DNA of 64,000 bases from a virus. Below, one piece after another: positions 1 to 64,000 of the stretch. The stretch lies in the IMG/VR virus record IMGVR_UViG_3300037809_000520, positions 3,259 through 67,258 of that record. One strand, given 5' to 3'. The notes beneath the pieces were generated by a model that worked only from the letters and a program-made list of their open reading frames with translations, had not been told where the DNA came from and did no database searches. A program made the translations under genes and the position numbers. Position 1 is the stretch's first letter; the number at the start of each line of letters is the position of its first letter.

Positions 1-129
1 AATATTTACTTTAGTTTCTTCTAATTTAAATTTATAAAAAGAACACTGTTGGGTAATGACATCCGCCATTAGCTCTCTATTTAGGTGTCTAAATAAACTT
101 ATATCTCTTGCTCCTCCAAATAGTGCCAT
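1..129 (-). CDS. Partial CDS running off the window edge; probable neck/head-closure protein (gp14-like by position)
   Basis: ATG at 129, open to position 1: MALFGGARDISLFRHLNRELMADIITQQCSFYKF...; directly downstream of the gp13-like gene. Confidence 0.5.
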   Translation of the reverse strand, partial: MALFGGARDISLFRHLNRELMADVITQQCSFYKFKLEETKVNI

Positions 130-130
130 A

Positions 131-1291
131 TTATCCTATATAAATTGGAAAAGGAACCTTGCCAAGTTCTTTTTCAATAAAATCACTTTCGGCTGCTCTT
201 CTTTCTAATAATTTTTCTCTTGATGTTTCTCCTAAATAAGCTCTTAATCTATCAATTAGTCTTTCTTTTTCCCCGGTAGCTGCTGTAATTAAATCATTTG
301 CGTTTAATGTAACATTATCTCCTGGGATTGGTACTACTTGATATTTACCTCTAACATATCCTAACATTTCTTTACATACCGCTAAGGCATACTCAAATAT
401 CCAACTTCTACCAACTGAATTAATATCATCATAATTTGGATTAGTATAAGGGACATCATAAATATTAGAAATAGTACTACTTCCTCCTACTACAAATGAA
501 GCACTTGAACGTTCTGAATTTAGAATATATTCAAAATACATTTTATCCGGGGTTCCATCAGGAATTGGGAATAATCTTAAATTATTATTATGTATCTCAA
601 AAGAGTAATTAGCTCTTCTAATCATATCATTAAATTCTATTTGTTGGATAATTTGCATATCAAAATTTATAGGCATTAACATATAATTAACACCTGCAGG
701 AGAAAATTGACCCCATCCAAAGGTATCCATCATTTCTGTCATACCACCCCCACCTTGATAAGGATCAAAAGCTCTCATGGATGCAGGAGGTGCTTCATAA
801 AAAACTCTCATGATTTCTATATCATGGTTTTTATAGTGAGGTATGTTAGCTTGAGCCCATTCTTCTAGATTATAATCTTGAACGCTTTTAGTTAAGTTAA
901 TTTCACCTGTGTGCCAGTCTACATTTCCGCCTGTACCAGCTTCAACCCCATATTGTTCTGACATTTGAATTATTCTTCCTAAATTAGGAACAATAATTGT
1001 ATCTTCAATATCCATAGTAGCAGCATCTGCTCCTTCTAATGTTAGATAATTATCTCTAATTTTAAATCCATATAATTCATTAGCATATATTGTTACTGCT
1101 TCTTCAAAAGCAGCATAAAAATTTAAATCTTGAAGTTCAACATCCACAATAGGATATCCTAATCTTCGGGCCGCAAAAGTTGCAAACTTATCTGCATCTA
1201 TTTGAAATTCAGGATCATTGTCATAAAACCCAAAAGGTGTATCTCCTGGTTGGAATGAACTTGATCCGGGCCATATTGGTATATTTGCCAT
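131..1291 (-). CDS. gp13: Neck (head-tail adaptor) protein, T4 gp13-like
   Basis: RRLGYPIVDVEL N-terminal motif and WIFEYALAVCKEMLG.VRGKY..PIPG..VTLN C-terminal motif typical of the gp13 family. Confidence 0.7.
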   Translation of the reverse strand: MANIPIWPGSSSFQPGDTPFGFYDNDPEFQIDADKFATFAARRLGYPIVDVELQDLNFYAAFEEAVTIYANELYGFKIRDNYLTLEGADAATMDIEDTIIVPNLGRIIQMSEQYGVEAGTGGNVDWHTGEINLTKSVQDYNLEEWAQANIPHYKNHDIEIMRVFYEAPPASMRAFDPYQGGGGMTEMMDTFGWGQFSPAGVNYMLMPINFDMQIIQQIEFNDMIRRANYSFEIHNNNLRLFPIPDGTPDKMYFEYILNSERSSASFVVGGSSTISNIYDVPYTNPNYDDINSVGRSWIFEYALAVCKEMLGYVRGKYQVVPIPGDNVTLNANDLITAATGEKERLIDRLRAYLGETSREKLLERRAAESDFIEKELGKVPFPIYIG

Positions 1292-1302
1292 AGTTTTTTT
1301 AT

Positions 1303-2619
1303 TTACGCGTTATCTGAGTTAACAACTACATATTCTACATCCATTCTTTCTGTCTCAGCATATACAGAAACAAATTCTATATCTTGATCAAAAAATCCAT
1401 TGAATGTACTTCCTGTAACTTGAGGACTTGAAAACATTAGAGATGATGTAGGTAATACATCCATAGTCCAATAACTTCTTGATCCATTTTCTGTAAAATC
1501 ATTTAATGTTAAAGTAAATATTGCATCATTAGTAGTATTACCAATTTCAGCTTTATTTACTGTTACAGTTTCTCCAACTTGATAACCTGTACCCCCAGCT
1601 GCTATTTTTGCTTGGAATATGTCTGTAGTTATATTACTACTGGTTAAAATTGCTAAAGCTGCTTGACCTGAATTTTCAACGTCATTAGCTACAAGAGTAC
1701 AAGTGTAATCAGAACTTACATTTCCAAATCCTACATTTGTTAATTGATCTTTTGATATTGTAATTAATTGAGTTTCCAGATATCCTGTTCCTATATTTAC
1801 TGGGGTTACTGTAGAAACTACTCCTCCAACTGATACTACATTAACTGTACCACCTTGACCTGTAGTTGTATAAACTGCTATTTCTCTTGTTATATCATTC
1901 GTAACATTAGGAGTTAAACCATTATTAGTAAAAGCTTGACCTGTTACTAATTGTCCTGTTCCTAAATCTCCACCTGCAATTGTAAAAGAATCATCTACTA
2001 CATATCCTCTTCCTGGGTCTAATACCATTACAGTTGCTAATGTTGGTTGTGAAGGGTCAGCTCCTGTAACTACAGCCTGAGCTGTTGCTCCTGTACCACT
2101 ACCTCCTACTAAATTAACATTATAAGTTCCTGTGGCACAATCTGTAGGGGCTGAATTTATTGTTAAACTTTGACTCATTATTAAAGATGATGAAACCACA
2201 ACATCTAATGTCATTCCACTACCACTAACACTTGATGTAGTTGGTACAGCTGGGTATAAACCAATTACTCCACCTGATCCACCACTTGTATATGATGAGG
2301 TTAAATCCGTACCTATAATACCTATCCCATCAGGGGCTTTAGAAGATGTAAATGAGACAGCCAATGAAGAAGTAGTATCTAAATTAGTAATTCTAGCATA
2401 TTTCATACTACTTGAAGGAAAAGTACCGGCAGATGGGTTTAAACCATTGACGTTAAACAAATCAATAGAGGTTGATGCTGGTATTGTAACAATTCTTCTA
2501 TCTACATTAGTAATATTACCTAATGTGAAAAAAGTTTCATTTGTAGTTTTAATACCTTTAACTACGTGTTCCTCCTTTATTTTTATTTGAAATGCTGATG
2601 GAGTTAAAATTGATGCCAT
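1303..2619 (-). CDS. Virion structural protein with Gly/Thr-rich beta repeats
   Basis: Repeated GSG(T/M)..., GxGY..G[DE].[IV]T[IV] units; preceded by TATTTATA motif. Confidence 0.5.
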   Translation of the reverse strand: MASILTPSAFQIKIKEEHVVKGIKTTNETFFTLGNITNVDRRIVTIPASTSIDLFNVNGLNPSAGTFPSSSMKYARITNLDTTSSLAVSFTSSKAPDGIGIIGTDLTSSYTSGGSGGVIGLYPAVPTTSSVSGSGMTLDVVVSSSLIMSQSLTINSAPTDCATGTYNVNLVGGSGTGATAQAVVTGADPSQPTLATVMVLDPGRGYVVDDSFTIAGGDLGTGQLVTGQAFTNNGLTPNVTNDITREIAVYTTTGQGGTVNVVSVGGVVSTVTPVNIGTGYLETQLITISKDQLTNVGFGNVSSDYTCTLVANDVENSGQAALAILTSSNITTDIFQAKIAAGGTGYQVGETVTVNKAEIGNTTNDAIFTLTLNDFTENGSRSYWTMDVLPTSSLMFSSPQVTGSTFNGFFDQDIEFVSVYAETERMDVEYVVVNSDNA

Positions 2620-2631
2620 AATTATTTTTGT

Positions 2632-2639
2632 TATAAATA
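2632..2639 (-). promoter_or_regulatory. Putative late promoter TATTTATA
   Basis: 12 nt upstream of ATG at 2619; same 8-mer recurs upstream of many minus-strand genes. Confidence 0.6.
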
Positions 2640-2642
2640 TAT

Positions 2643-2674
2643 AAAAAAAGAGGCTTAATTGCTAAGCCCCTTTT
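2643..2674 (-). terminator. Rho-independent terminator after phoH
   Basis: Minus strand GGGGCTTA-GCAAT-TAAGCCTC followed by T7. Confidence 0.7.
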
Positions 2675-2686
2675 AAATGGTTAGAA

Positions 2687-3421
2687 TTATCGCCTAGCTT
2701 TTCCGCTAGTGCCTGAGGAGCCTTTGATAATTCCCCTGCTTTCAGCTTCTTCATAAATTTCAATCAAATTATCCACAATTGGATCTCTATGATTTTGCAT
2801 TAAGGTAATAGAACACATATTTTTTACTTTACGTGCTGCTGAGTATAAAAATCTAAATCCTGATTCTCTTTTTGATTTTAAATCTACTTGATGGTCATCT
2901 CCACAAATAATCATTTTTGATCTTAAGCCTATTCTAGTTGAAATCATCTCCATTTGTTCATGTGTAACATTTTGAGCTTCATCTACAATAATACAAGAAT
3001 CTAAAAATGTTCTTCCTCTCATAAATGCTAGGGGAACAATTTCTATTTTACCACCTTCAATTAATTTTTCTACTTTTACCTTATCATATAAAGCATACAT
3101 ATTTTGGTAAATAGGTTGAATCCAAGGATCCATTTTTTCCCGCAAATCACCAGGTAAGAATCCAATTTCTTCTTTTGATACTGTAGGTCTTGTAATTATA
3201 ATTTTTGAGTAGTGTCTTCGTATGAGACCATCTAATGCAACTTGACAAGCTAAAAGTGTTTTTCCTGATCCTGCTCTTCCAGCTAATAAAGTTAATGTAC
3301 TATCTAATATTTTTTTCTTTGCTTCTTTTTGTTCTTCGTTTAAACTTATTTTAAATTTTATGGGATTCTTCACTATTCTTTGTTTTCTGTGAACTTCGTC
3401 TGTATGGGGTTTTGAAGGCAT
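2687..3421 (-). CDS. phoH: PhoH-like ATPase
   Basis: GRAGSGKT Walker A, IGFLPGDLREKM, FMRGRTF, DEAQN, TRIG..SKMIICGD..QVD. Confidence 0.95.
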   Translation of the reverse strand: MPSKPHTDEVHRKQRIVKNPIKFKISLNEEQKEAKKKILDSTLTLLAGRAGSGKTLLACQVALDGLIRRHYSKIIITRPTVSKEEIGFLPGDLREKMDPWIQPIYQNMYALYDKVKVEKLIEGGKIEIVPLAFMRGRTFLDSCIIVDEAQNVTHEQMEMISTRIGLRSKMIICGDDHQVDLKSKRESGFRFLYSAARKVKNMCSITLMQNHRDPIVDNLIEIYEEAESRGIIKGSSGTSGKARR

Positions 3422-4137
3422 TTTTGAGTGTGGTTTATTTTAATTAATTTGTCAAGACCTGCATTAACATGCATTGTGTCATCTAACATGGTCTCAAACT
3501 CATATCTAGAATCTAAAGGTAGAACTAAATCTACTTGAGAGCCCCATCTAATTAAACTGAATCTTTCGTTTTGGGCACAAAGATCCCCTTGTTGTTTAAA
3601 AGGGGCTATTACATTTACGTCCTCATCGGCAATTTGTATTAAGTGGTATGTGTAATCTAAAGAAGGAACATACACTTGGTTAGACATTCTTTCATTGTAC
3701 TTTAAGTACGCCATGTTATTTGGGTTGATTACTTTATTCAGTATATCCTTCTCTACCGCTAACATGGGTTTATTTGTTGATTCAATAGGTTCTAATCTTT
3801 TATATTTTAATATACCCCCATATGGAATTCTATTAATATGAACATCATAAAATGACATAAATATTCCAATAACTAAAGAGGGTTTATTAAATTCACTATC
3901 ACCCATTACATCTTGGATAGTATAATCGATACCTTTAATTTCTAAAACTTGCTCCCCGGGTTGGACTATTTTTTGATATAATATAGTTCCATCTGAAGGG
4001 CTATAAAAATGTTCATAATCTATAAATGTAGGCCTAATTGGGTCTCTAAAGAAGAAATTATTACTTAATTCTCCAACAGACATTTTAGATAATTCTGCTA
4101 CTTCTCCATTTAACCAATCTTCTAATTTTTCAGCCAT
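3373..4137 (-). CDS. psd: Phosphatidylserine decarboxylase-family pyruvoyl enzyme lacking a membrane anchor
   Basis: FFFRDP.R, SPSDG, IGIFMS.YDVH.NR.P, NER and IRWGSQVDL self-cleavage site. Confidence 0.8.
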   Translation of the reverse strand: MAEKLEDWLNGEVAELSKMSVGELSNNFFFRDPIRPTFIDYEHFYSPSDGTILYQKIVQPGEQVLEIKGIDYTIQDVMGDSEFNKPSLVIGIFMSFYDVHINRIPYGGILKYKRLEPIESTNKPMLAVEKDILNKVINPNNMAYLKYNERMSNQVYVPSLDYTYHLIQIADEDVNVIAPFKQQGDLCAQNERFSLIRWGSQVDLVLPLDSRYEFETMLDDTMHVNAGLDKLIKINHTQKCLQNPIQTKFTENKE

Positions 4138-5051
4138 TATAGGAGGGATTTAAAATGATCAACTCTATTTAAGTGCATTACCATGCAACTTAACATAGCT
4201 CCTGATTTCATATATTCTGATAGATTAAATATTACAGGTTCCATTCCTTCATTAGAACATATTTTTTCTAATGATTCAATTTTATGCTTTTCTCCTTCAT
4301 AAAATTCATCTCCTTTTTTCATTTCGGAAATATTGGAAGCACATAAAATCATATTTCCCAATCTAACAGAATTAGCCATTCCATAAGTTGAATCTTCAGC
4401 ATCTATATCTATTATATTTGTATATTTGCTTATTTGTGCTAATTCTTCTTTATCATATAGTTCAGTGCAAACCATAGTTGAATGTGTATTTAACGGGAAT
4501 ATACTACAATCTAGGTGGTACATATATTCGTCTACCATTTTAACTTTAATAATTTTCATATCAAAATTTTCCTCCATCCAATGATATGTTTTTATGTCTG
4601 ATCTAATATCATACCCACCTATATAAACATTATCCTTTAAATATTTAATATCTGCTTCTCCTTCCCATTTATGGGGGGATATATGAGTTTTATAACCCAT
4701 CTGATTGAAAAATTTTTCACCTACAAATTCTTCACCCTGTCTTGGGGGAGAAGTATAATTAGATAATAGGATATGATTTTCATCTTTAATGTGGGGTAAC
4801 TGTAAGCCTAAATTTGCAACATAAATCAAATCTTGGAAATTACCTTCTGCTGGTAATAAATGGACTAGAGATTGGCCTGCCATAAAATTATACAGATCCA
4901 TAAATTGTTTATATGCTTTTGGTTTGTTTATGGTTAATTCTTTTTCTGACATTTCTTTCATCCAAACATTATTGGGATCATTGGTTGAAAATGTATGTGG
5001 AAAATTCATTACATAACTTTGAATAGGTAACTGTGATGGTGTTTCTTTCAT
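4137..5051 (-). CDS. Amidinotransferase/arginine deiminase-fold hydrolase (DDAH/ArgZ-like)
   Basis: D.IYVAN.G, R.GE, WEGEAD, YHLDC and EYMKSGAMLSC with C-terminal catalytic Cys. Confidence 0.8.
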   Translation of the reverse strand: MKETPSQLPIQSYVMNFPHTFSTNDPNNVWMKEMSEKELTINKPKAYKQFMDLYNFMAGQSLVHLLPAEGNFQDLIYVANLGLQLPHIKDENHILLSNYTSPPRQGEEFVGEKFFNQMGYKTHISPHKWEGEADIKYLKDNVYIGGYDIRSDIKTYHWMEENFDMKIIKVKMVDEYMYHLDCSIFPLNTHSTMVCTELYDKEELAQISKYTNIIDIDAEDSTYGMANSVRLGNMILCASNISEMKKGDEFYEGEKHKIESLEKICSNEGMEPVIFNLSEYMKSGAMLSCMVMHLNRVDHFKSLL

Positions 5052-5078
5052 TTGAAAACTTTTTAATTAATATACAGG

Positions 5079-5086
5079 TATAAATA
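5079..5086 (-). promoter_or_regulatory. Putative late promoter TATTTATA
   Basis: Between capsid-gene terminator and ATG at 5051. Confidence 0.55.
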
Positions 5087-5117
5087 TACTAACTACTAAC
5101 TAAGTATACACTAGTAG

Positions 5118-5145
5118 AAAAAAAAAGCCCCGCTAATGCGGGGCT
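5118..5145 (-). terminator. Rho-independent terminator after major capsid gene
   Basis: AGCCCCGC-ATTA-GCGGGGCT perfect stem followed by long T run. Confidence 0.9.
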
Positions 5146-5169
5146 CTTAATTTATTTAAAATCTATTGA

Positions 5170-6813
5170 TTAAAGAGTGTTTAATCCTTCAACATAAATT
5201 TTACCATAAAATTCCGGGCGTACCACTTTCTTAGCATAACGAGTAAGTAAACCTTTTCTTGGAGTGAAGGTTGCTGGATCGTATACTAAAGGAGTCATGA
5301 TTAACGGAATGTATGGAGCAAATACAGCACCAGCTTCTAAGAACTGACCACCTCTGAATCCCATTAAAATGGTATTTTCAGTCATGTATGGGTTCTTATA
5401 AACAGTGTATCTTGAATTGATAGTACCTGCTTTTTGTACACCAAATGCGTAGCTCATTTTAGCTGCATCACCATCAGAAGTACTAGCAAATCCTGGAATA
5501 GATTCGATAATAGTAGCTACTGTTGGAGAACATACCATGAAATTAGCTCCACCTCTAAGAGTTTTCTGGTGAATTATATTACTTAACTTCTGAACTTTAG
5601 TTCCTAAAGTTTGGAACCATTGTCCTTGTGAGTTATAGAAACCTAAATCTGCATCTACAACACCTGTTGAAGCTAATGATAGGTTGTTCTGTGCACTCCA
5701 GTACTCAGTACCAGCAGCAGCAGATTCGATCAACATATCAAGAATTTCTAAATCAATTTCTAATGAGATATACTCACTCATAATTGAAGTTAATTCAGCT
5801 TCAGCATCCAAAGAATGGTAAGCGTTAAGATCTTGAGCGAACTCAGGAGTCCAAACAGCTTTCAATTTACGAGTCTTAGCAACAATTGCTTCTGACTGCA
5901 TTTGAATGTTGATTTCAGGAATAGTGATTGGATCATTATTACCATTTAAGTTAGTGTTACCTTCTTCAAAATCACCTCTTTGAGCGTCATTTGTTTGCAT
6001 TAAGTACTCAACTTTTAAACCAGTACCAGCTTCAATAACTGATGAACTAACATAAAATTCAATGTTTTCACCATTGATTTTAGTAAATTGTGGGTATTGA
6101 GTTGTTACTGCTGGAAATGTTGTCGTTGCCGAACCTGATAAATAGAAACCTCTAACGGCTCTTTCATCAAAGTTAGGTAATGAAGAAGTTGGAATTGCTA
6201 AACATACAATCTGATCAGTAGCACCGGCAACATAAGATTGAGATACTGAAGAATCAGCATTTAAATCTGTGTACCAATCAACAGAACTAGAAGCTACTGT
6301 ATAAGCAGCAGATTGAGTGTTGTTAATTGAATATCCAAATCTACCAGCACCATAAAGACCACCTGTAGCACCGTTACCAAATGGAGTATTTCCATCAGTA
6401 GCACCATATAGTGAATCACCTGCTGTGAATGGTTGTTTAGTAGTTCCGTATTGGAAATCTAAATAAAATACTAGACCAGAAGGTAGATTCATTGGTTGAA
6501 CCGAAACGAATTCTTTCGCTGCGATTTGACCAAATACCTTTCTTACTAGTGGTAAAGCTACACCCGCCCATTGTGCTCCTGTTCCAGGAGTAAATGTACC
6601 TGCTCCAGGAAGTGGACCACCGGTATTGCTTTCTTCCATAACTAATTGCTTAGCTTGGTTTTCAAGGATCATAGACATATTGTTTTTCTCAGTTTCGTTA
6701 CCGATACCTTCTAACAAGCCTGTCTTGTTCCATTTGTTGGCTAATCTTGCAGCATCACTTTGTAATGACTTGTAAGGATTAGCGCTTTCTAAAAGAGAAT
6801 TTAATTGACTCAT
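5170..6813 (-). CDS. gp23: Major capsid protein, T4 gp23 family
   Basis: VQPM..PSGLVF, AKTRKLKAVWTPEFAQDL.AYH.LDAEAEL, APYIPL, FTPRKGLLTRY. Confidence 0.97.
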   Translation of the reverse strand: MSQLNSLLESANPYKSLQSDAARLANKWNKTGLLEGIGNETEKNNMSMILENQAKQLVMEESNTGGPLPGAGTFTPGTGAQWAGVALPLVRKVFGQIAAKEFVSVQPMNLPSGLVFYLDFQYGTTKQPFTAGDSLYGATDGNTPFGNGATGGLYGAGRFGYSINNTQSAAYTVASSSVDWYTDLNADSSVSQSYVAGATDQIVCLAIPTSSLPNFDERAVRGFYLSGSATTTFPAVTTQYPQFTKINGENIEFYVSSSVIEAGTGLKVEYLMQTNDAQRGDFEEGNTNLNGNNDPITIPEINIQMQSEAIVAKTRKLKAVWTPEFAQDLNAYHSLDAEAELTSIMSEYISLEIDLEILDMLIESAAAGTEYWSAQNNLSLASTGVVDADLGFYNSQGQWFQTLGTKVQKLSNIIHQKTLRGGANFMVCSPTVATIIESIPGFASTSDGDAAKMSYAFGVQKAGTINSRYTVYKNPYMTENTILMGFRGGQFLEAGAVFAPYIPLIMTPLVYDPATFTPRKGLLTRYAKKVVRPEFYGKIYVEGLNTL

Positions 6814-6856
6814 TTTTTACGTTTTTAAAATTTAATAATTGTTTTAATTTACTTAA

Positions 6857-8002
6857 TTAGATTATTCCAGCTAATTTTTTAAAGCGTGCGACCATTTCAT
6901 CTGATTCAACAATTGGTTGTTTTTTAGTTGTTTTTGGAGCTGATAAGTTTGAAGCACTACCTTTTGGTCTAATGCTTTCGCTAATAGATTTATTTGTAGT
7001 TTTGGATTTAATACTACCATCGATAGTTTCAAATACAAGTTTTACTTCTTTAATTGTTTCAGCTTTATCAAAAGCACTTAATACTTTAACCTTTTGGTTT
7101 TCTGATAAATTTTTACCGCGGAACACTTTGTTTGTGTAAAGTAACTTAGCATTTAATAAATTAATTTCATTTAATTCAGATCTTAATGTAGCAACAGTTT
7201 GCATTGCTTCATCTAAATCCTTTTTTAATTCATCTTTTGCTTCGTCTATTTCTTCTTTACCTTCATCAATGTCATCTTTAGCTTCAGCTACATCCACAGA
7301 AGTTTCTTCATCATCTTCTACTTCAATTTCTCCGTCTACGTCAACATCAACATCTACATCATCTTCGAATGATTCACCGGCTTCAATTTCACCTGCATTA
7401 ACCATATCTTCGATTACGTCTTCGATAAATTTCTTAAGGTCTTCTTCAGACATATCTTCAAGGTCGATGTCTTCATCTTCCTCACCATCTATGTCTTCTT
7501 TCTCATCTTTTTCACCGTCTAAGTAGCCTTCTTCTTCAGCATCAGTACGTTCGTCCTCTTTCAAGTCCTCTTTTTCGTCCTTAATACCGTCCTTGTAGCC
7601 TTCTTCTTCAGCGTCTGTACAAGCATTTTCTTTAAGATCTTCATCTTTTTCTAATTCTGCTAAAATTTCATCTAAGTTCATATCATCTTCCTCTTTGATT
7701 TTACGCATTTTTTCAGTTTCAGTCTCAGCCTTATTATCAGACTTACGATCGTCACCTTCGCGCTTTTCCTTTTTGGTCATATACTCTTTCTTTTCTGAAA
7801 TCTTATCATCTTTTGCTTCATCTACTTCATCATAAGCTTCATTCACTTCTTCTTCTTTTTCCATTTCTTCTAGTTTACTAGCAAACATGGCTTGAACTTG
7901 AGGTGAGAAAGCTTCTTCTAAAGCGACTTTAGCATTTGCTATTGCAGATTCTTTGACTGCTTTAGCATCGGCGATAGCCTCTCGTAAAAAGTTTCTATTC
8001 AT
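6857..8002 (-). CDS. Prohead core scaffolding protein
   Basis: Highly acidic coiled-coil protein between protease and capsid genes; C-terminal RFKKLAGII. Confidence 0.8.
   Translation of the reverse strand: MNRNFLREAIADAKAVKESAIANAKVALEEAFSPQVQAMFASKLEEMEKEEEVNEAYDEVDEAKDDKISEKKEYMTKKEKREGDDRKSDNKAETETEKMRKIKEEDDMNLDEILAELEKDEDLKENACTDAEEEGYKDGIKDEKEDLKEDERTDAEEEGYLDGEKDEKEDIDGEEDEDIDLEDMSEEDLKKFIEDVIEDMVNAGEIEAGESFEDDVDVDVDVDGEIEVEDDEETSVDVAEAKDDIDEGKEEIDEAKDELKKDLDEAMQTVATLRSELNEINLLNAKLLYTNKVFRGKNLSENQKVKVLSAFDKAETIKEVKLVFETIDGSIKSKTTNKSISESIRPKGSASNLSAPKTTKKQPIVESDEMVARFKKLAGII
7493..7640 (-). repeat. 72-nt (24-aa) tandem duplication inside scaffold gene
   Basis: TDAEEEGY.DG.KDEKED twice; gtagccttcttcttcagc at 7523 and 7595. 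Confidence 0.85.
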
Positions 8003-8192
8003 TTTTCCTAAATTTTTTGTTGGGAAACTACGTTTATTAAGAAACGTAATGGGGGGTTATAATAAAAATTATTGATGCCATATAAGAAATGGCATATTAT
8101 CAATTATACGTATATGAGGAGGTATAGAAATCGAAAAGGCGCATCAAAAAATTGAATACGCCTCTTCTAGGAACCAGGGTTAAACTGTTAAA

Positions 8193-8795
8193 TTATATTA
8201 TTGGACATTGTCCATGTGAGCATAATATCTCACTTAATATACTATTTACATTCTTATATTTGTCTTGTGCTTTAAATTCTTTGCTTTCTCTTACTAAATG
8301 CATAAATGAATCTGGGTTGGAAGGAGTTGAAACAAAATCCCAACACAATAATTCAAAATCATCTTGAACTTCCATCAATTCACCTTTTTGTTCTAATGAA
8401 CCCATTCCTCTTGATGATACCCCAACAGTAATACCATTTTCAACTAATGCTTTAAGTATATTTCCATTTGGTGTTGGTAGAATTTCAATTTTACCCATTA
8501 CATTATCACCATCCCACCACATATCAGAAACATTATGTGATACATTTTGAAGATTTATTACTGATGATTCTGGGTGGTCTAATTCCCCCATAGCTCTGTG
8601 TTCATCAACTAATACTCTATATTTGTCAATTTCTCTATCCCATAATTCTTTAGAATAGTATCTACCATTTCCATTTTTTACTTCAGCAGTAGCTAGTACT
8701 CCCTCAACTAAAGGTAAACCCCTTTTCGAACGAGATTCATTTAGAGTTACTCCCTTAGGTTTAAATACGTGTGTTTCTATTAATAATTGACTCAT
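8193..8795 (-). CDS. gp21: Prohead protease, T4 gp21 family
   Basis: N.NGRYY, GELDHP, VSH, GVSSRGMGS, DFELLCWDFVSTPS. Confidence 0.95.
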   Translation of the reverse strand: MSQLLIETHVFKPKGVTLNESRSKRGLPLVEGVLATAEVKNGNGRYYSKELWDREIDKYRVLVDEHRAMGELDHPESSVINLQNVSHNVSDMWWDGDNVMGKIEILPTPNGNILKALVENGITVGVSSRGMGSLEQKGELMEVQDDFELLCWDFVSTPSNPDSFMHLVRESKEFKAQDKYKNVNSILSEILCSHGQCPII

Positions 8796-8803
8796 AATAT
8801 GTT

Positions 8804-9973
8804 TTATGCAGTTCTAAATTTTGATAATCCTGAATATGATTCTTTGTTATCATTACTGTTTTCATTTGAATTTTCGTTACTACCATTATTACTGTTGGCA
8901 TTACTTTCTTCATTTCTAGGAGCCCAATCAGCATCTTGACCATTTTGTCTTTTCCATGCTTCAGGATCCATTTCAGTAACCACTTTTTTGTATGATTTAC
9001 CACACATTTTTTCATACATTTTTTCCATGCCCGCTTTTTTCTTTTCAAGAAGTTTTACTTCACGTTGCATTTCTTTCATTTTTTTCTTATCTACTAATTC
9101 AGATAAATTATCATCTTCAGTAACCATAGAAATTCTATCGTTTTTACTTTCAATAATTTCATCTAAAGCTTCGATTTGTAATTCTAAAGTAGCAATTTTT
9201 CCATTAGTTTCAATTTCCGCTAATTTGCTATCTGTCGTTTCTTTTTTTACTTTTTTCTTCTTGATTTTTGCCTTTGGTTTTTCTCCTAAAGGACTATTTT
9301 CTAATAAATCTACTAATGATATCATTTTATTTTCTTTTAATTCTAAATAACCAGTACCTACTTCACCTTCTGGGAAGTCTTTTTTTGTGGCTTCACCATA
9401 TCCACCCCCAACACCGGGGTCTTTAACCATTTTACCTTTACCTAAAGCCGGCGCTTCTTCAGTGTATCCTATTCCTTTGATTCCAAATTGTGCTTCCTCA
9501 ACATAATATAAAGGATTTTTATCCATATTCTTAATGACTAAATCAATTAATTCTTGTTTAGTTTTATCTTTGTTAGCTTCATCTGTAAGTTCTGTAAAAT
9601 ACCCTTGACGAAACTGTTCACCAGCTACATTATTAAGCATTTTATCATCTTTATAATCATATCCTCTGTCAGGTGCCTGTAAATCAGTTACTCCTTTTGT
9701 AACCTTTTTTTCAATGGCTTTAGCCTCTTCTTCAGAGATTAAATTCATGTTATCATCAAATAATTTAAACCAGTCTGGTTTTTTAGTATTTCCTGTTCCT
9801 ACATAAAGGTTTTCAGCTATAATACTTCTACCAATTAGAGCAGATGATGCTTCCTTAAATCCAGCAGCGTTGCGTACTAAATTAGGATATTTTGATTTAA
9901 CTTCTTTAAGGAAAATATGTTTACTACCTTTTCCTTTTTTAATTTGATTGTATTGTTCTTGTAATGTTTTCAT
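8804..9973 (-). CDS. Putative internal head/core protein
   Basis: In head cluster; MKTLQE start, internal IAE/ISE/LKE/LLE sites, internal MISLVDLLE. Confidence 0.45.
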   Translation of the reverse strand: MKTLQEQYNQIKKGKGSKHIFLKEVKSKYPNLVRNAAGFKEASSALIGRSIIAENLYVGTGNTKKPDWFKLFDDNMNLISEEEAKAIEKKVTKGVTDLQAPDRGYDYKDDKMLNNVAGEQFRQGYFTELTDEANKDKTKQELIDLVIKNMDKNPLYYVEEAQFGIKGIGYTEEAPALGKGKMVKDPGVGGGYGEATKKDFPEGEVGTGYLELKENKMISLVDLLENSPLGEKPKAKIKKKKVKKETTDSKLAEIETNGKIATLELQIEALDEIIESKNDRISMVTEDDNLSELVDKKKMKEMQREVKLLEKKKAGMEKMYEKMCGKSYKKVVTEMDPEAWKRQNGQDADWAPRNEESNANSNNGSNENSNENSNDNKESYSGLSKFRTA

Positions 9974-11161
9974 TTATTCTCCTTTTAATAAGTCTTTAAT
10001 ATCTTTTATATAGTCTAAAATTAGATCTGTTGGTTTTATAACTGAAAATGAAGTTGGGTTTTCTGTGTAATAATCTCCTGTTTCATTTTTAGCATTGCTT
10101 AACATCTTATAAATATCATTAAGTTGTTGTTCAATTACATCAAAGGCAGCTATTCTTTCTTGCTGGAATGATTTTACATCGTCAGCTTCAAATAACTGTT
10201 TAACTTCTAATCCTGATCCTTTTATTTTTTTAGGTACTAAACTATATTTAAATTGTTTTATATATGCATTATCTTTAACTCCATCTTTACTTGCCTTAGG
10301 ACCAGGTCCTAAGGTTGCACCTACTCCTTCTTTAACCCCATTTATAAAATCATCTGATACTGCAAATAATCGTGCTTTACCATTTTCTAAATCTGTTACT
10401 TCAATATCTTCTATATTATACTTTAATTCTAAATCTTTAGCTATATTATTTAATTTATCTACAGCGGCCGCAGCACTTTTTCTTCTAATTTGACCTGTCA
10501 TTGTTTCTTTACCCAATGCAATTGATGAACCACCTGCTCCTATACTATAATCAATATAAACATTTAAAAAATTAGGGTGGTTTTTATCCCTTACAAATCT
10601 AGGTTCTGATATTCTAACTTGGGAATCTTCGTCTATTTTTTCCTTTTTTTTCTTTTTAAAAGCATAGGGAGTTGCGTATTGCATCCCTGTACCTCCTGTA
10701 AATGTAGCTGATCCAGCTCCACCCCCAGTTGTAGACATCTCATCTATTTCTTCTTCTGTAAGTTGTCCTTTTAATTGAGAGTAAAATGCTGGGTATTCTT
10801 TTCTTAAATGGGTTCTAAATTTATTAAATGTTACTCTTTGATCATCATAAATATCTCTTAATACTTCATCATCTCTTACAGACTCTCCTTTAACTAAATC
10901 GTTAGCTGCGTCTCTTGATGATTTTAATTGTTTTATTAATTCTGAAAATGATGGTAATCTTATAATTTTATGAGATGTACCCCCACCTTCAGATTTATGG
11001 GTTGGGTCTGTTTTAAAGTAAGTATCTAAGTCATTGCTTAAAAAATCTCTATCATCCCAAGGGCCATATTTTTTTTCAATCCAATCTAGTAATTTTGGAT
11101 CAATATCTTTCTTTTTGACTTCTTTTATTAAGCCCATTATTTTTTCTACAATTTTATCCAT
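9974..11161 (-). CDS. Putative modular internal head protein
   Basis: Segments separated by LIKE, LTE, IDE, VKE, LFE; located between portal and protease genes. Confidence 0.45.
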   Translation of the reverse strand: MDKIVEKIMGLIKEVKKKDIDPKLLDWIEKKYGPWDDRDFLSNDLDTYFKTDPTHKSEGGGTSHKIIRLPSFSELIKQLKSSRDAANDLVKGESVRDDEVLRDIYDDQRVTFNKFRTHLRKEYPAFYSQLKGQLTEEEIDEMSTTGGGAGSATFTGGTGMQYATPYAFKKKKKEKIDEDSQVRISEPRFVRDKNHPNFLNVYIDYSIGAGGSSIALGKETMTGQIRRKSAAAAVDKLNNIAKDLELKYNIEDIEVTDLENGKARLFAVSDDFINGVKEGVGATLGPGPKASKDGVKDNAYIKQFKYSLVPKKIKGSGLEVKQLFEADDVKSFQQERIAAFDVIEQQLNDIYKMLSNAKNETGDYYTENPTSFSVIKPTDLILDYIKDIKDLLKGE

Positions 11162-12011
11162 TTGATTTTGTTAATTCTTCTAATAATGAATGGTATTGTA
11201 ACAAATCAACTAAATGATCGCTTTTTATGTGGGATTTTTTATCTAATTCTTTTATTAAAGATGAAACTTCTTGAAGTTTTATTTTAATAACTTTACTTTC
11301 GGTTTTAGAAATTTCTTTTAAAATAGATTCTTTAATAAAAAGAACCTCTTTATTATAAAAGGATTTTAATGAAGGGGTATTATCTACAGACTCAATAAAT
11401 TCTTTAAGAATGTGTTTTTGTCTTAAATTTAATGAAGAATATTTATCGTTAAATTTTTCTAATAATACATAATATGTTAGTGTACGAATATCTTTATCTT
11501 GAGATTTAAATTCTTCAATTACATTTTCTTTAACATTATTTCTATTAATATCTTTTGATGTTAAATGTTCTAATAATGTAACTTTATTATCTATAATTTG
11601 ATTTGGATCAATTAATTTCTCAGTATTGTATGTCTCTAATAAAGTATATAAAGAAGCTTGTGCTTTATAATCATTTAATTTTGTTTTAAATAAGCCCTCA
11701 ACATTATAATGAATTTTAAGTTCTTTAATAAGATTATATTTTTCTTTTCTTATTCGAGTTCTGTTAAGTCTTTTAGATGATTCTAATACCGCATCTAATA
11801 TAGTACTAGCTTTAGTAGCATCTAAATTTTTTGATTTAAATAAAGTTTCATATAGTTTATATTCTTTACCTAACTCTGTATTAACAAAGTGGGATTTTAG
11901 AATTTTAATAGCTGGTGAATCTTTTCCTGACAAGGTGTCTGAGGTGATTTTTCTTACTATCACTTCAAATAAAATACCAGTATTCCTGAATTTTGAATGT
12001 TTTATATACAT
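11154..12011 (-). CDS. Hypothetical head-morphogenesis protein
   Basis: Intact ORF (ATG at 12011) directly downstream of portal, TATTTATA at 12027-12034. Confidence 0.5.
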   Translation of the reverse strand: MYIKHSKFRNTGILFEVIVRKITSDTLSGKDSPAIKILKSHFVNTELGKEYKLYETLFKSKNLDATKASTILDAVLESSKRLNRTRIRKEKYNLIKELKIHYNVEGLFKTKLNDYKAQASLYTLLETYNTEKLIDPNQIIDNKVTLLEHLTSKDINRNNVKENVIEEFKSQDKDIRTLTYYVLLEKFNDKYSSLNLRQKHILKEFIESVDNTPSLKSFYNKEVLFIKESILKEISKTESKVIKIKLQEVSSLIKELDKKSHIKSDHLVDLLQYHSLLEELTKSNG

Positions 12012-12042
12012 CAATACTTATTTTTTTATAAATATACTAAAA

Positions 12043-13947
12043 TTATTGTTCCTTAATATTTGACTCGTCAAGAAGCGAACTTTTTGCGGATTTTTTTTCA
12101 AATACTAATTTTTTACCTGCAGGTATAGATTTTAACATTGATTGGTGCTTATGATAATGAGTGTTATTTTCTAAAGCCATAGAATTTTTACTACTATCAT
12201 TATAATCTTTTTTCATACCTTTAGCACCTAATCTATCTTTTCCAAAATTATCATCTTGGGTATTTCTTTTAGATGCTTTTTCTTTTGGTCTACCTAATAC
12301 TGTTTTATCATCTGTAGCATACTCATCTGGTTTTGGAACATCCCCGGGATTAGTATACATTCTTCCTTTACCATATAATGAAGCTAAATCATGAGGAGTA
12401 CCATATGATTGTCCTGTTTCAACAGGATCATTACCTTCTGCTTCAATTTGATCTATTCTAAACTTACGTTTAGCATCTTCTCTAATTAAATCCCTAAAAT
12501 CATCATATTCATCCTCACTTAGATGGAATAAATGATCATATATAAAGTCAGAAGGGAATAAATTAGTTTCAGTCATTTGAGCGGCTAAATCCATTTTTTC
12601 CTTCATTAATGCTACTCTTTCTTGATCATAAATGATTGAAGGTGTAGTTAATGATAATTCAAAATTAGCTAATTGTTCGTCTCTATAACCTTGAGTATAA
12701 AGGTGAACTAATGCAATTTTATATAATTCTGATACTACTATTCTTTGAATGCGTTCAATAGTACGTGCAAATCTAATATCTTGAGCTGCTAAAGTAGCTT
12801 TACCATCAGTATTTTCATCATAACCCATAAATGCTTTAGGTACTTTAAGTGCTGCAAATAGTTTATCTCTTAAATATTCAACATCCGCAATACCATCCCA
12901 TTGCAAACCATTTGCACTTTCAATTTTAGTACTTGCATCATTACCCCTTACTGGGATGTAATAATCCTCAAGTAAGTTTTGCATATTATATCTTAAATTA
13001 TACTCACCTGTTTTTTCATCAACATGGGGTGTACGTTTAAGTTTACTTAATGTTTTTTCCATAAATGCATCTACCTCATTTGGGGGGATAGAACCTACAT
13101 TCATATAAAAGATACGTTTTTCAGGAGCACGAACAATTCTATGAATTAACATAGCATCCTCCATTAACACATATTGTTTAAATAATTTTCTTGCGGGTTC
13201 AATATAACTTCTACCATAAGGTAAGAAATTCATATCAGTTAATAAACGCAAATGGGCCATTTCATAATTATCAAATATAATTGAACCCGGACGATCTTGA
13301 GTTTGGCCTGGGACACTATAATACCCTGTATCCGACGCTGAAATGCCTTCAGGATCGAAACGGAATCTAATATCTTTTGGATTATCTTTACTACCATGAC
13401 CCATCTCACCTTCTAATCTTTCAATGTGAAATGCTGTATAGGGAATAACATTATAAACACCATATTTTTCTGCAATTTCTAATTTTAAGAAAAAATCACC
13501 ATACTTAGCTAAGTTTCTAACCCAGGGCCAAAGATTAAATTCAATGTTTAAAACATCATAAAATAAATTATATAGTATTTTTTGGATATCATCATCTGAT
13601 GATTTGATTGCTAATACTTCACCCATATCATTTTTAAGGGTTGATTCATCAGCTATGATATCTAAAGCAGATGCTATAATTGCATCTGTATCCATAGCAT
13701 CATATTCTGAGTATAGCATTGGTCTTAAATACTGATAGTTGAATCCAGCTTGTTGACCATATAGTGAGGTTGTGGAATTTGTGTAAATTTTATTAAACCT
13801 ATCAACTAAAGAATTGGTTTCAATTTCTCCAGATTGTTGGATTTTATTAACATCAAAAACTTTAAGTTGACTACCTCCCACATTACGGATTATTACATCC
13901 GTTGAAAATAATCTTCTTAACCTTGAAAATAAACTTTTATCTGCCAT
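12043..13947 (-). CDS. gp20: Portal vertex protein, T4 gp20 family
   Basis: LMEDAMLIHRIVRAPEKRIFY..VG..P, LEDYYIP.RG, DVEYLRDKLFAALKVP. Confidence 0.95.
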   Translation of the reverse strand: MADKSLFSRLRRLFSTDVIIRNVGGSQLKVFDVNKIQQSGEIETNSLVDRFNKIYTNSTTSLYGQQAGFNYQYLRPMLYSEYDAMDTDAIIASALDIIADESTLKNDMGEVLAIKSSDDDIQKILYNLFYDVLNIEFNLWPWVRNLAKYGDFFLKLEIAEKYGVYNVIPYTAFHIERLEGEMGHGSKDNPKDIRFRFDPEGISASDTGYYSVPGQTQDRPGSIIFDNYEMAHLRLLTDMNFLPYGRSYIEPARKLFKQYVLMEDAMLIHRIVRAPEKRIFYMNVGSIPPNEVDAFMEKTLSKLKRTPHVDEKTGEYNLRYNMQNLLEDYYIPVRGNDASTKIESANGLQWDGIADVEYLRDKLFAALKVPKAFMGYDENTDGKATLAAQDIRFARTIERIQRIVVSELYKIALVHLYTQGYRDEQLANFELSLTTPSIIYDQERVALMKEKMDLAAQMTETNLFPSDFIYDHLFHLSEDEYDDFRDLIREDAKRKFRIDQIEAEGNDPVETGQSYGTPHDLASLYGKGRMYTNPGDVPKPDEYATDDKTVLGRPKEKASKRNTQDDNFGKDRLGAKGMKKDYNDSSKNSMALENNTHYHKHQSMLKSIPAGKKLVFEKKSAKSSLLDESNIKEQ

Positions 13948-13966
13948 TTTTATTTATTTATAAATA

Positions 13967-15541
13967 TTATAATAACCATTTTATGTCATGGGATTTCCCA
14001 TCAATCTTCATTTCATATGGATTCTGTATAGAATTTATAGCAGAATGGCCACCAGTGTATGTTGTTTTGTTAGATTTTACACTACCTAATGTTGCTCTTG
14101 TCATATCTAGACTTTGTTGTTGAAATTTCAATGATGTGTCTCGTAGAAACATACCAATTCCAAATGACATAACCAAGTCATCGTTATAACCTGTTTGAGC
14201 TTCTGGTCTTCCATTTTTCCAAATGAATACTTTCATTTCTTCTATTAGGCGTTTTGAACGAATTGATACAGATTTATCACCCACAAATTCCCTAAATTTA
14301 TTTATACAAAGAGGTCTTGTTCTCATTGACATAGTAAAACCAGGAACCATTTCTGAATTGCCTTCAAATACTCTTAAATATGATTCAGCTGTAAGTTGAT
14401 CTGATTTTGGTGATTGATATAAATTTTTATATCCTCTTTCTACAATTGCATCTAAAGTAGCCCAACCAATATTAGCATTTTCAACTACTAACATTGCATT
14501 ATTATACTCTGTAGCCAATCCAGTTAAAAAATATCCAAACTCTTTAGGGGGCATTTGTCCTTTGTATTCAGCTACTTGTGTATTTGTTGCTATATCCATT
14601 ACATGGCAGGCTGAATAATCTTTACCATCACCTCTAGCTACATCTGCTACTACCATATATTCTCTAGAATAGTCTGCAGATTCCCAAATCCATAAATTTT
14701 GATCCACACCTCTTCTTTCCATTGGGTCTTTAATAGTTGTTTCATTTAAAAATTCAATCCACTCACCATAAAATACAATATCCCCTGATGTACTAAAATC
14801 ACAATCACACTCTTGGGCTGCTAATCTAGGATCACCTAACAAATCATCCTGTGCATCTCTCCATTCTTGGTTTCTTTCTGGGTGGACCCACCATGGGAGT
14901 TTTATGGGTAAAAATTGATTTTCTTTTGATTCAGCATTAACCCAAGTTTTATGAAACCAATTTCCAGTACCATAAGGTGTACTTAATACAATAGCACCAC
15001 CACCCGTTGCTAGTGTTTGTTGAGCTGATGCCCAAATTTCTCCAATATTATCAATAAAGGCAGCCTCATCAATTAATAGTAAAGATACTGCTTCTGATCT
15101 ACCAGCATCACTACTTGCTGAAGTTGCCTTAATTATTGATCCATTACTAAGTCGAAGAGATAATTTATTATTTTCTTCTGCTTTAATAGATAACCATGAA
15201 GGTAAATTATCATACATAAATTTTACCTTAGTAACCATATTACGTGCTGTTTCTTGTTTAGTCGCAATACATAATACATTTTTATCTTTATGAAACAACA
15301 TTAACCATAAAGAATAACCTGCAGATAAAGTTGATATACCTAATTGTCTTGATTTTAAAATAATTGAATAAGGATTATCTCTAACTAAATATAAAGCTTT
15401 TTCTTGGAATGGGTATAAATTAAATTGAATTCTTCCTCTTTGGGGGTGTTGAATAAAACAGTATTTTTTCATAAAATGAGCTGGGTCTTGGGCGCATCTT
15501 AAATATTCTTGTCTTATTATTTTTTTTAAATCCTCAGCCAT
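13967..15541 (-). CDS. gp17: Terminase large subunit, T4 gp17 family
   Basis: LYPFQ, KSRQLGIST, LLIDEAAF, STPYG, DVARGDGKDYS, VENAN.G, DDLVMS. Confidence 0.95.
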   Translation of the reverse strand: MAEDLKKIIRQEYLRCAQDPAHFMKKYCFIQHPQRGRIQFNLYPFQEKALYLVRDNPYSIILKSRQLGISTLSAGYSLWLMLFHKDKNVLCIATKQETARNMVTKVKFMYDNLPSWLSIKAEENNKLSLRLSNGSIIKATSASSDAGRSEAVSLLLIDEAAFIDNIGEIWASAQQTLATGGGAIVLSTPYGTGNWFHKTWVNAESKENQFLPIKLPWWVHPERNQEWRDAQDDLLGDPRLAAQECDCDFSTSGDIVFYGEWIEFLNETTIKDPMERRGVDQNLWIWESADYSREYMVVADVARGDGKDYSACHVMDIATNTQVAEYKGQMPPKEFGYFLTGLATEYNNAMLVVENANIGWATLDAIVERGYKNLYQSPKSDQLTAESYLRVFEGNSEMVPGFTMSMRTRPLCINKFREFVGDKSVSIRSKRLIEEMKVFIWKNGRPEAQTGYNDDLVMSFGIGMFLRDTSLKFQQQSLDMTRATLGSVKSNKTTYTGGHSAINSIQNPYEMKIDGKSHDIKWLL

Positions 15542-16138
15542 TTATTTTTTCCCTATTTTCCAATACACCTTTCCGGAGATTATAGGTTTAAAATCTTGAT
15601 TAACACCTAAACCTAAACCATATATTTGTTTCTTTTTATCTTTATATAAAATTTCTCCACCTAAGTAATTAATTTGATCAGATCTACCAGCTACTCCTAC
15701 TCCCCAATAAAATTCTCTATTATTAAGATATATTTCTTGGGTTAATGTTGTTGTTGGTAATAATATATCTGATTTTACTTGTCTTGAAAATATTTTGTTT
15801 TGGGTTATTGTATCTGTTATAGTTACAACTCCTAAAGAATCTAATACTATTTCATCTATGTAAACATTTTTAGCATAATAATCTTTTAATACCTCTAATG
15901 TATCTATTGGGGTTTTTATTATAATAGTATCATTTTCATATATAGTTACAATTTTTTCAATCCATTTAGGAACATATTCTATCTTATTAATAGTAATGGT
16001 ATCCCATTTAGTTTCAATCTTTGTTATAATTGTAGGTTCACTAATAGTGGGATTAGAAGAACAGCTCCTTTGTAATAAAAGGAGTACAACTAAAACTACA
16101 ATGAGTAGAAATTGAATATTTTTAAAGAAGACCTTCAA
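15542..16138 (-). CDS. Membrane-anchored or lipoprotein-like protein
   Basis: N-terminal hydrophobic helix ending QRSC; C-terminal amphipathic beta strands ending VYWKIGKK. Confidence 0.5.
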   Translation of the reverse strand: MKVFFKNIQFLLIVVLVVLLLLQRSCSSNPTISEPTIITKIETKWDTITINKIEYVPKWIEKIVTIYENDTIIIKTPIDTLEVLKDYYAKNVYIDEIVLDSLGVVTITDTITQNKIFSRQVKSDILLPTTTLTQEIYLNNREFYWGVGVAGRSDQINYLGGEILYKDKKKQIYGLGLGVNQDFKPIISGKVYWKIGKK

Positions 16139-16487
16139 GCTCTTTTTTAATTTTTGTTAATTCTCTTAAGCGATCTGTAAGTTTTTGTTTTTCAGAGCCC
16201 TCAGCATTTTTCCACTTTTTAACTACTCGCTTCATTTCAGCTGCTGTTTGTTGAAGTTTTGATGCTAATTTAGATATTGAATCTCCTTTTTTAGCTCCCT
16301 TTATGGCTTTTTTATCCATTTCATCCTCATCATCATCTTCTTCTTTCATTAGATCTTGAGTTTTTTCTAATTCATTGTTAAAATCAGCTTGAGCATCAGC
16401 TTTAGCATTAATCTCATCTGCTGATTCTGCTTCTAATAATTCAAGAATTTCTTCTTTAATGGAGGATTTTAATTCTGATTTTTTCAT
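16122..16487 (-). CDS. Small putative head-cargo protein
   Basis: MKKSELKSSIKEEILELLE leader; TATTTATA at 16502-16509. Confidence 0.5.
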   Translation of the reverse strand: MKKSELKSSIKEEILELLEAESADEINAKADAQADFNNELEKTQDLMKEEDDDEDEMDKKAIKGAKKGDSISKLASKLQQTAAEMKRVVKKWKNAEGSEKQKLTDRLRELTKIKKELEGLL

Positions 16488-16509
16488 TTAGAGTATTTTG
16501 TTATAAATA

Positions 16510-17040
16510 TCACGAAAAAATTGATTGTTTAACTAATTTTGTACGTTCTTCTGTTGATCCCTTAATCTCAATTAAATTTTTAATTTTATGTCTATATCTA
16601 ATAATTAATAATTGGATAGATTCATCAATTTTTTTTCTATAATCTGCATCTGTTTCTCGTACACCATTATTTTCAATTTCTACTCCTTCAGGAGAAACAT
16701 AAAATATATAATCATATTCATCTAACATATTACTTGCAAATGAACAAAAATCATCTGCTTCCCCATAATACATTGAAGTTGATTGTTTAGCAAAAGCCAT
16801 TACATCTATAATTGTTCTATCTGTTATAATATTATCTTGCATTAATTCACTAGCTCTTTCAGCTAAAAATACAGCTTGACCCTTTACGGTTGAGTCTGTA
16901 TTTAAAGGAATACTCATTTCCATTAAATATTTTGAACGTTCAGTTCTAAATTTATATAATTGAAATTCTGGTAATTTAGCTAAAGCGTTAACTAAAGTTG
17001 TTTTACCTACTGACATTGTACCACAAAAACCTATTTTCAT
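16510..17040 (-). CDS. P-loop nucleotide kinase (AAA_28/NadR-like)
   Basis: MKIGFCGTMSVGKTT, ITDRTIID, YDYIFY, ENNGVR. Confidence 0.75.
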   Translation of the reverse strand: MKIGFCGTMSVGKTTLVNALAKLPEFQLYKFRTERSKYLMEMSIPLNTDSTVKGQAVFLAERASELMQDNIITDRTIIDVMAFAKQSTSMYYGEADDFCSFASNMLDEYDYIFYVSPEGVEIENNGVRETDADYRKKIDESIQLLIIRYRHKIKNLIEIKGSTEERTKLVKQSIFS

Positions 17041-17041
17041 A

Positions 17042-17449
17042 TTAAAACGGTAAATTTAAAGGATCTAATTGGGAAGATCCCATTCCCACTCTATAACTAT
17101 CACTGTCGAAATGTTGTGTTGATACCTCAAATATACAACTTCCTTCTTCAAGAGCCAACATTTGGTGGGGTTGACCAGGCATTAAATGGATGCAATCCCC
17201 TTCTGTTACTTCAACTGTTCTTTGTTCAGCATTTTCAGTATCAATATATTTGTATAAGAATTTTCCTTTAGAAATATACCATGCTTCATCTTTTAGGAGA
17301 TGATAATGCATTGAAAATGATTTATCTTTTTTAAATACTAAAAGTTTTCCACAGTATTTTTCATTATTAATAATCCACAATTCATGACCCCATGCTTTTT
17401 CATGAATTTCTCCTTTGTAAGGCATTGCCTCTAATGTATGATCCCTCAT
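17042..17449 (-). CDS. Cupin-fold protein (sugar isomerase-like)
   Basis: K.WG.ELWI, SMHYH..KDE.WY, PG.PH, FEVST.H. Confidence 0.8.
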   Translation of the reverse strand: MRDHTLEAMPYKGEIHEKAWGHELWIINNEKYCGKLLVFKKDKSFSMHYHLLKDEAWYISKGKFLYKYIDTENAEQRTVEVTEGDCIHLMPGQPHQMLALEEGSCIFEVSTQHFDSDSYRVGMGSSQLDPLNLPF

Positions 17450-17450
17450 A

Positions 17451-17723
17451 TTAATGTCTTGATGTTCCTTTACCAGCTGTTGTTTTATACCAAGGTAATC
17501 CCTCTCGCTCTTTCATTATATATTTAAAATCTTCTTCAGAATATTCAATACCACTTAAAAAATATCCTTTTTTAAATTCTGAATTTTTGGAAATTGGAAC
17601 TATTGCTGGTGAATCATATCTGTGATGTTTAAAATGTTCCTCACCTTCCATTTTAATTAAATAATGTCTTGCACCTTTGTATTTAATTACTTTTTCTTCA
17701 TAATATTTTTCTTTCTTTTTCAT
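17451..17723 (-). CDS. Hypothetical protein
   Basis: Tightly packed ORF in operon; HRYDSPA...YFLSG. Confidence 0.6.
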   Translation of the reverse strand: MKKKEKYYEEKVIKYKGARHYLIKMEGEEHFKHHRYDSPAIVPISKNSEFKKGYFLSGIEYSEEDFKYIMKEREGLPWYKTTAGKGTSRH

Positions 17724-17728
17724 AATTT

Positions 17729-19072
17729 TTATTTTAATAATTGTTCTCCTACTAATGTTCCTTGTGCCCCCGATACTGTAATACCTCTGGCACTTAAAGC
17801 GTCACCCACAAAATGTACATTCGGATATTTTGTTAAACTTAAATCATTATAATTAACTAGGGGTTCTGGTGATAGATATTTTACTTCTGGGATGTAAATT
17901 CCCCAATCATCTTTAAGTGTTGGAAATACTTTTTTCATATCCTCAATGAAATCTTCTATATAATCATAATAACCTTTAAATGATTTTTTAACTATATCTA
18001 AAGATTTAGTGGGCATAGCATCAACTAAATCACCTTCACTTGTCATTCCTCTTTCACGTGATGGGCTATAATATAAACCCGAATTAGCTTTACGAGCATA
18101 TCTACCAATACCTTTACTACAATCCATCCATTGTGAATTTACTAATTTAACTAATTCTCTAGACCAATCAAATGGTTTATCAATGCCTTGAATTTCCATT
18201 AAAATCCCAAAATTAGTCATATTATTTCTATGTTCTTCTCCTTTTTTAGCATGTCCATTGTAGCTAACATCTCCATACGTTTGCTCAACGGCAACATATG
18301 CTGCATTGTTGTTTGTACAGAAAGAACGTAGTGATACTCCTTTGTCTTCGAATTTACGATATAACTTAAAATCATAACTTACATCAATTAGTTTTTGGAA
18401 GTGGTTTTGTGGTGCTTCAAATCGAACACCTATTTGTACTGGCTTTGGTTCTGTAGGAAGATCATATTTTTCAGCTAATTTCTTACCGAAGTCAATTCCT
18501 GATTTGCCAACACCAAATATAAGTTTATCATATGATAAGGTGAAATTATCTACTTCACTAGCATTGGTTACCACTATTTGTGAATCAAATTTAATATCGG
18601 TTACTTTTTCTTCCCATCTAAATTCTACACCACCATCTACTAAATAATTATACCAATTTTTACCTATTTCATGTAAGTAATCTGTACCTACGTGCCATAC
18701 AGGGAATAAGCGTAAGCCAAAATAGGGTTTAATAAAATCTGGTTCTGCTTGGGGGTCTGAGCATTGTACTTCCTCAGGCTTGGGATGGAATCTTTTAAAA
18801 TTATTAATTACTTGATCAAATAATTCCATTGCTTTTTCATCTCCTGTGTATTTTGATAATTGACCACCAATGGATGTATGGTAAGTTAATTTACCATCAG
18901 ACCAACCACCTGCTCCTAAGAAACCAGTCATTACTTCTTCAGGTTTTCTATCATATGGGTTTTTACCCATATCAATAATAGTGATATTACCTTTAAAGTT
19001 GTTATCTACAAGTTTTGTAGCGGCATTTACTCCTGCTACACCTGCTCCTACAATTACTACATTTTTACTCAT
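17729..19072 (-). CDS. FAD-dependent oxidoreductase
   Basis: IVGAGVAG Rossmann motif, GAGGWSDGKL, IGVRFE, RSFC, FVGD...ARGI. Confidence 0.85.
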   Translation of the reverse strand: MSKNVVIVGAGVAGVNAATKLVDNNFKGNITIIDMGKNPYDRKPEEVMTGFLGAGGWSDGKLTYHTSIGGQLSKYTGDEKAMELFDQVINNFKRFHPKPEEVQCSDPQAEPDFIKPYFGLRLFPVWHVGTDYLHEIGKNWYNYLVDGGVEFRWEEKVTDIKFDSQIVVTNASEVDNFTLSYDKLIFGVGKSGIDFGKKLAEKYDLPTEPKPVQIGVRFEAPQNHFQKLIDVSYDFKLYRKFEDKGVSLRSFCTNNNAAYVAVEQTYGDVSYNGHAKKGEEHRNNMTNFGILMEIQGIDKPFDWSRELVKLVNSQWMDCSKGIGRYARKANSGLYYSPSRERGMTSEGDLVDAMPTKSLDIVKKSFKGYYDYIEDFIEDMKKVFPTLKDDWGIYIPEVKYLSPEPLVNYNDLSLTKYPNVHFVGDALSARGITVSGAQGTLVGEQLLK

Positions 19073-19095
19073 TTAGACTTAATTTTATTTGTCAT

Positions 19096-19138
19096 TAATA
19101 TACGAAAAAAAAATGTGACCTCCAAATGAAGGCCACAG
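19096..19138 (-). terminator. Terminator overlapping a Bacteroidota-type promoter
   Basis: TGTGGCCTTCA-TT-TGGAGGTCACA then T run; TTTG in loop and TATATTAA 20 nt downstream. Confidence 0.65.
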
Positions 19139-19197
19139 ATCTTAAAATTTATTTTATATAATCGCTCGGCTATGAATCGAGCTGTAAGTTTATAATA

Positions 19198-19932
19198 TTA
19201 TGGTTGTTTTGTTGCAAATGCTAATTCCCCATTTAGTAGGATACCATGACCACATGCTAACCAACACCCAGCTGCAAGTTCATCTGATGTTGAAGTAGTA
19301 GGTAATCCAAAATGGTTAAGACCCATTCGTCCTATTGTATCCCTCATTTTTAGACTAAATTCCCCTAATGTTCCTACTGCCACATCCCAATGTATTCTTC
19401 TTCCATTTTGTCCTGCTGCTACTAAATTAGATTTTGAAACTGTATAAAAATTATAATAGTCTGCGTTTTGTTTAGGTCTTCCGGGTTTTTTGGAAGCTGC
19501 TGCTAAATTAAATTGTGACCCTACATCACCAAAATTATTAGCCCAATCAGTTGAATCAAAATCTCCTCCACTAAGAGCATAGGCCTGGGGGTCAACTGCT
19601 CCTAACCATATACACTGGGATGAAGATGGGAAAGTGACTGGCCCACCCCCTGTGTCTCCTCCAACATCCATAGCAAATCCCAAATTTTGGGTGTTTGATG
19701 TTCCTCCAACATTTACAGGCATTGAACCACATAACTCACCATCTATATCCACACTTCCCCCTATAGAAGAATTACTTGCATAATTGGGGGTGTCTATTAC
19801 AAAATTATGCTGTGAGTCTACATAATAGAGATCATCTTCATTATTATAGGAACCAAATAATCCTATACCTGTACCTACTTCTGGTGTTTTCCCAAGTGCT
19901 ACCAATCCACTAAACATCATATAATTTGCCAT
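19198..19932 (-). CDS. Hypothetical protein
   Basis: 244-aa ORF, Gly/Ser/Asn rich, A-rich upstream region. Confidence 0.6.
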   Translation of the reverse strand: MANYMMFSGLVALGKTPEVGTGIGLFGSYNNEDDLYYVDSQHNFVIDTPNYASNSSIGGSVDIDGELCGSMPVNVGGTSNTQNLGFAMDVGGDTGGGPVTFPSSSQCIWLGAVDPQAYALSGGDFDSTDWANNFGDVGSQFNLAAASKKPGRPKQNADYYNFYTVSKSNLVAAGQNGRRIHWDVAVGTLGEFSLKMRDTIGRMGLNHFGLPTTSTSDELAAGCWLACGHGILLNGELAFATKQP

Positions 19933-19958
19933 GTTTATTTTTTATTTATAATTATACA

Positions 19959-20831
19959 TTAATAATCCCATTCTTCATCATCTTCTTCATCATCATAACC
20001 ATAATCATCATCATCATCATAATCTTCTTCATCTTCATACTCAGCATCATAATTAAACATATCCTCATCTGATTCAGTATAATTTCCATCTTTACTATCT
20101 ATATAATCTAATATTTTTTCTAAAGCAAATTCAGTTAATCGTTCATATATTTTTTCTTCATCTCCTGAAGATGACATAATTTTACTAAAAATACTTTTTA
20201 ATGTCGATTGTATTTCTGAAGGAATATCTGTTGAATTAATTAAAAATGAATGAGCAGGACCTGCTGTTTCAGTACCATATCCTTTATAATAGAAATCTCC
20301 ATCATTATAATAACGATAAATAATTTTATTTATAGCTCTTAATAATTCACCTTCAATTGTATCAGCATTACCTTGTCCAGGTACTAATTTTTCAAAGTAA
20401 TCATTACTTCTTTTTTCTAATTCACCTCCAACCCATTCTTTAATCTTTTTCTTTTTTGATATTGCTGTGTCTTTACACATCTCATCAAATTCAGGTCCGT
20501 CTTGAGAGCATGCCCATTTTCTTTGTTTTTCAGAGAAAACTTCTTTTAGTTTTTGATTTTCATTTAACTTAAACTGTTGTGTAAGTTTTTCCCAAGAATA
20601 GTTTTTATCAACCCACCCTTGTAATTTTTCTTCATCCCAATCTTTCTTAAATTTATTAGCATTATTAAGATCTGTTAAGATTTTTAATTTTTTAGCAGTA
20701 CGTTCGTTCCACTCTTTATTTGATAATTCCTTTTCTGCTTTTCGACTTACATCTATGGCATCCCACCTTGATTCGGTTGATTCTGTTAATCTACCTTCTG
20801 CTAAATATTTTTTTAAATCGAAATTTTTCAT
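19959..20831 (-). CDS. Tagged modular protein (start revised to 20831)
   Basis: Begins MKNFDLKKYLAEGRLTE; internal LNE/LKE/IKE boundaries; acidic tail. Confidence 0.7.
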   Translation of the reverse strand: MKNFDLKKYLAEGRLTESTESRWDAIDVSRKAEKELSNKEWNERTAKKLKILTDLNNANKFKKDWDEEKLQGWVDKNYSWEKLTQQFKLNENQKLKEVFSEKQRKWACSQDGPEFDEMCKDTAISKKKKIKEWVGGELEKRSNDYFEKLVPGQGNADTIEGELLRAINKIIYRYYNDGDFYYKGYGTETAGPAHSFLINSTDIPSEIQSTLKSIFSKIMSSSGDEEKIYERLTEFALEKILDYIDSKDGNYTESDEDMFNYDAEYEDEEDYDDDDDYGYDDEEDDEEWDY

Positions 20832-20841
20832 TTGTTTTATT

Positions 20842-21348
20842 TTACGGTGTAGTAGAATATATATATTCGTTAAATTGAAGATTGATATACTTGTCATATG
20901 GCATCGTACCCACATTATAAGCAAATTTATCTTTACCAATAGGAGCTTCATTTTTATTAATAAACCGTTTACGTTTTGTAACAAAATCTATTAAATATTG
21001 CTCTGGGTCTTCTTGTTTTTTTAATTGAGGGTGATTAGCTAATATTGGTTTAATTCTTTTTACTATATCTTCTACCGAATCTCTTTCGTATGCCATTTCG
21101 GCTATATCTTCTTCTTTAATTACACCTTCAGATAAATCTATATATGATTTCAAATCATCAAGTAAATCTTTATCTGTAGAGTTTTCATAGGCATCAGGTT
21201 CAAAATTTCCATCGAGTTCATCTATATAATCTTCAATATATTCATCCTCTATGCCTTTTTCTTTTCCTAATTTCCTAACTCTTGAAGCAATTTCATCTGC
21301 AGTTACACCTTCTGTAAGGAATTGTCTAAATCTGTATAGTTCTTTCAT
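20842..21348 (-). CDS. Acidic small protein with variant leader
   Basis: MKELYRFRQFLTE leader; internal LSEGVIKE. Confidence 0.65.
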   Translation of the reverse strand: MKELYRFRQFLTEGVTADEIASRVRKLGKEKGIEDEYIEDYIDELDGNFEPDAYENSTDKDLLDDLKSYIDLSEGVIKEEDIAEMAYERDSVEDIVKRIKPILANHPQLKKQEDPEQYLIDFVTKRKRFINKNEAPIGKDKFAYNVGTMPYDKYINLQFNEYIYSTTP

Positions 21349-21355
21349 TTTATTT

Positions 21356-21706
21356 TTATATTATATCTTGTATTTTAGTATATTGATCTGCAGTTAGAAC
21401 ATCAAAAGTATAATCTTCAAAATCACCACCATCATAAAGTATAGTTGATACTGCTCCAGCAATATCATTTCTTAATTCTTTTGAATCAGCATTTAAAGCT
21501 TTAACTGCCTTAACATAATCTTTAAATGTGTTCATAGCTTCATCGGATACTTTTCCAAATTCAGCATCAACACCACCAGCATCAATTACATCATCATTTC
21601 CTACTTTAATTTCTCCTGCTGCCCATTCTGACCAGTAGTCTCTTAAATTATCTTCTTTTAGTAGCCTACCTTCAGCTAAATATTTTTTTAAATTGAAATT
21701 TTCCAT
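21356..21706 (-). CDS. Tagged small acidic protein (start revised to 21706)
   Basis: MENFNLKKYLAEGRLLKED. Confidence 0.7.
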   Translation of the reverse strand: MENFNLKKYLAEGRLLKEDNLRDYWSEWAAGEIKVGNDDVIDAGGVDAEFGKVSDEAMNTFKDYVKAVKALNADSKELRNDIAGAVSTILYDGGDFEDYTFDVLTADQYTKIQDII

Positions 21707-21722
21707 TTTTATTTTATTTATT

Positions 21723-22124
21723 TTATCTCCAAAATTCACTTCCTTCTACCATCCAACGTTCAAAATCTTTATCAGAATGTACAAACTCTACACCTTTTGG
21801 ATTTCCTATAAAGTAATCATCAAGCATTTGTTCTGTATCAATTTCAAATCCTAAATACTCTGACATTTTATCTTCATTAGTTTCTAAAAATTTGTCTCCA
21901 TTTTCGGATGTAAAGTCTTTTTTATCTTCTTCAACGTTTGCAGGATCAGTAAAATATCCATAGTTAATATAATCTATAAATTCTTCTTCTAATTTTTTTA
22001 CATCAACATCCATGTATTTGGTATAACTAAAGAAATCAAGTAATTCTTGTCCTCTTAGCTTAGTGATGTCTTCTTTTAATAGTTTACTTTCAGCTAAATA
22101 CTTTTTTAAATTGAAATTTTCCAT
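21723..22124 (-). CDS. Tagged small acidic protein
   Basis: MENFNLKKYLAESKLLKED. Confidence 0.7.
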   Translation of the reverse strand: MENFNLKKYLAESKLLKEDITKLRGQELLDFFSYTKYMDVDVKKLEEEFIDYINYGYFTDPANVEEDKKDFTSENGDKFLETNEDKMSEYLGFEIDTEQMLDDYFIGNPKGVEFVHSDKDFERWMVEGSEFWR

Positions 22125-22135
22125 TTACTTTTATT

Positions 22136-22504
22136 TTAAAAGTTAAGTGCTATTTTTTTAGCTGTTTCTCCTTCTTCAGGGGTTATTAATCCTTGTTTAA
22201 CATGAACATCAATAGCATCTAGAACAGACTCACGATCTGCTCCTGTTCCAACATCTAAATTTGCTTGTTTTACCCACTCGTCTTCTAAAGCCATGTAATC
22301 TTCAATAGACATTGTTTTAGGAGCGGGTAAAATATTACTTTTAATCCATCCAGCATCTTCTACATCAAAGCCAAAATCATCCGGTGAGGTAAGTACATCT
22401 TTAATGTAGTCATTACCACCAAACATAATAGTGGTGTCAACCATTATCTCTTCTTTTAATAGTTTACTTTCAGCTAAATATTTTTTTAAGTCAAATTCTT
22501 TCAT
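22136..22504 (-). CDS. Tagged small acidic protein
   Basis: MKEFDLKKYLAESKLLKEE. Confidence 0.7.
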   Translation of the reverse strand: MKEFDLKKYLAESKLLKEEIMVDTTIMFGGNDYIKDVLTSPDDFGFDVEDAGWIKSNILPAPKTMSIEDYMALEDEWVKQANLDVGTGADRESVLDAIDVHVKQGLITPEEGETAKKIALNF

Positions 22505-22515
22505 TGTTATATTTT

Positions 22516-23037
22516 TTATATAAAATTAGATAAACCCCATTCCCCATCTCCTTCTGAGCTAGGCATATAATATTTTATTAGGGGTTTGAATATTTTCTCC
22601 ATACCCGATTTTCTAACCTTAATAATTTCATCTTCGATTCTTGTTGATCTAATACTACTTATAAGCTTTTCAAATTCGGGTGTGATTTCATCCAATTTGA
22701 AGGTGAAAATAGCGTAATTCCCCATCATATCAACACCCGGTTGTTTCCTTCTTTCGTTTATGTATTTTCCTTTAAAAAAGGAATCACCTATTGTTTTTAC
22801 AAATACATCTGTGGGTGTATCTTCATCACCAACAGATCCATTAACCCTTATAGCTGTTACACCCCCTATTGGTTTCTCCTCAAACACCCTTGATATTTCC
22901 TCTTTGATTATTTTACGTAGTTCCGATTTTTTCATTTTATTTGGTTTTATAAAATCTTTATACCTTCCTGTTTTAATTAAATGTTCTTCCAATAGAGGAT
23001 TTTTTGATATAAATGTTTTTAAGTCAAAATCTTTCAT
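22516..23037 (-). CDS. Protein with two leader types in tandem
   Basis: MKDFDLKTFISKNPLLEE followed by MKKSELRKIIKEE. Confidence 0.65.
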   Translation of the reverse strand: MKDFDLKTFISKNPLLEEHLIKTGRYKDFIKPNKMKKSELRKIIKEEISRVFEEKPIGGVTAIRVNGSVGDEDTPTDVFVKTIGDSFFKGKYINERRKQPGVDMMGNYAIFTFKLDEITPEFEKLISSIRSTRIEDEIIKVRKSGMEKIFKPLIKYYMPSSEGDGEWGLSNFI

Positions 23038-23057
23038 TTTTATTTTATTGGTTTATT

Positions 23058-24089
23058 TTAATTAAATCTTCTGCTTATATTAGTTGCTTCACCAGCTACT
23101 ACTTTACCATTTTGTAAAAGAACAACTCCATTAGCTGAATCACCATCAGCTTCTGAATTGTTAATAAGTCTATTTAGTTCTTCATAATACATATCCAAAT
23201 TATCTTCTATGTGTTTATTAAAGACACTTTCCCAATTATCTCCAGCTGCATCTAATTCATCTGTAAGTCCAAATTTTCTTTCAAAGTGTTCGATATCCCA
23301 ATAACTTTTAATAGAATCTTTTATATATTCTTCTTTACTATCATAAACAATATAATCAGGACCTTCATCATTCCAAAATATCATGTGGTACATTCCTGGT
23401 TTAAGGTCAATCATATATTCATCACTAAATTGTTCTTCTTCAGAAGAAGCATCATGTTCAGCTCTATTTCCTATATAAAGTTCTTGATAATCATCATGGC
23501 TAAGTATTGTAGCCATATCTATATCTTCTTTTAATAGCTTACCTTCAGCTAAACCTGATAGTTTATCTTTAGCCCATTCTTTAGCCAATTTTACGGCTTC
23601 ATCTTTAGAATAAAATCCTTGTTCTACAGCATTCATTATCTCATAATAGTCATCGCTTACAATTTCTTCAGCAGATGCATCTATAATACCCTGAAGATAT
23701 ACTTCAGGTTCTACTACCATAGCACCCATTGCACCTTCAAATTCATCTTCCATTTCTGGGAAGTCTATAGCTTCATTTAATAGCTTACCTTCAGCTAAAT
23801 ATTTTTTTAAATCGAAATTTTCCATTTGGGTTTGTTTTATATTATGTAATTTATCATACCATGCTTTATATTCGGGATCTCTAAGAAGATTAGCTGTAAC
23901 CATATCTGACATTGCATCAAATCCACCATTATCAAAACGATCTAGTTCATACTGAGCATCATCTGGGTCTTTAACGTATTTCATGATAATATCAAGTAAC
24001 GCATCCATACTTTCATCATCAAAGACTGTAGGTTCGTTTTCAAATAGCTTACCTTCAGCTAAATATTTTTTTAAATCGAAATCTTTCAT
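23058..24089 (-). CDS. Fusion of three tagged modules
   Basis: MKDFDLKKYLAEGKLFE, internal MENFDLKKYLAEGKLLNE and LAEGKLLKED. Confidence 0.7.
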   Translation of the reverse strand: MKDFDLKKYLAEGKLFENEPTVFDDESMDALLDIIMKYVKDPDDAQYELDRFDNGGFDAMSDMVTANLLRDPEYKAWYDKLHNIKQTQMENFDLKKYLAEGKLLNEAIDFPEMEDEFEGAMGAMVVEPEVYLQGIIDASAEEIVSDDYYEIMNAVEQGFYSKDEAVKLAKEWAKDKLSGLAEGKLLKEDIDMATILSHDDYQELYIGNRAEHDASSEEEQFSDEYMIDLKPGMYHMIFWNDEGPDYIVYDSKEEYIKDSIKSYWDIEHFERKFGLTDELDAAGDNWESVFNKHIEDNLDMYYEELNRLINNSEADGDSANGVVLLQNGKVVAGEATNISRRFN

Positions 24090-24106
24090 TTTATTTTATT
24101 AGTTTA

Positions 24107-24154
24107 TTATACATATGTCAATTTATTCAAAATATTACATCCGCATTTACACAT
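24107..24154 (-). pseudogene. 15-codon remnant resembling the N-terminus of the 26898 gene
   Basis: MCKCGCNILNKLTYV* versus MCNCGCNTC; has its own TATTTATA at 24167-24174. Confidence 0.5.
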
Positions 24155-24175
24155 ATCTTATTTTATTATAAATAT

Positions 24176-25759
24176 TTATAATTTTTTTGCTTTTGATATT
24201 TCTATCGTATTTTGCTCTCCACCATTACTTCTAGCTGATATTTTTAGTTGGTATTGAGATATTCTATCATCACCTACCATTATATTTACAGTCATATCAA
24301 TAATTAAAGAACCATTTTTATTACCATCATATATTTTGATTTTTGTTCCTGGGGTTAATTTAGCTGTTGCTCCCGCTGGGAATTTTTCTGGTGTATCGGC
24401 AGTTGATCCATCAGTTTTTCCTATTAATTTAAAATATGTTGGGTTAACACCTGAAATAGACATACCATAAGCTGCCATTTTAACAAGTGCTGTAACTGGG
24501 TTTGTTTCTCCAGCCTTATCTTTAAACCAAGTTATTAAATAATCTAAAGCTTTATAAGCAGCTAATTTAAATTTTTTCTGTTGTATTGTTGGTGGGTTTT
24601 CTCCTGCTTTAAAATCAATAAATTCTTGATTACCAAGTTTACCCATTACAGTACTTTTATAAGAACCCAATGCAGTATCAAAATCATACCCATCTTGCAT
24701 TTCATCTTTACTTAAGCCATATATTGGGGGAAGTGGTTTGTTATCTCCATCTGCGGGTAGTAAATCAGGATTTAAATTTTTAAGAAACCCTTTTGCTTTA
24801 CCACCTTGTGCATTTTGTTGTTTTAATGATACTGCGACAAATTCAGCATCCGTTTCTCCCCATTGACCTTCAAATAATTCATTAAGTTTACCCCAAGGCA
24901 TAGCATCTGTTTCTAATTTTTTTACATCAAACCCTGGTTTGAGTTCTACATAAATATCTCCTGGGTTCCATTTATCTTTATCTATACCTGTTGCTGCCGC
25001 ACCTGCTGATCTTATCTTTTCAAAAGCTCCATCTCGGATTAAATCATAACTACCATAATCTGCGTGTAATCTTTTTGCTGATGAAAGTGGATCATTTAAT
25101 GCCGCTAAAGCAGCTAAACTTGAATTTGCATTTTCTCCCTTTAATATAGGTAATTTTTTATTAACTTCTTTTTTTGAGGTGTCATCCATACCTTTAGTAT
25201 TAATTGGTAAGGAATTTAAAAGTTCATAATAATTTTCTGATGTGAATGGGTCTTTTTTTTTATTCCAATCATCTTTTAACGCATTAAAAAATAAAATTAC
25301 TAATCCTTCTTTAACATTTGTATTTGTACTAAATTTACTTCCAGCACCTTTAATAACAAATATTTCTCCATCTTCTGTTTCTAAATAAAACGCACCTTTA
25401 TTTGATGTTACCTTACCTGGTGGTAATGCTCCTTTTTTAACTAGATCATCAGTTAAATCTTTTCTAAGCCCTCTACCTTTTTCACTTACATCTTTTAAAT
25501 AAATCCAAGTACCTTTTGGAGTACCAACACCTGTTTTCTTTGTTTGGATTGCTTCTACTTCATAACCATCTAAAGCATTTATTCTTGATTTTAAATCCAA
25601 TAAATCTTCTGGTAGGCCTTCTGAATCTTCAAATTCCATAACGACTAATTGTTCCAATAATGTTTCTAGTAATAAAACATCCTGATCATTATTCATGTCA
25701 GGATATCCTTTAGGAAATTTATATGCTATTTTATTTAAAAATTTATCTATTACATCCAT
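24176..25759 (-). CDS. Putative PD-(D/E)xK restriction-endonuclease-fold protein
   Basis: KDKWNPGDIYV...FVAVSLKQ motif pair; N-terminal leader ending LLETLLE. Confidence 0.5.
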   Translation of the reverse strand: MDVIDKFLNKIAYKFPKGYPDMNNDQDVLLLETLLEQLVVMEFEDSEGLPEDLLDLKSRINALDGYEVEAIQTKKTGVGTPKGTWIYLKDVSEKGRGLRKDLTDDLVKKGALPPGKVTSNKGAFYLETEDGEIFVIKGAGSKFSTNTNVKEGLVILFFNALKDDWNKKKDPFTSENYYELLNSLPINTKGMDDTSKKEVNKKLPILKGENANSSLAALAALNDPLSSAKRLHADYGSYDLIRDGAFEKIRSAGAAATGIDKDKWNPGDIYVELKPGFDVKKLETDAMPWGKLNELFEGQWGETDAEFVAVSLKQQNAQGGKAKGFLKNLNPDLLPADGDNKPLPPIYGLSKDEMQDGYDFDTALGSYKSTVMGKLGNQEFIDFKAGENPPTIQQKKFKLAAYKALDYLITWFKDKAGETNPVTALVKMAAYGMSISGVNPTYFKLIGKTDGSTADTPEKFPAGATAKLTPGTKIKIYDGNKNGSLIIDMTVNIMVGDDRISQYQLKISARSNGGEQNTIEISKAKKL

Positions 25760-25780
25760 CTAATGATAGTATTTTGATTT

Positions 25781-25813
25781 GTAAATATACGACTCTTGTT
25801 TTAGGGAGCCACG
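25781..25813 (-). promoter_or_regulatory. Bacteroidota-type promoter
   Basis: GTGG-N-CGTATATTTAC upstream of ATG 25759. Confidence 0.55.
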
Positions 25814-25827
25814 TAATTTATATTATT

Positions 25828-26898
25828 CTACCAAGCTTTACAAGACCAATATCTGGCCTTAGTTTTAGGTCCTGGGGTATCACATTTATGTCTTTTTGCA
25901 AATGCAGCACGGGCTTTGGAGTCATTTATTTTTGCTCTTAAACCACCAGATCCAAATCTAACGGTTTTAATTTTCTTGGTTTTAGGATCCTTAACGTATA
26001 CTTTATATGCTTTTCCACCGGATGTATCACGCATTGGTTTTCCTATTGGTCTATTGTCTTTTTTCTTAGCTTTTTTCTTTTTAGCTTCATCTAAGCTGCC
26101 AGCTTGTAATCTAACAAACCCATTATCTTTTAACCACTTAGCTGCTTCTTTAGCATTAGAAGCTTCTCCATCAAAATCATCAGTTTGGAAATAATAACCC
26201 TCTGGTGTCTTATAAACATCTACCATACCATCAGGACCATCAAAAATTGCAATGTGGTTTGAAGAATTAAAAGTTCCTTCATTCATAGACATATTATCTA
26301 TTTCATCATGAACCCATTCTTTTTCATTGTCACCTAATTGGTCATAATCCATTCCAAATTCCATATTTGCTAACTCGTCTTCAAGATCCATTTGCTCATT
26401 TAATTCAATAGGAAAATCTAATGGTACTTTTTTATTTTCAGCTAATTCAAATTTATCGAATTTATTTAAATCATTTAAAGATTTTAATTCAACTCTTTTA
26501 CCATCACTACCTAATCCATAAACTGTAGCATCATATTTACCAAACCCATCTGAGCGTACTCCTTTAAGTTTTTGTTTTAATTCTGCTCCTGCTCTACGCT
26601 TACTTACTGTTGATGTTTGTTCTAATAAACCAAAATGGCCTAAATTAGTTTCTGTAAGTAAAGCTAAATCATCTTTATTAGTAAATTCTAAAATACCTCT
26701 ACTATATAAAGATCTTGCTTCTGCAAATAATTTAAAATAATCACGTGAACCAATGCTGCATAAATGCTTAATAAGCGGTTTATTATTGTCTATATGATAT
26801 CTTAAATCCCTAGACAACATAGCCCTTGGAGCTTTGCTCTCATTAAGTACTAACGCAGTACTTTTAGTCTTACACGTATTACATCCACAGTTACACAT
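25828..26898 (-). CDS. Modular protein with Cys-rich N-terminus and basic C-terminal domain
   Basis: MCNCGCNTC; LNE/LLE/LAE/MNE/LDE boundaries; VRFG...AFAKRHKC...ARYWSCKAW. Confidence 0.65.
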   Translation of the reverse strand: MCNCGCNTCKTKSTALVLNESKAPRAMLSRDLRYHIDNNKPLIKHLCSIGSRDYFKLFAEARSLYSRGILEFTNKDDLALLTETNLGHFGLLEQTSTVSKRRAGAELKQKLKGVRSDGFGKYDATVYGLGSDGKRVELKSLNDLNKFDKFELAENKKVPLDFPIELNEQMDLEDELANMEFGMDYDQLGDNEKEWVHDEIDNMSMNEGTFNSSNHIAIFDGPDGMVDVYKTPEGYYFQTDDFDGEASNAKEAAKWLKDNGFVRLQAGSLDEAKKKKAKKKDNRPIGKPMRDTSGGKAYKVYVKDPKTKKIKTVRFGSGGLRAKINDSKARAAFAKRHKCDTPGPKTKARYWSCKAW

Positions 26899-26923
26899 AT
26901 TATTTCATTTTATTTTTTAACCC

Positions 26924-27376
26924 CTATGCATCTATATCAATGTTATCATCTACCTCAACATCTACATCTTCTCCACCACCTTCACTTCCACCTTCAACAG
27001 CATCAGTGTCAGCTTTTACACCATATCGTAAAATACGTGCAATAGCTTCAGTTGCTCTTTCTTCTTCTGGTAGGTTTAATAGATAGTATTTTTTGCCTTC
27101 AACTTGAGCTATCCAACTGGTTTTTGTATAAATTAAATAAAAATCTTGGTCATTTTTAAGATTTATTCTAAATGTTGTAGGTTTTGGGGCAACCCAATCA
27201 ATTGATGATAAAAATGAATCAAATTCATGAGTTAATAAGTCAACAATAACAGCTTTTAGCTCTGGGAATTTAGTTAATTCATCATATTCCACTGCAGCTT
27301 CTTCTGCTTGTTTCTTATTACCAACAACAGTTGGGACAAGTAATCTTATCTTTTCCCTTAATTCTGCTGCTGTCAT
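26924..27376 (-). CDS. Hypothetical protein
   Basis: Intact ORF in operon, acidic tail. Confidence 0.65.
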   Translation of the reverse strand: MTAAELREKIRLLVPTVVGNKKQAEEAAVEYDELTKFPELKAVIVDLLTHEFDSFLSSIDWVAPKPTTFRINLKNDQDFYLIYTKTSWIAQVEGKKYYLLNLPEEERATEAIARILRYGVKADTDAVEGGSEGGGEDVDVEVDDNIDIDA

Positions 27377-27377
27377 A

Positions 27378-29459
27378 TTATTTTTGTTTTGCTGTTGGAC
27401 CTTTACCTCCGCCTTTTGCTTTATATGATGCTACTGCACCTGCAATTGCTTTTGCTGCTTTTTCGGATTTACCTGATTTTTTACCTTTTACTGGTTTACT
27501 TTCATTCATTGAATTATTCAACATTTCATTCTGAGCTTTGTTTTGTGATTCACCTATGTTTGGATATTTACCAATTACGGGTTTTTTAGAATTCAATGAT
27601 TTCTTGGCAAACTTCATCCATGTAGTATAATCCTCTTTACTACCAAAATCGTCTGCATTTACTGATTTGAAAAACCTCGTATCAATATAAATTATTGCAA
27701 ATTCTTCACCGTTACCACCATTTCCATCTACACCAATGTAATCCGTTTCATCTTCCAATGTGTATCCAAATAATTCATCATTTTTAAGTTGAGTTGCTTT
27801 TTGAACTGCCTGTTTGAATGATGGGTAGTTTGCAACATCATCATGTCCATGTTTTACACCGTGATATTCAACATTATAATGTGATTTTCTACTCTTTACA
27901 GGTTTACTCTCATTCATTCTACCATCTTGATCTTCATCCTTAGCATCAATTTTTTTATCCCAAAATCCTTTAGGTAAACCTTCTTTTAAATCTTTAGCTA
28001 ATTTTTCTGCTATTGTACTATATTTAGATGGTTTATTTTCATTTACTGCTGCACCTTCAAAATATTCAGCAGGACCTATTTTCATTTTACTTTTATCAGT
28101 AACACCGGTGTCAAACCAAGCTTTAATAGCATTATCAACATTTTGACCACCTAAGAAATAGCTTAGTAGACTTTCTAATCCTTTAGCTCCATCATCTACA
28201 AAATCATCAAATTGTTCTTCGGTATCAAATTCCATTTTGTCATCTGATGTAAATAAATAAGTTGGTTTATTTTGTAAATTAGACATAGCAAAGGGCATTC
28301 CACTACCTTCGTGGTTTCCAAAATAAGATTCTTTAAGGGATACAATATCTTTTGATGGTGTTTCTTTATATTTGAAATAAATAGCATATCTTTTTTTATT
28401 GCCATTATAGTCTTCTAAATATACTATTTTTTTAGCAAATGCTTTTCCGTTGTAGGCACGGCGCCATTTATTCATGTTCATAGTTTCGTTTATTGGTTTT
28501 TGGTTTTCTTCAAACGCCCCCGAAGCATATTCTCTTCCTACGGAAACATCACCTAATTCATTTGGGGTATATAATGACGCTTGAAATCCAGTATCGTCAT
28601 CTGTACCTAATTGGCCAGTTTCTTCAGCTACTGCTTGATCATATGTCATTTCTTTTCTTCCTCTTAACTTATCTAATTGTTTATCAATTTTATTAAGCAT
28701 ATAACCATACTCATCTGCAATTGGTCCTCCTTCTGGCTCTGCTTCTTGTTCCATATCCATTAATAATTCTTCTCTTTTAGCTAACAATAAACCTATATGA
28801 TAGGAATTATCTTTTGGTTTTTTAGGAGATTTTTTTGATTTAATTTTAGATTTTTCTTTCATTGCAGCCTCAAATTCTTTTCTATCTTTAGCCATTTGTC
28901 TCATTACACGAACTCTAACATTGAAAGGATCATTTATATCTGTGTCTTCACCTAATGGCTCTGAAAATTTAGAACTAATAGGTTCGTCATTTAAAAATGG
29001 GTCATCTGCTACTATATCAATATGGTCTCTTATCATTGAATCTAAATATAAATTAGCATCATCTGTAGATAATGCTTTCATTAGGGACTGAATAATATAA
29101 TCATCATCACCAATAGCATCTCTAAGTCTATCTAATTTACCCCATGCTTTTTCATCTAAAGTTTCTTTTAGATTTTTTTCAATAGCAGATCCCCTAGTTT
29201 TTTCATAATCTGATAGCTTACCATCCTTATTTAAATCGGCTTTTTTAGGATTTTTTAAAGCATCTTTAATCAACTCAGTTAGTTTAGGGTCTCTCATTTC
29301 TTTAGTTTGTTTTTTTGCCATATTAGTAGCACGCCCATACATAACTGCCTCTGCATCTTTACCATATTTCTTAACAAGGTCACGTTTGTTACCTTTCATA
29401 TTCATGATAATATCTTCCCTTTTTTTAAGTTCTGACTTAGACAGCTTACGTTCGTTCAT
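27378..29459 (-). CDS. Large modular putative head-cargo polyprotein
   Basis: Many short segments bounded by MNE/LKE/LDE/INE/VNE; MNESKPVK occurs twice. Confidence 0.6.
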   Translation of the reverse strand: MNERKLSKSELKKREDIIMNMKGNKRDLVKKYGKDAEAVMYGRATNMAKKQTKEMRDPKLTELIKDALKNPKKADLNKDGKLSDYEKTRGSAIEKNLKETLDEKAWGKLDRLRDAIGDDDYIIQSLMKALSTDDANLYLDSMIRDHIDIVADDPFLNDEPISSKFSEPLGEDTDINDPFNVRVRVMRQMAKDRKEFEAAMKEKSKIKSKKSPKKPKDNSYHIGLLLAKREELLMDMEQEAEPEGGPIADEYGYMLNKIDKQLDKLRGRKEMTYDQAVAEETGQLGTDDDTGFQASLYTPNELGDVSVGREYASGAFEENQKPINETMNMNKWRRAYNGKAFAKKIVYLEDYNGNKKRYAIYFKYKETPSKDIVSLKESYFGNHEGSGMPFAMSNLQNKPTYLFTSDDKMEFDTEEQFDDFVDDGAKGLESLLSYFLGGQNVDNAIKAWFDTGVTDKSKMKIGPAEYFEGAAVNENKPSKYSTIAEKLAKDLKEGLPKGFWDKKIDAKDEDQDGRMNESKPVKSRKSHYNVEYHGVKHGHDDVANYPSFKQAVQKATQLKNDELFGYTLEDETDYIGVDGNGGNGEEFAIIYIDTRFFKSVNADDFGSKEDYTTWMKFAKKSLNSKKPVIGKYPNIGESQNKAQNEMLNNSMNESKPVKGKKSGKSEKAAKAIAGAVASYKAKGGGKGPTAKQK

Positions 29460-29461
29460 TC

Positions 29462-29617
29462 TTACTTATGGTTTCTTTTGAAATCAGCAGAAAAGTTTTT
29501 AATCTTATTAGCAGCAGATCTACATCTACCTTTGGCAGCAGCGCTTGTTTTTTCAATTTCTGCTTCAATTAATAATACTTGTTCTTTGATTCCTTCTAAT
29601 AATTCTTTTGTATCCAT
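29462..29617 (-). CDS. Small basic protein resembling histone H1-like Hc1 family (absent from ORF track)
   Basis: 51 aa MDTKELLEGIKEQVLLIEAEIEKTSAAAKGRCRSAANKIKNFSADFKRNHK. Confidence 0.6.
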   Translation of the reverse strand: MDTKELLEGIKEQVLLIEAEIEKTSAAAKGRCRSAANKIKNFSADFKRNHK

Positions 29618-29653
29618 TTTTATAAATTTTATTGGTTAATAACTAGTTTTTAT

Positions 29654-30538
29654 TTATTTTATCAATCCTGCTAATTTTGGAAATCTAGATAATGATTCAT
29701 CTAACGCAAATCCAATTTCAGCATCTTCAGCTGGATTGTCTTTTGTTACATTAACTATACTATCAGAGTCAACTTCATCACCACCAGAACCAACGAATCT
29801 TTCAGGATCCATTCCTTGTTCTTCATTAGTAGCTACAACGTGTGCTCTAGTATAATAAGTAATTGTATTTCCTATTTGATCAAGTAACTTTTCATCACCC
29901 AGAGATTTTGCCTCTTCTTGAGCTTTAGTTAAAAGACCTAATATAGCTGCTACATCCGAAGACTCACCTGCTAGTTCAGAATCAACTTCAATTTCTGATT
30001 TTGAAGATTCATCATCAATATCAACTTCGTCTTCAATGTCGATGTCAATGTCTTCATTGTCTTCAACATCTACTTCTTCAGCTTCAGTTAAATTCCACCA
30101 TTCAGGTTTAGAATCACCGGATGCAAATTCATCTTCTAAATGATCTAAAAAATCTTCTCTTGAAGAGGTTTCAAATTCATAATCATCTTTATCATCATAT
30201 CTATTTGGGAAGTAATCGTCTGCCCAATCTTTAATAACATCCATTGGTACATCCATTTTGTAGTACCTTTTCATATCACCTTTGATTTCTGGGTACATAT
30301 CATCACCTTCAAAATTCAATAGTTCTTCTTTAATAACATCATCCTTAAAATCCTTTTTAAGTTTAGCTAATTTTTCTTCGTTGTCTTTAATATCTTTTTC
30401 AAGATTTTTTATGTGGTCTCTATCATCACGAATAGCACCTTCCATACGTTTTTGTTCTTCACTGTTTCCTTTTTTAGAATCTTCAGCTTCAGATAAAAAC
30501 TGACTCTTGATGATTTCTTTTAATTCCGATTTTTTCAT
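29654..30538 (-). CDS. Acidic putative head/core protein
   Basis: MKKSELKEIIKSQFLSE leader; C-terminal RFPKLAGLIK like scaffold; TATTTATA at 30571-30578. Confidence 0.6.
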   Translation of the reverse strand: MKKSELKEIIKSQFLSEAEDSKKGNSEEQKRMEGAIRDDRDHIKNLEKDIKDNEEKLAKLKKDFKDDVIKEELLNFEGDDMYPEIKGDMKRYYKMDVPMDVIKDWADDYFPNRYDDKDDYEFETSSREDFLDHLEDEFASGDSKPEWWNLTEAEEVDVEDNEDIDIDIEDEVDIDDESSKSEIEVDSELAGESSDVAAILGLLTKAQEEAKSLGDEKLLDQIGNTITYYTRAHVVATNEEQGMDPERFVGSGGDEVDSDSIVNVTKDNPAEDAEIGFALDESLSRFPKLAGLIK

Positions 30539-30830
30539 TATATTTGTATTTTTCTGTTGATTAATTTTATTATAAATATGTTAGGATTTTTCCTTATTGA
30601 TATTTTTTGCCGGATTTAATGGCTGATTTATATGTTTTATCTTTCCTTTTTTCTTTTTAAGTCTTCTAAGTATTCAATTTGTTTACGAGTTAATTTATTA
30701 TAATCAAATACTTCTCTATCTTCTTTTAAATCTTTAGCTGATTTATATAGTGAAAGTAGTCTTTTAAGTTCTTTCTGTACTAACATTTCTGTTTCACTAG
30801 TTAAAGGTTCACCATTAGCTTCACCACTAT

Positions 30831-31280
30831 CTAATATTTCTTCTGCATCTTTGATTTGTTTTTAATACCTGCTTTACTCATCCCTTCGTTGATAGGAAAA
30901 TCTTCTACATTAAATTGAAATTTTATTTTTGGGTACCATGCTCTATCTCCATCATATTCCATTTCATACCAATTAGATTCTGATTCTATATCAAATCCTT
31001 TATCTTCTACCCACTTTAATGCTTTATTCCAATCATTAGGTAAAAGTTCATCTTTAATATTAAAACTAATAGAACCATATCCCTTACCTTTTAAAGGGTC
31101 TGTATCTGGTCTATCACCACTATACATTCCTAATGAAATGCTAGGATTATAATCATTAAATTGAGAATCTAATTCTTTTCTTAATTCTATTTCTCGAGAT
31201 TTATATTCTCCATATTCGTCTATTTGACTCTCCTTAAGATAGCGGTTTCTATTCCACTTAGTGATATTAAAATTATCCAT
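30831..31280 (-). CDS. Hypothetical protein with leader; probably frameshifted near 30860
   Basis: MDNFNITKWNRNRYLKE; another frame stays open from ~30860 to ~30637. Confidence 0.55.
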   Translation of the reverse strand: MDNFNITKWNRNRYLKESQIDEYGEYKSREIELRKELDSQFNDYNPSISLGMYSGDRPDTDPLKGKGYGSISFNIKDELLPNDWNKALKWVEDKGFDIESESNWYEMEYDGDRAWYPKIKFQFNVEDFPINEGMSKAGIKNKSKMQKKY

Positions 31281-31310
31281 TAGTTTTAGTTATAAATATA
31301 TAAAAATATG

Positions 31311-31886
31311 TTATCTTTTAAGACTATTTAAATGTTCAATAGTTTTATTTAAACCCTCTAATACTCTTACTTTATCAGGAGCACCTACCCAATTTTCTAC
31401 ATCTCCCTGTTCTGTAATAAAACCTTTATTAGATAATAATAATTCTGCTTCTATATAAGCTTTAAACTCATTTGCAAAATTATCTATTTCTGAATTAATA
31501 ATTTTAGATTCATAAGCTTCATACAATCCTGCTACTTTTAAATGGTGTTCAAATTCAACAACACAATTAAAACATTTTTTATGGATATTATAATAAGGTT
31601 TATCTAAATCAGTATGCATTTTTGATTTACAGTTAGGGCAAAAAATAGGCATTATGTGTGCTTTTTTTGCTTTATCTAATTTAGTAATATTTTGTTTTAT
31701 TCCTTCTTTAATAGTCCAAGTACGACCATCAGTTTCCCAAACATCACCTTCTTTATATTCCTTTTCATGTTTGGCGTAACCCACACTTTGTCCTATTTTT
31801 TCACCATGCTTACCTTGAATAAGGTTACGCATTCTATTTACGTCTTTTTCTGTAAATTGTTTATTTAATCCTTGTACCTTACTCAT
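31311..31886 (-). CDS. Zn-finger-containing hypothetical protein
   Basis: CPNC...HKKCFNC; KEGDVWE.DGRTWTIK.GIKQ. Confidence 0.65.
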   Translation of the reverse strand: MSKVQGLNKQFTEKDVNRMRNLIQGKHGEKIGQSVGYAKHEKEYKEGDVWETDGRTWTIKEGIKQNITKLDKAKKAHIMPIFCPNCKSKMHTDLDKPYYNIHKKCFNCVVEFEHHLKVAGLYEAYESKIINSEIDNFANEFKAYIEAELLLSNKGFITEQGDVENWVGAPDKVRVLEGLNKTIEHLNSLKR

Positions 31887-32095
31887 AAAACTAATTTATT
31901 TAATTCTTTAATAATAACTTGTATATCATCTTTTGATAAATTACCACCACTATACCATTGTTTTATTTGGTTTGCTAATAAATTAACATCTACTTTTATA
32001 GGCAAATCATTGGGGGTAGTAATTAGTGGGTTAGTACTTCTGGACCTTAATGATCCTTCTTTATATCCTTTTGATAAAGTATTTGATTTATTCAT
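31883..32095 (-). CDS. Small hypothetical protein
   Basis: ATGA overlaps with both neighbours. Confidence 0.55.
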   Translation of the reverse strand: MNKSNTLSKGYKEGSLRSRSTNPLITTPNDLPIKVDVNLLANQIKQWYSGGNLSKDDIQVIIKELNKLVL

Positions 32096-34650
32096 AATCC
32101 TAATGCTTTAAGTTGGTTGATTGTATCCTGGGTTGATGTATGTAATATACCAATACCCCCAGCTTCAATCCATTGTTCTATATTTGATTTTCTATCATCA
32201 ATTAAAATATGGTTAGGTTCAGCATAATTCTTTTTATTATAAGCTTGGGCTAATGTTAATTTAACTCCAGGCATGTTATTTCTAACCCATAATCTTTTTC
32301 CTAATCTTGAGGTTTGTGATCTTGATGGGGATGATAGTAATTCTACATCATAATCTTTAATATAATTCCAATAGTCTTTACCATCTTCCATCCAAGGCAT
32401 CCCTACCCAAAATCCAACTTTACCTTTACCATCAATTAATTCCCAAAATCCATCTTCCCCAAACTTTTTTTCATATTCTCTGGGTGGTATTCCTTTAGAG
32501 TACTTTTCAAATGATTTATCAAAATCTGTTAATACACCATCCATATCTGAATATATTTTATATTCCATAGGGGGTGAAGATACAACCTCTTCTTCAGGTA
32601 TCAAAACTCCTTCAGCAATTTCTCTAGCAAATTGATTTAAACCAAATGGATCTTTACCTAATTTGGGATCAAATCCCTGTTTTTCATCTAAACTATCAGT
32701 CCAATTTCTAAATGTCATTGTACCTTTTAAATTAGCTTCAGCTTCAATATCATTTAACTCATCATCTTCTTGAGTATTTGTTGTTGTAATATTACCTAAT
32801 CTACCTTCTAGATTTTGGGTATGATGAACCATTTCATGGGAAAATGAACGTACAATATCTTTTGGATGTCTGCCTTCAGTGTATAATACAATTGTTTGAG
32901 AATTTGGATCATAATAAGCAGTTTTACCTAAAAACTCTTGAGCATTACTACGATCACCATTTATGAATTTTAAATTAGGTAAGGGTTGAATATTCATCCC
33001 CTTATCTATCATATGCTTAGTTAATTTAGCTATCTCTTTTTTAATATCTATATTTTGAGAATATGAAGCATTTTCATTTAATGGTTTTCCTCTTTTAGAA
33101 TATCTTCCTTCTACTTCAAAATTATTACTTAATGTAGACAATACCTCTTGTGTTTTTTGGGTTTCTCTATATAATCCCCCTGTCCAGTGATCTTTAACTG
33201 TTGAAAAACCCCAAGGCCCTCCTGCTTCTTTAATTTTATTCTCAACCCACCCACTTAAATCATAATAATTAGATTTTTGTTTAATTATAACAAATGTTTC
33301 TCCTTTTTCAAGTAAATCCTGGTCTGTTAATTGATCCATAAAATTTTTTGCTCCCTCTAAAGTTTTTGAAAATGAGATATTTTTTCCATTATAATTTGTC
33401 CAAATATATTCTCTTAAATCTGGGATTTTGGTTGCATTCTTAATGGATAAAATTCTATATATTGTTCCAAAATCTTTATAGCCTAATTGTTTTAATTTTA
33501 AAACAAATACTCTATTAATTGAAGAACTATCATGTACTCCTCCTTTTCCTAACCAATCTTCAACATATTTATCTAAATCTATTTCTTCATTTAAGTTTTC
33601 TTTTAAAACTGTTCCTTCAGGAAGTTCTAATGAATCAAAAAAATCTTGAGCTATTTTTAATAGTTTTTCTTTTATTTCTGGTTTTAAATTAAGATCATCC
33701 CAAACATCTTTTACTAATGTATCTTGTATATCAAAACTATCGATTACATCTTTTTCAATATTTTCTTGAAGAGCGATTACAGGGGTAGATGTTTTAAAAT
33801 CTTTTTTACGCATTACTGTTTTTGCATACATTTCAATATCATCATCAGTAACATTTATAGCAAATGGTATGTTTATGTTATTATTAAAATCCTTAACAAC
33901 AGCATCAAAATCATCATCTATTTTAGATAGTGGTTTACCATGTTTTTTATGTAAACGTTTAAACATCCCTATAAGTTCAGCTACTGTAATTGGTTTTTTA
34001 TTTCTTTTATCATTTAATCTATCTAAAAAATGCCTAGTAAATTCAATATCAATACCCAATTTATTAAATAATCCATCAGCATATTTTTCAATTGAGTCTA
34101 ATTGGGGTTTAGTAATTTCTTCTTTAATAATTGGTCTTAGAATATTAAATACATCTTCTTTTTCTTTATCATCTAATTCATCTGGTAGGAATGGTGCTAA
34201 TTCATCGGATGATACTTTGGCTGCTTTTCTAGCATTGGTACCACTCATACCTTTATCTTGAGTAATTTGTACTTTTACTTTCATATTAGGGTAAGCTGAT
34301 TCTATATTTTTAGTTCTATTTTCAATATCTTCTAAATCATCATCTCTTCCTTCTCTTCCTCCTATAATAAAATAAACCTCATCTTCAGGATTATTTTTCC
34401 CTAAACGAATAATATCACCAATTGGTGATTCAGCAGGCTCAATCTTAACTTTCATGGGTAAATATTTTTTAAATATATCCCAAATTAAAATAGCTTCAGC
34501 TTGACTTACCCCATTTCTTTCCTTACTTCCAACATAGATAATAAATTCATCTATTTCAGGGAGAGATTTTAATGCTTTTTTTACTACCTCTAAATGACCT
34601 TTAGTAGGTGGTTTAAAACCACCTCCGTATGCTGCTATTACTTTACTCAT
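32092..34650 (-). CDS. Multidomain polyprotein: HxGH nucleotidyltransferase, unknown domain, ART-like, zincin, HAD nucleotidase
   Basis: GGGFKPPTKGH; FTRHFLDR; IYR..ISFSK..QEV; HEMVHHTQ..EAEA; DMDGVL..ILIDD. Confidence 0.75.
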   Translation of the reverse strand: MSKVIAAYGGGFKPPTKGHLEVVKKALKSLPEIDEFIIYVGSKERNGVSQAEAILIWDIFKKYLPMKVKIEPAESPIGDIIRLGKNNPEDEVYFIIGGREGRDDDLEDIENRTKNIESAYPNMKVKVQITQDKGMSGTNARKAAKVSSDELAPFLPDELDDKEKEDVFNILRPIIKEEITKPQLDSIEKYADGLFNKLGIDIEFTRHFLDRLNDKRNKKPITVAELIGMFKRLHKKHGKPLSKIDDDFDAVVKDFNNNINIPFAINVTDDDIEMYAKTVMRKKDFKTSTPVIALQENIEKDVIDSFDIQDTLVKDVWDDLNLKPEIKEKLLKIAQDFFDSLELPEGTVLKENLNEEIDLDKYVEDWLGKGGVHDSSSINRVFVLKLKQLGYKDFGTIYRILSIKNATKIPDLREYIWTNYNGKNISFSKTLEGAKNFMDQLTDQDLLEKGETFVIIKQKSNYYDLSGWVENKIKEAGGPWGFSTVKDHWTGGLYRETQKTQEVLSTLSNNFEVEGRYSKRGKPLNENASYSQNIDIKKEIAKLTKHMIDKGMNIQPLPNLKFINGDRSNAQEFLGKTAYYDPNSQTIVLYTEGRHPKDIVRSFSHEMVHHTQNLEGRLGNITTTNTQEDDELNDIEAEANLKGTMTFRNWTDSLDEKQGFDPKLGKDPFGLNQFAREIAEGVLIPEEEVVSSPPMEYKIYSDMDGVLTDFDKSFEKYSKGIPPREYEKKFGEDGFWELIDGKGKVGFWVGMPWMEDGKDYWNYIKDYDVELLSSPSRSQTSRLGKRLWVRNNMPGVKLTLAQAYNKKNYAEPNHILIDDRKSNIEQWIEAGGIGILHTSTQDTINQLKALGL

Positions 34651-35444
34651 GAATTTAAGAATTTTTCTATTCTCATTTGTGCCTCTTCTTTAGACATAGT
34701 ATATTCAATTACATCATATATAAAATCATCACTTAACATAGTTTGAATTTCTTCTTTATCTTTAGCTTTTCTTTCATCAGATCGTTTTTGTTGAGCCGGT
34801 GTTTTAGGTTTAGTTCCTGTTGGTTTAAAGGGAGTTAGATATTTTTTAATAATTTTTTCTATATCTTCCATTCTATTATCTAATGTATTAGCTACTGCTA
34901 TGAAATTATTACCAAATAAATCAGCATATTTAGGTAAATTATCTGTTACATCTTTCCAAGTACGCATCACAATAGCAGGTGCTAAACTCCTATCTTTACC
35001 TTCTGATTTTTCATATCTATCTTGATTTTGAGTTAATGAACGTTCTAAATCAGTATAAACATAAAGCATCATTACTTTATATCCCGCTTCTTCTAATTCA
35101 TTTTTTAATTTTGCTGTTTGATTATATGAAGCTCCTGTACCATCTAAAATAAATGATTCTTTTCCTTCAATAGTAGCTTCTACATCACCCTTAAATTGTT
35201 TATTAGCAGCTGCCATTTGTTTAGCTTGCTCACTTCTTTCTTCAGGAGTAGCATTTTTTAAATCTAAAGTTACATTAGCTTTTTGCAACATTGGAACATA
35301 GATATCATCTACATTTAATATCTTTAAACCCGCTAAATCTAAACCACGTAAAATATACCCTTTACCTGCTCCTGGAGCTCCTGCTAATATAATTGCTTTA
35401 GGTTCAGCAACTGCTTCTTTTAATAATTGAATTAATGAAATCAT
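34647..35444 (-). CDS. Zeta-toxin-like P-loop kinase with short leader
   Basis: MISLIQLLKE then KAIILAGAPGAGKG, NVDD, FILDGTG, GYKVMMLYV..N..R; TATTTATA at 35461-35468. Confidence 0.7.
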   Translation of the reverse strand: MISLIQLLKEAVAEPKAIILAGAPGAGKGYILRGLDLAGLKILNVDDIYVPMLQKANVTLDLKNATPEERSEQAKQMAAANKQFKGDVEATIEGKESFILDGTGASYNQTAKLKNELEEAGYKVMMLYVYTDLERSLTQNQDRYEKSEGKDRSLAPAIVMRTWKDVTDNLPKYADLFGNNFIAVANTLDNRMEDIEKIIKKYLTPFKPTGTKPKTPAQQKRSDERKAKDKEEIQTMLSDDFIYDVIEYTMSKEEAQMRIEKFLNS

Positions 35445-35468
35445 AAATTGGATATTTTGTTATAAATA

Positions 35469-36239
35469 TCACAATTTTCTTTTAGCTTGCGTTCTAAATT
35501 CAGTAAATACTGGTTTGTGACGTGGGTTTTCTAGGTCAAATAATTTTTTAACAGTATTAAATATGTCTATATTTTCTTCTTGTGAACGTTTAGATTCATA
35601 CATTTCCCATCCTTTACCTTGTATTGTACCTTCTTTAGGTCCTCTTTTTGATGATTTTAACCACAATATACCATAACGATCTGGTTTTTTACCATAACAT
35701 TCTTCATAACATTTACCATAAATAGCAGTTTGTAAATCATATGTAGTTTGTAAATGGTTTGATGTTTTAAAATCAACAATCCATAATTCACCATCAATTT
35801 CACATATCATATCACAAGTACCTGCTACTTTAATTTCATCTGAAAATAAATGTACTTCTGTTTCTATTAATGTCGGGTTATAGGTTTCCCACCAATCAAC
35901 AAAACGTAAAAACATTTGCCAAACATCTGGGTTGTACATAGGGGTTCCGTTTTGTAAAAAATTTAATTCTTTACCATTAAGGTAATCTTCACACATTTCA
36001 TGTACTTTAGTACCTTCTTCACCTGCTTTTTTTACAATCCAATCGGCACTATATCCTACTTTTTTTAACCAATCTTGGAAAAATTTACCTTTTGGGTAAT
36101 AACTTAAAACATAAGTTATAGAAGGATAATACTTACCATTTCTTCTATAATATCTAGAATCAGGTAATGTAATTTGTTTAGCATCTTCAGAAATTTCTAA
36201 AATTCTATTATGGGATTTTTTTATTGTTTTTTTACTCAT
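35469..36239 (-). CDS. PD-(D/E)xK exonuclease (Cas4-like phage exonuclease)
   Basis: YPSIT.VL, GTKVH..CE, AGTCD, IVDFKTS, LQTAIY. Confidence 0.85.
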   Translation of the reverse strand: MSKKTIKKSHNRILEISEDAKQITLPDSRYYRRNGKYYPSITYVLSYYPKGKFFQDWLKKVGYSADWIVKKAGEEGTKVHEMCEDYLNGKELNFLQNGTPMYNPDVWQMFLRFVDWWETYNPTLIETEVHLFSDEIKVAGTCDMICEIDGELWIVDFKTSNHLQTTYDLQTAIYGKCYEECYGKKPDRYGILWLKSSKRGPKEGTIQGKGWEMYESKRSQEENIDIFNTVKKLFDLENPRHKPVFTEFRTQAKRKL

Positions 36240-37168
36240 ACTAACGATAATTTTTTTTCCATTAAGGCGTATTCTGTTAGAGGAATGGATTTTTGAATTA
36301 AGTTGGTAAAATGAGTAAATCCCATTTCGCTAGGGTCTTTCCCTTCAAGTTCAATAAGGTGAACTTCCTTGCCTTCATTAATAAATCTTTCTGAAAATTT
36401 TAAAGATTTTTTTAATGCATCATTATCTAATGCTATGTATATTTTTTCAACAGTTGATTTTATTATTTTTTTCATTAAATTAGACTGTATATTGTTGCCT
36501 AATAACGGTATAGCATTTCTTTTAATGGCTATGGCATCAAATGGGCCTTCGCATAATATTAATGGTAATTTCCAATTTATAAACAATTCAAATGGGATAA
36601 TATCACGTGATGTTTCAGGATTACGATATTTAATGTATGGTTCTTTTTCAAAAGATCTGCCTGTAAAATAATTTAGATTTCCTATATCATCATAAGAGGG
36701 TATAATAATCATTTTTGAATATCTTCCGGATGTGCAATATCCTATATTGTATTTTTCAATATCATCCTTTGTAATACCTCTACTTTTTAAATAATAAGCT
36801 GCTTGTCTCCCTTCAATATCTGAGGGTGTTATGTTTTTAAAGGATTTATATTCTTTAGGAAGTTTTAATAATTCAGTATTTACTACAGTTTTACGTTCCT
36901 TTTCATTTCCTATTAATTTATATAACTCTGTAAATTTTTCAGGAGAGGCTCTAACTTGTTTAAATAAAGATGAAATTCTAGTTCCTTTTTTATTACAAAC
37001 CCAACAATGCCAGGGATTATATCCTTTTTTATTTTCAGAAAAATTAATTTCTAATTTAGGTTTATGGTGATTACAATACGGACAGTTATGGGCTTGGTTG
37101 CCTCTAGCTGTCCGTTTACCTGTTCCTATAACAGAATTCACTAAACTTACTAACAGTTCATTAATCAT
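36236..37168 (-). CDS. DNA primase
   Basis: CPYC...HCWVC zinc finger, YLKSRGI, IIIP, GR, EGPFDA and LDND TOPRIM motifs. Confidence 0.9.
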   Translation of the reverse strand: MINELLVSLVNSVIGTGKRTARGNQAHNCPYCNHHKPKLEINFSENKKGYNPWHCWVCNKKGTRISSLFKQVRASPEKFTELYKLIGNEKERKTVVNTELLKLPKEYKSFKNITPSDIEGRQAAYYLKSRGITKDDIEKYNIGYCTSGRYSKMIIIPSYDDIGNLNYFTGRSFEKEPYIKYRNPETSRDIIPFELFINWKLPLILCEGPFDAIAIKRNAIPLLGNNIQSNLMKKIIKSTVEKIYIALDNDALKKSLKFSERFINEGKEVHLIELEGKDPSEMGFTHFTNLIQKSIPLTEYALMEKKLSLV

Positions 37169-37173
37169 GAGTT

Positions 37174-37204
37174 GTAATATACAAAACTAAATTTGGGTAT
37201 CAAC
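37174..37204 (-). promoter_or_regulatory. Bacteroidota-type promoter upstream of primase
   Basis: GTTG-N19-TATATTAC. Confidence 0.45.
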
Positions 37205-37206
37205 GG

Positions 37207-37656
37207 TTAGTTGAAATCTTTTGTAAAAAACTTTCCTAGGATATTATCATTAAAAAATTCATCGGGATTTTCTAAAACTTGATAAACCATTTGATATTTA
37301 ACTTCATAGTAGGTTAAAAGTTTTTTAGTTGGAGCGCATATAAGAATTTGACGTTCGAAATTTTCTTTAGGCTCCGTTTTATATAATTCTTTTAGATGTT
37401 TATTTGAACCCCAATATGATTTCCAATTTGATTCTTTAATTGCTAATTTAAATGAAGGTCTACGGCCCACAACACCAGCATATTCTGCTAATTCTTTTTT
37501 TCCTAGTTTTACTTTAGATGTATTTTGTAATATTTTTTTACCTATGTAAGATTTTTGGGAATCTATGTGTATTATTCTATATACAAAACCATAGGTTTCA
37601 TCTGGGAAATCTGAAATGTTTAACATTTCTTGGTTTAAATATGTCCAATTTATCAT
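37207..37656 (-). CDS. GIY-YIG-like endonuclease
   Basis: GFVY.I...KSYIGKK, YWGS, E..YQ, FFNDNI. Confidence 0.7.
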   Translation of the reverse strand: MINWTYLNQEMLNISDFPDETYGFVYRIIHIDSQKSYIGKKILQNTSKVKLGKKELAEYAGVVGRRPSFKLAIKESNWKSYWGSNKHLKELYKTEPKENFERQILICAPTKKLLTYYEVKYQMVYQVLENPDEFFNDNILGKFFTKDFN

Positions 37657-38609
37657 ATATCAAAATTTACAACAACCGTAGTATCTGTAAATTGAGATAC
37701 TGGGAGTGGGAATGATAATTTTCCTACTGCTACTAATTCTTGGGCTCCATTGTATAATCCTACGCATGTAATATAAGGTTCAAAAAATGAACCTGTTACA
37801 AAGGGATAGTAAGATTGATTTAAAGCCCCGGCTATTGATGAAGTTAAAAGGGAGGGGTTTGTTGAAAATCCAAATTCATTTTCTAATACCGTACATTTAT
37901 ATTGTTGTTCATAAATTGTTAGGGATGATGAAAACTCCAAAGTTGTTCCACCTAATAGCCCAACATTTGAATTTATTTCTTCACCAATAGTTTGTGTATT
38001 ATTTCTAATTAAAACAATAGTACCATGAGGATAAAATATTTGACCACATATGTCTGATCCATTTATTATATTTCCTTCTCCATCATCTGTTAGTTGTATT
38101 CCTGCTGGGAATATCGATGAAGTTGTTGAAAATCTAAAGGTTCCTGGAATTATCTTCTCTCCATATAATTTAGTGGGGATAGAGAGTGTAGTAATTCGTG
38201 ACATTGGGGGGTTTTCTTCACTTCCTGTAGACCAATATCTTTGTTGAAGTAATGATGATTGAAGATAATTATCATATAGAGGAGATTCGATACTACCATT
38301 AGATCTATCATCTTCTCTATTAACCCCTGGAAGTATACTACCTGTATTTACAATATCTCCTATACTTGAAGATATATAATTTGTATAATATAATTGTTTT
38401 GCACTATTCCATATTGAGTTAACGGAAGAAGAGTATTCAAAACCAGTCTGAATATTTAAAGATGATGTATAGTTGCAATTTATACCATCATAAATATTAA
38501 TTCCAGCGTCTGATCCTGTAATGGAATTACCTGTAAAAGTAAAGCCTTTATCTGCTGTAAAAGGAGTTATTGTAACGTCCTTTGTTGTGAATTGTTTCCA
38601 AGCACTCAT
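37653..38609 (-). CDS. Baseplate/tail-associated structural protein
   Basis: C-terminal YITCVGLYN..QELVAVGKL shared with the 38613 paralogue. Confidence 0.6.
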   Translation of the reverse strand: MSAWKQFTTKDVTITPFTADKGFTFTGNSITGSDAGINIYDGINCNYTSSLNIQTGFEYSSSVNSIWNSAKQLYYTNYISSSIGDIVNTGSILPGVNREDDRSNGSIESPLYDNYLQSSLLQQRYWSTGSEENPPMSRITTLSIPTKLYGEKIIPGTFRFSTTSSIFPAGIQLTDDGEGNIINGSDICGQIFYPHGTIVLIRNNTQTIGEEINSNVGLLGGTTLEFSSSLTIYEQQYKCTVLENEFGFSTNPSLLTSSIAGALNQSYYPFVTGSFFEPYITCVGLYNGAQELVAVGKLSFPLPVSQFTDTTVVVNFDI

Positions 38610-38612
38610 TCA

Positions 38613-39668
38613 TTAGAAGTCTAACTTGATCCTTACAAGTAATTCTTTAGTAAAGTCTTTTAACAATGGTCTTGATAGTTTAGCAACCGCTACTAATTCT
38701 TGATCATTGTTATATAAACCTACTGTAGTAATATATACTTGGGGGTCATTAATAAAAGAATTGTATAATACAGCTCCATCTGAACCTGATATAAATGATG
38801 GGTTTGTTGAATAATTAAAGTTTTGACTTCTTGCTCTACAGAAAATAAAATCAGATGATAATTGTTCGTTTGAATTTAAAGTCCACCCGGGTACACTAGC
38901 TGCAGATGCCATATTTATAGCTGCAAATAATAAGTTTGGGTTATTTGATTGGTTATTTATAGTCCTATCAGTACTTAAATTTATACCTCCATCAACAAAT
39001 CTACCATCTAAAGCCTCACCACTTAATATAAGTGTAGCAATGTCTGGTAAAAACCATCCATATGAACCTGATGCTAATGACCAGCCATTTGTATTTACTG
39101 ATGTATTAACAGCACCTGCTGATCCTGATACTAAATTATAAACTCTTCCAGCTTCTGAGAATACTGCTGCTCCTCCTTGTTTACTATCATCTGTTAGATA
39201 TAAAGTTTGAGTTGAACCCGATATCGCAAATGTCATAACCCCAGGTAGAAGTTCTTCTTTATATCCTGATCTTTCAATAGGGAGAGCATAAAAATAAGAT
39301 GAGGATTGGTTACCAAATACAAATGAAGCTTCTTCATCTCCTAAAATTAAATTTCTATATTGGCCATAATTAGTTCTTGTTGGGGATAATATTGGAACAT
39401 TTGGGTTGTATAACAAACTACCACTACCATCAGCATCACAATAAGCTATAGCTGTTTGAACTGATCCTGTTGCTGCTGCTGTACCATATAAATTATAGTA
39501 AAATTGACCTGTTGCACTAGCTACTTGTACTGAGGATGTATAAAATGTTGTTAATGTAGGTTGGTTATTTTCCCAAACTGTACTTGTCACATTTTCATTA
39601 CTTATAATTAAATCCTCAGATGAAATAGGTGAAAAGGTTGCTATGTTGTTTTGATTTTCTTTGGGCAT
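38613..39668 (-). CDS. Baseplate/tail-associated structural protein
   Basis: C-terminal FNYSTNPS...YITTVGLYN..QELVAVAKLSRPL. Confidence 0.6.
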   Translation of the reverse strand: MPKENQNNIATFSPISSEDLIISNENVTSTVWENNQPTLTTFYTSSVQVASATGQFYYNLYGTAAATGSVQTAIAYCDADGSGSLLYNPNVPILSPTRTNYGQYRNLILGDEEASFVFGNQSSSYFYALPIERSGYKEELLPGVMTFAISGSTQTLYLTDDSKQGGAAVFSEAGRVYNLVSGSAGAVNTSVNTNGWSLASGSYGWFLPDIATLILSGEALDGRFVDGGINLSTDRTINNQSNNPNLLFAAINMASAASVPGWTLNSNEQLSSDFIFCRARSQNFNYSTNPSFISGSDGAVLYNSFINDPQVYITTVGLYNNDQELVAVAKLSRPLLKDFTKELLVRIKLDF

Positions 39669-39680
39669 ATCTTTTTATAT

Positions 39681-40364
39681 TTATGTTCTAGTGATTTGTA
39701 TTGGGAGTTGAACTCTTGCTCCTGAATCTCTTCCTATTATTGTTAAGGTACTATAGAGAATAGTAGCTGAATTTCCACCTTGACCATATAAAGTATTAAC
39801 ACCCGTTGCTGTTAATAAACAACTAGTACCAATTACAGTTCTAGATACATTAGTACCATTTGTTATTATATTTTGATTATTTAAAGCACTTGCTGCATCA
39901 GTACTAATACCTTGACCAACAACTCCTTCATTGGAAGCAAATTGTCTTACATCACTTACAGTAAATAAATATCCTGATGATTCTACAACTGAGTTATTAC
40001 CTAAATAATTAAAGGTTTGAGGGTTTATTGTTGTTGTTCCTGTTTGAGCAAGATCAACAACTGATACTCCACCACCAGTAACTACAGGCATTTTAGCTGT
40101 GTCTCTTGGTAGAGTTACTAACTTATATTTCATCATTTGAGTCTCATCAGGAAATGCTTCTAATAAAGGCATGTTTTGGATAGCTTCACCATAATAGGCG
40201 GATCCTGAGGGGTTGGTTGGATTATATAAGGTATAATCAATTTCATCATCTGATAAGGCAAATGAACTGATGTTAAAAGAACCATCTCCTCTGGCTAAAA
40301 GTTCTCTTCCTTTTGTTGTTAAGATAGCATCAACTGTTACTACCTGATTATTTAAATATCCCAT
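39681..40364 (-). CDS. Baseplate/tail-associated structural protein
   Basis: ILTTKGRELLA...ISSFALSDDEIDY resembles tail-collar N-terminal motif; TATTTATA at 40383-40390. Confidence 0.55.
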   Translation of the reverse strand: MGYLNNQVVTVDAILTTKGRELLARGDGSFNISSFALSDDEIDYTLYNPTNPSGSAYYGEAIQNMPLLEAFPDETQMMKYKLVTLPRDTAKMPVVTGGGVSVVDLAQTGTTTINPQTFNYLGNNSVVESSGYLFTVSDVRQFASNEGVVGQGISTDAASALNNQNIITNGTNVSRTVIGTSCLLTATGVNTLYGQGGNSATILYSTLTIIGRDSGARVQLPIQITRT

Positions 40365-40421
40365 TTGTTATATTATTTTAATTATAAATATACGTTTTTT
40401 TGTTTTTTATTCCAAGTTATA

Positions 40422-43400
40422 TTACTCTATTGGATATTTTTTAGTATCATTATCTTCATCGGCTCTGAAAGCATTTTTAGCACTTAATTGATTTATTATA
40501 GTTTGTACATTTCTTTTTTGCTGAGCTGAAAAATCATTAGGGATTAAATATCCTGATGGTGATAGGGTTTTAACTCCTTCTGAGCCTGTTGGGGCTGTTT
40601 GGTATATTACTACTCTATCATCAGCTTCAATTCTTCTTCTAAGAGTAAAATTAAAAATTTGACCTGATGGAATAGGAATATCTAAGGTTCTTGGATCTGG
40701 GTGTACCATTACTTTATCAAAAGTATGGGCAGATGCAGTCATTCTTACAAGACTTGGTCCTCTTACCGAAACCATTGATGATTTCATAGTATCCCCATAT
40801 CCATCTGGAGGGAATATAGAGTTTTCATATTCATCATTTGGACCATTATCTGTAATAGTAAAAGTTTGAGTGTATAATCCACCCACAATAGAATTAGGTC
40901 CTACTGAGTTGTAATCTACTCTGATTTCATCTCCTACTTGAAATAATATAGGTTGTTGGAAATCTTCAAAATTTGTAACATTATCATCACTGTTATTAGT
41001 AGTAAGTTGAAAATCTTCATAAACATAATTAGAAGGATTTGCAAAAAATGGCTCTTTAACTAATTGAATAGTATCTGCAGATCCTCCTGTATTTTTTATA
41101 TTATTTGGTATTCCCGGGAGGACTACAGCTACCCCACTTATAGAAGCTGTAGAATAGATACTTCTTGAAACATATTGGTTAAAAGTATTAACCAATGCTA
41201 ATCCTCTACCAGCATAACATATTGATGTTCCTAAATCTACACTTGCACTAACCCCGAAACTTGATGACATTATTAATGATGCTCCCATCAAATATAATGA
41301 AGAATCTGTACTTCCTGTTAATAGTGAAAAAGCAGATTGGGATTGGACCGTTGAAAATAGTACACTAGCAGTTAAATAATATGATGATGATGGTAATGTA
41401 ATTGTATTAATAGCTGTCCCCGCAAGCCCATACATCCTTGACCAACTTGAACTTACAAAACTTTGTGTAGTTGCATGGTTATTTTTTTCAATTTGGTTAG
41501 TTATTATATTTTGATATTCCATTGATCCTTGATATATCTGACTTTCTCCTACTTTAAGTGAAGTATAATTAATAGTAGCAGAAGAACCTGATTTAGATAT
41601 TTTTCCTTGGTTATAGGCTACTAATGCTTTTCTATCAACTTCAAATGTACTTCTAACTTCTGTTAAATTTTCACCACTTCCATCAACTTTAATTACAACT
41701 GGGTTTTCTGGGGCTTTTTCCCCTTGCACACTATCTAAAGGACACTCAATAAGTTGATCAATATTAAAAGTATAACTACCCCATAATTCATTGGATTGTT
41801 TAGATGTTCTAAAATGAGCAAAATAAATAGGATGTTTTGCAATAGTATTAACTTCTACATTTATTGAAGGCATTGAACCTGGGAGTGAATCCCCACCATA
41901 AACTGGGCTTTGAGCATAAGTATAAACTACTGGCGCACTGGATTTATTATGAACTAATATTCCATTAGCATAATAATTATGGTTATTACTAACACTTGAT
42001 AAATAGTATACAGTAGTTAATTTTATTTCGGTTGTTATCGATGAAACTATAATATCATCCCCTTTTATATCTTGACAGATATCATTAACTTCTATTTTAG
42101 ATGCTTTTACCCATCCTTTTTCTTTCACATAAAATGGGTGTTCTTCAGTAGTATTAATTATATTACCATCATTAAAAGTTATAATTATTATTGACTCGGC
42201 TTCATGAGATGATACATCACCAACAATTCCTTCTTCATTCTTATTATCAAGTTCATTATAAGTTATAATACTTTCACCCTTTACTACATCTTCAATATTT
42301 TTAGTACTACCATTAAATAGTGATATTTGGGTTCCAGGAGTGAAGCAGAGAACAAAAGTTTGGAGAGATTGATTGGATCCCGATAATAAAGTACCAGGTA
42401 CCCCCCCATTTAAATAAGCAATTTCACTTCCTGATGGTGTATATGAATTATAATTAGCACTTTGTAAAGTACTCCCCACATATCTTGGAAGAATTGATGA
42501 TTTTTGAGTATAAAAACTATCAGGTATATCTGCTTTAATAGCTGATCCTGATATAATAGGTATTACATTTGAAGGTACACCTGATGATCCTGTTGAAGAA
42601 CCTCCATCAAATTCTGCTACTTGTAAGTAAGTATTAGCTCTACTTCCAGTAATATTATTAATTAAAGGGTTAAATGGAGAGTTATTAAATATTGTTAAAT
42701 TTGGAAGTTGAGGTGATGGAGTTATATTTTGTAAACCTTGGTTTGAGGTTGGAGTAAATATAGGGGTTGATGAACCACTTAATGCTCTACTTTGTAGTTG
42801 ATTATAAACCCATCCTTGTCCTACTCCTGATGTGTTTGAAAAAGAAATTTTCCCATCAATAACTGTTAAATTTTGACTAAAATAATTACCTACTAAACCA
42901 TATATATCTTCTGTTGTTGGTGTGCCTGTATAATTTGGAATTTCATATGTAAATTGTTCATTAAATGCTAAAGTATCTGTATTATCTACAGGATTATTAT
43001 CAGAATCATAACTAATATTATTAAATGCCGTTATTATTGGGGCATAATTACCAAAATCTCCATAAGATCCTGTCCATGTAGTTCCTACAAAAGTTGCACT
43101 ACCACTTCCGGGTTTTGGGGCTGAGCCTTTAATAATCCAACCTAAAGCTTCTGAAGAAATATAATCAAAATTAGACATATATATAGGGACTGTAATTGGT
43201 CCTGTAAGAGCATCTTCATATCCTCCACCCTGTGGTATATTTTGATCTAATCTAATAACTCTAGCATTGTTTGTTGAGGGATTATTAAACCAATATTTTG
43301 TTAGTCCATATGCATTTGATCCTATATTTCCATATGCTGTAGCTGTGGATGCTACCTGTTTAGTAATTATATCATTTCCCCCAAAGAAGGATGAAATTAA

Positions 43401-46400
43401 AATATTACTATCTAAATTTCCCAATAATCCTGTTTGATCAAAATCAACAGGACCTGTTATAGGATCAAAAAAAGTATTATTAATTGATCCTGATATATCA
43501 AATTTAAGATAAGGTCCTACATCATTAGGAACAATTTGTCCATCTTGAATTCCAAACATACCTGATGCTGAAACTGGTGGGTGAGGAATTGCCTGTAGAG
43601 GAAGTAAATTATTATCATCATATCCTAATAAACCTGCGGGTTCATAAGATTGTGCTGCAGTATTTCCTAATACATCCATTAGAGTAGGAAGAATTAATCC
43701 TACAACCCAAAAATTATGGTTATCTAAATGAGATTGTTGAATGAAAATAGATCCTGTTAAAGTGGAGTTTGGATTATTTGCTTCCCAATTATTAAAATCA
43801 TCTTGCAATTCATCTAATTTACCGTATTCTTTTTGATTTACAACTAAATTAAATGAAAATGAAGGATAAGTATTAATTGGAGTTCCATAAGAGTTACTCC
43901 ATTGTCCTTTACTTGAGGTAATTGCTAATTTATAAGATATATCATTTATTTCAGCTGTTGTGTAGGGATTATCTAACAGTGATTGGGTTGTAACTATTAT
44001 TTCACTTCCGCTAAATTCTCCATTATAAAATTCATCCTGTGATTTATGTATTTCATAAACACTACCAGATATAGTTTCATTTCTTACAATGTAAGATTGT
44101 GTATTAAAGGAATTCCATATACTTGATGAATATGGAATTGGGGTTGTAGGAGATCCTATAAAATCATTATTTGTGGCAGCAACTGAAGCTAAAGGTGTGA
44201 AATAAATATATGATAAATTAACAGATTTTGGGGTAGCAGGATCTGACATTAAATCTAAACCTTTAACCCAAAATGATATGTCTTCTTCTGGCAGCATTTC
44301 ATAATACGATGTGCTTGCAGGAGTGTTAATTGGAGTCAATGAAGCTGAGGATATAATATCTGTGCCTATAATACCTCTTTTTGAAGATGAAACAGCAAAT
44401 TCAAACCCCTCATCATATCCTAAGAAATTAGTTGTGTTAGAATTAAAAAATTTAAATCTTGTTTTTAAAGGTTGTTTTAATCTAATACCTTGTGTGGGTC
44501 CTGAACCAAAATTTGAATCTACTATATCTCCATAACTATTTATTACTCCACCAGCTCTAATAAGGTTAGTGTATTGACTAGGGATATTAGTGGGTGATGT
44601 TTGTGAGTAAAACAAGAAATAAGCAGATTGAGTTACTTCAACATTATAAGGATCTAATACCCCACCTGTTCCTCCTCCTATAGTAGCTACATCAATACTT
44701 CCGGTAATTTCTAAATCTCTATATGAAATGGGGCTATTTATTCCTTCAGCTGTTGATTGACCCCCTACTACGGACCCCGTTTCTGGTGTGTAAGCTATTA
44801 TAGTATTTGGATTAACTTTTACAGGGACGCGGCGATTGCGCTCCAACATATGTTGTTTAATTATAACACCTGTAGTTACGCTAGTACGTGCTGGAACATA
44901 TGATTTAATGGCTTTAAATAATGAATTATCAAAATATTTAATTAATCTTAAATAATCCCAAACATCACCTTCTGTATATTTTTTAAAATATTCGTTTGCA
45001 ATTTGTCTTAATTTTGGATAATAAGACTCTGTTGAATCATAAGCAAATCTAGGATCTGCTAACACATCAGAAATAACACCATATCCATAAGTTGCTATTA
45101 TATCATCATTAACCTCGTCTTGAGGTGAAAAACCTACTTCTAGACTTGTTATATCCTCAGTATAACTCTGACTTATTAAATAATCTTGATCTATACTTCT
45201 ATATTTAGATAATACTGTACCATAATCCTCACCATCATTAACTTGAATTTTATTTGAAATTCTATTTCTAATACCAATTGCTGGTTGATCTAAAAAGTAA
45301 GTTTCTACATTAGGTTTACTATATGTGTAGATTGATGCTGCCTCATATCCTATAAAATCATAACTTGAAGTTAAAGCACTAGTAGCAGGATCAATAAATG
45401 ATTGGGTAAATATCATAGGTGCTGAGCCTGTTATTGCAGGGTGTGAAGATGATATTAATGTTGTAAAAGATTGACTTATAGATGATGTAAATTTATATTC
45501 TAGCTCATTACCCAAAGGAGCTCTAAAATTAACTATATCAAATGAAGATTCAGACCCTGTAACATTATTACCCTCAACAGACTCTGGATTCATTACAAAA
45601 TCATTAAAGGTTTCTTTTGAAATATTATTTGAATAATATCTAAATTCTTGAAAGGATCCTGAAAATATTTTAGCTCCTTCATTTAATACCTCAGACATTA
45701 CATCTGAACCAGACACATATCCTCCTACATAAACTCCATCAATATCAGATACCCCAAATCTATTCCATGATTCATTTATAGAAGGTGAACTTGCTGAAGG
45801 ATCATCATATATTGTACTATTATATGTTCCCCCTCCATATCCTGAATTAAAAGCTACATTAGCTGAACTCATACTCACTGATCCTGACCACCCTAATGAA
45901 TTACCATCCCAACCATCTACTTGCTTATTAGCCGCAAATAAAGTATAGGTAGTAGCATCCGCACTATCGTTAGTATGAGTATCTCTTTGTAATAATACAC
46001 TCCACCAACCCCCATCAAAGAAGGGTAAGGAAATATCATTTGATATTTGTACTCCTCCATCTGCTGTTGAAGCAGACATATAAAATCTTAATTTACCATA
46101 ATTGTAATAATCACTAAAACTAGATCCTGAATATGATCCTGATGGTTGATCTTCATAAAATAAACCAATCCCCCAATCCATTTGTTTGTCATTAGTTCCA
46201 TTTGATTTTTTAACAGCTAATGATTGACTATAAAATTTACCCCCATAACTTGATGAAGGATGACCTGTAGTTTTAAATCTAAAAGCAACACCATCTGGTA
46301 CTATATACTCATTGTCCGCTATTTTGTTACGTTGTAATGGCATCCATGGTACTTTAACCGATGAACTTGCCATATATTGACTAGCAACTGGGGTATACGC

Positions 46401-48419
46401 GTAACTATAACGTTTATACCATAAGTCATAATCATCCGAGTTGTCTTTATTTTTACCCCCAAATTCATTAATTCGAAGAATTGTATTTGGAACACCCCAA
46501 ATATTAATTAATTGTCTTAAACCACTAATTGTACCTTTTTTCTTAGTAAGATAAGCCATATTATGATAAAGACGTTTGTAAATTTCTTTACTTACTTTAT
46601 CAATAGCATAAGGCCATCCAGGTTCATTTATCTGTTCAACATAATTAAGCCATGAATATCCTAAATTCCAATAATTTATAATTTGACCATTATTTACAGC
46701 TATATAATCTGTAATTAATTCACTCCCTGTTGGGGGTACATAGATTCCATTATCCTCACCTGTTAAACCTATAAAATTATCTTGGTTATCATAATTATTT
46801 CCAAAAGTTTCAAATCCTAAACCTTTAATAGCTTCTGCCGCTAAATCTAAAGGTAAACCTGATTCAGGATCGTTTGTTGTATTATATCTTTCACTTAATG
46901 CTCTAGTATATAACCATACTTCATCAAATGATTGACCTACCATATTTGAAAATTCTACATATTCATCATTATCTGAATTTTCAGTAATAAAAGTTGGTAT
47001 TGTATAATATAACCAATTTTGATTATCCTCATCATATAAAGAAGCTGATAATTTATATCCACCATAATATTGAGTATTTTCAACATCACTACCCACCCAT
47101 GTTAATACTTCAGTACTCCCTGTTGCTAGAAGAGTATAAGGATATGAAGATCCTGTTTTAGGGTATGCATATGATGATGATTCATGATAAAGATAACTTT
47201 CATACCCATCAAAGTTTTTAACTAAGTTTGTTATGTTAGTCTGTAAACTTGCTAAACTTTGAGATATTTCTGTTACATTTGGGTTAGAACCAGTTGTTAA
47301 TATAATAGCATTAATATCTGATTGATATGATTGTATTTGGGATACTTTTTCATAAAAATTATTAATTCTTTGCTTTGCTGATGAGAAGTTAATAAATTCA
47401 TTAAAAGTATTATATGAATAATTGGGGGTAATTGTTACTCCCGTTTTATTTAAATGATTTAAAACATTATCTAAAGATTTTGATGATGGGGTTGAAATTA
47501 AATCATCATAAGATTTTAAAGTAGTTGAATTATTAATTAAATCTTGAAGGGGGATATTAACATTAGGGCCCTTAATGTAGTTAGCATTATCTATAAATGA
47601 TGAAAAATCTTGAATAAATTCAACTTTATAAGCTATAGATTCTCCCACTTTTGTAACAACATACGATAAATCATCTACTTTATATTGTTGCGGGAGAGGA
47701 TCGAATAGTTTGATTAAAACTGATGGAGTATCTCCATCACTATCAAGTATAATATTAATAGCAACTACATAATTATTTTCAAATAATCCAATATAAAACT
47801 CATCAAAATATTCTGATGAATTTAATTTACTATTTAAATTGATAAACCCTTGCTTTATATCTGTTGTAGGGATAGTATTAGAACTTAATCTAATTTCTGT
47901 TCTGTCCCCGGATATTTCTGATATATAATAATTTTTTTCTATTGATGAATTTAATTCATAATTGATAAAATTATAAAACGCAAAAACTTCTCCATTATCA
48001 AATCCTCTATTATATAAATCTGTTGTTGGAGAAATTGTAATTTCATTAGTTGGTATTACATTAATTTCATCCGGACTTTCAATAAGACCCGCATCATTAG
48101 TAAATTCTGTAGATACATCTGGGTTGGATGTGTTGTTTGTTATACTCCAATCAGTAAAATTATAATCTTGACTAATTAGTGATTTTTGAGAATCATATAC
48201 ATAAAATTCAATTAAACTCCCACTTTGAAAAAAGGATCCTGATATGTTTTCATTAGGAATTATTTCAGAATTAGCAAATTCATACCCTGTACTGACTATT
48301 TCACTAGCTGGTATTGAGGTACAAGATGCACTAATATTAATACTATTATCATCAAATAATGGTACTAATGGGTCTTCGGTGTTAGGGTTGAAATTTATGT
48401 ATGTATCGTTACTTTCCAT
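40422..48419 (-). CDS. Very large baseplate wedge-like structural protein with internal Hint domain
   Basis: YHN..YL.KKKGT..GLR.LINIWG motif (gp7/gpI-like); position in baseplate cluster. Confidence 0.65.
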   Translation of the reverse strand: MESNDTYINFNPNTEDPLVPLFDDNSINISASCTSIPASEIVSTGYEFANSEIIPNENISGSFFQSGSLIEFYVYDSQKSLISQDYNFTDWSITNNTSNPDVSTEFTNDAGLIESPDEINVIPTNEITISPTTDLYNRGFDNGEVFAFYNFINYELNSSIEKNYYISEISGDRTEIRLSSNTIPTTDIKQGFINLNSKLNSSEYFDEFYIGLFENNYVVAINIILDSDGDTPSVLIKLFDPLPQQYKVDDLSYVVTKVGESIAYKVEFIQDFSSFIDNANYIKGPNVNIPLQDLINNSTTLKSYDDLISTPSSKSLDNVLNHLNKTGVTITPNYSYNTFNEFINFSSAKQRINNFYEKVSQIQSYQSDINAIILTTGSNPNVTEISQSLASLQTNITNLVKNFDGYESYLYHESSSYAYPKTGSSYPYTLLATGSTEVLTWVGSDVENTQYYGGYKLSASLYDEDNQNWLYYTIPTFITENSDNDEYVEFSNMVGQSFDEVWLYTRALSERYNTTNDPESGLPLDLAAEAIKGLGFETFGNNYDNQDNFIGLTGEDNGIYVPPTGSELITDYIAVNNGQIINYWNLGYSWLNYVEQINEPGWPYAIDKVSKEIYKRLYHNMAYLTKKKGTISGLRQLINIWGVPNTILRINEFGGKNKDNSDDYDLWYKRYSYAYTPVASQYMASSSVKVPWMPLQRNKIADNEYIVPDGVAFRFKTTGHPSSSYGGKFYSQSLAVKKSNGTNDKQMDWGIGLFYEDQPSGSYSGSSFSDYYNYGKLRFYMSASTADGGVQISNDISLPFFDGGWWSVLLQRDTHTNDSADATTYTLFAANKQVDGWDGNSLGWSGSVSMSSANVAFNSGYGGGTYNSTIYDDPSASSPSINESWNRFGVSDIDGVYVGGYVSGSDVMSEVLNEGAKIFSGSFQEFRYYSNNISKETFNDFVMNPESVEGNNVTGSESSFDIVNFRAPLGNELEYKFTSSISQSFTTLISSSHPAITGSAPMIFTQSFIDPATSALTSSYDFIGYEAASIYTYSKPNVETYFLDQPAIGIRNRISNKIQVNDGEDYGTVLSKYRSIDQDYLISQSYTEDITSLEVGFSPQDEVNDDIIATYGYGVISDVLADPRFAYDSTESYYPKLRQIANEYFKKYTEGDVWDYLRLIKYFDNSLFKAIKSYVPARTSVTTGVIIKQHMLERNRRVPVKVNPNTIIAYTPETGSVVGGQSTAEGINSPISYRDLEITGSIDVATIGGGTGGVLDPYNVEVTQSAYFLFYSQTSPTNIPSQYTNLIRAGGVINSYGDIVDSNFGSGPTQGIRLKQPLKTRFKFFNSNTTNFLGYDEGFEFAVSSSKRGIIGTDIISSASLTPINTPASTSYYEMLPEEDISFWVKGLDLMSDPATPKSVNLSYIYFTPLASVAATNNDFIGSPTTPIPYSSSIWNSFNTQSYIVRNETISGSVYEIHKSQDEFYNGEFSGSEIIVTTQSLLDNPYTTAEINDISYKLAITSSKGQWSNSYGTPINTYPSFSFNLVVNQKEYGKLDELQDDFNNWEANNPNSTLTGSIFIQQSHLDNHNFWVVGLILPTLMDVLGNTAAQSYEPAGLLGYDDNNLLPLQAIPHPPVSASGMFGIQDGQIVPNDVGPYLKFDISGSINNTFFDPITGPVDFDQTGLLGNLDSNILISSFFGGNDIITKQVASTATAYGNIGSNAYGLTKYWFNNPSTNNARVIRLDQNIPQGGGYEDALTGPITVPIYMSNFDYISSEALGWIIKGSAPKPGSGSATFVGTTWTGSYGDFGNYAPIITAFNNISYDSDNNPVDNTDTLAFNEQFTYEIPNYTGTPTTEDIYGLVGNYFSQNLTVIDGKISFSNTSGVGQGWVYNQLQSRALSGSSTPIFTPTSNQGLQNITPSPQLPNLTIFNNSPFNPLINNITGSRANTYLQVAEFDGGSSTGSSGVPSNVIPIISGSAIKADIPDSFYTQKSSILPRYVGSTLQSANYNSYTPSGSEIAYLNGGVPGTLLSGSNQSLQTFVLCFTPGTQISLFNGSTKNIEDVVKGESIITYNELDNKNEEGIVGDVSSHEAESIIIITFNDGNIINTTEEHPFYVKEKGWVKASKIEVNDICQDIKGDDIIVSSITTEIKLTTVYYLSSVSNNHNYYANGILVHNKSSAPVVYTYAQSPVYGGDSLPGSMPSINVEVNTIAKHPIYFAHFRTSKQSNELWGSYTFNIDQLIECPLDSVQGEKAPENPVVIKVDGSGENLTEVRSTFEVDRKALVAYNQGKISKSGSSATINYTSLKVGESQIYQGSMEYQNIITNQIEKNNHATTQSFVSSSWSRMYGLAGTAINTITLPSSSYYLTASVLFSTVQSQSAFSLLTGSTDSSLYLMGASLIMSSSFGVSASVDLGTSICYAGRGLALVNTFNQYVSRSIYSTASISGVAVVLPGIPNNIKNTGGSADTIQLVKEPFFANPSNYVYEDFQLTTNNSDDNVTNFEDFQQPILFQVGDEIRVDYNSVGPNSIVGGLYTQTFTITDNGPNDEYENSIFPPDGYGDTMKSSMVSVRGPSLVRMTASAHTFDKVMVHPDPRTLDIPIPSGQIFNFTLRRRIEADDRVVIYQTAPTGSEGVKTLSPSGYLIPNDFSAQQKRNVQTIINQLSAKNAFRADEDNDTKKYPIE
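41946..42347 (-). other. Hint (intein-like) autoprocessing domain, 134 aa, no endonuclease
   Basis: CFTPGTQI start, TEEHPFY block B, VY.L...HNYYANGILVHN end; +1 residue Lys. Confidence 0.9.
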
Positions 48420-48430
48420 TAACTATTATA

Positions 48431-48796
48431 TTACTGATTATCTGCAAAATCCTGAATTACTTGAGCAATTTCTTGTCTTACTTCTAAATTTTCTGTCCTT
48501 AACTCTGCTATTTCTGATAATAATGCTTCTATTTCTTCTTTTTGAGGGGTGTAATCAATAAAATCCCCACTAGTTTGGACTAAATATTGGTGGGAATTAA
48601 TATCACCTTCTTTTGGAATTTCATAAAAAAACTTTTGATATAATATCCAAAAATCTTCTTGGGTTGCCAAATTAACATCAAAAAAAGAAGGATCATCAAC
48701 AGTATTTAATTGAGTAAAACTCGTATCTACTGTGTTGTTAAAAGCATTTTTATCAAATACTTGTCTTTTTAAGTTTACTTGTTTTGAATTGCTCAT
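48431..48796 (-). CDS. Hypothetical protein in baseplate cluster
   Basis: Intact ORF with C-terminal coiled coil. Confidence 0.6.
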   Translation of the reverse strand: MSNSKQVNLKRQVFDKNAFNNTVDTSFTQLNTVDDPSFFDVNLATQEDFWILYQKFFYEIPKEGDINSHQYLVQTSGDFIDYTPQKEEIEALLSEIAELRTENLEVRQEIAQVIQDFADNQ

Positions 48797-49935
48797 CCTT
48801 TAGCTATTTTAAACATAATATTTTCATCAAAAACTTTTACTTGTCCCCCAATTGATGTTTTAACTAAAATTGTATAATATCTTTCAGGTTCTAAACCATT
48901 ACAATATAAATCAAAATAACTTGAAGTTGCGTCTGAGCTAATTCTTGTATATTCAGTATCAAATTCAATTACAAATTCATTAGTTTCAGTATCTTTTATA
49001 GCATATAATGATTGGCTTTCTGGTAGAAAGTAATTAGTTGTATAAAGAGAAGCTGTTAAGAATGCTCTATCTGGGTATTTTGGCATAGCCGCAAATCTTA
49101 ATCTAGGAATACTTTCTGAATAATATGTACCTTGATTATTATAAATAGAAATAAAACTTTCTACTTGGGGTAATATGGTATTTGTAGAAGATCCAGTACT
49201 AAAAGTATAATCATTAAATCTAAATTCTAATTGTGGGGGGTATATTGTATTAGTATCAATTGAGAAGAATCTGAAGATTGTATTATTAGCTTTAGTATTA
49301 ACAAATTCACTCCCTGATGGTTGTTTAACTAAAAATCCTTCATTAGCAAACCCTTGAGCGTTATCTAATGAATAACTATACCAAGTTTCAACTGTGTTTG
49401 TTACATCAACTAAAACATCTTTAGTATCAGAATATGTAAAAATTTGTGATTGAGATATAGGATCTAATGTTAGATTTGAACCTGTATACCAATTACCTCC
49501 CCCTGGGAGAGTTGATTGGAAAGAAGCTGTTGTATAAGCATTAAATCCTGATGCAGGCCATACTGTAGATCCTGAGTAATCTAACCAATCCCAACTTGAC
49601 CCATTTGTTACTATAGGTGAATCATTATATCTTCCAGTTCCCATACCCCAATTTCCACTTATTGGATAAAATTCTAATTCTTGGTCTAAATTTAATCCTG
49701 TTACAACAGCATTAAAGTTTTTTAAATATGCTTTATACTCTCCATTTGTTATTCTATCAGTATACATTTCAGAAATCTGACTTGTAGAAAATTTAATTAA
49801 ATATCTACTAACTTGAGCTGTTGCGTTCGATTGATATGTTGATGCTTCAATAATTTGATCTAACCCAGTATTTTTACTAGGAAATTCAGTGTATAATGTA
49901 GTATCTTTTTCTGGGAATATTTTATATACAGCCAT
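48793..49935 (-). CDS. Putative virion structural protein
   Basis: KDTTLY...NTGLD..IE, SR.LIKF, W.MGTG, GFLVK, FFS..T.TIYPP.L; baseplate cluster. Confidence 0.55.
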   Translation of the reverse strand: MAVYKIFPEKDTTLYTEFPSKNTGLDQIIEASTYQSNATAQVSRYLIKFSTSQISEMYTDRITNGEYKAYLKNFNAVVTGLNLDQELEFYPISGNWGMGTGRYNDSPIVTNGSSWDWLDYSGSTVWPASGFNAYTTASFQSTLPGGGNWYTGSNLTLDPISQSQIFTYSDTKDVLVDVTNTVETWYSYSLDNAQGFANEGFLVKQPSGSEFVNTKANNTIFRFFSIDTNTIYPPQLEFRFNDYTFSTGSSTNTILPQVESFISIYNNQGTYYSESIPRLRFAAMPKYPDRAFLTASLYTTNYFLPESQSLYAIKDTETNEFVIEFDTEYTRISSDATSSYFDLYCNGLEPERYYTILVKTSIGGQVKVFDENIMFKIAKG

Positions 49936-49941
49936 ATCTTT

Positions 49942-50511
49942 TTATATTAATTTATTTTTAGCTTCATCTCTAAGAGTAACCATTCTCTCCATATAAGTAG
50001 ATTGGGGGGTATAAGCATTTAATTGTTGTATTATTTCTTGATTTTCTCTATTTTTTAAAGGTTCACCTCCTGGTGTTGGTGTTAGAGGATTTGTAGATGC
50101 ATTTTGTAAAGTATACATTCCATCGGATCCTACTGTACCTTTTCTATTAACAGCATTTGTTCTATTTGGTCCTCCTTCTGTTCCTTGTTTTACTCCTGCT
50201 TCTGAAGATTCTACATCTAAAGCCGTTACTTTAAGAGCAGGAGACTCACTATCAGCTGGTGTTGCACCATTTTTATATAAAATAGAATTTTGAGATGTTA
50301 TAGAATCTTGTAAATATGGATTTTCTTTTGAATAAGTTTGCTCAAAACCACTACCAGCCACCATACCATCTACTACAACAACAGGGTCATTAATAGGACC
50401 ACCTTCAGGTTCTGGGTTTTGGGTATCTAAATTAGTTTGGTTAAAACTATCAATTAAAGATTTTCTTGGACCTTTTACTATATTATCATTATGTTGTTCT
50501 AATTCAGGCAT
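49942..50511 (-). CDS. Hypothetical protein
   Basis: Intact ORF; LD.(Q/E)...GGP motif twice. Confidence 0.55.
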   Translation of the reverse strand: MPELEQHNDNIVKGPRKSLIDSFNQTNLDTQNPEPEGGPINDPVVVVDGMVAGSGFEQTYSKENPYLQDSITSQNSILYKNGATPADSESPALKVTALDVESSEAGVKQGTEGGPNRTNAVNRKGTVGSDGMYTLQNASTNPLTPTPGGEPLKNRENQEIIQQLNAYTPQSTYMERMVTLRDEAKNKLI

Positions 50512-50534
50512 AATTTATTCATTTTATTTTATTT

Positions 50535-52397
50535 TTATAATGGAACTACTCTACCTTTAATATCAGTATTAGGATATTTTACTTCAAATATCATAGGATC
50601 AATTGAAGGATATACTACATCATTTACAGTTGCTCCAGGAATATCATAAGCATAAGCACTATATCCTAAAGGTACTCCAGTTAAATTATTTACTGTTACA
50701 TTTTTTACTGTTTGAACTCCTTCTACTTTATCTAAAAGAATATATAAATTATTAAGTAAAATAGGTTGATTTATTTGCCAATTATCTATAGCAAAGAAAT
50801 TAGTTAAGGATTCAATACATTTAGTAATAGTTTCATTGTTATTATAATTAGGTAATACTATAATATCAAATATTACTTCTATATTAATAATAAAAGCATC
50901 TTTAATTTTAATAGAATCATTAATCATTCTATACTCAGCTAAATATGTTTGTAAATTTTGTTTCATTAATGATGATGCTGTTCGCAACTGACTATTAGCA
51001 TTATAAGTTAAAACATATAAGTCTAATATCGTAGGTAATTCACCAGGTTGAAATTCATTAATTTTAACAGGAGCTGCATATGCCTTTGCTATAGTTCCTA
51101 AATTAGAAGGCATAGATAAAGCTCTTATTAAGTAATCTTCTTTTGTTACAGTACGTAGTTGGTTTTGGAAATTACCAACCGCATTTAATCTTAATTCTTC
51201 AACAGTATCCCCATCTTGCCCTCCATCAGCTGCTAATTCATTATTTGAAGAAACTGAATTAAATATTTGGTTTGCGAGTGCTGTATCTGGGAGATTTGGG
51301 TTAACAAATTTAAAATTAGTATCATTTAATACTGTTAAAGTTCCGGCTTCAACATTAGACTTAACTCCTCCTCCAGTTAAATACCTAAAATTTAAAGTTG
51401 TATTATATGGAGCAATACCATAAGTATTTGTAAATATAAAATTTAAAGGAGAAAAAGCAGTTGTTAATTGATCTCTTTCAAAAGGTAAACCTAAACCTAC
51501 ATTATCAGGATTAGGTACTATTTCTTCATCATTATTTGTTGTGGCTCCCGCCCCAAATTGGAGTTGGAGAGAGCCTGAATCTGTAAATCTTGTAACAAAT
51601 CTTCTTTGAACTTGTTTTAATCTAAGTAAATATGGAGCATCTTCTTCTATATTGAATTGTGGGTCGTTGGTGTTTGTGTTTCTAATAGTATCATATACGT
51701 TTTCTTGAGCCATATTAGGCACCTCATACCAAGTATTACCATCTATATCAACACAATCTAAAATACCTATAATATTAGTATCTTTAATATTTCTTTCATC
51801 AAACCTTTTTGAGGCATTAAATGAAAAAGAAGTTGTATTAATTGTTGCAGATATTGCTTTTCTTGTTTTTTTAAGGAGAAAGTATGTTGGATTATCTCCT
51901 GATATTTGGTAAACAGTTGTTGTTGTAGGATTTAATGATCCTGATGAAGAGAAATCAATTACATCTTCTATTAAAAATTTCATATTACTATCTAAATTAG
52001 ATGTAATTTGTGTATTCTCTGGTATGATCATAGCATAATTATAATCAGGAATATACTCACCACCGCTAAATTTAGCAGGTACTTGTTGGTAGAAATCAAT
52101 ATTTACACTTGCAGCTGTTGTTACTTTTGGTTCATACCCTAAAAGATAAGCCATTTGGTATAAATTTTCTTGCTGTCGGGCTTTTTGGATAAAAGTTTCC
52201 TGTATTTGGTTGTCTAAGTAAAAGGATAATACATCCCCAACATAGGAAGCCATTTCCATAAATAACATACCTGTAGAAGTATCAGTAAAATCATTATAGG
52301 TATTTGGGAAATATGTTTTTGAATATTGTATTAAAGAATTTCTAAATTGGTTGAAATCTTTATTAATATATCTTATGTCTCTTTTTAAATCTGCCAT
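50535..52397 (-). CDS. gp6: Baseplate wedge protein, T4 gp6-like
   Basis: DF...RNSL..Y....F....DF, SYVGDVLSFY.D, LQFG, YLTGGG, GG.D.DT.EELR, RTVTKEDY. Confidence 0.85.
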   Translation of the reverse strand: MADLKRDIRYINKDFNQFRNSLIQYSKTYFPNTYNDFTDTSTGMLFMEMASYVGDVLSFYLDNQIQETFIQKARQQENLYQMAYLLGYEPKVTTAASVNIDFYQQVPAKFSGGEYIPDYNYAMIIPENTQITSNLDSNMKFLIEDVIDFSSSGSLNPTTTTVYQISGDNPTYFLLKKTRKAISATINTTSFSFNASKRFDERNIKDTNIIGILDCVDIDGNTWYEVPNMAQENVYDTIRNTNTNDPQFNIEEDAPYLLRLKQVQRRFVTRFTDSGSLQLQFGAGATTNNDEEIVPNPDNVGLGLPFERDQLTTAFSPLNFIFTNTYGIAPYNTTLNFRYLTGGGVKSNVEAGTLTVLNDTNFKFVNPNLPDTALANQIFNSVSSNNELAADGGQDGDTVEELRLNAVGNFQNQLRTVTKEDYLIRALSMPSNLGTIAKAYAAPVKINEFQPGELPTILDLYVLTYNANSQLRTASSLMKQNLQTYLAEYRMINDSIKIKDAFIINIEVIFDIIVLPNYNNNETITKCIESLTNFFAIDNWQINQPILLNNLYILLDKVEGVQTVKNVTVNNLTGVPLGYSAYAYDIPGATVNDVVYPSIDPMIFEVKYPNTDIKGRVVPL

Positions 52398-52804
52398 TAT
52401 TGTAGTAATATAGTTATATCATCAGTTATCCCAAAGTTTGCTACAGTGTATGTTAATGTAAAATTAATTGTATTTCTATTGGGGTCATTATCAAATTTTA
52501 TTTCTTTAACATCTACTTGAGGGAAAAAGATATTAATATCATTTTGTATCCTTTCTTGTAATTCGTCTGTTGTACGATCTAATACATTTTCAAATATTAA
52601 ATTTCTTAGATCAGCTCCAAATGTAGGGTTAAATACTCTTTCTCCTCTATTAGTAAGTAAGTAATTAATTAAATTTGATTTAGTTTGTTCTCTTGTTGTA
52701 TAAGTAGGCACAAAAACAGCAGGCCCATTTAAGGGAAACCCAAACCCAACAGCTTTGCGGCCTATTGAGTCAATCGGGTATCTGTTTTGTATAATTCTTG
52801 CCAT
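52397..52804 (-). CDS. gp25: Baseplate wedge protein, T4 gp25-like
   Basis: NL.NYLLTNRGERVFNPTFGADL..LIFE. Confidence 0.9.
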   Translation of the reverse strand: MARIIQNRYPIDSIGRKAVGFGFPLNGPAVFVPTYTTREQTKSNLINYLLTNRGERVFNPTFGADLRNLIFENVLDRTTDELQERIQNDINIFFPQVDVKEIKFDNDPNRNTINFTLTYTVANFGITDDITILLQ

Positions 52805-52813
52805 TTTATTTAT

Positions 52814-53161
52814 TTATTTTTTCATTAACCCTGCTATCATACCCATATCTACTTCTCCAGCTGGTAGTGTTCCATTACTAGAATCATATCCACTTTGGGG
52901 TGAAAATGATTGAGGGACGTCAGCAGAAGTAAAAGATTTTGCGGTATCACCTAAGATGTTTGAGTATGCTGCTCTTTTTTCTTCAGCACTCATTTGAGGT
53001 TGTTGGGGTTGAATTTGTTCTATAACTGGGGCTATTGGTTGAGCTGCTATTGTTGTAACTTTAGGAGTCTTAATAGCTTCCAGTAAAATTTCCTTCAATT
53101 CTTCTTGAATTGCTTCTTTTACTGCTTCTTTTACTAGCGTTTTTAATTGTGATGACTTCAT
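52814..53161 (-). CDS. Hypothetical protein with leader-like N-terminus
   Basis: MKSSQLKTLVKEAVKEAIQEELKEILLE; TATTTATA at 53170-53177. Confidence 0.6.
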   Translation of the reverse strand: MKSSQLKTLVKEAVKEAIQEELKEILLEAIKTPKVTTIAAQPIAPVIEQIQPQQPQMSAEEKRAAYSNILGDTAKSFTSADVPQSFSPQSGYDSSNGTLPAGEVDMGMIAGLMKK

Positions 53162-53197
53162 TTTTTTATTATAAATATTAAGTTAGTTAATTTTTTA

Positions 53198-54676
53198 TCA
53201 ATTTATTTGGAGATATACTTCTCCTCCTTGATTATATTCGATATCCATTTGTTCAGTTACTTTAAAATCAAAATTATATGACCCTGTATTTGGTAAATCA
53301 AATATTTTTTCATATTTCTCTCTATTAGCAGATACTATTTGAAATGTATTATCAGGTGTACCATAATTGGTATTTACCTCCACTTTAACAAATCCCTGTT
53401 CATAACTCCCATATTGTGAGTAACCTGATTCATTATTACTATATATTTGATTACCCCCTGTATCTACTGTTAATTTTACAGACTGGCTAGGAATAGTAGT
53501 TATTATATTTAATGTTCTTTTTGAATCTAATAAACCTTGGGTTGCCATTAGAAGAGGTAATTCTATTCTTGGGTTTATAGTTTCACTAGACCATTGGAAA
53601 GTAACGGGCTCTGGTGGTGGATTTATACCTGTAAGGCCCGAAGTATCTCCTTCATTATTGTTATCAATATCATTATCTTCAATAAATTTATTAGACCACC
53701 ATTTAACATTAAGTGAATCAATTCTAAATTTAATTTCATCTATTAAAACTTTAACAGAGGTACTATATGAGTATCCCCCACCTTCTAAATTAAATAAGTT
53801 TATACCTTTAAAAATATTATAAAAATCAGTATTAGTATTTACAGCTTTAATTCTTCTTTGTGGGAAGGAAAAAGTATTATCATCATTATATTCTATAGTT
53901 AATAACCAATCCAACCCAGCATAATACCCAGAATTTTTATTTTCATTTAATACTATTATATTACCATTAACATCACTAGTACCTTCATCGGTATTTGAGG
54001 AAATAAAAATAGTAGGTTGTCTTTGATATCTATAAGGATTATTAGAATTGGGGGATAAGGAATTTAATATTAATTCTTCATTTATTACATTTAATTCACT
54101 ATTTTCAAAAGTACCTGATTCAGCTGCCACATTTCCTATTTCATTTATTAAATCATTTTTTTCGGACTGGGTCATACCTTCTGCTAATTCTTCAATACAA
54201 ACATTTAATACACCATCTAATTGTTGGAGTTTTGTAATTATAGTTTGTGCAGCATCCTGTATAGTTTTACCAGCTTGTGGGACTACTTTAAGAGCACCCT
54301 TAGCTCCTTTTAATAAATCTCCTAAAGTATCTAAAGAATCTGCTAATAAAGTAATAACATTTATAGGAATACCAGCACCCGGGGGAAATGATACTGGTAC
54401 TGGTATTGCTTTTATTACTTTTACTGCAGTGCTTACCGTTGTAACTATGGTATTTGTTGTTTCTGCTGTTGCTTCTACAGTATTAAAAGCTCCAACAACA
54501 TTTTCAAGAGCACCTTGGATTTGATTTTTTTGCTTTACTATTTGTAGTAATTCTTTTTTAGGAGGACAACTATTCTTAAATTTATCAACCATAGCATCTA
54601 TAGCAACCTCAAATTTTGTTAAATTTTTGATTACTTTAGTAATACTTTTTATTAATAATTTAGATAAAAAAGACAT
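53198..54676 (-). CDS. Hypothetical baseplate-cluster protein
   Basis: Helical N-terminal half with PVSFPPGAGIP turn; follows gp5-like gene with TAATG overlap. Confidence 0.55.
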   Translation of the reverse strand: MSFLSKLLIKSITKVIKNLTKFEVAIDAMVDKFKNSCPPKKELLQIVKQKNQIQGALENVVGAFNTVEATAETTNTIVTTVSTAVKVIKAIPVPVSFPPGAGIPINVITLLADSLDTLGDLLKGAKGALKVVPQAGKTIQDAAQTIITKLQQLDGVLNVCIEELAEGMTQSEKNDLINEIGNVAAESGTFENSELNVINEELILNSLSPNSNNPYRYQRQPTIFISSNTDEGTSDVNGNIIVLNENKNSGYYAGLDWLLTIEYNDDNTFSFPQRRIKAVNTNTDFYNIFKGINLFNLEGGGYSYSTSVKVLIDEIKFRIDSLNVKWWSNKFIEDNDIDNNNEGDTSGLTGINPPPEPVTFQWSSETINPRIELPLLMATQGLLDSKRTLNIITTIPSQSVKLTVDTGGNQIYSNNESGYSQYGSYEQGFVKVEVNTNYGTPDNTFQIVSANREKYEKIFDLPNTGSYNFDFKVTEQMDIEYNQGGEVYLQIN

Positions 54677-55908
54677 TATTTAGATTTACTTACTTTTGAT
54701 TTATACATTTGAATCCTATTAAGCATAGTTTGAGCTTTAACTAGAGTTTGAGTAGCGGGTGCTGGTATTGATGCATTGGGTACAAAAGGAATTGGTGTTC
54801 CTATTGGTGTTCCTAAGGCGTTACATAATGAAATTAATGATGTTAATAATGATGAAAAATCTGATAGGAATTTATCTCCTAATATTACAGGTTCAGTAGC
54901 ATTTTTATCACCTAAATAAATTTCAGGGGAGGATATTATTGTTTTTGGTGTATCAATATTTACACTATTTACTGAATTTAAATTTATAGTATCAGAAGAT
55001 GAAAATAATATTGAATCAGACTTTGAATTAAATAATAATCTACCAGAATTTAAAATTATTTGCTCTTCATTAAAAAGAGGTGCTGCTATAGGAGATGAAG
55101 AGTAAGATTTATAATTTTTACTTGATAAATCAATAGGGATTTCTTGTGTAGTCGTCAAGTAAACGCTTGACTTATCATCATTTATATCTTCTACTTGAGG
55201 AATCCAAGGATCACTATCCTCTTCATGCTGGCCATTTTTTATTATAGTAATAGCATCACCATTTTCCCCGGATTTAGACCAAGGATTTGGGATACTTGCA
55301 TCTTTATTAGTTGAACCAAATCTAAATGATTGTCCCCACCTTCCTTGATATATTAAATCACCCTCATAAGGTTGAAGATTTCTAATTGATAACTTTTCCT
55401 TAAAATCTTTTCCTAAATCAATTTCAGTACCTCCATCAGTGACCCTTCTAACAGAACCTACTGATGTTTGTTCATAATCTTGGGATTGTGCCGCTGGTGT
55501 TGATTCACCATTAATAGGATCTGGGATTGCATTGTGGTGTGTACTATTCCAAATATTTATAGGTTGGAAATAATAAAATGTTTGTTCGTTAACATCCCCT
55601 TGGACATTACTATTTGGTAAAGCTATAACATACACTAATTCATTTTTTACTGGTATGTTTGAATTATTAGGGAATAAAGGCCTGGCGAAATTATCAGTTG
55701 TAAATTGTGGGTTTGGGTTTGGAGAATTTAATTTATCGAAAAATATACAACCTATTGAACTCCATTCACCAAATTTTTTAAACGCCTTATTTTCTGTTTT
55801 CTCATCAACCATAGCATGTCTAACCCTAGCTGAAAATATAGATGAGGGTTGTTGGTTAGCAGAAGGAGTGCCTTTAAGTGAATTTAATCCCGTAGGTATT
55901 TGTGCCAT
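54676..55908 (-). CDS. Baseplate hub/central spike protein (gp5-like)
   Basis: P.KNELV, YEGD.I.QGRWGQS.RFGS, QIILNSGRL.FNSK, EPVILGD; upstream of gp25. Confidence 0.6.
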   Translation of the reverse strand: MAQIPTGLNSLKGTPSANQQPSSIFSARVRHAMVDEKTENKAFKKFGEWSSIGCIFFDKLNSPNPNPQFTTDNFARPLFPNNSNIPVKNELVYVIALPNSNVQGDVNEQTFYYFQPINIWNSTHHNAIPDPINGESTPAAQSQDYEQTSVGSVRRVTDGGTEIDLGKDFKEKLSIRNLQPYEGDLIYQGRWGQSFRFGSTNKDASIPNPWSKSGENGDAITIIKNGQHEEDSDPWIPQVEDINDDKSSVYLTTTQEIPIDLSSKNYKSYSSSPIAAPLFNEEQIILNSGRLLFNSKSDSILFSSSDTINLNSVNSVNIDTPKTIISSPEIYLGDKNATEPVILGDKFLSDFSSLLTSLISLCNALGTPIGTPIPFVPNASIPAPATQTLVKAQTMLNRIQMYKSKVSKSK

Positions 55909-56246
55909 TATTTGTTTTCTTTAGAAATTTTTTCCATTTCAGCTAATAATTGATCTTTTTCTTCATCAGTTATACCTAACCCTCCACCAACTTCCATATT
56001 TTGGAGTGCTCTTTGGACAATAGTAGCCATTTTAATTAATGAATCATCATTTTTAACTCCAATTTCCATATATTCTTTAATAAGGGGTACTATTAAAGTA
56101 GCATCACCTATTTCTTGAACTAAAGGTTTCAGTTCTGATATTAGAGCTACTACTTGAGCATCTCTCTTTTTTTGGTTTTGGTAGATTTCTTCTAATAAAT
56201 CAGAAAATTTTTTATCTCCAAAAACGTATGAATCTAATTGTCCCAT
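55908..56246 (-). CDS. Hypothetical helical protein
   Basis: Intact ORF, TATTTATA at 56259-56266. Confidence 0.6.
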   Translation of the reverse strand: MGQLDSYVFGDKKFSDLLEEIYQNQKKRDAQVVALISELKPLVQEIGDATLIVPLIKEYMEIGVKNDDSLIKMATIVQRALQNMEVGGGLGITDEEKDQLLAEMEKISKENK

Positions 56247-56280
56247 AATGTTTTTGATTATAAATATATATTTTTTAAAT

Positions 56281-57093
56281 CTATTTTGGGGGGAAGTATC
56301 CTTGATCTAAATAAAACAAATACTTTTCTTTAAATATAGCATATAATTTATTAGCTATTTTGGTAATTTTGGGAGTTTTAACATCTACCATTTCACGAAT
56401 ATAAATGTATAGGGCCTTTTTATTGAAAACATCAATAGCATCTCTTTTTCTAAATAACTCTAAAATAGCATCTGCTATAGAAGCATCATTACCTTTTGGA
56501 AATAAAACGTAAATTCTATCAGTACAATACTCTACATATTGATCTATAAATAATGATAAACGATCTTCATATTTATAATCTTTATTTTCCTTTAAATTTC
56601 TATTACTAAATTCTTCATCTTCTATTAGAACTTTAGTATCCTCTAATCTATTTTGAGATACAATAAATGATGGAGAGGAGGTATCTATCTGGGAATAATG
56701 GTTTAATTCTGATATTGGTACATTTTTTATTTTTTTACCGTAATTTTTTTGATTATAAACTATTAACCAACGTTTAACTATAGTTCCAAAATATGAATAT
56801 GCTTTAGCTCCATTCTCAGGGTTAAATAAATGTATTTTAGATAATAAAAAAGTAATTATTTCATGTTGTAAATCTTCTAAATTCTCAACACCATCAGTAT
56901 GGTAAAATTTAAAGGTATGGATAATATTTTCTGTAAGTTTATAAAAAGCCCAATGTATGTGTTCTGCATATATATCGCTTCGCTCTTCGGGATCAGAGGA
57001 GCGATTGTATCTAACAATCGCTGCTTCTGTAATTTTTGAGAAATATACTTTCTTTTGAGGTTGAGCTTTATGCCTCCTTATTATCTCATCCAT
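56281..57093 (-). CDS. Phage sigma factor for late transcription (gp55-like)
   Basis: YF....E.AI..YN, KL.ENII, FNPENG.KAYSYFGTI region-2-like motif. Confidence 0.65.
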   Translation of the reverse strand: MDEIIRRHKAQPQKKVYFSKITEAAIVRYNRSSDPEERSDIYAEHIHWAFYKLTENIIHTFKFYHTDGVENLEDLQHEIITFLLSKIHLFNPENGAKAYSYFGTIVKRWLIVYNQKNYGKKIKNVPISELNHYSQIDTSSPSFIVSQNRLEDTKVLIEDEEFSNRNLKENKDYKYEDRLSLFIDQYVEYCTDRIYVLFPKGNDASIADAILELFRKRDAIDVFNKKALYIYIREMVDVKTPKITKIANKLYAIFKEKYLFYLDQGYFPPK

Positions 57094-57102
57094 AGGTTAT
57101 TT

Positions 57103-57396
57103 TTATTCCTTTAATCGAAAATCATTAAGAATTTCTTGAATTTGTTTAATTTGCTTAAAGAAAAAACCTATTTCATCATCGGATTCAAATGATCCTTTTA
57201 TGTCTATTTTTTTGATTTTTACATCTGCAACTTCTATTACTCTAGATATTTTATCTAAATAATCTAAATAACCCAATACAATATCTTCTGCTTTTTCATT
57301 TTTCTTTAAAAGATTCCAAGTTGTAAATCCTAAAATTAAAATTATTAAACTTAAAACTGATATAATCGCTATTGCTGTTGTTGGAATTATTTCCAT
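57103..57396 (-). CDS. Small membrane protein
   Basis: N-terminal TM helix; FESDDEIGFFF. Confidence 0.6.
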   Translation of the reverse strand: MEIIPTTAIAIISVLSLIILILGFTTWNLLKKNEKAEDIVLGYLDYLDKISRVIEVADVKIKKIDIKGSFESDDEIGFFFKQIKQIQEILNDFRLKE

Positions 57397-57398
57397 TT

Positions 57399-58169
57399 TT
57401 ATAATTTATCAAAAATATTTTTTAAACCCTCACTCTGAATAGAACCTAGTGCTTTAGACTTAGTGGATTTGTTATTGTTAGACAATGTATAATTTTTTTT
57501 ACTGGCATCCACATTATTTTTAAACTTAGGTAACCACTCGATTTCAAATTCAATTCTAGCTGCCATTATGTCTGCTTGATGTAGGATAAAAGGTAAGGAA
57601 GTACGAGGTTTTTGCTCGGGCATCCATCCTTTTAAATACTTATCATTTGCTGAATCATATAATCCATCATGAGTTTGGATTGCTATCATTTCATTAAATG
57701 TATACTTAATACTATTATCCTGAAGGAGAAATAATCCCCTATCTGGAACAGCTGAGAATGCTAATTTTTTGTTAAACATATAATCTTCACCTAATTTATC
57801 TTTCCTCCATTTATCTGTTTGGGGAAGATAAGATTCATGATTAGCATCACCCATTTTACCTAAATCATGGTTAATAGCTGAGAATACTAATTCTTCGGTT
57901 GTAAATGTAGTCATATCACAACCAAACCCTTCCCAAACAGCAGACATTGATAAAGCAGCTTTAACTACTCTATTGACATGATCTACATAACCTCCAGGAA
58001 AAGCTGAATGGTATTCTTTTTTATGAGCAGCAGGCATAAGCATAATACGCTCCGCATATGTTTCATAAAATTTAACTAATTGTTCTTTACGAGGGGAAGA
58101 AATATAAGTATCAATATTACTCATAAATTCAACCCAATTCATTTGAATTTGATCTGCTGTTAATTTCAT
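57399..58169 (-). CDS. HD-domain phosphohydrolase
   Basis: PAA...YH.AFPGGY.DH, HDLGK, HDG, LHQAD. Confidence 0.85.
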   Translation of the reverse strand: MKLTADQIQMNWVEFMSNIDTYISSPRKEQLVKFYETYAERIMLMPAAHKKEYHSAFPGGYVDHVNRVVKAALSMSAVWEGFGCDMTTFTTEELVFSAINHDLGKMGDANHESYLPQTDKWRKDKLGEDYMFNKKLAFSAVPDRGLFLLQDNSIKYTFNEMIAIQTHDGLYDSANDKYLKGWMPEQKPRTSLPFILHQADIMAARIEFEIEWLPKFKNNVDASKKNYTLSNNNKSTKSKALGSIQSEGLKNIFDKL

Positions 58170-58185
58170 AACTTTTATTTTTAGA

Positions 58186-58383
58186 TTATCCGTTTCTTAG
58201 AACTCCGGCTTCGCGTTCTATTAAAGATTCAAGTTCTTCAATTTTATTGTAAACTTCTTTAAGTTGTTTTCTAAAAGTATCAACGTCGCTTCCACCACGA
58301 GCTACCATTAGGTCTAAAGTTTTAACTCCGGATTTGATATTCACAAATCCTTTGTCAACTAATTCTTTGTTTCTAAATGCCAT
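58186..58383 (-). CDS. Small hypothetical protein (start revised to 58383)
   Basis: MAFRNKELV... with A-rich upstream region. Confidence 0.5.
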   Translation of the reverse strand: MAFRNKELVDKGFVNIKSGVKTLDLMVARGGSDVDTFRKQLKEVYNKIEELESLIEREAGVLRNG

Positions 58384-58536
58384 ATTTTTATAATTTATTA
58401 ATGTGTATCCAATGTACAACCACCCCCCCATTCATCCAACCTATATTCCTAAACCCCTATTTCCTTATTTTTTCCTAAATATCTCAAAACCCGTATTTCC
58501 AAGGTACCCAAAATTTTTTTAATAACCAAATTAAAA

Positions 58537-58965
58537 TTAATATTCTTTAGAAATTTCTAAAATTTTCTGAATATGTGCACATTTTTCATATTCTTCTCTT
58601 TCTGGAGATTGGAAGTGTTTTATTGCTAATTCTAATGATGTTTCTAGAAAATCATCACTGTGGGTTACTATAGCTTCTATATGATTATCATCTTCAATTT
58701 TTATTTTTTTAATATAAAACCAAGCTCTATTATAAGCAATTGCCTCCCCAGCTGCAGCTAACTCCTCAGGGTCTAATTCCATATTAGAATTTTTTAATAT
58801 TCTTATAGCTTTTTTCCTAAAATTTATATGGTTAAGAATAAGTTTTTTATGCATACCTAACCAATAAGCAGGAGTTGAAGTCAAATCAGCATAAGTAGTA
58901 ACATTATTACTCACATCATCTGAACCAAACAAGTTAAAAATATTTTCAAAATCTATTTTCCCCAT
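58537..58965 (-). CDS. Hypothetical protein with UVR-like C-terminal motif
   Basis: EEYEKCAHIQKIL. Confidence 0.55.
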   Translation of the reverse strand: MGKIDFENIFNLFGSDDVSNNVTTYADLTSTPAYWLGMHKKLILNHINFRKKAIRILKNSNMELDPEELAAAGEAIAYNRAWFYIKKIKIEDDNHIEAIVTHSDDFLETSLELAIKHFQSPEREEYEKCAHIQKILEISKEY

Positions 58966-58967
58966 AT

Positions 58968-59156
58968 TTAATATTTCACCTTTGAATCTCCTCCTTTTAT
59001 TCTATAAAGAGCATACTCCCACTTTTCACAAACATTTTTATATTTGTGTTTTGTTTGGCCTTCCATTTTTTTACATTGGGCCTCAAATTGAGATCTTAAT
59101 CCTTCTTTTTCAATAATATGATACATTTCATTTAATTGATCTTCTTGGTAACTCAT
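58968..59156 (-). CDS. Small hypothetical protein
   Basis: 62-aa ORF with TATTTATA at 59190-59197. Confidence 0.5.
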   Translation of the reverse strand: MSYQEDQLNEMYHIIEKEGLRSQFEAQCKKMEGQTKHKYKNVCEKWEYALYRIKGGDSKVKY

Positions 59157-59197
59157 TTGATAGGATATTTATTGTATACTAATATATGGTATAAATA

Positions 59198-59569
59198 TTA
59201 GTAATCCAAATTATTTATAAATACTTTAGAAGTACCTCTTTCATTCTTAATAATATAGAACCCATTTAAGTCTAAACTATTAATATTATTAGTTGTATGT
59301 ATTAAATCACCGCGAAAATTGTATATATAATGCGTAAAATCGCGTGTATATTCGATGACATCCATAGTACCATAGCAGTTGTCGAAAACGGGATTAAATG
59401 CAATATAATTATTATTACCTATCAAATCTAAATTAATAGAATTATTAGGACCTACAATACTTACGGTAGCTTCACAAGTTTCTTGATAAGATTGAAAAGC
59501 TGAGTTTACACAGTTAAAAGGATCACTCCAATTAGAATATGTATTAAGTAAAATTATAGGAAGTGGCAA
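59198..59569 (-). CDS. Protein with T9SS C-terminal-domain-like tail; true start uncertain
   Basis: IYNFRGDLI...LNGFYIIK...KVFI; out-of-frame ATG at 59580. Confidence 0.4.
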   Translation of the reverse strand: MPLPIILLNTYSNWSDPFNCVNSAFQSYQETCEATVSIVGPNNSINLDLIGNNNYIAFNPVFDNCYGTMDVIEYTRDFTHYIYNFRGDLIHTTNNINSLDLNGFYIIKNERGTSKVFINNLDY

Positions 59570-59593
59570 CTTTTTGCCATTAATACATATAAG

Positions 59594-59670
59594 TAGGCAA
59601 GGTGAGACTTGAACTCACGTGTAACCAACTACTCTTTCTACAAGGTATAAGCTTGAGGAGATACTTGCCT
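59594..59670 (-). ncRNA. Non-canonical tRNA-like RNA with UAU (Ile-type) anticodon loop and no canonical D-arm
   Basis: AGGCAAG/CTTGCCT acceptor, CAAG-CTTATAC-CTTG arm, GTGAG-TTCAAGT-CTCAC T-arm. Confidence 0.7.
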
Positions 59671-59673
59671 ATA

Positions 59674-59750
59674 TGGTGAACCCGGTAGGATTCGAACCTA
59701 CGACCGTCGCCTTAGAAGGGCGATGCTCTGTCCAGCTGAGCTACGAGTCC
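59674..59750 (-). tRNA. tRNA-Arg(UCU)
   Basis: Full cloverleaf, TCGCC-CTTCTAA-GGCGA anticodon arm, GTTCGAATC, encoded CCA. Confidence 0.95.
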
Positions 59751-59775
59751 ATAAGTCAAATAACGTTTGGAAATT

Positions 59776-59864
59776 TGGTACCGCTGGGCGGGCTCGAACC
59801 GCCACGAGCCATTCGGCTCATCAGATTTTAAGTCTGACGTGTCTACCAATTCCACCACAGCGGC
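59776..59864 (-). tRNA. tRNA-Leu(UAA)
   Basis: TCAGA-CTTAAAA-TCTGA anticodon arm, long variable arm, GTTCGAG, encoded CCA. Confidence 0.95.
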
Positions 59865-59877
59865 ATTAGTTTATCTT

Positions 59878-60054
59878 TTAAAGATTTTCTGGGGGTATAG
59901 AATTAATATATTGAGATTCTGCTTCTTCTTGCTCTTTATATAGTTTTTCTTTATCTTCATTTGTTAAACTATCCCACCAAGCATTATAATTAGCAGTCAT
60001 TTCTTCTTGAGTAATAGGGGTACCTAATTCTTCTTGTTCTTTTGCAGTATTCAT
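59878..60054 (-). CDS. Small acidic hypothetical protein (58 aa, not in ORF track)
   Basis: MNTAKEQEELG...AWWDSL...; AAAAGTTATG start context. Confidence 0.5.
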   Translation of the reverse strand: MNTAKEQEELGTPITQEEMTANYNAWWDSLTNEDKEKLYKEQEEAESQYINSIPPENL

Positions 60055-60070
60055 AACTTTTTTTTATTTA

Positions 60071-60271
60071 TTAACAATCCCAATCATATGCCGCAATTTG
60101 CAAACAAAGTAGTGGTGAAGAAGATGGAGATGCTTTCATTTCTTTCAAGGCAGTATAAATAACCTCAATTTGCAACCCACATCGTTCTACATTATTCCAT
60201 ATTTCAAGAATTTGGGTCATTTCATCTTCTTTAATCTTCTCTAAGAAATCTTTTTTAAATTGTGGTAACAT
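60071..60271 (-). CDS. Small hypothetical protein
   Basis: 66-aa ORF behind promoter at 60290. Confidence 0.55.
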   Translation of the reverse strand: MLPQFKKDFLEKIKEDEMTQILEIWNNVERCGLQIEVIYTALKEMKASPSSSPLLCLQIAAYDWDC

Positions 60272-60289
60272 ATCTTTATTTATTATACG

Positions 60290-60321
60290 TGAATATACGA
60301 CTTTTATTTGGATTTACCAAA
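60290..60321 (-). promoter_or_regulatory. Bacteroidota-type promoter
   Basis: TTTG-N20-TATATTCA. Confidence 0.65.
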
Positions 60322-60350
60322 TTTTAATGTTATTAAATTGTTAATTTTTT

Positions 60351-60578
60351 TTAATCAAGCTTTACGCCATTCTCAAGCATCAACTCTCTGAGATGTTCTC
60401 TACACTTCTGATAGGTTTCGTATTTGTCCTCACTATATTCTGAATCGGGCATATATTTGTATTGTGCTCTCAGCCATTGGTCCATTTCCCACAATACGGA
60501 ATGCATATTTAAACCTTGAGTTGCCATATCGAACTCACGTGAATCTTCAGGTAGATTGAATTCTAAGATTGCTTTCAT
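60351..60578 (-). CDS. Small hypothetical phage protein
   Basis: MKAILEFNLPED...LWEMDQWLR..YKY. Confidence 0.65.
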   Translation of the reverse strand: MKAILEFNLPEDSREFDMATQGLNMHSVLWEMDQWLRAQYKYMPDSEYSEDKYETYQKCREHLRELMLENGVKLD

Positions 60579-60601
60579 TACTTTATATTTTTTATTACAT
60601 G

Positions 60602-60634
60602 GTAAATATACGAAGGCCCCCTTGAAAAGCCAAA
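60602..60634 (-). promoter_or_regulatory. Bacteroidota-type promoter
   Basis: TTTG-N20-TATATTTA. Confidence 0.7.
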
Positions 60635-60638
60635 TTTT

Positions 60639-60812
60639 TTAATAAGTTCTTAGATGCTTTAATGTAAATTTTAAATTGCTATTTTCTTCTTTTAACTTAG
60701 CATTGTTTGCTTTCTGTTGGTCTATTTCTTTTCTCATTCCCAAAATAGCAGACTTATAACTTTCAACTTTATCTTGAAGTTTATTTATTTTCTTCCTATT
60801 AAAAAGATCCAT
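60639..60812 (-). CDS. Small coiled-coil protein (57 aa, not in ORF track)
   Basis: MDLFNRKKINKLQDKVE... Confidence 0.45.
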   Translation of the reverse strand: MDLFNRKKINKLQDKVESYKSAILGMRKEIDQQKANNAKLKEENSNLKFTLKHLRTY

Positions 60813-60816
60813 AAAT

Positions 60817-60954
60817 TTATTTAATAATTTCCCACTTAAAAGGATTTCTATTTCTTTGGTATTGCTTCATAAGCCACTCTAAACGATCGGTTTTAATTTG
60901 CATTAAGTCAACTCTTCCACTTTCAATTTCAGTGATTTTTATTTTATATAACAT
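60817..60954 (-). CDS. Small hypothetical protein (45 aa, not in ORF track)
   Basis: MLYKIKITEIESG...QYQRNRNPFKWEIIK. Confidence 0.5.
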   Translation of the reverse strand: MLYKIKITEIESGRVDLMQIKTDRLEWLMKQYQRNRNPFKWEIIK

Positions 60955-61026
60955 TGTTTTTAATTTTAATTAGGTCGTCTCGAAACTTCTCTTCCACACA
61001 ATATAACATCTATACATACGTATATA

Positions 61027-61392
61027 TTATGATATCTCCAAACCAATACGACCAGTTGTTTTTAAATAGTATGAACTTGCGGGTATTGTGGTAGTAGGGG
61101 TAAATCCAAAACGACCCCCATCACCAAATACACTTATAGAAAACCCATAGAGATTTTCAATTAATGACCCTTCATCAACCGAAAGTGAAAAGCCGCCGAA
61201 TGTGCCTAAACATGAGGTTTGTGTGGTAAGAGATTGATTGGCAGTTGAGTTAGCTTCCAGTGTAAAGTAAGCTACCGAACCAATTGTCGTCGGTGTATTT
61301 TCTAATTCGAATGTGTAAGTAACTCCGGCCGTCAGATCTGACGTTCCTAAAGTACCACTTCCATCTAATGATGAGCTGGGATATATTGGCAT
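61027..61392 (-). CDS. Ser/Thr/Gly-rich hypothetical protein, possibly virion-associated
   Basis: TATTTATC variant motif at 61409-61416 upstream. Confidence 0.5.
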   Translation of the reverse strand: MPIYPSSSLDGSGTLGTSDLTAGVTYTFELENTPTTIGSVAYFTLEANSTANQSLTTQTSCLGTFGGFSLSVDEGSLIENLYGFSISVFGDGGRFGFTPTTTIPASSYYLKTTGRIGLEIS

Positions 61393-61416
61393 AATTCTAT
61401 TGTTTTATGATAAATA

Positions 61417-61821
61417 TCACGTTTTGTGGGTTCCGTTTATAATTTCCGAAGAACTTAAGCCTTCGAAGCGAGGCACATACAACATAGATTTGGCCCACTC
61501 CTTACCTATAATTCTCTTATCCCTATACTCCTCACCAATTACAAAAACATCCGGGGAGAAGTGTTTGATTGTAGCTGCTAGCTCCTCATCCGAACCAAAA
61601 GGTATTACCGTACGAATGTATTTAATTGCTTGGAGGAATATTATTCTATTAGCTAAAGTATTCACCGGACGACAGAAGCCCTTCATCTCTCGAATGCGCT
61701 CATCTGAGTCTATTCCCACCACTACATCTCCTCCTTGCTCCCAAGCTTTTTTAAATAGTTGGATGTGCCCCGCATGGAGCACATCAAAACAACCATTTAA
61801 CCATGTTACTTTAGTTGGCAT
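61417..61821 (-). CDS. Cytidylyltransferase-family protein (RfaE domain II-like)
   Basis: NGCFDVLHAGH, VVGIDSD.R....KG..RP.N, PD.FV.G.EY, SSS.II. Confidence 0.85.
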   Translation of the reverse strand: MPTKVTWLNGCFDVLHAGHIQLFKKAWEQGGDVVVGIDSDERIREMKGFCRPVNTLANRIIFLQAIKYIRTVIPFGSDEELAATIKHFSPDVFVIGEEYRDKRIIGKEWAKSMLYVPRFEGLSSSEIINGTHKT

Positions 61822-62626
61822 ATGCTAATGCTACTTCAAATAACTCTTTATTTATTCGCATGTCTTGCTTGAAGTTCTTTATCTCACGTGCTTTTCGTGC
61901 TTTACCACCTGCGCGGTAATCGAAGTCACCCGTTACTATTTTTTCTTGAACTACATTAAATACTGACCAAAGATCTGATCCTTCATCTTCCTTCCTAACT
62001 GGTTGGATAAGTACATCATAATCAATTTCAATACGCTTCATTTCTTCTTTTGAAAACCTAGTATTAATAGCTTCTTGAGCAAAGGCAATAATTTGCTGCT
62101 CCGTTAGCTCCTGCTCCTTCATTCGATTCATTGACTCTACTGTCAATGGAAGCCTTTCAACCATGTCTTTAATTAGATCTTGTAGATCCTCAAATGAATA
62201 ACCCATATGACGCATTTTAACGTCTTCAAATTGAGCATCTGCAATAACTAATCCATTTGAGCAAACCAAACGATAGAGACCTGCTTGGAATTGGAAGGAA
62301 TTCTTCCCATCATGCGAATTAGTCATTAGGATTTGTGGAAATACTGTATCACCATCATCACCATTAATAACAACATCATCATTTCTAAACACTAGTAAGT
62401 GCTTTTGAAAACCTTTCGTTGAGCGCTTACGAGCTTTCACTTCTTTAGCTTCAATTGGCTTCCAACCTAGAAGCTCCATATCATCAATTACACGCTCCGT
62501 TGGAATGTGTGTGTAGTGTTTTGAAACCTCACTACTTGGCTCATTTGCAAATACTGATGGAGCTAAGCTCGCAATGTTTGCTTTTGTTAAATACTTTGCT
62601 GTTTGCAAATCTTCTGAATTCATCAT
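61811..62626 (-). CDS. DUF932/DUF945-family protein
   Basis: APSVFA, Y..IPT, NSHDG..SFQ..AGLYRLVC.NGLV, DLWSVFN.VQE. Confidence 0.8.
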   Translation of the reverse strand: MMNSEDLQTAKYLTKANIASLAPSVFANEPSSEVSKHYTHIPTERVIDDMELLGWKPIEAKEVKARKRSTKGFQKHLLVFRNDDVVINGDDGDTVFPQILMTNSHDGKNSFQFQAGLYRLVCSNGLVIADAQFEDVKMRHMGYSFEDLQDLIKDMVERLPLTVESMNRMKEQELTEQQIIAFAQEAINTRFSKEEMKRIEIDYDVLIQPVRKEDEGSDLWSVFNVVQEKIVTGDFDYRAGGKARKAREIKNFKQDMRINKELFEVALAYAN

Positions 62627-62664
62627 AACTTTTATTTATTTAATTTATACAATTTTTATTTCTA

Positions 62665-62732
62665 ACCTCATTTACCCTGTAAATATACGAATGCTTCCTC
62701 GAGAAGCCAAGTGCTTCACCGGAAGTCTTTAA
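62665..62732 (-). repeat. 68-bp promoter-containing intergenic repeat, copy 1
   Basis: Aligns without gaps to 63106-63173; contains TTGG...CGTATATTTAC. Confidence 0.85.
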
Positions 62733-63067
62733 GATTTCTTCAATAATGAAGGTGAAACATTAATCATTTGATTATTATCTCTGTCTCTAACCTTAATGTT
62801 ATTGCTCATAATTTTAATAATTTCAAATGTTCGAATGGGATCGACTTTTTTATGCATGATAAATACTACCTCACCAACTTGAAAATCATCTTTTCCCAAT
62901 CTAGCGGGAGCTTCACCTACTTGGGCTTTCATTGTGGCTCTTAAACCACCTGAATCATAACGAATGGTACCTAATGATATAGTAACACCATAATCTCTTT
63001 CTAATTGATCTACGGCTTTTTGAAAATCACCTCTAAATCTTTTAACATCATTTTTTGTTAAACTCAT
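62729..63067 (-). CDS. Hypothetical protein flanked by the 68-bp repeats
   Basis: 112-aa ORF; YGVTISLG.IRY. Confidence 0.65.
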   Translation of the reverse strand: MSLTKNDVKRFRGDFQKAVDQLERDYGVTISLGTIRYDSGGLRATMKAQVGEAPARLGKDDFQVGEVVFIMHKKVDPIRTFEIIKIMSNNIKVRDRDNNQMINVSPSLLKKS

Positions 63068-63105
63068 AACTTTTATTAATTTTTATTAGTATTTGTGCTT
63101 TTTGC

Positions 63106-63173
63106 ACCTCATTTACATCGTAAATATACGAAGGATCCCTCGCTTCTCCAAGCGATTCACCGGAAGTCTTTAA
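63106..63173 (-). repeat. 68-bp promoter-containing intergenic repeat, copy 2
   Basis: Shares acctcatttac, gtaaatatacgaa, ccaag and ttcaccggaagtctttaa with copy 1. Confidence 0.85.
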
Positions 63174-63710
63174 AGAGCTAATGCAAATACAATAATCATC
63201 ACAATAATATACAAGGCTCCACTTATGTCTATACGTTTTCTCATGCTGATAGATACGAAGCGGGTGGCAATTATCCACATCTTTAATATTACGCTTTGGT
63301 GACGTATTACTATATAAGTATATATTTTATCGATAGTGAAGTCTTTTAGTACTCTACAAATGCGCCCCTGCGGGTTTTTGAGGCCCTTATCCTATATGGC
63401 CTTTAATATAATATATTTGTATATACCATCGATGCTTTAGAGTTATACTCGATCTAAAAAGCCCGCTACACCCTTTTTGACGCATATCCACGCGCGATGG
63501 ACGGCGGCACATCGTGGGTTATTATTACGTACATACGCCGTACGCCGCACGAACAATTATAGTTATTATATGTGTGTAGGTAAGTACCCAGTAGGTTATA
63601 ATTATACATTACCATATAGTAAGGTACCCACCACGGTAGGTTATGTCACCGCAGGAGTACCTATAGTGATTATAATAACCACTTATTATTTATTGTGTAC
63701 CGTATTAAAT

Positions 63711-64000
63711 CTACTGTACTTGGTACGCACACTCAACTGGCCTACGATAACCATCATACTGATAATTACCATTGTCAATCACCACTCCATCACATATTGC
63801 CAAGGCATGTCCACTAACACCAACAATGTATTTACCTTTCTTAAAATCTTGGGCAAATGCTTTAACAGTGTATGCAACCGGCTTATGATTGTAACGTGGG
63901 TTACACATATCACCACCTTGTTTTGGACCATGTCCAAAGAACCTTAATTCTCTAGTAATGCCTTCATTAAATAAATCAAGCTGGCCCACCTCATCAAACG
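63711..64000 (-). CDS. Partial CDS (5' end outside window); possible papain/C39-like peptidase fold
   Basis: Frame open to window edge; GKYIV.V.GHA.A..DG..ID. Confidence 0.45.
   Translation of the reverse strand, partial: FDEVGQLDLFNEGITRELRFFGHGPKQGGDMCNPRYNHKPVAYTVKAFAQDFKKGKYIVGVSGHALAICDGVVIDNGNYQYDGYRRPVECAYQVQ

What the first reader, a model, noticed from the sequence alone, without database searches (positions are those of the whole stretch)
2687..5086. Amidinotransferase-fold enzyme coupled to a soluble pyruvoyl decarboxylase and PhoH directly behind the capsid gene
Seen: the amidinotransferase stop overlaps the decarboxylase start (TAATG at 4137), the decarboxylase overlaps phoH, and the unit has a TATTTATA motif upstream and a terminator downstream. 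The PSD-family protein keeps the His and GS self-cleavage motifs but has a hydrophilic N-terminus where this family usually has a membrane anchor before FFRDP. Known: ArgZ/AgrE-type domains convert arginine to ornithine, and the PSD fold has been repurposed for a free amino acid (fungal PsiD). Inference: a possible two-step Arg to ornithine to putrescine (or related amine) route expressed late to supply polyamines for DNA packaging or base modification. Host lipid remodelling is the alternative.
Basis: partly seen in the sequence, partly recalled or inferred. Interest (0 to 1): 0.78.

Follow-up and report, generated by a model that had tools for sequence, protein, structure and literature searches.

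The report
Arginine-hydrolase plus soluble decarboxylase gene pair
A marine phage carries, right behind its capsid gene, a tightly linked pair of enzymes (an arginine-dihydrolase-like hydrolase and a soluble relative of phosphatidylserine decarboxylase) that also travels as a pair in many bacteria and other phages and probably turns arginine into a small diamine such as putrescine, a route nobody has tested.

Summary
On the minus strand a terminator and a TATATTTATA motif precede three genes, and a second terminator follows them. The genes are an ArgZ/AgrE-type guanidino hydrolase (4137-5051), a PSD-fold pyruvoyl decarboxylase (3373-4137, sharing one base with it) and PhoH (2687-3421).

- The hydrolase lies next to the decarboxylase in 78 of 80 related viral contigs; both misses are cut contigs.
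- The two are adjacent in 56 of 58 genome loci from Verrucomicrobiota, Actinomycetota, Pseudomonadota, Campylobacterota and others.
- They occur together in Campylobacter Fletchervirus phages (not adjacent) and in 6 Bacteroides phages (adjacent).

In bacteria a MATE exporter sits beside the pair in 39 of 56 loci. A PotD/PotF-like polyamine-binding protein sits nearby in 11 of them.

The decarboxylase is not the housekeeping lipid enzyme. It forms its own clade, has GSQ instead of GST/GSR, has no hydrophobic segment, and 12 of 14 carrier genomes also hold a canonical PSD.

PhoH belongs to the pair only in this phage lineage. Function is inferred: most likely arginine to ornithine to putrescine. 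No assay exists, and my searches found no description of the pair in print. I rate it a new variant of a known kind, of moderate to high interest.

The parts
5123..5148 (-). Terminator-like hairpin between the capsid gene and the unit
   Evidence: 11-pair stem with 7 G-C pairs, followed by a T run (sequence read).
5079..5088 (-). TATATTTATA promoter-like motif, 28 nt before the start codon
   Evidence: The 10-mer occurs 6 times, all 6 on the coding strand, each 11 to 28 nt before a start codon. The 8-mer TATTTATA lies 9-33 nt before a start codon in 11 of 18 coding-strand hits, including the portal and baseplate-region genes. Promoter function is inferred.
4137..5051 (-). ArgZ/AgrE-type guanidino-group hydrolase (pentein fold), 304 aa
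   Evidence: NCBIfam arginine dihydrolase 1.4e-23, below the curated cut-off. Family profile against PDB finds only AgrE/ArgZ, 1.9e-27. Model pLDDT 91.6; Foldseek to AgrE/ArgZ E 1e-20, TMq 0.79-0.81, rmsd 2.5-2.8 A, with DDAH next at 1e-11. D74, N80, R104, R150, H179, D181 and C289 are invariant in 33 sequences.
3373..4137 (-). Soluble PSD-fold pyruvoyl decarboxylase proenzyme, 254 aa
   Evidence: Pfam PF02666, 80 bits. Model pLDDT 93.1; Foldseek hits are E. coli PSD, PsiD and A. oryzae arginine decarboxylase. D49 is invariant in 7 sequences; H100, G199 and S200 are conserved in at least 90% of 60 sequences. GSQ in 56 of 57 family members and no hydrophobic segment. Its clade is separate from canonical PSDs.
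2687..3421 (-). PhoH-like ATPase, last gene of the unit in this lineage only
   Evidence: Pfam PhoH, 212 bits. It lies downstream of the pair in 79 of 80 related viral loci. It is absent from all 58 genome loci.
2646..2674 (-). Terminator-like hairpin after PhoH
   Evidence: 13-pair stem followed by a T run (sequence read). The next TATATTTATA motif follows at 2632-2641.

Best explanation
The core of the finding is a conserved two-enzyme module. It is not a lipid enzyme that happens to sit next to an 'amidinotransferase'.

Enzyme 1 is an ArgZ/AgrE-type cysteine hydrolase of guanidino groups. It most likely takes L-arginine to L-ornithine, releasing two ammonia and one CO2.

Enzyme 2 is a soluble PSD-fold proenzyme. 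It should cleave itself at Gly199-Ser200 to make a pyruvoyl group, then decarboxylate the free amino acid to give putrescine.

In this phage lineage the pair sits in a variable slot between the capsid gene and PhoH. It is bounded by terminators and sits behind a promoter-like motif shared with structural genes. It would therefore be made with the virion proteins. It would convert host arginine into a DNA-compatible polycation plus usable ammonia.

Shown: the folds, the conserved catalytic residues, the tight linkage, and the separation from housekeeping PSD. Inferred: the substrates, the order of the two steps, the product, the timing and the benefit to the phage.
For: **Linkage**
- The hydrolase lies next to the decarboxylase in 78 of 80 IMG/VR loci; the 2 misses are contigs cut at the decarboxylase.
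- It is adjacent in 56 of 58 genome loci across at least six phyla.
- In the phage records, 46 hold the hydrolase and 45 the decarboxylase. In both lists these are Campylobacter phages (40 and 39) plus the same 6 Bacteroides phages.
- Gene order is reversed between the phage lineage and most bacteria, so the linkage is not simply inherited synteny.

**Enzyme 1**
- Its only PDB sequence relatives are AgrE/ArgZ, which are also the best structural matches.
- The catalytic Cys aligns with ArgZ/AgrE C264. The Asn aligns with ArgZ N71; the N71S mutant entry shows Ser at that column.
- R104 and R150 are invariant. In DDAH-type enzymes the matching arginines hold the substrate's alpha-carboxylate. That role is recalled, not tested. 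It favours an amino-acid substrate, so hydrolysis before decarboxylation.

**Enzyme 2**
- PSD fold with the Asp/His/Gly-Ser positions.
- A clade of 57 sequences is split from 12 canonical PSDs (SH-aLRT 98).
- 12 of 14 carrier genomes also hold a canonical PSD that scores 152-222 bits, against 84-96 bits for the module copy.
- Precedent: a PSD-fold enzyme decarboxylates arginine in A. oryzae (PMC12904898, passages).

**Context**
- A MATE efflux gene lies beside the pair in 39 of 56 genome loci.
- A periplasmic binding protein whose best NCBIfam matches are PotD and PotF (E 2e-53 to 7e-56, below the curated cut-off) lies nearby in 11 Verrucomicrobiota loci. In the one locus scanned it is followed by a sensor kinase, and a neighbour family of about 890 aa recurs in 11 loci.
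- Four of the 14 carrier genomes have at most one alanine-racemase-fold decarboxylase, no agmatine deiminase and no AAT-fold decarboxylase over cut-off.
Against: - No substrate has been tested for any member of either family.
- At least five carrier genomes hold an agmatine deiminase. Four of these also hold an alanine-racemase-fold decarboxylase in an open frame of about 609-637 aa, the size expected of SpeA; it was not identified as SpeA. In these genomes the module is not needed for putrescine.
- The carrier genomes are mostly MAGs of unstated completeness.
- A MATE exporter fits a secreted special metabolite at least as well as putrescine.
- The complete relative of this phage (164 kb) has no other polyamine gene among the 106 ORFs scanned outside the window's part. 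PHROGs named none among 61 window ORFs.
- In Campylobacter and Bacteroides phages the genes lie among replication and nucleotide-metabolism genes, not structural genes. 'Late, for packaging' is therefore not general.
- The hydrolase scores far below NCBIfam's arginine-dihydrolase cut-off (83.5 against 450 bits).
- Foldseek cannot tell a lipid-, tryptophan- or arginine-specific PSD fold apart here (TMq 0.45-0.51 for all three).
Confidence: 0.4

Rival explanations
1. Same end product, opposite order. The PSD-fold enzyme is an arginine decarboxylase like A. oryzae Ao-ADC1 and makes agmatine. The ArgZ-like enzyme then acts as an 'agmatine dihydrolase' (or deiminase) and gives putrescine (or N-carbamoylputrescine).
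For: - A PSD-fold arginine decarboxylase exists and has been solved with arginine and agmatine bound (PMC12904898 passages).
- That structure (9jf5) is among the Foldseek hits (TMq 0.49, rmsd 5.4).
- In most bacterial loci the decarboxylase gene comes first.
Against: - The two arginines that hold the alpha-carboxylate in DDAH-type enzymes (a recalled role) are invariant in the hydrolase family (R104, R150). This argues for a substrate that still has its carboxylate.
- The module clade has WGSQ, not the GGST of Ao-ADC1.
- The C. jejuni agmatine deiminase is a much weaker structural match than ArgZ (E 2e-9 against 1e-20).
Confidence: 0.15
2. The pair makes or destroys some other small nitrogen compound that is not a polyamine. 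Examples are a secreted specialised amine or guanidine in bacteria, or breakdown of an arginine analogue. In phages it could be turned to host takeover or counter-defence.
For: - A MATE exporter lies beside the pair in 39 of 56 loci. Its nearest named NCBIfam relatives export secondary metabolites or drugs.
- Distribution is patchy, including antibiotic-producing Pseudonocardiaceae.
- Several carrier genomes already hold an agmatine deiminase, most of them with a long alanine-racemase-fold decarboxylase as well.
- One decarboxylase homologue is fused to the anti-CBASS protein Acb1. Another is fused to an ADP-ribosyltransferase domain.
Against: - No further biosynthetic gene is conserved next to the pair. 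No other neighbour family is shared by more than 11 of the 57 genome loci examined.
- The fused forms are single metagenome gene calls and could be adjacent genes read together.
- The ArgZ motifs, including the Asn needed for the second hydrolysis step (a recalled role), are all kept.
Confidence: 0.25
3. The decarboxylase is a true phosphatidylserine decarboxylase used to remodel host membrane lipid. The hydrolase is functionally unrelated.
For: - Pfam and NCBIfam place the protein in the PSD family.
- E. coli PSD gives the lowest Foldseek E-values.
- E. coli-type PSD is a peripheral rather than transmembrane protein (recalled), so the lack of a TM helix does not exclude lipid use.
Against: - It falls far below every NCBIfam PSD cut-off (71 against 183 bits at best).
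- It forms a clade separate from canonical PSDs, with GSQ instead of GST/GSR and low hydropathy throughout.
- Canonical PSD is present as well in 12 of 14 carrier genomes.
- Near-obligate pairing with an arginine-type hydrolase is unexplained by lipid metabolism.
- No pssA-type family was reported among the 106 ORFs scanned in the complete relative.
Confidence: 0.07
4. The pair serves DNA base replacement or nucleotide metabolism, for example the deoxyinosine DNA of Fletchervirus.
For: - Fletchervirus phages, which replace dG by dI (PMC13091555 passages), carry the pair.
- In Bacteroides phage SJC03 the pair lies between dUTPase-like genes and two genes before an IMPDH/GMP-reductase-domain protein.
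- One homologue carries an intein. Inteins are typical of replication-related genes (recalled).
Against: - The GMP-reductase-like gene is absent from the Campylobacter phages: the 41 matching phage records hold none.
- It is also absent from 4 near-complete relatives of this phage (0 of 5 records searched).
- The complete relative carries 7-deazaguanine-pathway genes (GTP cyclohydrolase I, PTPS/QueD, a radical SAM enzyme). The pair is therefore not an alternative to that system.
- The bacterial loci show no conserved nucleotide genes beside the pair.
- A pyruvoyl decarboxylase needs a primary amine next to a carboxylate (established mechanism), which no nucleotide base offers.
Confidence: 0.05

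Closest known systems
ArgZ (Sll1336) / AgrE (Alr4995) arginine dihydrolase domain of cyanobacteria
   Same: - Same fold, and the closest in both sequence and structure.
- The Cys, His, Asp, Asn and two Arg positions are conserved.
   Different: - About 20% identity, and far below NCBIfam's cut-off.
- A stand-alone 304-aa protein without the C-terminal ornithine cyclodeaminase domain.
- Paired instead with a decarboxylase.
Aspergillus oryzae Ao-ADC1, PSD-fold pyruvoyl arginine decarboxylase (PDB 9JER, 9JF5)
   Same: - PF02666 fold used on a free basic amino acid.
- Self-cleavage at Gly-Ser to give a pyruvoyl group (PMC12904898 passages).
- Appears among the Foldseek hits.
   Different: - Fungal, 483 aa, with a long N-terminal helical region and a GGST motif.
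- 14% identity and a weak structural score (E 5e-3).
- Not known to be paired with a guanidino hydrolase.
PsiD, L-tryptophan decarboxylase of Psilocybe
   Same: PSD fold acting on a free amino acid. Foldseek TMq 0.51; profile hit at E 0.09-0.12.
   Different: Fungal, larger, with an aromatic substrate. 11-12% identity.
Bacterial phosphatidylserine decarboxylase (E. coli Psd, PDB 6L06/7CNW)
   Same: - Fold and the Asp-His-Ser positions.
- Best profile and Foldseek E-values.
   Different: - Separate clade.
- GSQ instead of GST, and lower hydropathy.
- Coexists with canonical PSD in 12 of 14 genomes.
Phage-encoded polyamine enzymes (SpeD-derived pyruvoyl ODC/ADC, arginase, homospermidine synthase and others; PNAS 2023, PMC9992855)
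   Same: Would serve the same end: a virus-encoded supply of putrescine-type polyamines from arginine or ornithine by pyruvoyl chemistry.
   Different: - A different fold (AdoMetDC rather than PSD).
- That survey's main text contains none of the words phosphatidylserine, dihydrolase, amidinotransferase or Campylobacter (term search). Its supplements were not seen.

Membership tests
PSD family (Pfam PF02666), pyruvoyl proenzymes | Profile match over the curated cut-off | tested here: met
   80 bits against a cut-off of 22.
PSD family (Pfam PF02666), pyruvoyl proenzymes | Asp-His-Ser positions and a Gly-Ser self-cleavage site | tested here: met
   D49 (SPxDG) and H100 align with the E. coli PADG and DYH motifs. 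G199-S200 are conserved in at least 90% of 60 sequences. Cleavage itself has not been shown.
Housekeeping phosphatidylserine decarboxylase (NCBIfam equivalogs) | Score over an equivalog cut-off | tested here: not met
   Best score 71.2 bits against a cut-off of 183. All 15 models are below cut-off.
Housekeeping phosphatidylserine decarboxylase (NCBIfam equivalogs) | Groups with the canonical PSDs of the same genomes | tested here: not met
   57 module sequences are split from 12 canonical PSDs, SH-aLRT 98 (quick tree, long branches flagged). Canonical copies are present besides the module copy in 12 of 14 genomes.
Housekeeping phosphatidylserine decarboxylase (NCBIfam equivalogs) | Hydrophobic or amphipathic membrane-binding segment | tested here: not met
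   Highest 19-residue hydropathy is 0.95 in the window protein. The module family has median 1.06 and maximum 1.41, against a canonical median of 1.56. Amphipathic helices were not analysed.
Housekeeping phosphatidylserine decarboxylase (NCBIfam equivalogs) | Decarboxylates phosphatidylserine | not testable with these tools
   Needs an enzyme assay or psd complementation.
ArgZ/AgrE arginine dihydrolase | Pentein fold closest to ArgZ/AgrE | tested here: met
   Foldseek E 1e-20, TMq 0.79-0.81, TMt 0.88 to the ArgZ N-domain. The profile finds only AgrE/ArgZ in PDB.
ArgZ/AgrE arginine dihydrolase | Catalytic Cys and His, plus the Asn of the TAN motif | tested here: met
   C289 aligns with C264, H179 lies in YHLD, and N80 aligns with N71. 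The roles of these residues are recalled from the ArgZ/AgrE structure titles and papers, which were not read here.
ArgZ/AgrE arginine dihydrolase | Score over NCBIfam's curated cut-off | tested here: not met
   83.5 bits against 450 (Arg_dihydro) and 78.2 against 1025 (bifunctional ArgZ).
ArgZ/AgrE arginine dihydrolase | Fused C-terminal ornithine cyclodeaminase-type domain | tested here: not met
   The protein is 304 aa and ends with the hydrolase domain.
ArgZ/AgrE arginine dihydrolase | Converts arginine to ornithine | not testable with these tools
   Needs an enzyme assay.
Amidinotransferases (AGAT, StrB1, SxtG type) | Closest relatives are transferases rather than hydrolases | tested here: not met
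   SxtG and AGAT match at E 1e-10 to 5e-9 with rmsd 5.6-6.8 A, against 1e-20 and 2.5-2.8 A for ArgZ/AgrE. There is no Pfam hit at all, even at E 10.
PhoH-like ATPase | Profile match over the curated cut-off | tested here: met
   PF02562, 212 bits against a cut-off of 27.

The most novel reading that the evidence does not exclude
The pair is a previously unrecognised, self-contained two-step route from arginine to putrescine: an arginine dihydrolase followed by a PSD-fold ornithine decarboxylase. It is spread by horizontal transfer among at least six bacterial phyla and three unrelated groups of large phages. In bacteria the product is exported and, in Verrucomicrobiota, sensed as an extracellular polyamine signal. 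In phages the same module strips host arginine for polycation and ammonia during virion production.
Probability: 0.3. Interest if true: 0.8.

Novelty: new variant of a known kind. Interest (0 to 1): 0.66.

Why it matters
- **A new pathway.** If the assignment is right, this adds a fourth kind of pyruvoyl amino-acid decarboxylase to polyamine biosynthesis, after the archaeal type, the SpeD-derived type and fungal Ao-ADC1. It would be the first in bacteria and phages with the PSD fold. It would also be the first route that uses an ArgZ-type dihydrolase to feed it.
- **Annotation.** Hundreds of marine viral 'psd' genes are currently read as lipid-metabolism auxiliary genes, for example in the ocean catalogue PMC11360552 (passages read). 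They would need re-annotation.
- **Other phages.** The genes annotated 'phosphatidylserine decarboxylase' and 'amidinotransferase' in Campylobacter biocontrol phages would get a joint explanation.
- **Testability.** The module is small and can be tested directly in laboratory E. coli polyamine mutants.

Tried and rejected
1. **Alternative to 7-deazaguanine modification.** I asked whether the pair replaces that system, because Firehammervirus and Flavobacterium phage immuto have DpdA3, while Fletchervirus and this lineage have the pair. Rejected: the 164-kb complete relative G001 carries GTP cyclohydrolase I, PTPS/QueD and a radical SAM enzyme.
2. **GMP-reductase partner.** Such a gene lies two genes after the pair in Bacteroides phage SJC03. 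It is not in the Campylobacter phages and not in 5 records of this lineage.
3. **Complex prediction** of hydrolase with decarboxylase: no verdict (runs 0.63, 0.02, 0.25). This is evidence neither way.
4. **Riboswitch search.** An Rfam scan of 9 bacterial loci found only one tRNA. A first attempt with 20 loci was over the size limit.
5. **Fusion search.** The long decarboxylase homologues P0128 and P0136 show no similarity to the hydrolase. Other long forms carry an intein, Acb1, or VapB-like plus ADP-ribosyltransferase domains.
6. **Neighbour clustering.** Across the 57 genome loci examined, no third universally conserved gene appeared.
7. **Gap-filling census** in 14 carrier genomes. The result is mixed and the genomes are of unstated completeness, so it is not decisive. 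Spermidine-synthase-domain hits occur in all 14, but many are weak.
8. **ESM Atlas** returned only 'PSD family' clusters.
10. **RNA-library contigs** from 4 seawater runs, identical to the window, cover parts of the hydrolase gene (for example 4687-5060), parts of the decarboxylase gene (for example 3418-3714) and most of the capsid gene. Contigs cannot show strand, ends or level, and DNA carry-over is possible. Parts without cover (2708-3169) mean nothing.
11. **ArgZ/AgrE structure papers** were not found in the library, so the residue roles are recalled.


Full report
**What is in the window.**
The window is 64 kb of a 67-kb IMG/VR viral contig, estimated 41% complete. It has about 31% G+C. 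All the genes I used, 61 ORFs of at least 90 aa, lie on the minus strand.

By DNA its nearest cultured relative is Flavobacterium phage immuto: 72% identity over 37% of a 4.3-kb query. A near-identical contig is binned in a Flavobacteriales MAG (L085).

Around the finding the gene order on the minus strand is:
- prohead protease (8193-8795)
- an acidic scaffold-like protein (6857-8002)
- gp23-type major capsid protein (5170-6813)
- a 304-aa protein (4137-5051)
- a 254-aa protein (3373-4137)
- PhoH (2687-3421)
- a 438-aa protein, then a head-tail adaptor-like protein

**The observation.**
The TAATG junction is at 4137.
- The decarboxylase ORF overlaps the longest PhoH ORF by 49 nt.
- A terminator-like hairpin lies at 5148-5123 and another at 2674-2646. 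The scan of 2400-7000 found 8 such sites against 2.0 expected.
- TATATTTATA lies at 5079-5088.
- The motif is more than chance. All 6 copies of the 10-mer lie on the coding strand, each 11 to 28 nt before a start codon. Of 18 coding-strand copies of the 8-mer TATTTATA, 14 are intergenic and 11 lie 9-33 nt before a start codon. These include the portal gene and genes of the baseplate region.
- So the three genes form a unit bounded by terminators, behind a promoter-like element shared with structural genes. That it is a late promoter is inference.
- RNA-library contigs identical to the window cover parts of both enzyme genes in 4 seawater runs. Contigs show neither strand nor transcript ends.

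**The first enzyme.**
- Pfam finds nothing, even at E 10.
- NCBIfam gives arginine dihydrolase (1.4e-23), a dimethylargininase (4.2e-23) and bifunctional ArgZ (4e-22). All are far below their curated cut-offs.
- A profile of 33 family members finds only AgrE (Alr4995) and ArgZ (Sll1336) in the PDB, at 1.9e-27.
- The AlphaFold model (pLDDT 91.6) matches AgrE/ArgZ at E 1e-20, TMq 0.79-0.81 and rmsd 2.5-2.8 A.
- DDAH follows at E 1e-11. True amidinotransferases, agmatine deiminase and succinylarginine dihydrolase follow at about 1e-9 to 1e-10.
- D74, N80, R104, E107, R150, H179, D181 and C289 are invariant in the 33 sequences.
- C289 aligns with the Cys that is mutated in the C264S and C264A entries. 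N80 aligns with the Asn that is Ser in the N71S entry.
- It is therefore an ArgZ-type guanidino hydrolase with an intact active site. It is not a member of the curated arginine-dihydrolase equivalog, and it lacks the cyclodeaminase domain.

**The second enzyme.**
- Pfam PS_Dcarbxylase scores 80 bits. All 15 NCBIfam PSD models score below cut-off.
- The model (pLDDT 93.1) matches E. coli PSD, the tryptophan decarboxylase PsiD and the A. oryzae arginine decarboxylase about equally (TMq 0.45-0.51). The fold alone does not give the substrate.
- D49 and H100 align with the PADG and DYH motifs of E. coli PSD.
- G199-S200 is the expected self-cleavage site.
- The family has GSQ there in 56 of 57 sequences, where the canonical copies have GST or GSR. 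No stretch reaches transmembrane hydropathy.
- In a tree, 57 module sequences separate from 12 canonical PSDs of the same genomes with SH-aLRT 98. This was a quick search, and long branches were flagged, most of all for one probably mis-called canonical ORF, L164.
- Twelve of 14 carrier genomes hold a canonical PSD (152-222 bits) besides the module copy (84-96 bits).
- The protein is thus a paralogous, soluble branch of the PSD fold.

**The pair is a module.** This is the main result.
- *Annotated phages.* The hydrolase is found in 46 records and the decarboxylase in 45. In both lists they are Campylobacter phages (40 and 39) plus the same 6 Bacteroides thetaiotaomicron phages. In NCTC12673, a Fletchervirus, the two genes lie about 43 kb apart. 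In SJC03 they are adjacent and in the same order as here.
- *IMG/VR.* 220 stretches encode a relative of the decarboxylase. Of the 80 best (71-94% identity), 78 have the hydrolase directly upstream. The two misses begin inside or at the decarboxylase. 79 have PhoH downstream.
- *Species-representative genomes.* 58 loci were found. One is the phage contig L085. The hydrolase (38-54% identity to the window's) is adjacent in 56. The misses are one Latescibacterota locus and one contig cut inside the gene.
- *Carriers.* Verrucomicrobiales (many), Pseudonocardiaceae (Saccharothrix, Saccharopolyspora, Streptoalloteichus, Actinosynnema), Gammaproteobacteria, Sulfurimonadaceae and other Campylobacterota, Latescibacterota, Gaiellaceae, Cryosericota and others.
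- *Gene order.* In bacteria the order is decarboxylase then hydrolase, the reverse of the phage order.
- *Other neighbours.* No other neighbour family is shared by more than 11 of the 57 genome loci examined.
- *MATE.* A MATE efflux gene lies beside the pair in 39 of 56 loci. It follows on the same strand in Proteobacteria and Campylobacterota, and is convergent in Verrucomicrobiales.
- *Polyamine-binding protein.* In 11 Verrucomicrobiota loci a binding protein follows whose best matches are PotD and PotF. In the one locus scanned a Cache-domain sensor kinase comes next, and a neighbour family of about 890 aa recurs in 11 loci.
- *PhoH.* It was found in none of the 58 genome loci. In immuto the slot between the capsid gene and PhoH holds two different genes. 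PhoH is therefore a neighbour by lineage, not a partner.

**What it most likely does.**
Two enzymes are linked this tightly across phyla, in either gene order. One is built to hydrolyse an arginine-type guanidino group. The other is built to decarboxylate a primary-amine carboxylate. Together they should act on one small molecule in sequence.

The simplest chain is arginine to ornithine to putrescine. The alternative is arginine to agmatine to putrescine. I favour hydrolysis first for two reasons. The two arginines that hold the substrate carboxylate in DDAH-type enzymes (recalled) are invariant. Agmatine deiminase is also a poor structural match.

A PSD-fold arginine decarboxylase in A. oryzae shows that this fold can handle basic amino acids (PMC12904898, passages). 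The PotD/F-like neighbour and the exporter fit a polyamine product.

For the phage the gain would be a polycation for condensing DNA, plus two ammonia per arginine. Expression with structural genes is suggested in this lineage only.

**What speaks against it.**
- Five of the 14 carrier genomes hold an agmatine deiminase, and four of these also a long alanine-racemase-fold decarboxylase of the size expected of SpeA. Only four of the 14 look as if they lack other routes. All are of unstated completeness.
- The complete relative G001 shows no further polyamine gene among the 106 ORFs scanned.
- In the other two phage groups the genes lie among replication and nucleotide genes.
- A MATE exporter and the patchy distribution would also fit a secreted special metabolite.
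- No experiment exists for any member.

**Literature.**
Eight full-text searches were made, and six papers were read as passages found by term search. None describes this pair.
- The virosphere polyamine survey (PMC9992855) has none of the words phosphatidylserine, dihydrolase, amidinotransferase or Campylobacter in its main text. Its supplements were not seen.
- The ocean AMG catalogue (PMC11360552) treats viral psd as phosphatidylethanolamine biosynthesis.
- The NCTC12673 screen paper (PMC13091555) has none of the words biosynthesis, amidinotransferase, decarboxylase, gp044 or gp085 in its main text.
- Subscription journals are not covered by the library.

**Verdict.**
- The function is a well-motivated but untested inference: 0.4 for hydrolysis first and 0.15 for the reverse order.
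- I rate it a new variant of a known kind, with interest 0.66.

Noticed in passing
window 2632-2641, 5079-5088, 12027-12036, 31291-31300, 40383-40392, 56259-56268 (minus strand): TATATTTATA (core TATTTATA) recurs on the coding strand 9-33 nt before start codons of structural and other genes. It is often just after a terminator-like hairpin. It is a candidate phage promoter, and it is the reverse complement of the T4 late motif TATAAATA.
   Followed up: partly
window 40422-48419 (minus strand): A single 2665-aa ORF with no PHROG match at E 1e-5. It lies upstream of baseplate-like genes and may be a giant tail or fibre protein.
   Followed up: no
window 16510-19072 (minus strand): Just after the large terminase gene lie a thymidylate-kinase-like gene, a gene matching the PHROG 'cysteine dioxygenase', and a 447-aa 'dehydrogenase'. 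This is an unexplained metabolic trio inside the packaging region.
   Followed up: no
window 32092-34650 (minus strand): An 852-aa protein whose C-terminus matches a 5'-3' deoxyribonucleotidase and whose middle matches two PHROGs of unknown function.
   Followed up: no
L145:536-5405 (complete relative G001, outside the window's part): A cluster with PTPS/QueD, a radical SAM enzyme, a phosphoribosyltransferase and GTP cyclohydrolase I; a DUF1599 'nucleotide modification associated' protein lies about 10 kb further on (L145:15692-16099). This suggests a 7-deazaguanine DNA modification like that of the related phage immuto (PMC10516641 passages). No QueC family was reported.
   Followed up: partly
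L001:9810-11292 (Bacteroides phage SJC03): Directly after the pair lie a dCTP-deaminase/dUTPase-like gene and an IMPDH/GMP-reductase-domain gene. The same gene is present in all 6 DAC/SJC phages. It raises the untested question of whether these phages alter their guanine nucleotide pool.
   Followed up: partly
proteins P0122, P0126, P0125 (metagenome homologues of the decarboxylase): P0122 carries an intein with a LAGLIDADG endonuclease inside the PSD-fold domain. P0126 is fused to the anti-CBASS protein Acb1. P0125 (1114 aa) continues into VapB-like and ADP-ribosyltransferase domains. These may be true fusions or merged gene calls.
   Followed up: no
L098:11314-15191 and 10 other Verrucomicrobiota loci: A PotD/PotF-like periplasmic binding protein lies next to the module; in L098 it is followed by a Cache-HAMP hybrid histidine kinase. 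The arrangement recalls the NspS-MbaA polyamine sensor of Vibrio (recalled).
   Followed up: partly
window 6857-8002 (minus strand): A 381-aa, extremely acidic (D/E-rich, repetitive) protein lies between the protease and the capsid gene. It has no family match and is presumably the scaffold.
   Followed up: no

Follow-up and report, generated by a model that had tools for sequence, protein, structure and literature searches.

Why do seven consecutive phage genes with dissimilar products open with nearly the same short peptide? The question is raised by positions 19959-24089 of the window (the whole stretch of DNA analysed, 64,000 nt, positions 3,259 to 67,258 of the IMG/VR record IMGVR_UViG_3300037809_000520), where the seven minus-strand genes carry six full copies of a tag, and in addition a partial, a degenerate and a variant copy (Table 1). 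All the copies that the initial annotation had reported are present, including the degenerate and variant ones and the second in-frame and partial third tags of the 343-aa gene. The six full copies conform to the 18-residue pattern MxxF[DN]LKKYLAE[GS][KR]L..E, with LAE at residues 10-12 in each. A profile search of all six frames of the whole 67,258-nt contig recovered the six full tags and no other full copy (E <= 1.7e-12), besides the partial tag (E 0.0019) and a weak hit to the degenerate one (E 1.0); the rest of the contig gave no comparable match outside the array. The proposed conservation at the DNA level was also borne out: the six full tags are on average 83.8% identical over their first 54 nt (15 pairs), whereas identity is 29.1% in the 54 nt after the tag and 37.9% in the 54 nt upstream. 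The further claim, that each tag precedes a different acidic domain of 90-170 aa, holds in part. The regions behind the tags, here called payloads, are indeed dissimilar (BLASTP among them gave no similarity at E <= 0.1 except one 14-residue match, E 0.069), and whole-protein pI is 4.2-4.6 in six of the seven array proteins, but the 173-aa protein (22516-23037) is basic, pI 9.1, and the proteins range from 116 to 343 aa.

Table 1. Positions (window numbering) of the tag copies, the genes that carry them, the head genes and the promoter-like motif
Feature	Position	Strand	Remarks
Major capsid protein, gp23 type, N-terminal propeptide	5170..6813	-	Pfam Gp23, E 2e-76, from residue 80
Acidic scaffold (prohead core) protein	6857..8002	-	Between protease and capsid genes; pI 4.3
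Prohead protease, T4 gp21 type	8193..8795	-	Pfam Peptidase_S77, E 1.6e-29
121-aa acidic gene, tag B	16122..16487	-	MKKSELKSSIKEEILELLEAE
290-aa tagged gene, mosaic	19959..20831	-	
Full tag	ATG 20831	-	MKNFDLKKYLAEGRLTES
168-aa gene, variant tag	20842..21348	-	MKELYRFRQFLTEG
Variant tag	21348	-	MKELYRFRQFLTEG
116-aa tagged gene	21356..21706	-	Start set at ATG 21706; [LI]xE at residues 12 and 18 only
Full tag	ATG 21706	-	MENFNLKKYLAEGRLLKE
133-aa tagged gene	21723..22124	-	Tag profile match
Full tag	ATG 22124	-	MENFNLKKYLAESKLLKE
122-aa tagged gene	22136..22504	-	[LI]xE at residues 12 and 18 only
Full tag	ATG 22504	-	MKEFDLKKYLAESKLLKE
173-aa gene, basic	22516..23037	-	pI 9.1; degenerate tag A, then internal tag B
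Internal second-type tag B of 173-aa gene	22876-22935	-	MKKSELRKIIKEEISRVFEE
Degenerate tag A	23037	-	MKDFDLKTFISKNPLLEE
343-aa gene, first of array, three tags	23058..24089	-	Profile and translation
Partial third tag, 343-aa gene	starts 23552; 23526-23552	-	LAEGKLLKE
Second full tag, in frame inside 343-aa gene	23825; 23772-23825	-	MENFDLKKYLAEGKLLNE
Full tag	ATG 24089; 24036-24089	-	MKDFDLKKYLAEGKLFEN
Promoter-like motif	24166..24175	-	ATATTTATAA; 77 nt upstream of array's first gene
294-aa acidic gene, N-terminal tag B	29654..30538	-	Scaffold-like C-terminal motif RFPKLAGLIK
149-aa gene, extended tag variant	30831..31280	-	MDNFNITKWNRNRYLKE

The tag is widespread and restricted to phages. 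Searched as a degenerate DNA pattern, F[DN]LKKYLAE was found at no fewer than 117 loci in IMG/VR, and a profile search detected the tag in 1,776 protein clusters. In 596 Gb of cellular genomes (185,579 species genomes) the pattern occurred in 10 stretches, two of them genuine N-terminal tags that probably sit on mis-binned phage contigs; set against the at least 117 IMG/VR loci, this excludes chance. Among 50,697 deposited phage records the tag was present in four immuto records only. The phages that carry it are marine and aquatic, largely uncultured, and related to Flavobacterium phage immuto, the nearest cultured relative of this contig. Immuto has four related tags, and the identity of its capsid protein is only 59%. 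Among the tagged genes of immuto are immuto35A_193, _194 and _201 and those at record positions 1812 and 103774.

Conservation acts on the peptide. Met lies exactly three residues before Phe in 113 of the 123 in-frame matches at the 117 IMG/VR loci, and among the profile matches listed 138 of 150 run from residue 1. Each of the 18 positions carries 1.6-4.3 bits of information (16 of them at least 2.3); past residue 18 the value drops to 0.8 and then to about 0.3-0.6 bits. The same residues are written with varied codons (Phe TTT 104/TTC 84; Lys AAG 63/AAA 62; Leu CTA 76/TTA 71/CTT 16/TTG 11), a picture of protein-level constraint with synonymous variation. That the shared start merely reflects recent duplication, or is an element acting as DNA (a site of recombination or a context for translation start), with a functionless peptide, is hardly credible: although the tag DNA is 84% identical among the window copies and tandem genes have clearly exchanged modules at their tags, over 188 copies the residues are constant and the codons varied, conservation ends abruptly past residue 18, the tag is retained in immuto despite the divergence of its capsid protein, and partial tags without a start codon are conserved within proteins.

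By its gene content the contig is that of a T4-type phage. Its prohead protease aligns with T4 gp21 over the full length (32% identity, E 3e-23), QLLIET, GEL[DN]HP and GVSSRG occurring in both, and the propeptide of its capsid protein can be aligned with that of T4 gp23. The scaffold protein has a conserved N-terminus, xxL[KR]EAIA[DE]AK, and a C-terminal KLAG[IL]. T4 likewise combines a gp21-type protease with the acidic scaffold gp22 and capsid protein gp23, and in T4, too, one short N-terminal propeptide heads unrelated proteins (IPI, IPII, IPIII and Alt). IPII and IPIII start MKTYQEFIAE. Within this capsid targeting sequence (CTS), the review PMC9026906 describes residues 4 and 7 as directing targeting and residues 8 and 10 as directing processing, with cleavage after Glu. 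The tag (M-x-x-F...Y-L-A-E) resembles it in the aromatic residue 4 and the aromatic-aliphatic-Ala-Glu end. It differs in length and in having two [LI]xE motifs, the cut motif of T4 gp21, over 18 residues, whereas the CTS has one over 10. Of 182 tags, 162 have the second motif no more than 9 residues past the first Glu and 20 lack it; among payload 9-mers the motif is present in 6.1%.

We consider it probable that the tag is a capsid-targeting propeptide, directing its protein to the prohead and removed there by the prohead protease. The gp21-type protease (8193-8795) is proposed as the enzyme, with a cut specificity presumably carried over from T4 by analogy, and the scaffold (6857-8002) as the docking partner. 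A signal unrelated to the capsid, such as an oligomerisation or localisation helix, a host-factor binding site or a regulated-degradation signal, would also suit a short, amphipathic, Lys-rich peptide conserved at the protein level, and the packaging of tagged proteins is itself a prediction from sequence. Such a signal is nevertheless very improbable, since it would leave unexplained the paired [LI]xE motifs, the CTS-like start found together with a gp21-type protease, the tagged genes within the head-assembly operon of relatives, the partial tags that join modules, and a depletion in the payloads that affects [LI]xE and spares [LI]xD, [VM]xE and [FYW]xE.

Shuffling the payload sequences yields 302.4 +/- 15.5 [LI]xE motifs, the payloads themselves 190 (z -7.2), whereas [LI]xD is enriched (426 vs 320, z +6.9) and [VM]xE and [FYW]xE occur at the expected level. 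Part of the [LI]xE depletion could have another cause, because [LI]xxE is depleted as well (z -5.0). In 537 untagged ORFs of the same loci [LI]xE is 1.30-fold enriched (z +16.9), and the scaffold has 17 copies where 9.2 are expected. In the 343-aa protein the motif occurs at residues 12, 17, 100, 106, 182 and 188, that is, exclusively in its three tags. Depletion in the payloads together with enrichment in the scaffold suggests that the payloads are meant to survive the protease.

The same figures bear on the possibility that the payloads are core or scaffold filler, targeted to the prohead, cut by the protease and expelled or degraded at DNA packaging without any effector delivery. The acidity of the payloads equals that of the scaffold (pI 4.1-4.5 vs 4.3), gp67 and gp68 of the T4 core are also small and partly acidic, the tagged genes are frequently placed between those for protease and scaffold, and one payload domain is fused within homologues of a head-module protein. 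We nevertheless regard filler as unlikely, in view of the opposite trends of [LI]xE in payloads and scaffold and of a diversity unexpected for filler: about 100 unrelated families in 188 genes and 1,776 clusters overall, differing between close relatives. The 188 tagged ORFs form 98 payload clusters with a median pI of 4.5 (70% below 5, 8.5% above 8).

The tagged genes occupy variable cassette sites, and a frequent location is the interval from the protease gene to the scaffold gene. In 14 of the 23 loci with a protease gene, one to three tagged genes directly follow it, toward the scaffold gene; in the window the array lies outside the head operon, 4.4 kb from the terminase gene. The expectation that payloads vary in relatives while the tag persists agrees with 21 loci in which homologues of the window flanks 25828-26898 and 17729-19072 stand on either side of one to four tagged genes whose payloads differ. 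Each window payload occurs in 0-8 of 117 loci (that of 21356-21706 in six), whereas the flanks occur in 32-37 of 117; since the loci were gathered by the tag itself, their gene context is a biased sample. Fusion and shuffling of cassettes, which the annotation had also suspected, are evident in multi-tag proteins that arrange common modules in different orders, such as P0123 and P0125, with each module bounded by a tag or partial tag.

Several window genes illustrate this modular build. The 343-aa gene reads as a three-module fusion, and the payload of 22136-22504 recurs as the second module of the four-module protein P0129, behind the partial tag LKLAEGRLLKE. The 290-aa gene consists of the tag, a helical segment, a mobile Cys-containing mini-module (VFSEKQRKWACSQDGPEFDEMCKDTAISKKKKIKE) and a conserved helical domain of ~135 aa with an acidic Asp/Glu/Tyr tail. 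This C-terminal domain has 578 homologues; it is also found within homologues of the head-module protein 9974-11161 (P0081, P0087), and its carriers P0008, P0011, P0035, P0041 and P0062 are headed by the variant tag of the 168-aa gene, MKELKxFRxFL[NT]E. Structure prediction, which had been put forward as a check on the payloads, gave a confident model for this protein (pLDDT above 88 at residues about 141-260) but no fold match suggesting a function. Pfam and PHROG searches with the seven window array proteins gave no match, and family and fold searches gave no functional match for any payload.

The array is most likely a shuffled library of cargo proteins addressed into the capsid, as are the T4 internal proteins. 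In the mechanism that we propose, the 18-residue propeptide (consensus MDNFDLKKYLAE-GKLLKE) would dock its protein in the prohead, within the scaffold core, during head assembly. The gp21-type protease would then cut twice, behind the Glu of YLAE and behind that of the next L-x-E, freeing the payload, which would stay in the mature head. Internal full or partial tags (LAEGKLLKE) of fused genes would act as cleavable linkers, so that a polyprotein such as the 343-aa product would be cut into separate modules. The payload modules, mostly small and acidic, would survive the protease because they have been stripped of internal [LI]xE sites. The near-identical tag DNA would serve as a recombination handle by which cassettes are swapped, fused and reordered at two variable sites, of which the window exemplifies one, beside the packaging genes, and relatives the other, between the protease and scaffold genes. 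Ejection of the payloads into the host is possible, though we hold it to be somewhat less than an even prospect; acidic payloads might instead leave the head at DNA packaging and so never be injected. A role in host takeover or anti-defence, such as the anti-restriction activity of T4 IPI*, is doubtful, and DNA mimicry, which the initial annotation had suggested, is conjectural.

A bolder reading is that a large clade of marine and aquatic T4-type phages of Flavobacteriia shares a universal address-and-cut tag, with protease-resistant acidic modules, unrelated to one another and numbering in the thousands, being shuffled and then injected along with the DNA as host-takeover or anti-defence effectors. 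The tag and the linker LAEGKLLKE would both load the capsid and form protease-cut joints, polyproteins would be cut in the head, and the arsenal would evolve fast. Taken jointly this is tentative and rather unlikely. If true, no larger natural library of capsid-delivered proteins would be known, and the tag would be a ready-made protein-delivery signal for Bacteroidota phages.

The idea of a system like that of the T4 internal proteins is thus supported by the T4-type machinery, the likeness to the CTS, the doubled L-x-E, the varying payloads and the reordered modules of fused proteins, but not by charge: IPII and IPIII are basic (pI 9.3-9.6, mature 9.6), whereas the payloads here are mostly acidic (median pI 4.5). 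The resemblance to T4 is confined to the 12-residue pattern, and no homology of tag or payloads to IPI, IPII, IPIII or Alt was detectable. The set of internal proteins also varies among related T4-like phages, according to PMC3012670 and PMC9026906. Different from T4 are the tandem arrays of up to six tags, the frequent multi-tag fusions and the 1,776 clusters. A literature search for virion proteomics or N-terminal data on tag-bearing phages (immuto and relatives) found none.

In the giant phages phiKZ, 201phi2-1 and SPN3US, PMC9026906 describes many head-internal proteins with propeptides cut after Glu at a short motif, with redundant cleavage sites. Their inner-body and ejection proteins are processed by a gp21-related prohead protease, as is proposed here, but they have neither a single tag heading unrelated small proteins nor a tandem cassette array; their capsid protein and protease are more distant, and no homology was found. 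Encapsulins also use a short conserved peptide to address unrelated cargo to the inside of an HK97-fold shell, although their peptides are as a rule at the C-terminus, bind to the shell protein itself and stay uncleaved; the likeness is one of analogy, without relationship. Finally, the Dar proteins of phage P1 are head-packaged anti-restriction proteins whose incorporation needs N-terminal regions (reported in PMC9024508). P1 uses other head machinery, without a common short tag or cassette array.

The motif ATATTTATAA in front of the array has 14 exact copies in the window where 2.9 +/- 1.6 would be expected; the coding strand has 12 of these copies, 11 of them directly upstream of gene starts, among them the portal gene, 11154-12014 and the genes starting at 16487, 30538 and 31280. 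The last three are themselves tagged. Tag B heads diverse proteins at 18 places in 118 loci and usually ends in L-x-E. The extended variant MDNFNITKWNRNRYLKE is also found in immuto35A_201, which adjoins the protease gene, and in P0017, P0068 and P0088.

The seven genes of the array are tightly packed on the minus strand and comprise 116-343 codons each (see the table). Five of them start with M[KE][NDE]F[DN]LKKYLAE[GS][KR]L, followed by L-K-E, F-E or T-E, and the 343-codon gene carries a second full tag in frame and a partial third, both as claimed in the initial annotation. A profile search of the 67,258-nt contig with this tag (tag A) matched six full copies and nothing comparable elsewhere. 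The copies average 83.8% identity over their first 54 nt, against 29.1% over the following 54 nt, which confirms the proposed tandem array of tag-headed genes. The payloads, i.e. the parts that follow the tag, show no similarity among themselves, in agreement with the idea of a different domain behind each tag. The description of these domains as acidic holds for six of the seven proteins, but one is basic.

Coordinates of the array, the head genes and further features in the window
Feature	Position	Strand	Remarks
Major capsid protein gene	5170-6813		Pfam Gp23, 2e-76
[RF]x[KQ]KLAG[IL][IK], scaffold C-terminus	6857-6880
Prohead protease gene	8193-8795		Peptidase_S77 (T4 gp21 family), 1.6e-29
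Head-module gene with CTS-like start	8804-9973	minus	between protease and portal genes
Second head-module gene	9974-11161
Acidic gene headed by tag B	16122-16487	minus
Left flanking gene	17729-19072
Array	19959-24089	minus	seven genes
Full-tag gene starts (ATG)	20831, 21706, 22124, 22504, 24089	minus
Gene start with variant tag	21348	minus	MKELYRFRQFLTEG
Array gene with payload shared by P0129	22136-22504	minus
Internal tag B, 173-aa gene	22876-22935	minus	after degenerate tag A
Gene start with degenerate tag	23037	minus
Partial tag, 343-codon gene	23552	minus	LAEGKLLKE
Second full tag, 343-codon gene	23825	minus	in frame
Right flanking gene (356 aa)	25828-26898	minus
Gene of 693-aa protein	27378-29459	minus
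Acidic gene headed by tag B (294 aa)	29654-30538	minus
[RF]x[KQ]KLAG[IL][IK], C-terminus of 294-aa protein	29654-29680
Gene with extended tag variant	30831-31280	minus	MDNFNITKWNRNRYLKE
2,665-codon ORF	40422-48419	minus	tail/baseplate region
tRNA-Arg(TCT) and tRNA-Leu(TAA) genes	59674-59864	minus	adjacent
ATATTTATAA sites (examples)	12026-12035, 13958-13967, 16501-16510, 24166-24175, 30570-30579, 31290-31299

At least 117 IMG/VR loci were retrieved with a degenerate DNA pattern encoding F[DN]LKKYLAE, and 113 of the 123 in-frame matches have a Met exactly three residues ahead of the Phe. With a looser pattern 188 tagged ORFs (182 unique) were obtained from 115 sources, 46 of which hold two or more. 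Each of 18 positions carries 1.6-4.3 bits of information (16 of them at least 2.3), after which the content falls to 0.8 and then to about 0.3-0.6. Since the same residues are kept despite differing codons, selection acts on the tag peptide. The payloads of the 188 ORFs fall into 98 clusters, with 59 singletons, and have a median pI of 4.5. When 1.84 billion representative proteins (50% identity clusters) were searched with a 32-position profile built from 122 tags, 1,776 representatives were matched at E <= 0.001. Among the 150 matches listed, the tag begins at residue 1 in 138, and 120 contain at least two matched stretches, a feature that ranking on summed score favours.

In 596 Gb of cellular genomes the same DNA pattern occurred in 10 stretches, two of which are real N-terminal tags. 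These two lie on MAG contigs labelled bacterial (L126 and L128; one from a Microbacteriaceae bin, one from an unclassified bin), which are probably phage contigs binned with bacteria. Among 50,697 deposited phage records, the sole matches to a 21-residue tag query were four records of Flavobacterium phage vB_FspM_immuto (E 4), which has four tagged genes with payloads that are all different. Neither the nucleotide sequence of the array nor one whole tagged protein (tblastn, E <= 1) matched any of these 50,697 records. Two annotations in locus L118 (MW353176; spans 10733-11734 and 18728-19969) look mistaken: immuto35A_193, annotated as a cob(I)alamin adenosyltransferase, is a tag-bearing acidic protein, and immuto35A_203, annotated as a DNA polymerase phi-like protein, is an acidic scaffold protein.

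The contig is part of a T4-type myovirus. Besides the capsid and protease genes it matches portal, large terminase and baseplate wedge, and the closest deposited phage is immuto (160 kb), with a capsid protein that is 58.9% identical and a conserved gene order. The protease aligns with T4 gp21 over its whole length (32% identity), and QLLIET near the N-terminus as well as the His and Ser motifs are common to both. The propeptides of the capsid protein and of T4 gp23 can be aligned, and the T4 cut site, which we take to be after Glu65 (this fits the residue count), lies opposite QLVME of the window protein. An acidic, scaffold-like protein of 381 residues is encoded between the protease and capsid genes. 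The head-module protein next to the protease starts with MKTLQEQYN...HIFLKE and its immuto counterpart with MRTLQEKYN...HFIAEA; both N-termini recall MKTYQEFIAE, the N-terminus of the T4 internal proteins IPII and IPIII, interrupted by an insertion, and the window protein contains 12 [LI]xE motifs versus 5.6 expected.

The accessible part of PMC9026906 describes the ten-residue capsid targeting sequence (CTS) of T4 as enough for loading proteins into the head, with residues 4 and 7 serving targeting and residues 8 and 10 processing, and places gp21 cleavage after Glu. The T-even internal proteins are diverse, with the CTS as their sole conserved part, and IPI* inhibits GmrS/GmrD (PMC3012670, accessible part). 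The window tag resembles the CTS in its aromatic residue at position 4, its Y-L-A-E end and the presence of a gp21-type protease in the same phage. A second [LI]xE, the gp21 cut motif, follows within nine residues in 162 of the 182 unique tags, compared with 6.1% of payload 9-mers. A Glu at position 13 after the Phe goes with an L-x-E placed one step earlier, a Lys there with L-K-E, so it is the motif itself that is kept.

The payloads hold 190 [LI]xE, against 302.4 +/- 15.5 after shuffling (z -7.2), and [LI]xD is in excess (426 versus 320, z +6.9), while [VM]xE (156 versus 164.6, z -0.75) and [FYW]xE (226 versus 226.5, z -0.03) occur as expected. In the control, 537 untagged ORFs of the same loci, [LI]xE is enriched 1.30-fold (2829 versus 2175, z +16.9). 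The scaffold, a protein that the head protease should destroy, has 17 [LI]xE versus 9.2 expected; in the 343-residue protein the motif is confined to six sites, all inside its three tags. This avoidance is the strongest new evidence for the tag as a capsid address cut by the head protease. It also speaks, together with the payload diversity, against the rival, less likely view that the payloads are core filler expelled during packaging. The acidity of the payloads, which sets them apart from the basic T4 internal proteins, suits that rival view. Judged from these sequence patterns, the tag is probably a prohead-targeting propeptide that the protease removes. A complex of the scaffold with residues 1-40 of a tagged protein, predicted without controls, scored 0.00, which weighs neither way on binding. 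Proteomics for immuto or Baltic Flavobacterium phages was not found in the literature searched (supplementary files were outside its reach), and the accessible part of PMC7077304 does not treat immuto.

The initial annotation asked whether payloads vary among relatives while the tags persist, and they do. Any single window payload is present in 0-8 of the 117 loci, whereas the left and right flanking genes are present in 37 and 32, respectively, and 21 loci have 1-4 tagged genes, which differ in payload, between the two flanks. A second variable site is the head operon, where in 14 of 23 protease-holding loci the protease gene is directly followed by one to three tagged genes and then the scaffold gene; as these loci were gathered via the tag, the bias affects the frequencies of gene context, not the positions.

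The 290-residue protein has a mosaic structure. For its C-terminal domain of about 135 residues at least 578 homologues were found, in which the domain stands behind tag A, an MKELxxFRxFLxE variant, an extended MxxNFNIxKFFKNQYLxE variant or partial tags, and it also occurs within homologues of the second head-module protein and of the 693-residue protein. P0123 and P0125, two multi-tag proteins, contain the same two modules in opposite order, each bordered by a tag or ...LLKE, and the second module of P0129, after LKLAEGRLLKE, is an array payload. Recombination at the tag DNA would give rise to such permutation, which also fits tags acting as cleavable joints in polyproteins. Modules of the conserved neighbours recur in tagged proteins as well: FGMDY.QLG..EKEW..DEIDNM of the 356-aa protein is found in P0266, and P0039 and P0053, which both have the 290-aa gene's payload domain, begin with the N-terminus of the 693-aa protein. 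Head-internal proteins may be encoded throughout the block 19959-31280.

Pfam and PHROG gave nothing for the seven array proteins. Among 148 tagged proteins from the loci, Pfam recognised a Zeta_toxin-like kinase (1.4e-16), DUF5872 and DUF6960, along with a few weak matches, and the remaining members had no Pfam match. The kinase match probably belongs to the tagged protein L037:3641-4198 (MNDFNLKKYLAEGRLLKENKDNPKAIILAGAPGA...), because a P-loop motif is present; it would be a rare enzymatic payload. In the predicted structure of the 290-aa protein only the helical C-terminal domain is confident; the best PDB fold match had E 1.1, a viral fold search gave one unnamed match (E 1.1e-4) and nothing functional, and two payload parts had no usable match in the ESM Atlas. 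A putative role of the acidic payloads as DNA mimics was considered. Retention of the payloads in the head and their entry into the host is a tentative suggestion, and their putative action as anti-defence or takeover factors a more doubtful one.

Capsid-delivered proteins are the first phage products that host defences meet and, to our knowledge, are hard to recognise from sequence outside T4, P1, P22, N4 and the giant phages. Here at least 1,776 clusters of proteins without recognised function, from abundant aquatic phages, share one recognisable tag. The mechanism belongs to a known type, that of the T4 CTS; the tag, double cut site, linker form, acidic cargo, scale and phage clade are not in the literature searched. 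The string KKYLAE was not found in paper text, and searches for 'capsid targeting sequence' with 'internal protein' and for 'capsid targeting' (from 2021) yielded no title or abstract that concerns marine or flavobacterial phages. Should the tag be a capsid address, tagged proteins would form a well-defined class of candidate injected effectors that can be searched for, avoidance of [LI]xE could serve as a sequence-only test for head-protease exposure, tag plus linker would be a simple means of packing foreign proteins into the heads of flavobacterial phages, and the permuted multi-tag proteins would show a shared signal sequence that also works as a recombination handle for exchanging modules. 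Immuto on Flavobacterium sp. LMO8 provides a cultured phage and host in which the idea is directly testable.

A second tag type (tag B, MKKSELKxxIKEEI...L-x-E) stands at the start of two acidic window genes and also occurs within the 173-aa gene; in relatives it forms the N-terminus of diverse proteins at 18 places in 118 loci, mostly with the L-x-E end, and it is also present in immuto35A_190 and _198. The motif [RF]x[KQ]KLAG[IL][IK] is C-terminal in scaffolds of the window, immuto and several loci, and in the 294-aa protein; where it is internal or N-terminal in other proteins, [ST]E follows, giving an I-x-E site. It may represent a third core-binding or cleavage signal. The extended tag variant has the same form in immuto35A_201, whose gene directly follows the protease gene, and at the start of P0017, P0068 and P0088. 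The 2,665-codon ORF had no PHROG match.

A search for T4-like late promoters in the window considered TATAAATA and ATATTTATAA. Exact ATATTTATAA occurs 14 times versus 2.9 expected; with one mismatch it is not over-represented (57 versus 55.7). Twelve exact copies are on the coding strand, 11 of these just upstream of gene starts, structural genes included. ATATTTATAA is probably a promoter motif, perhaps a late one.
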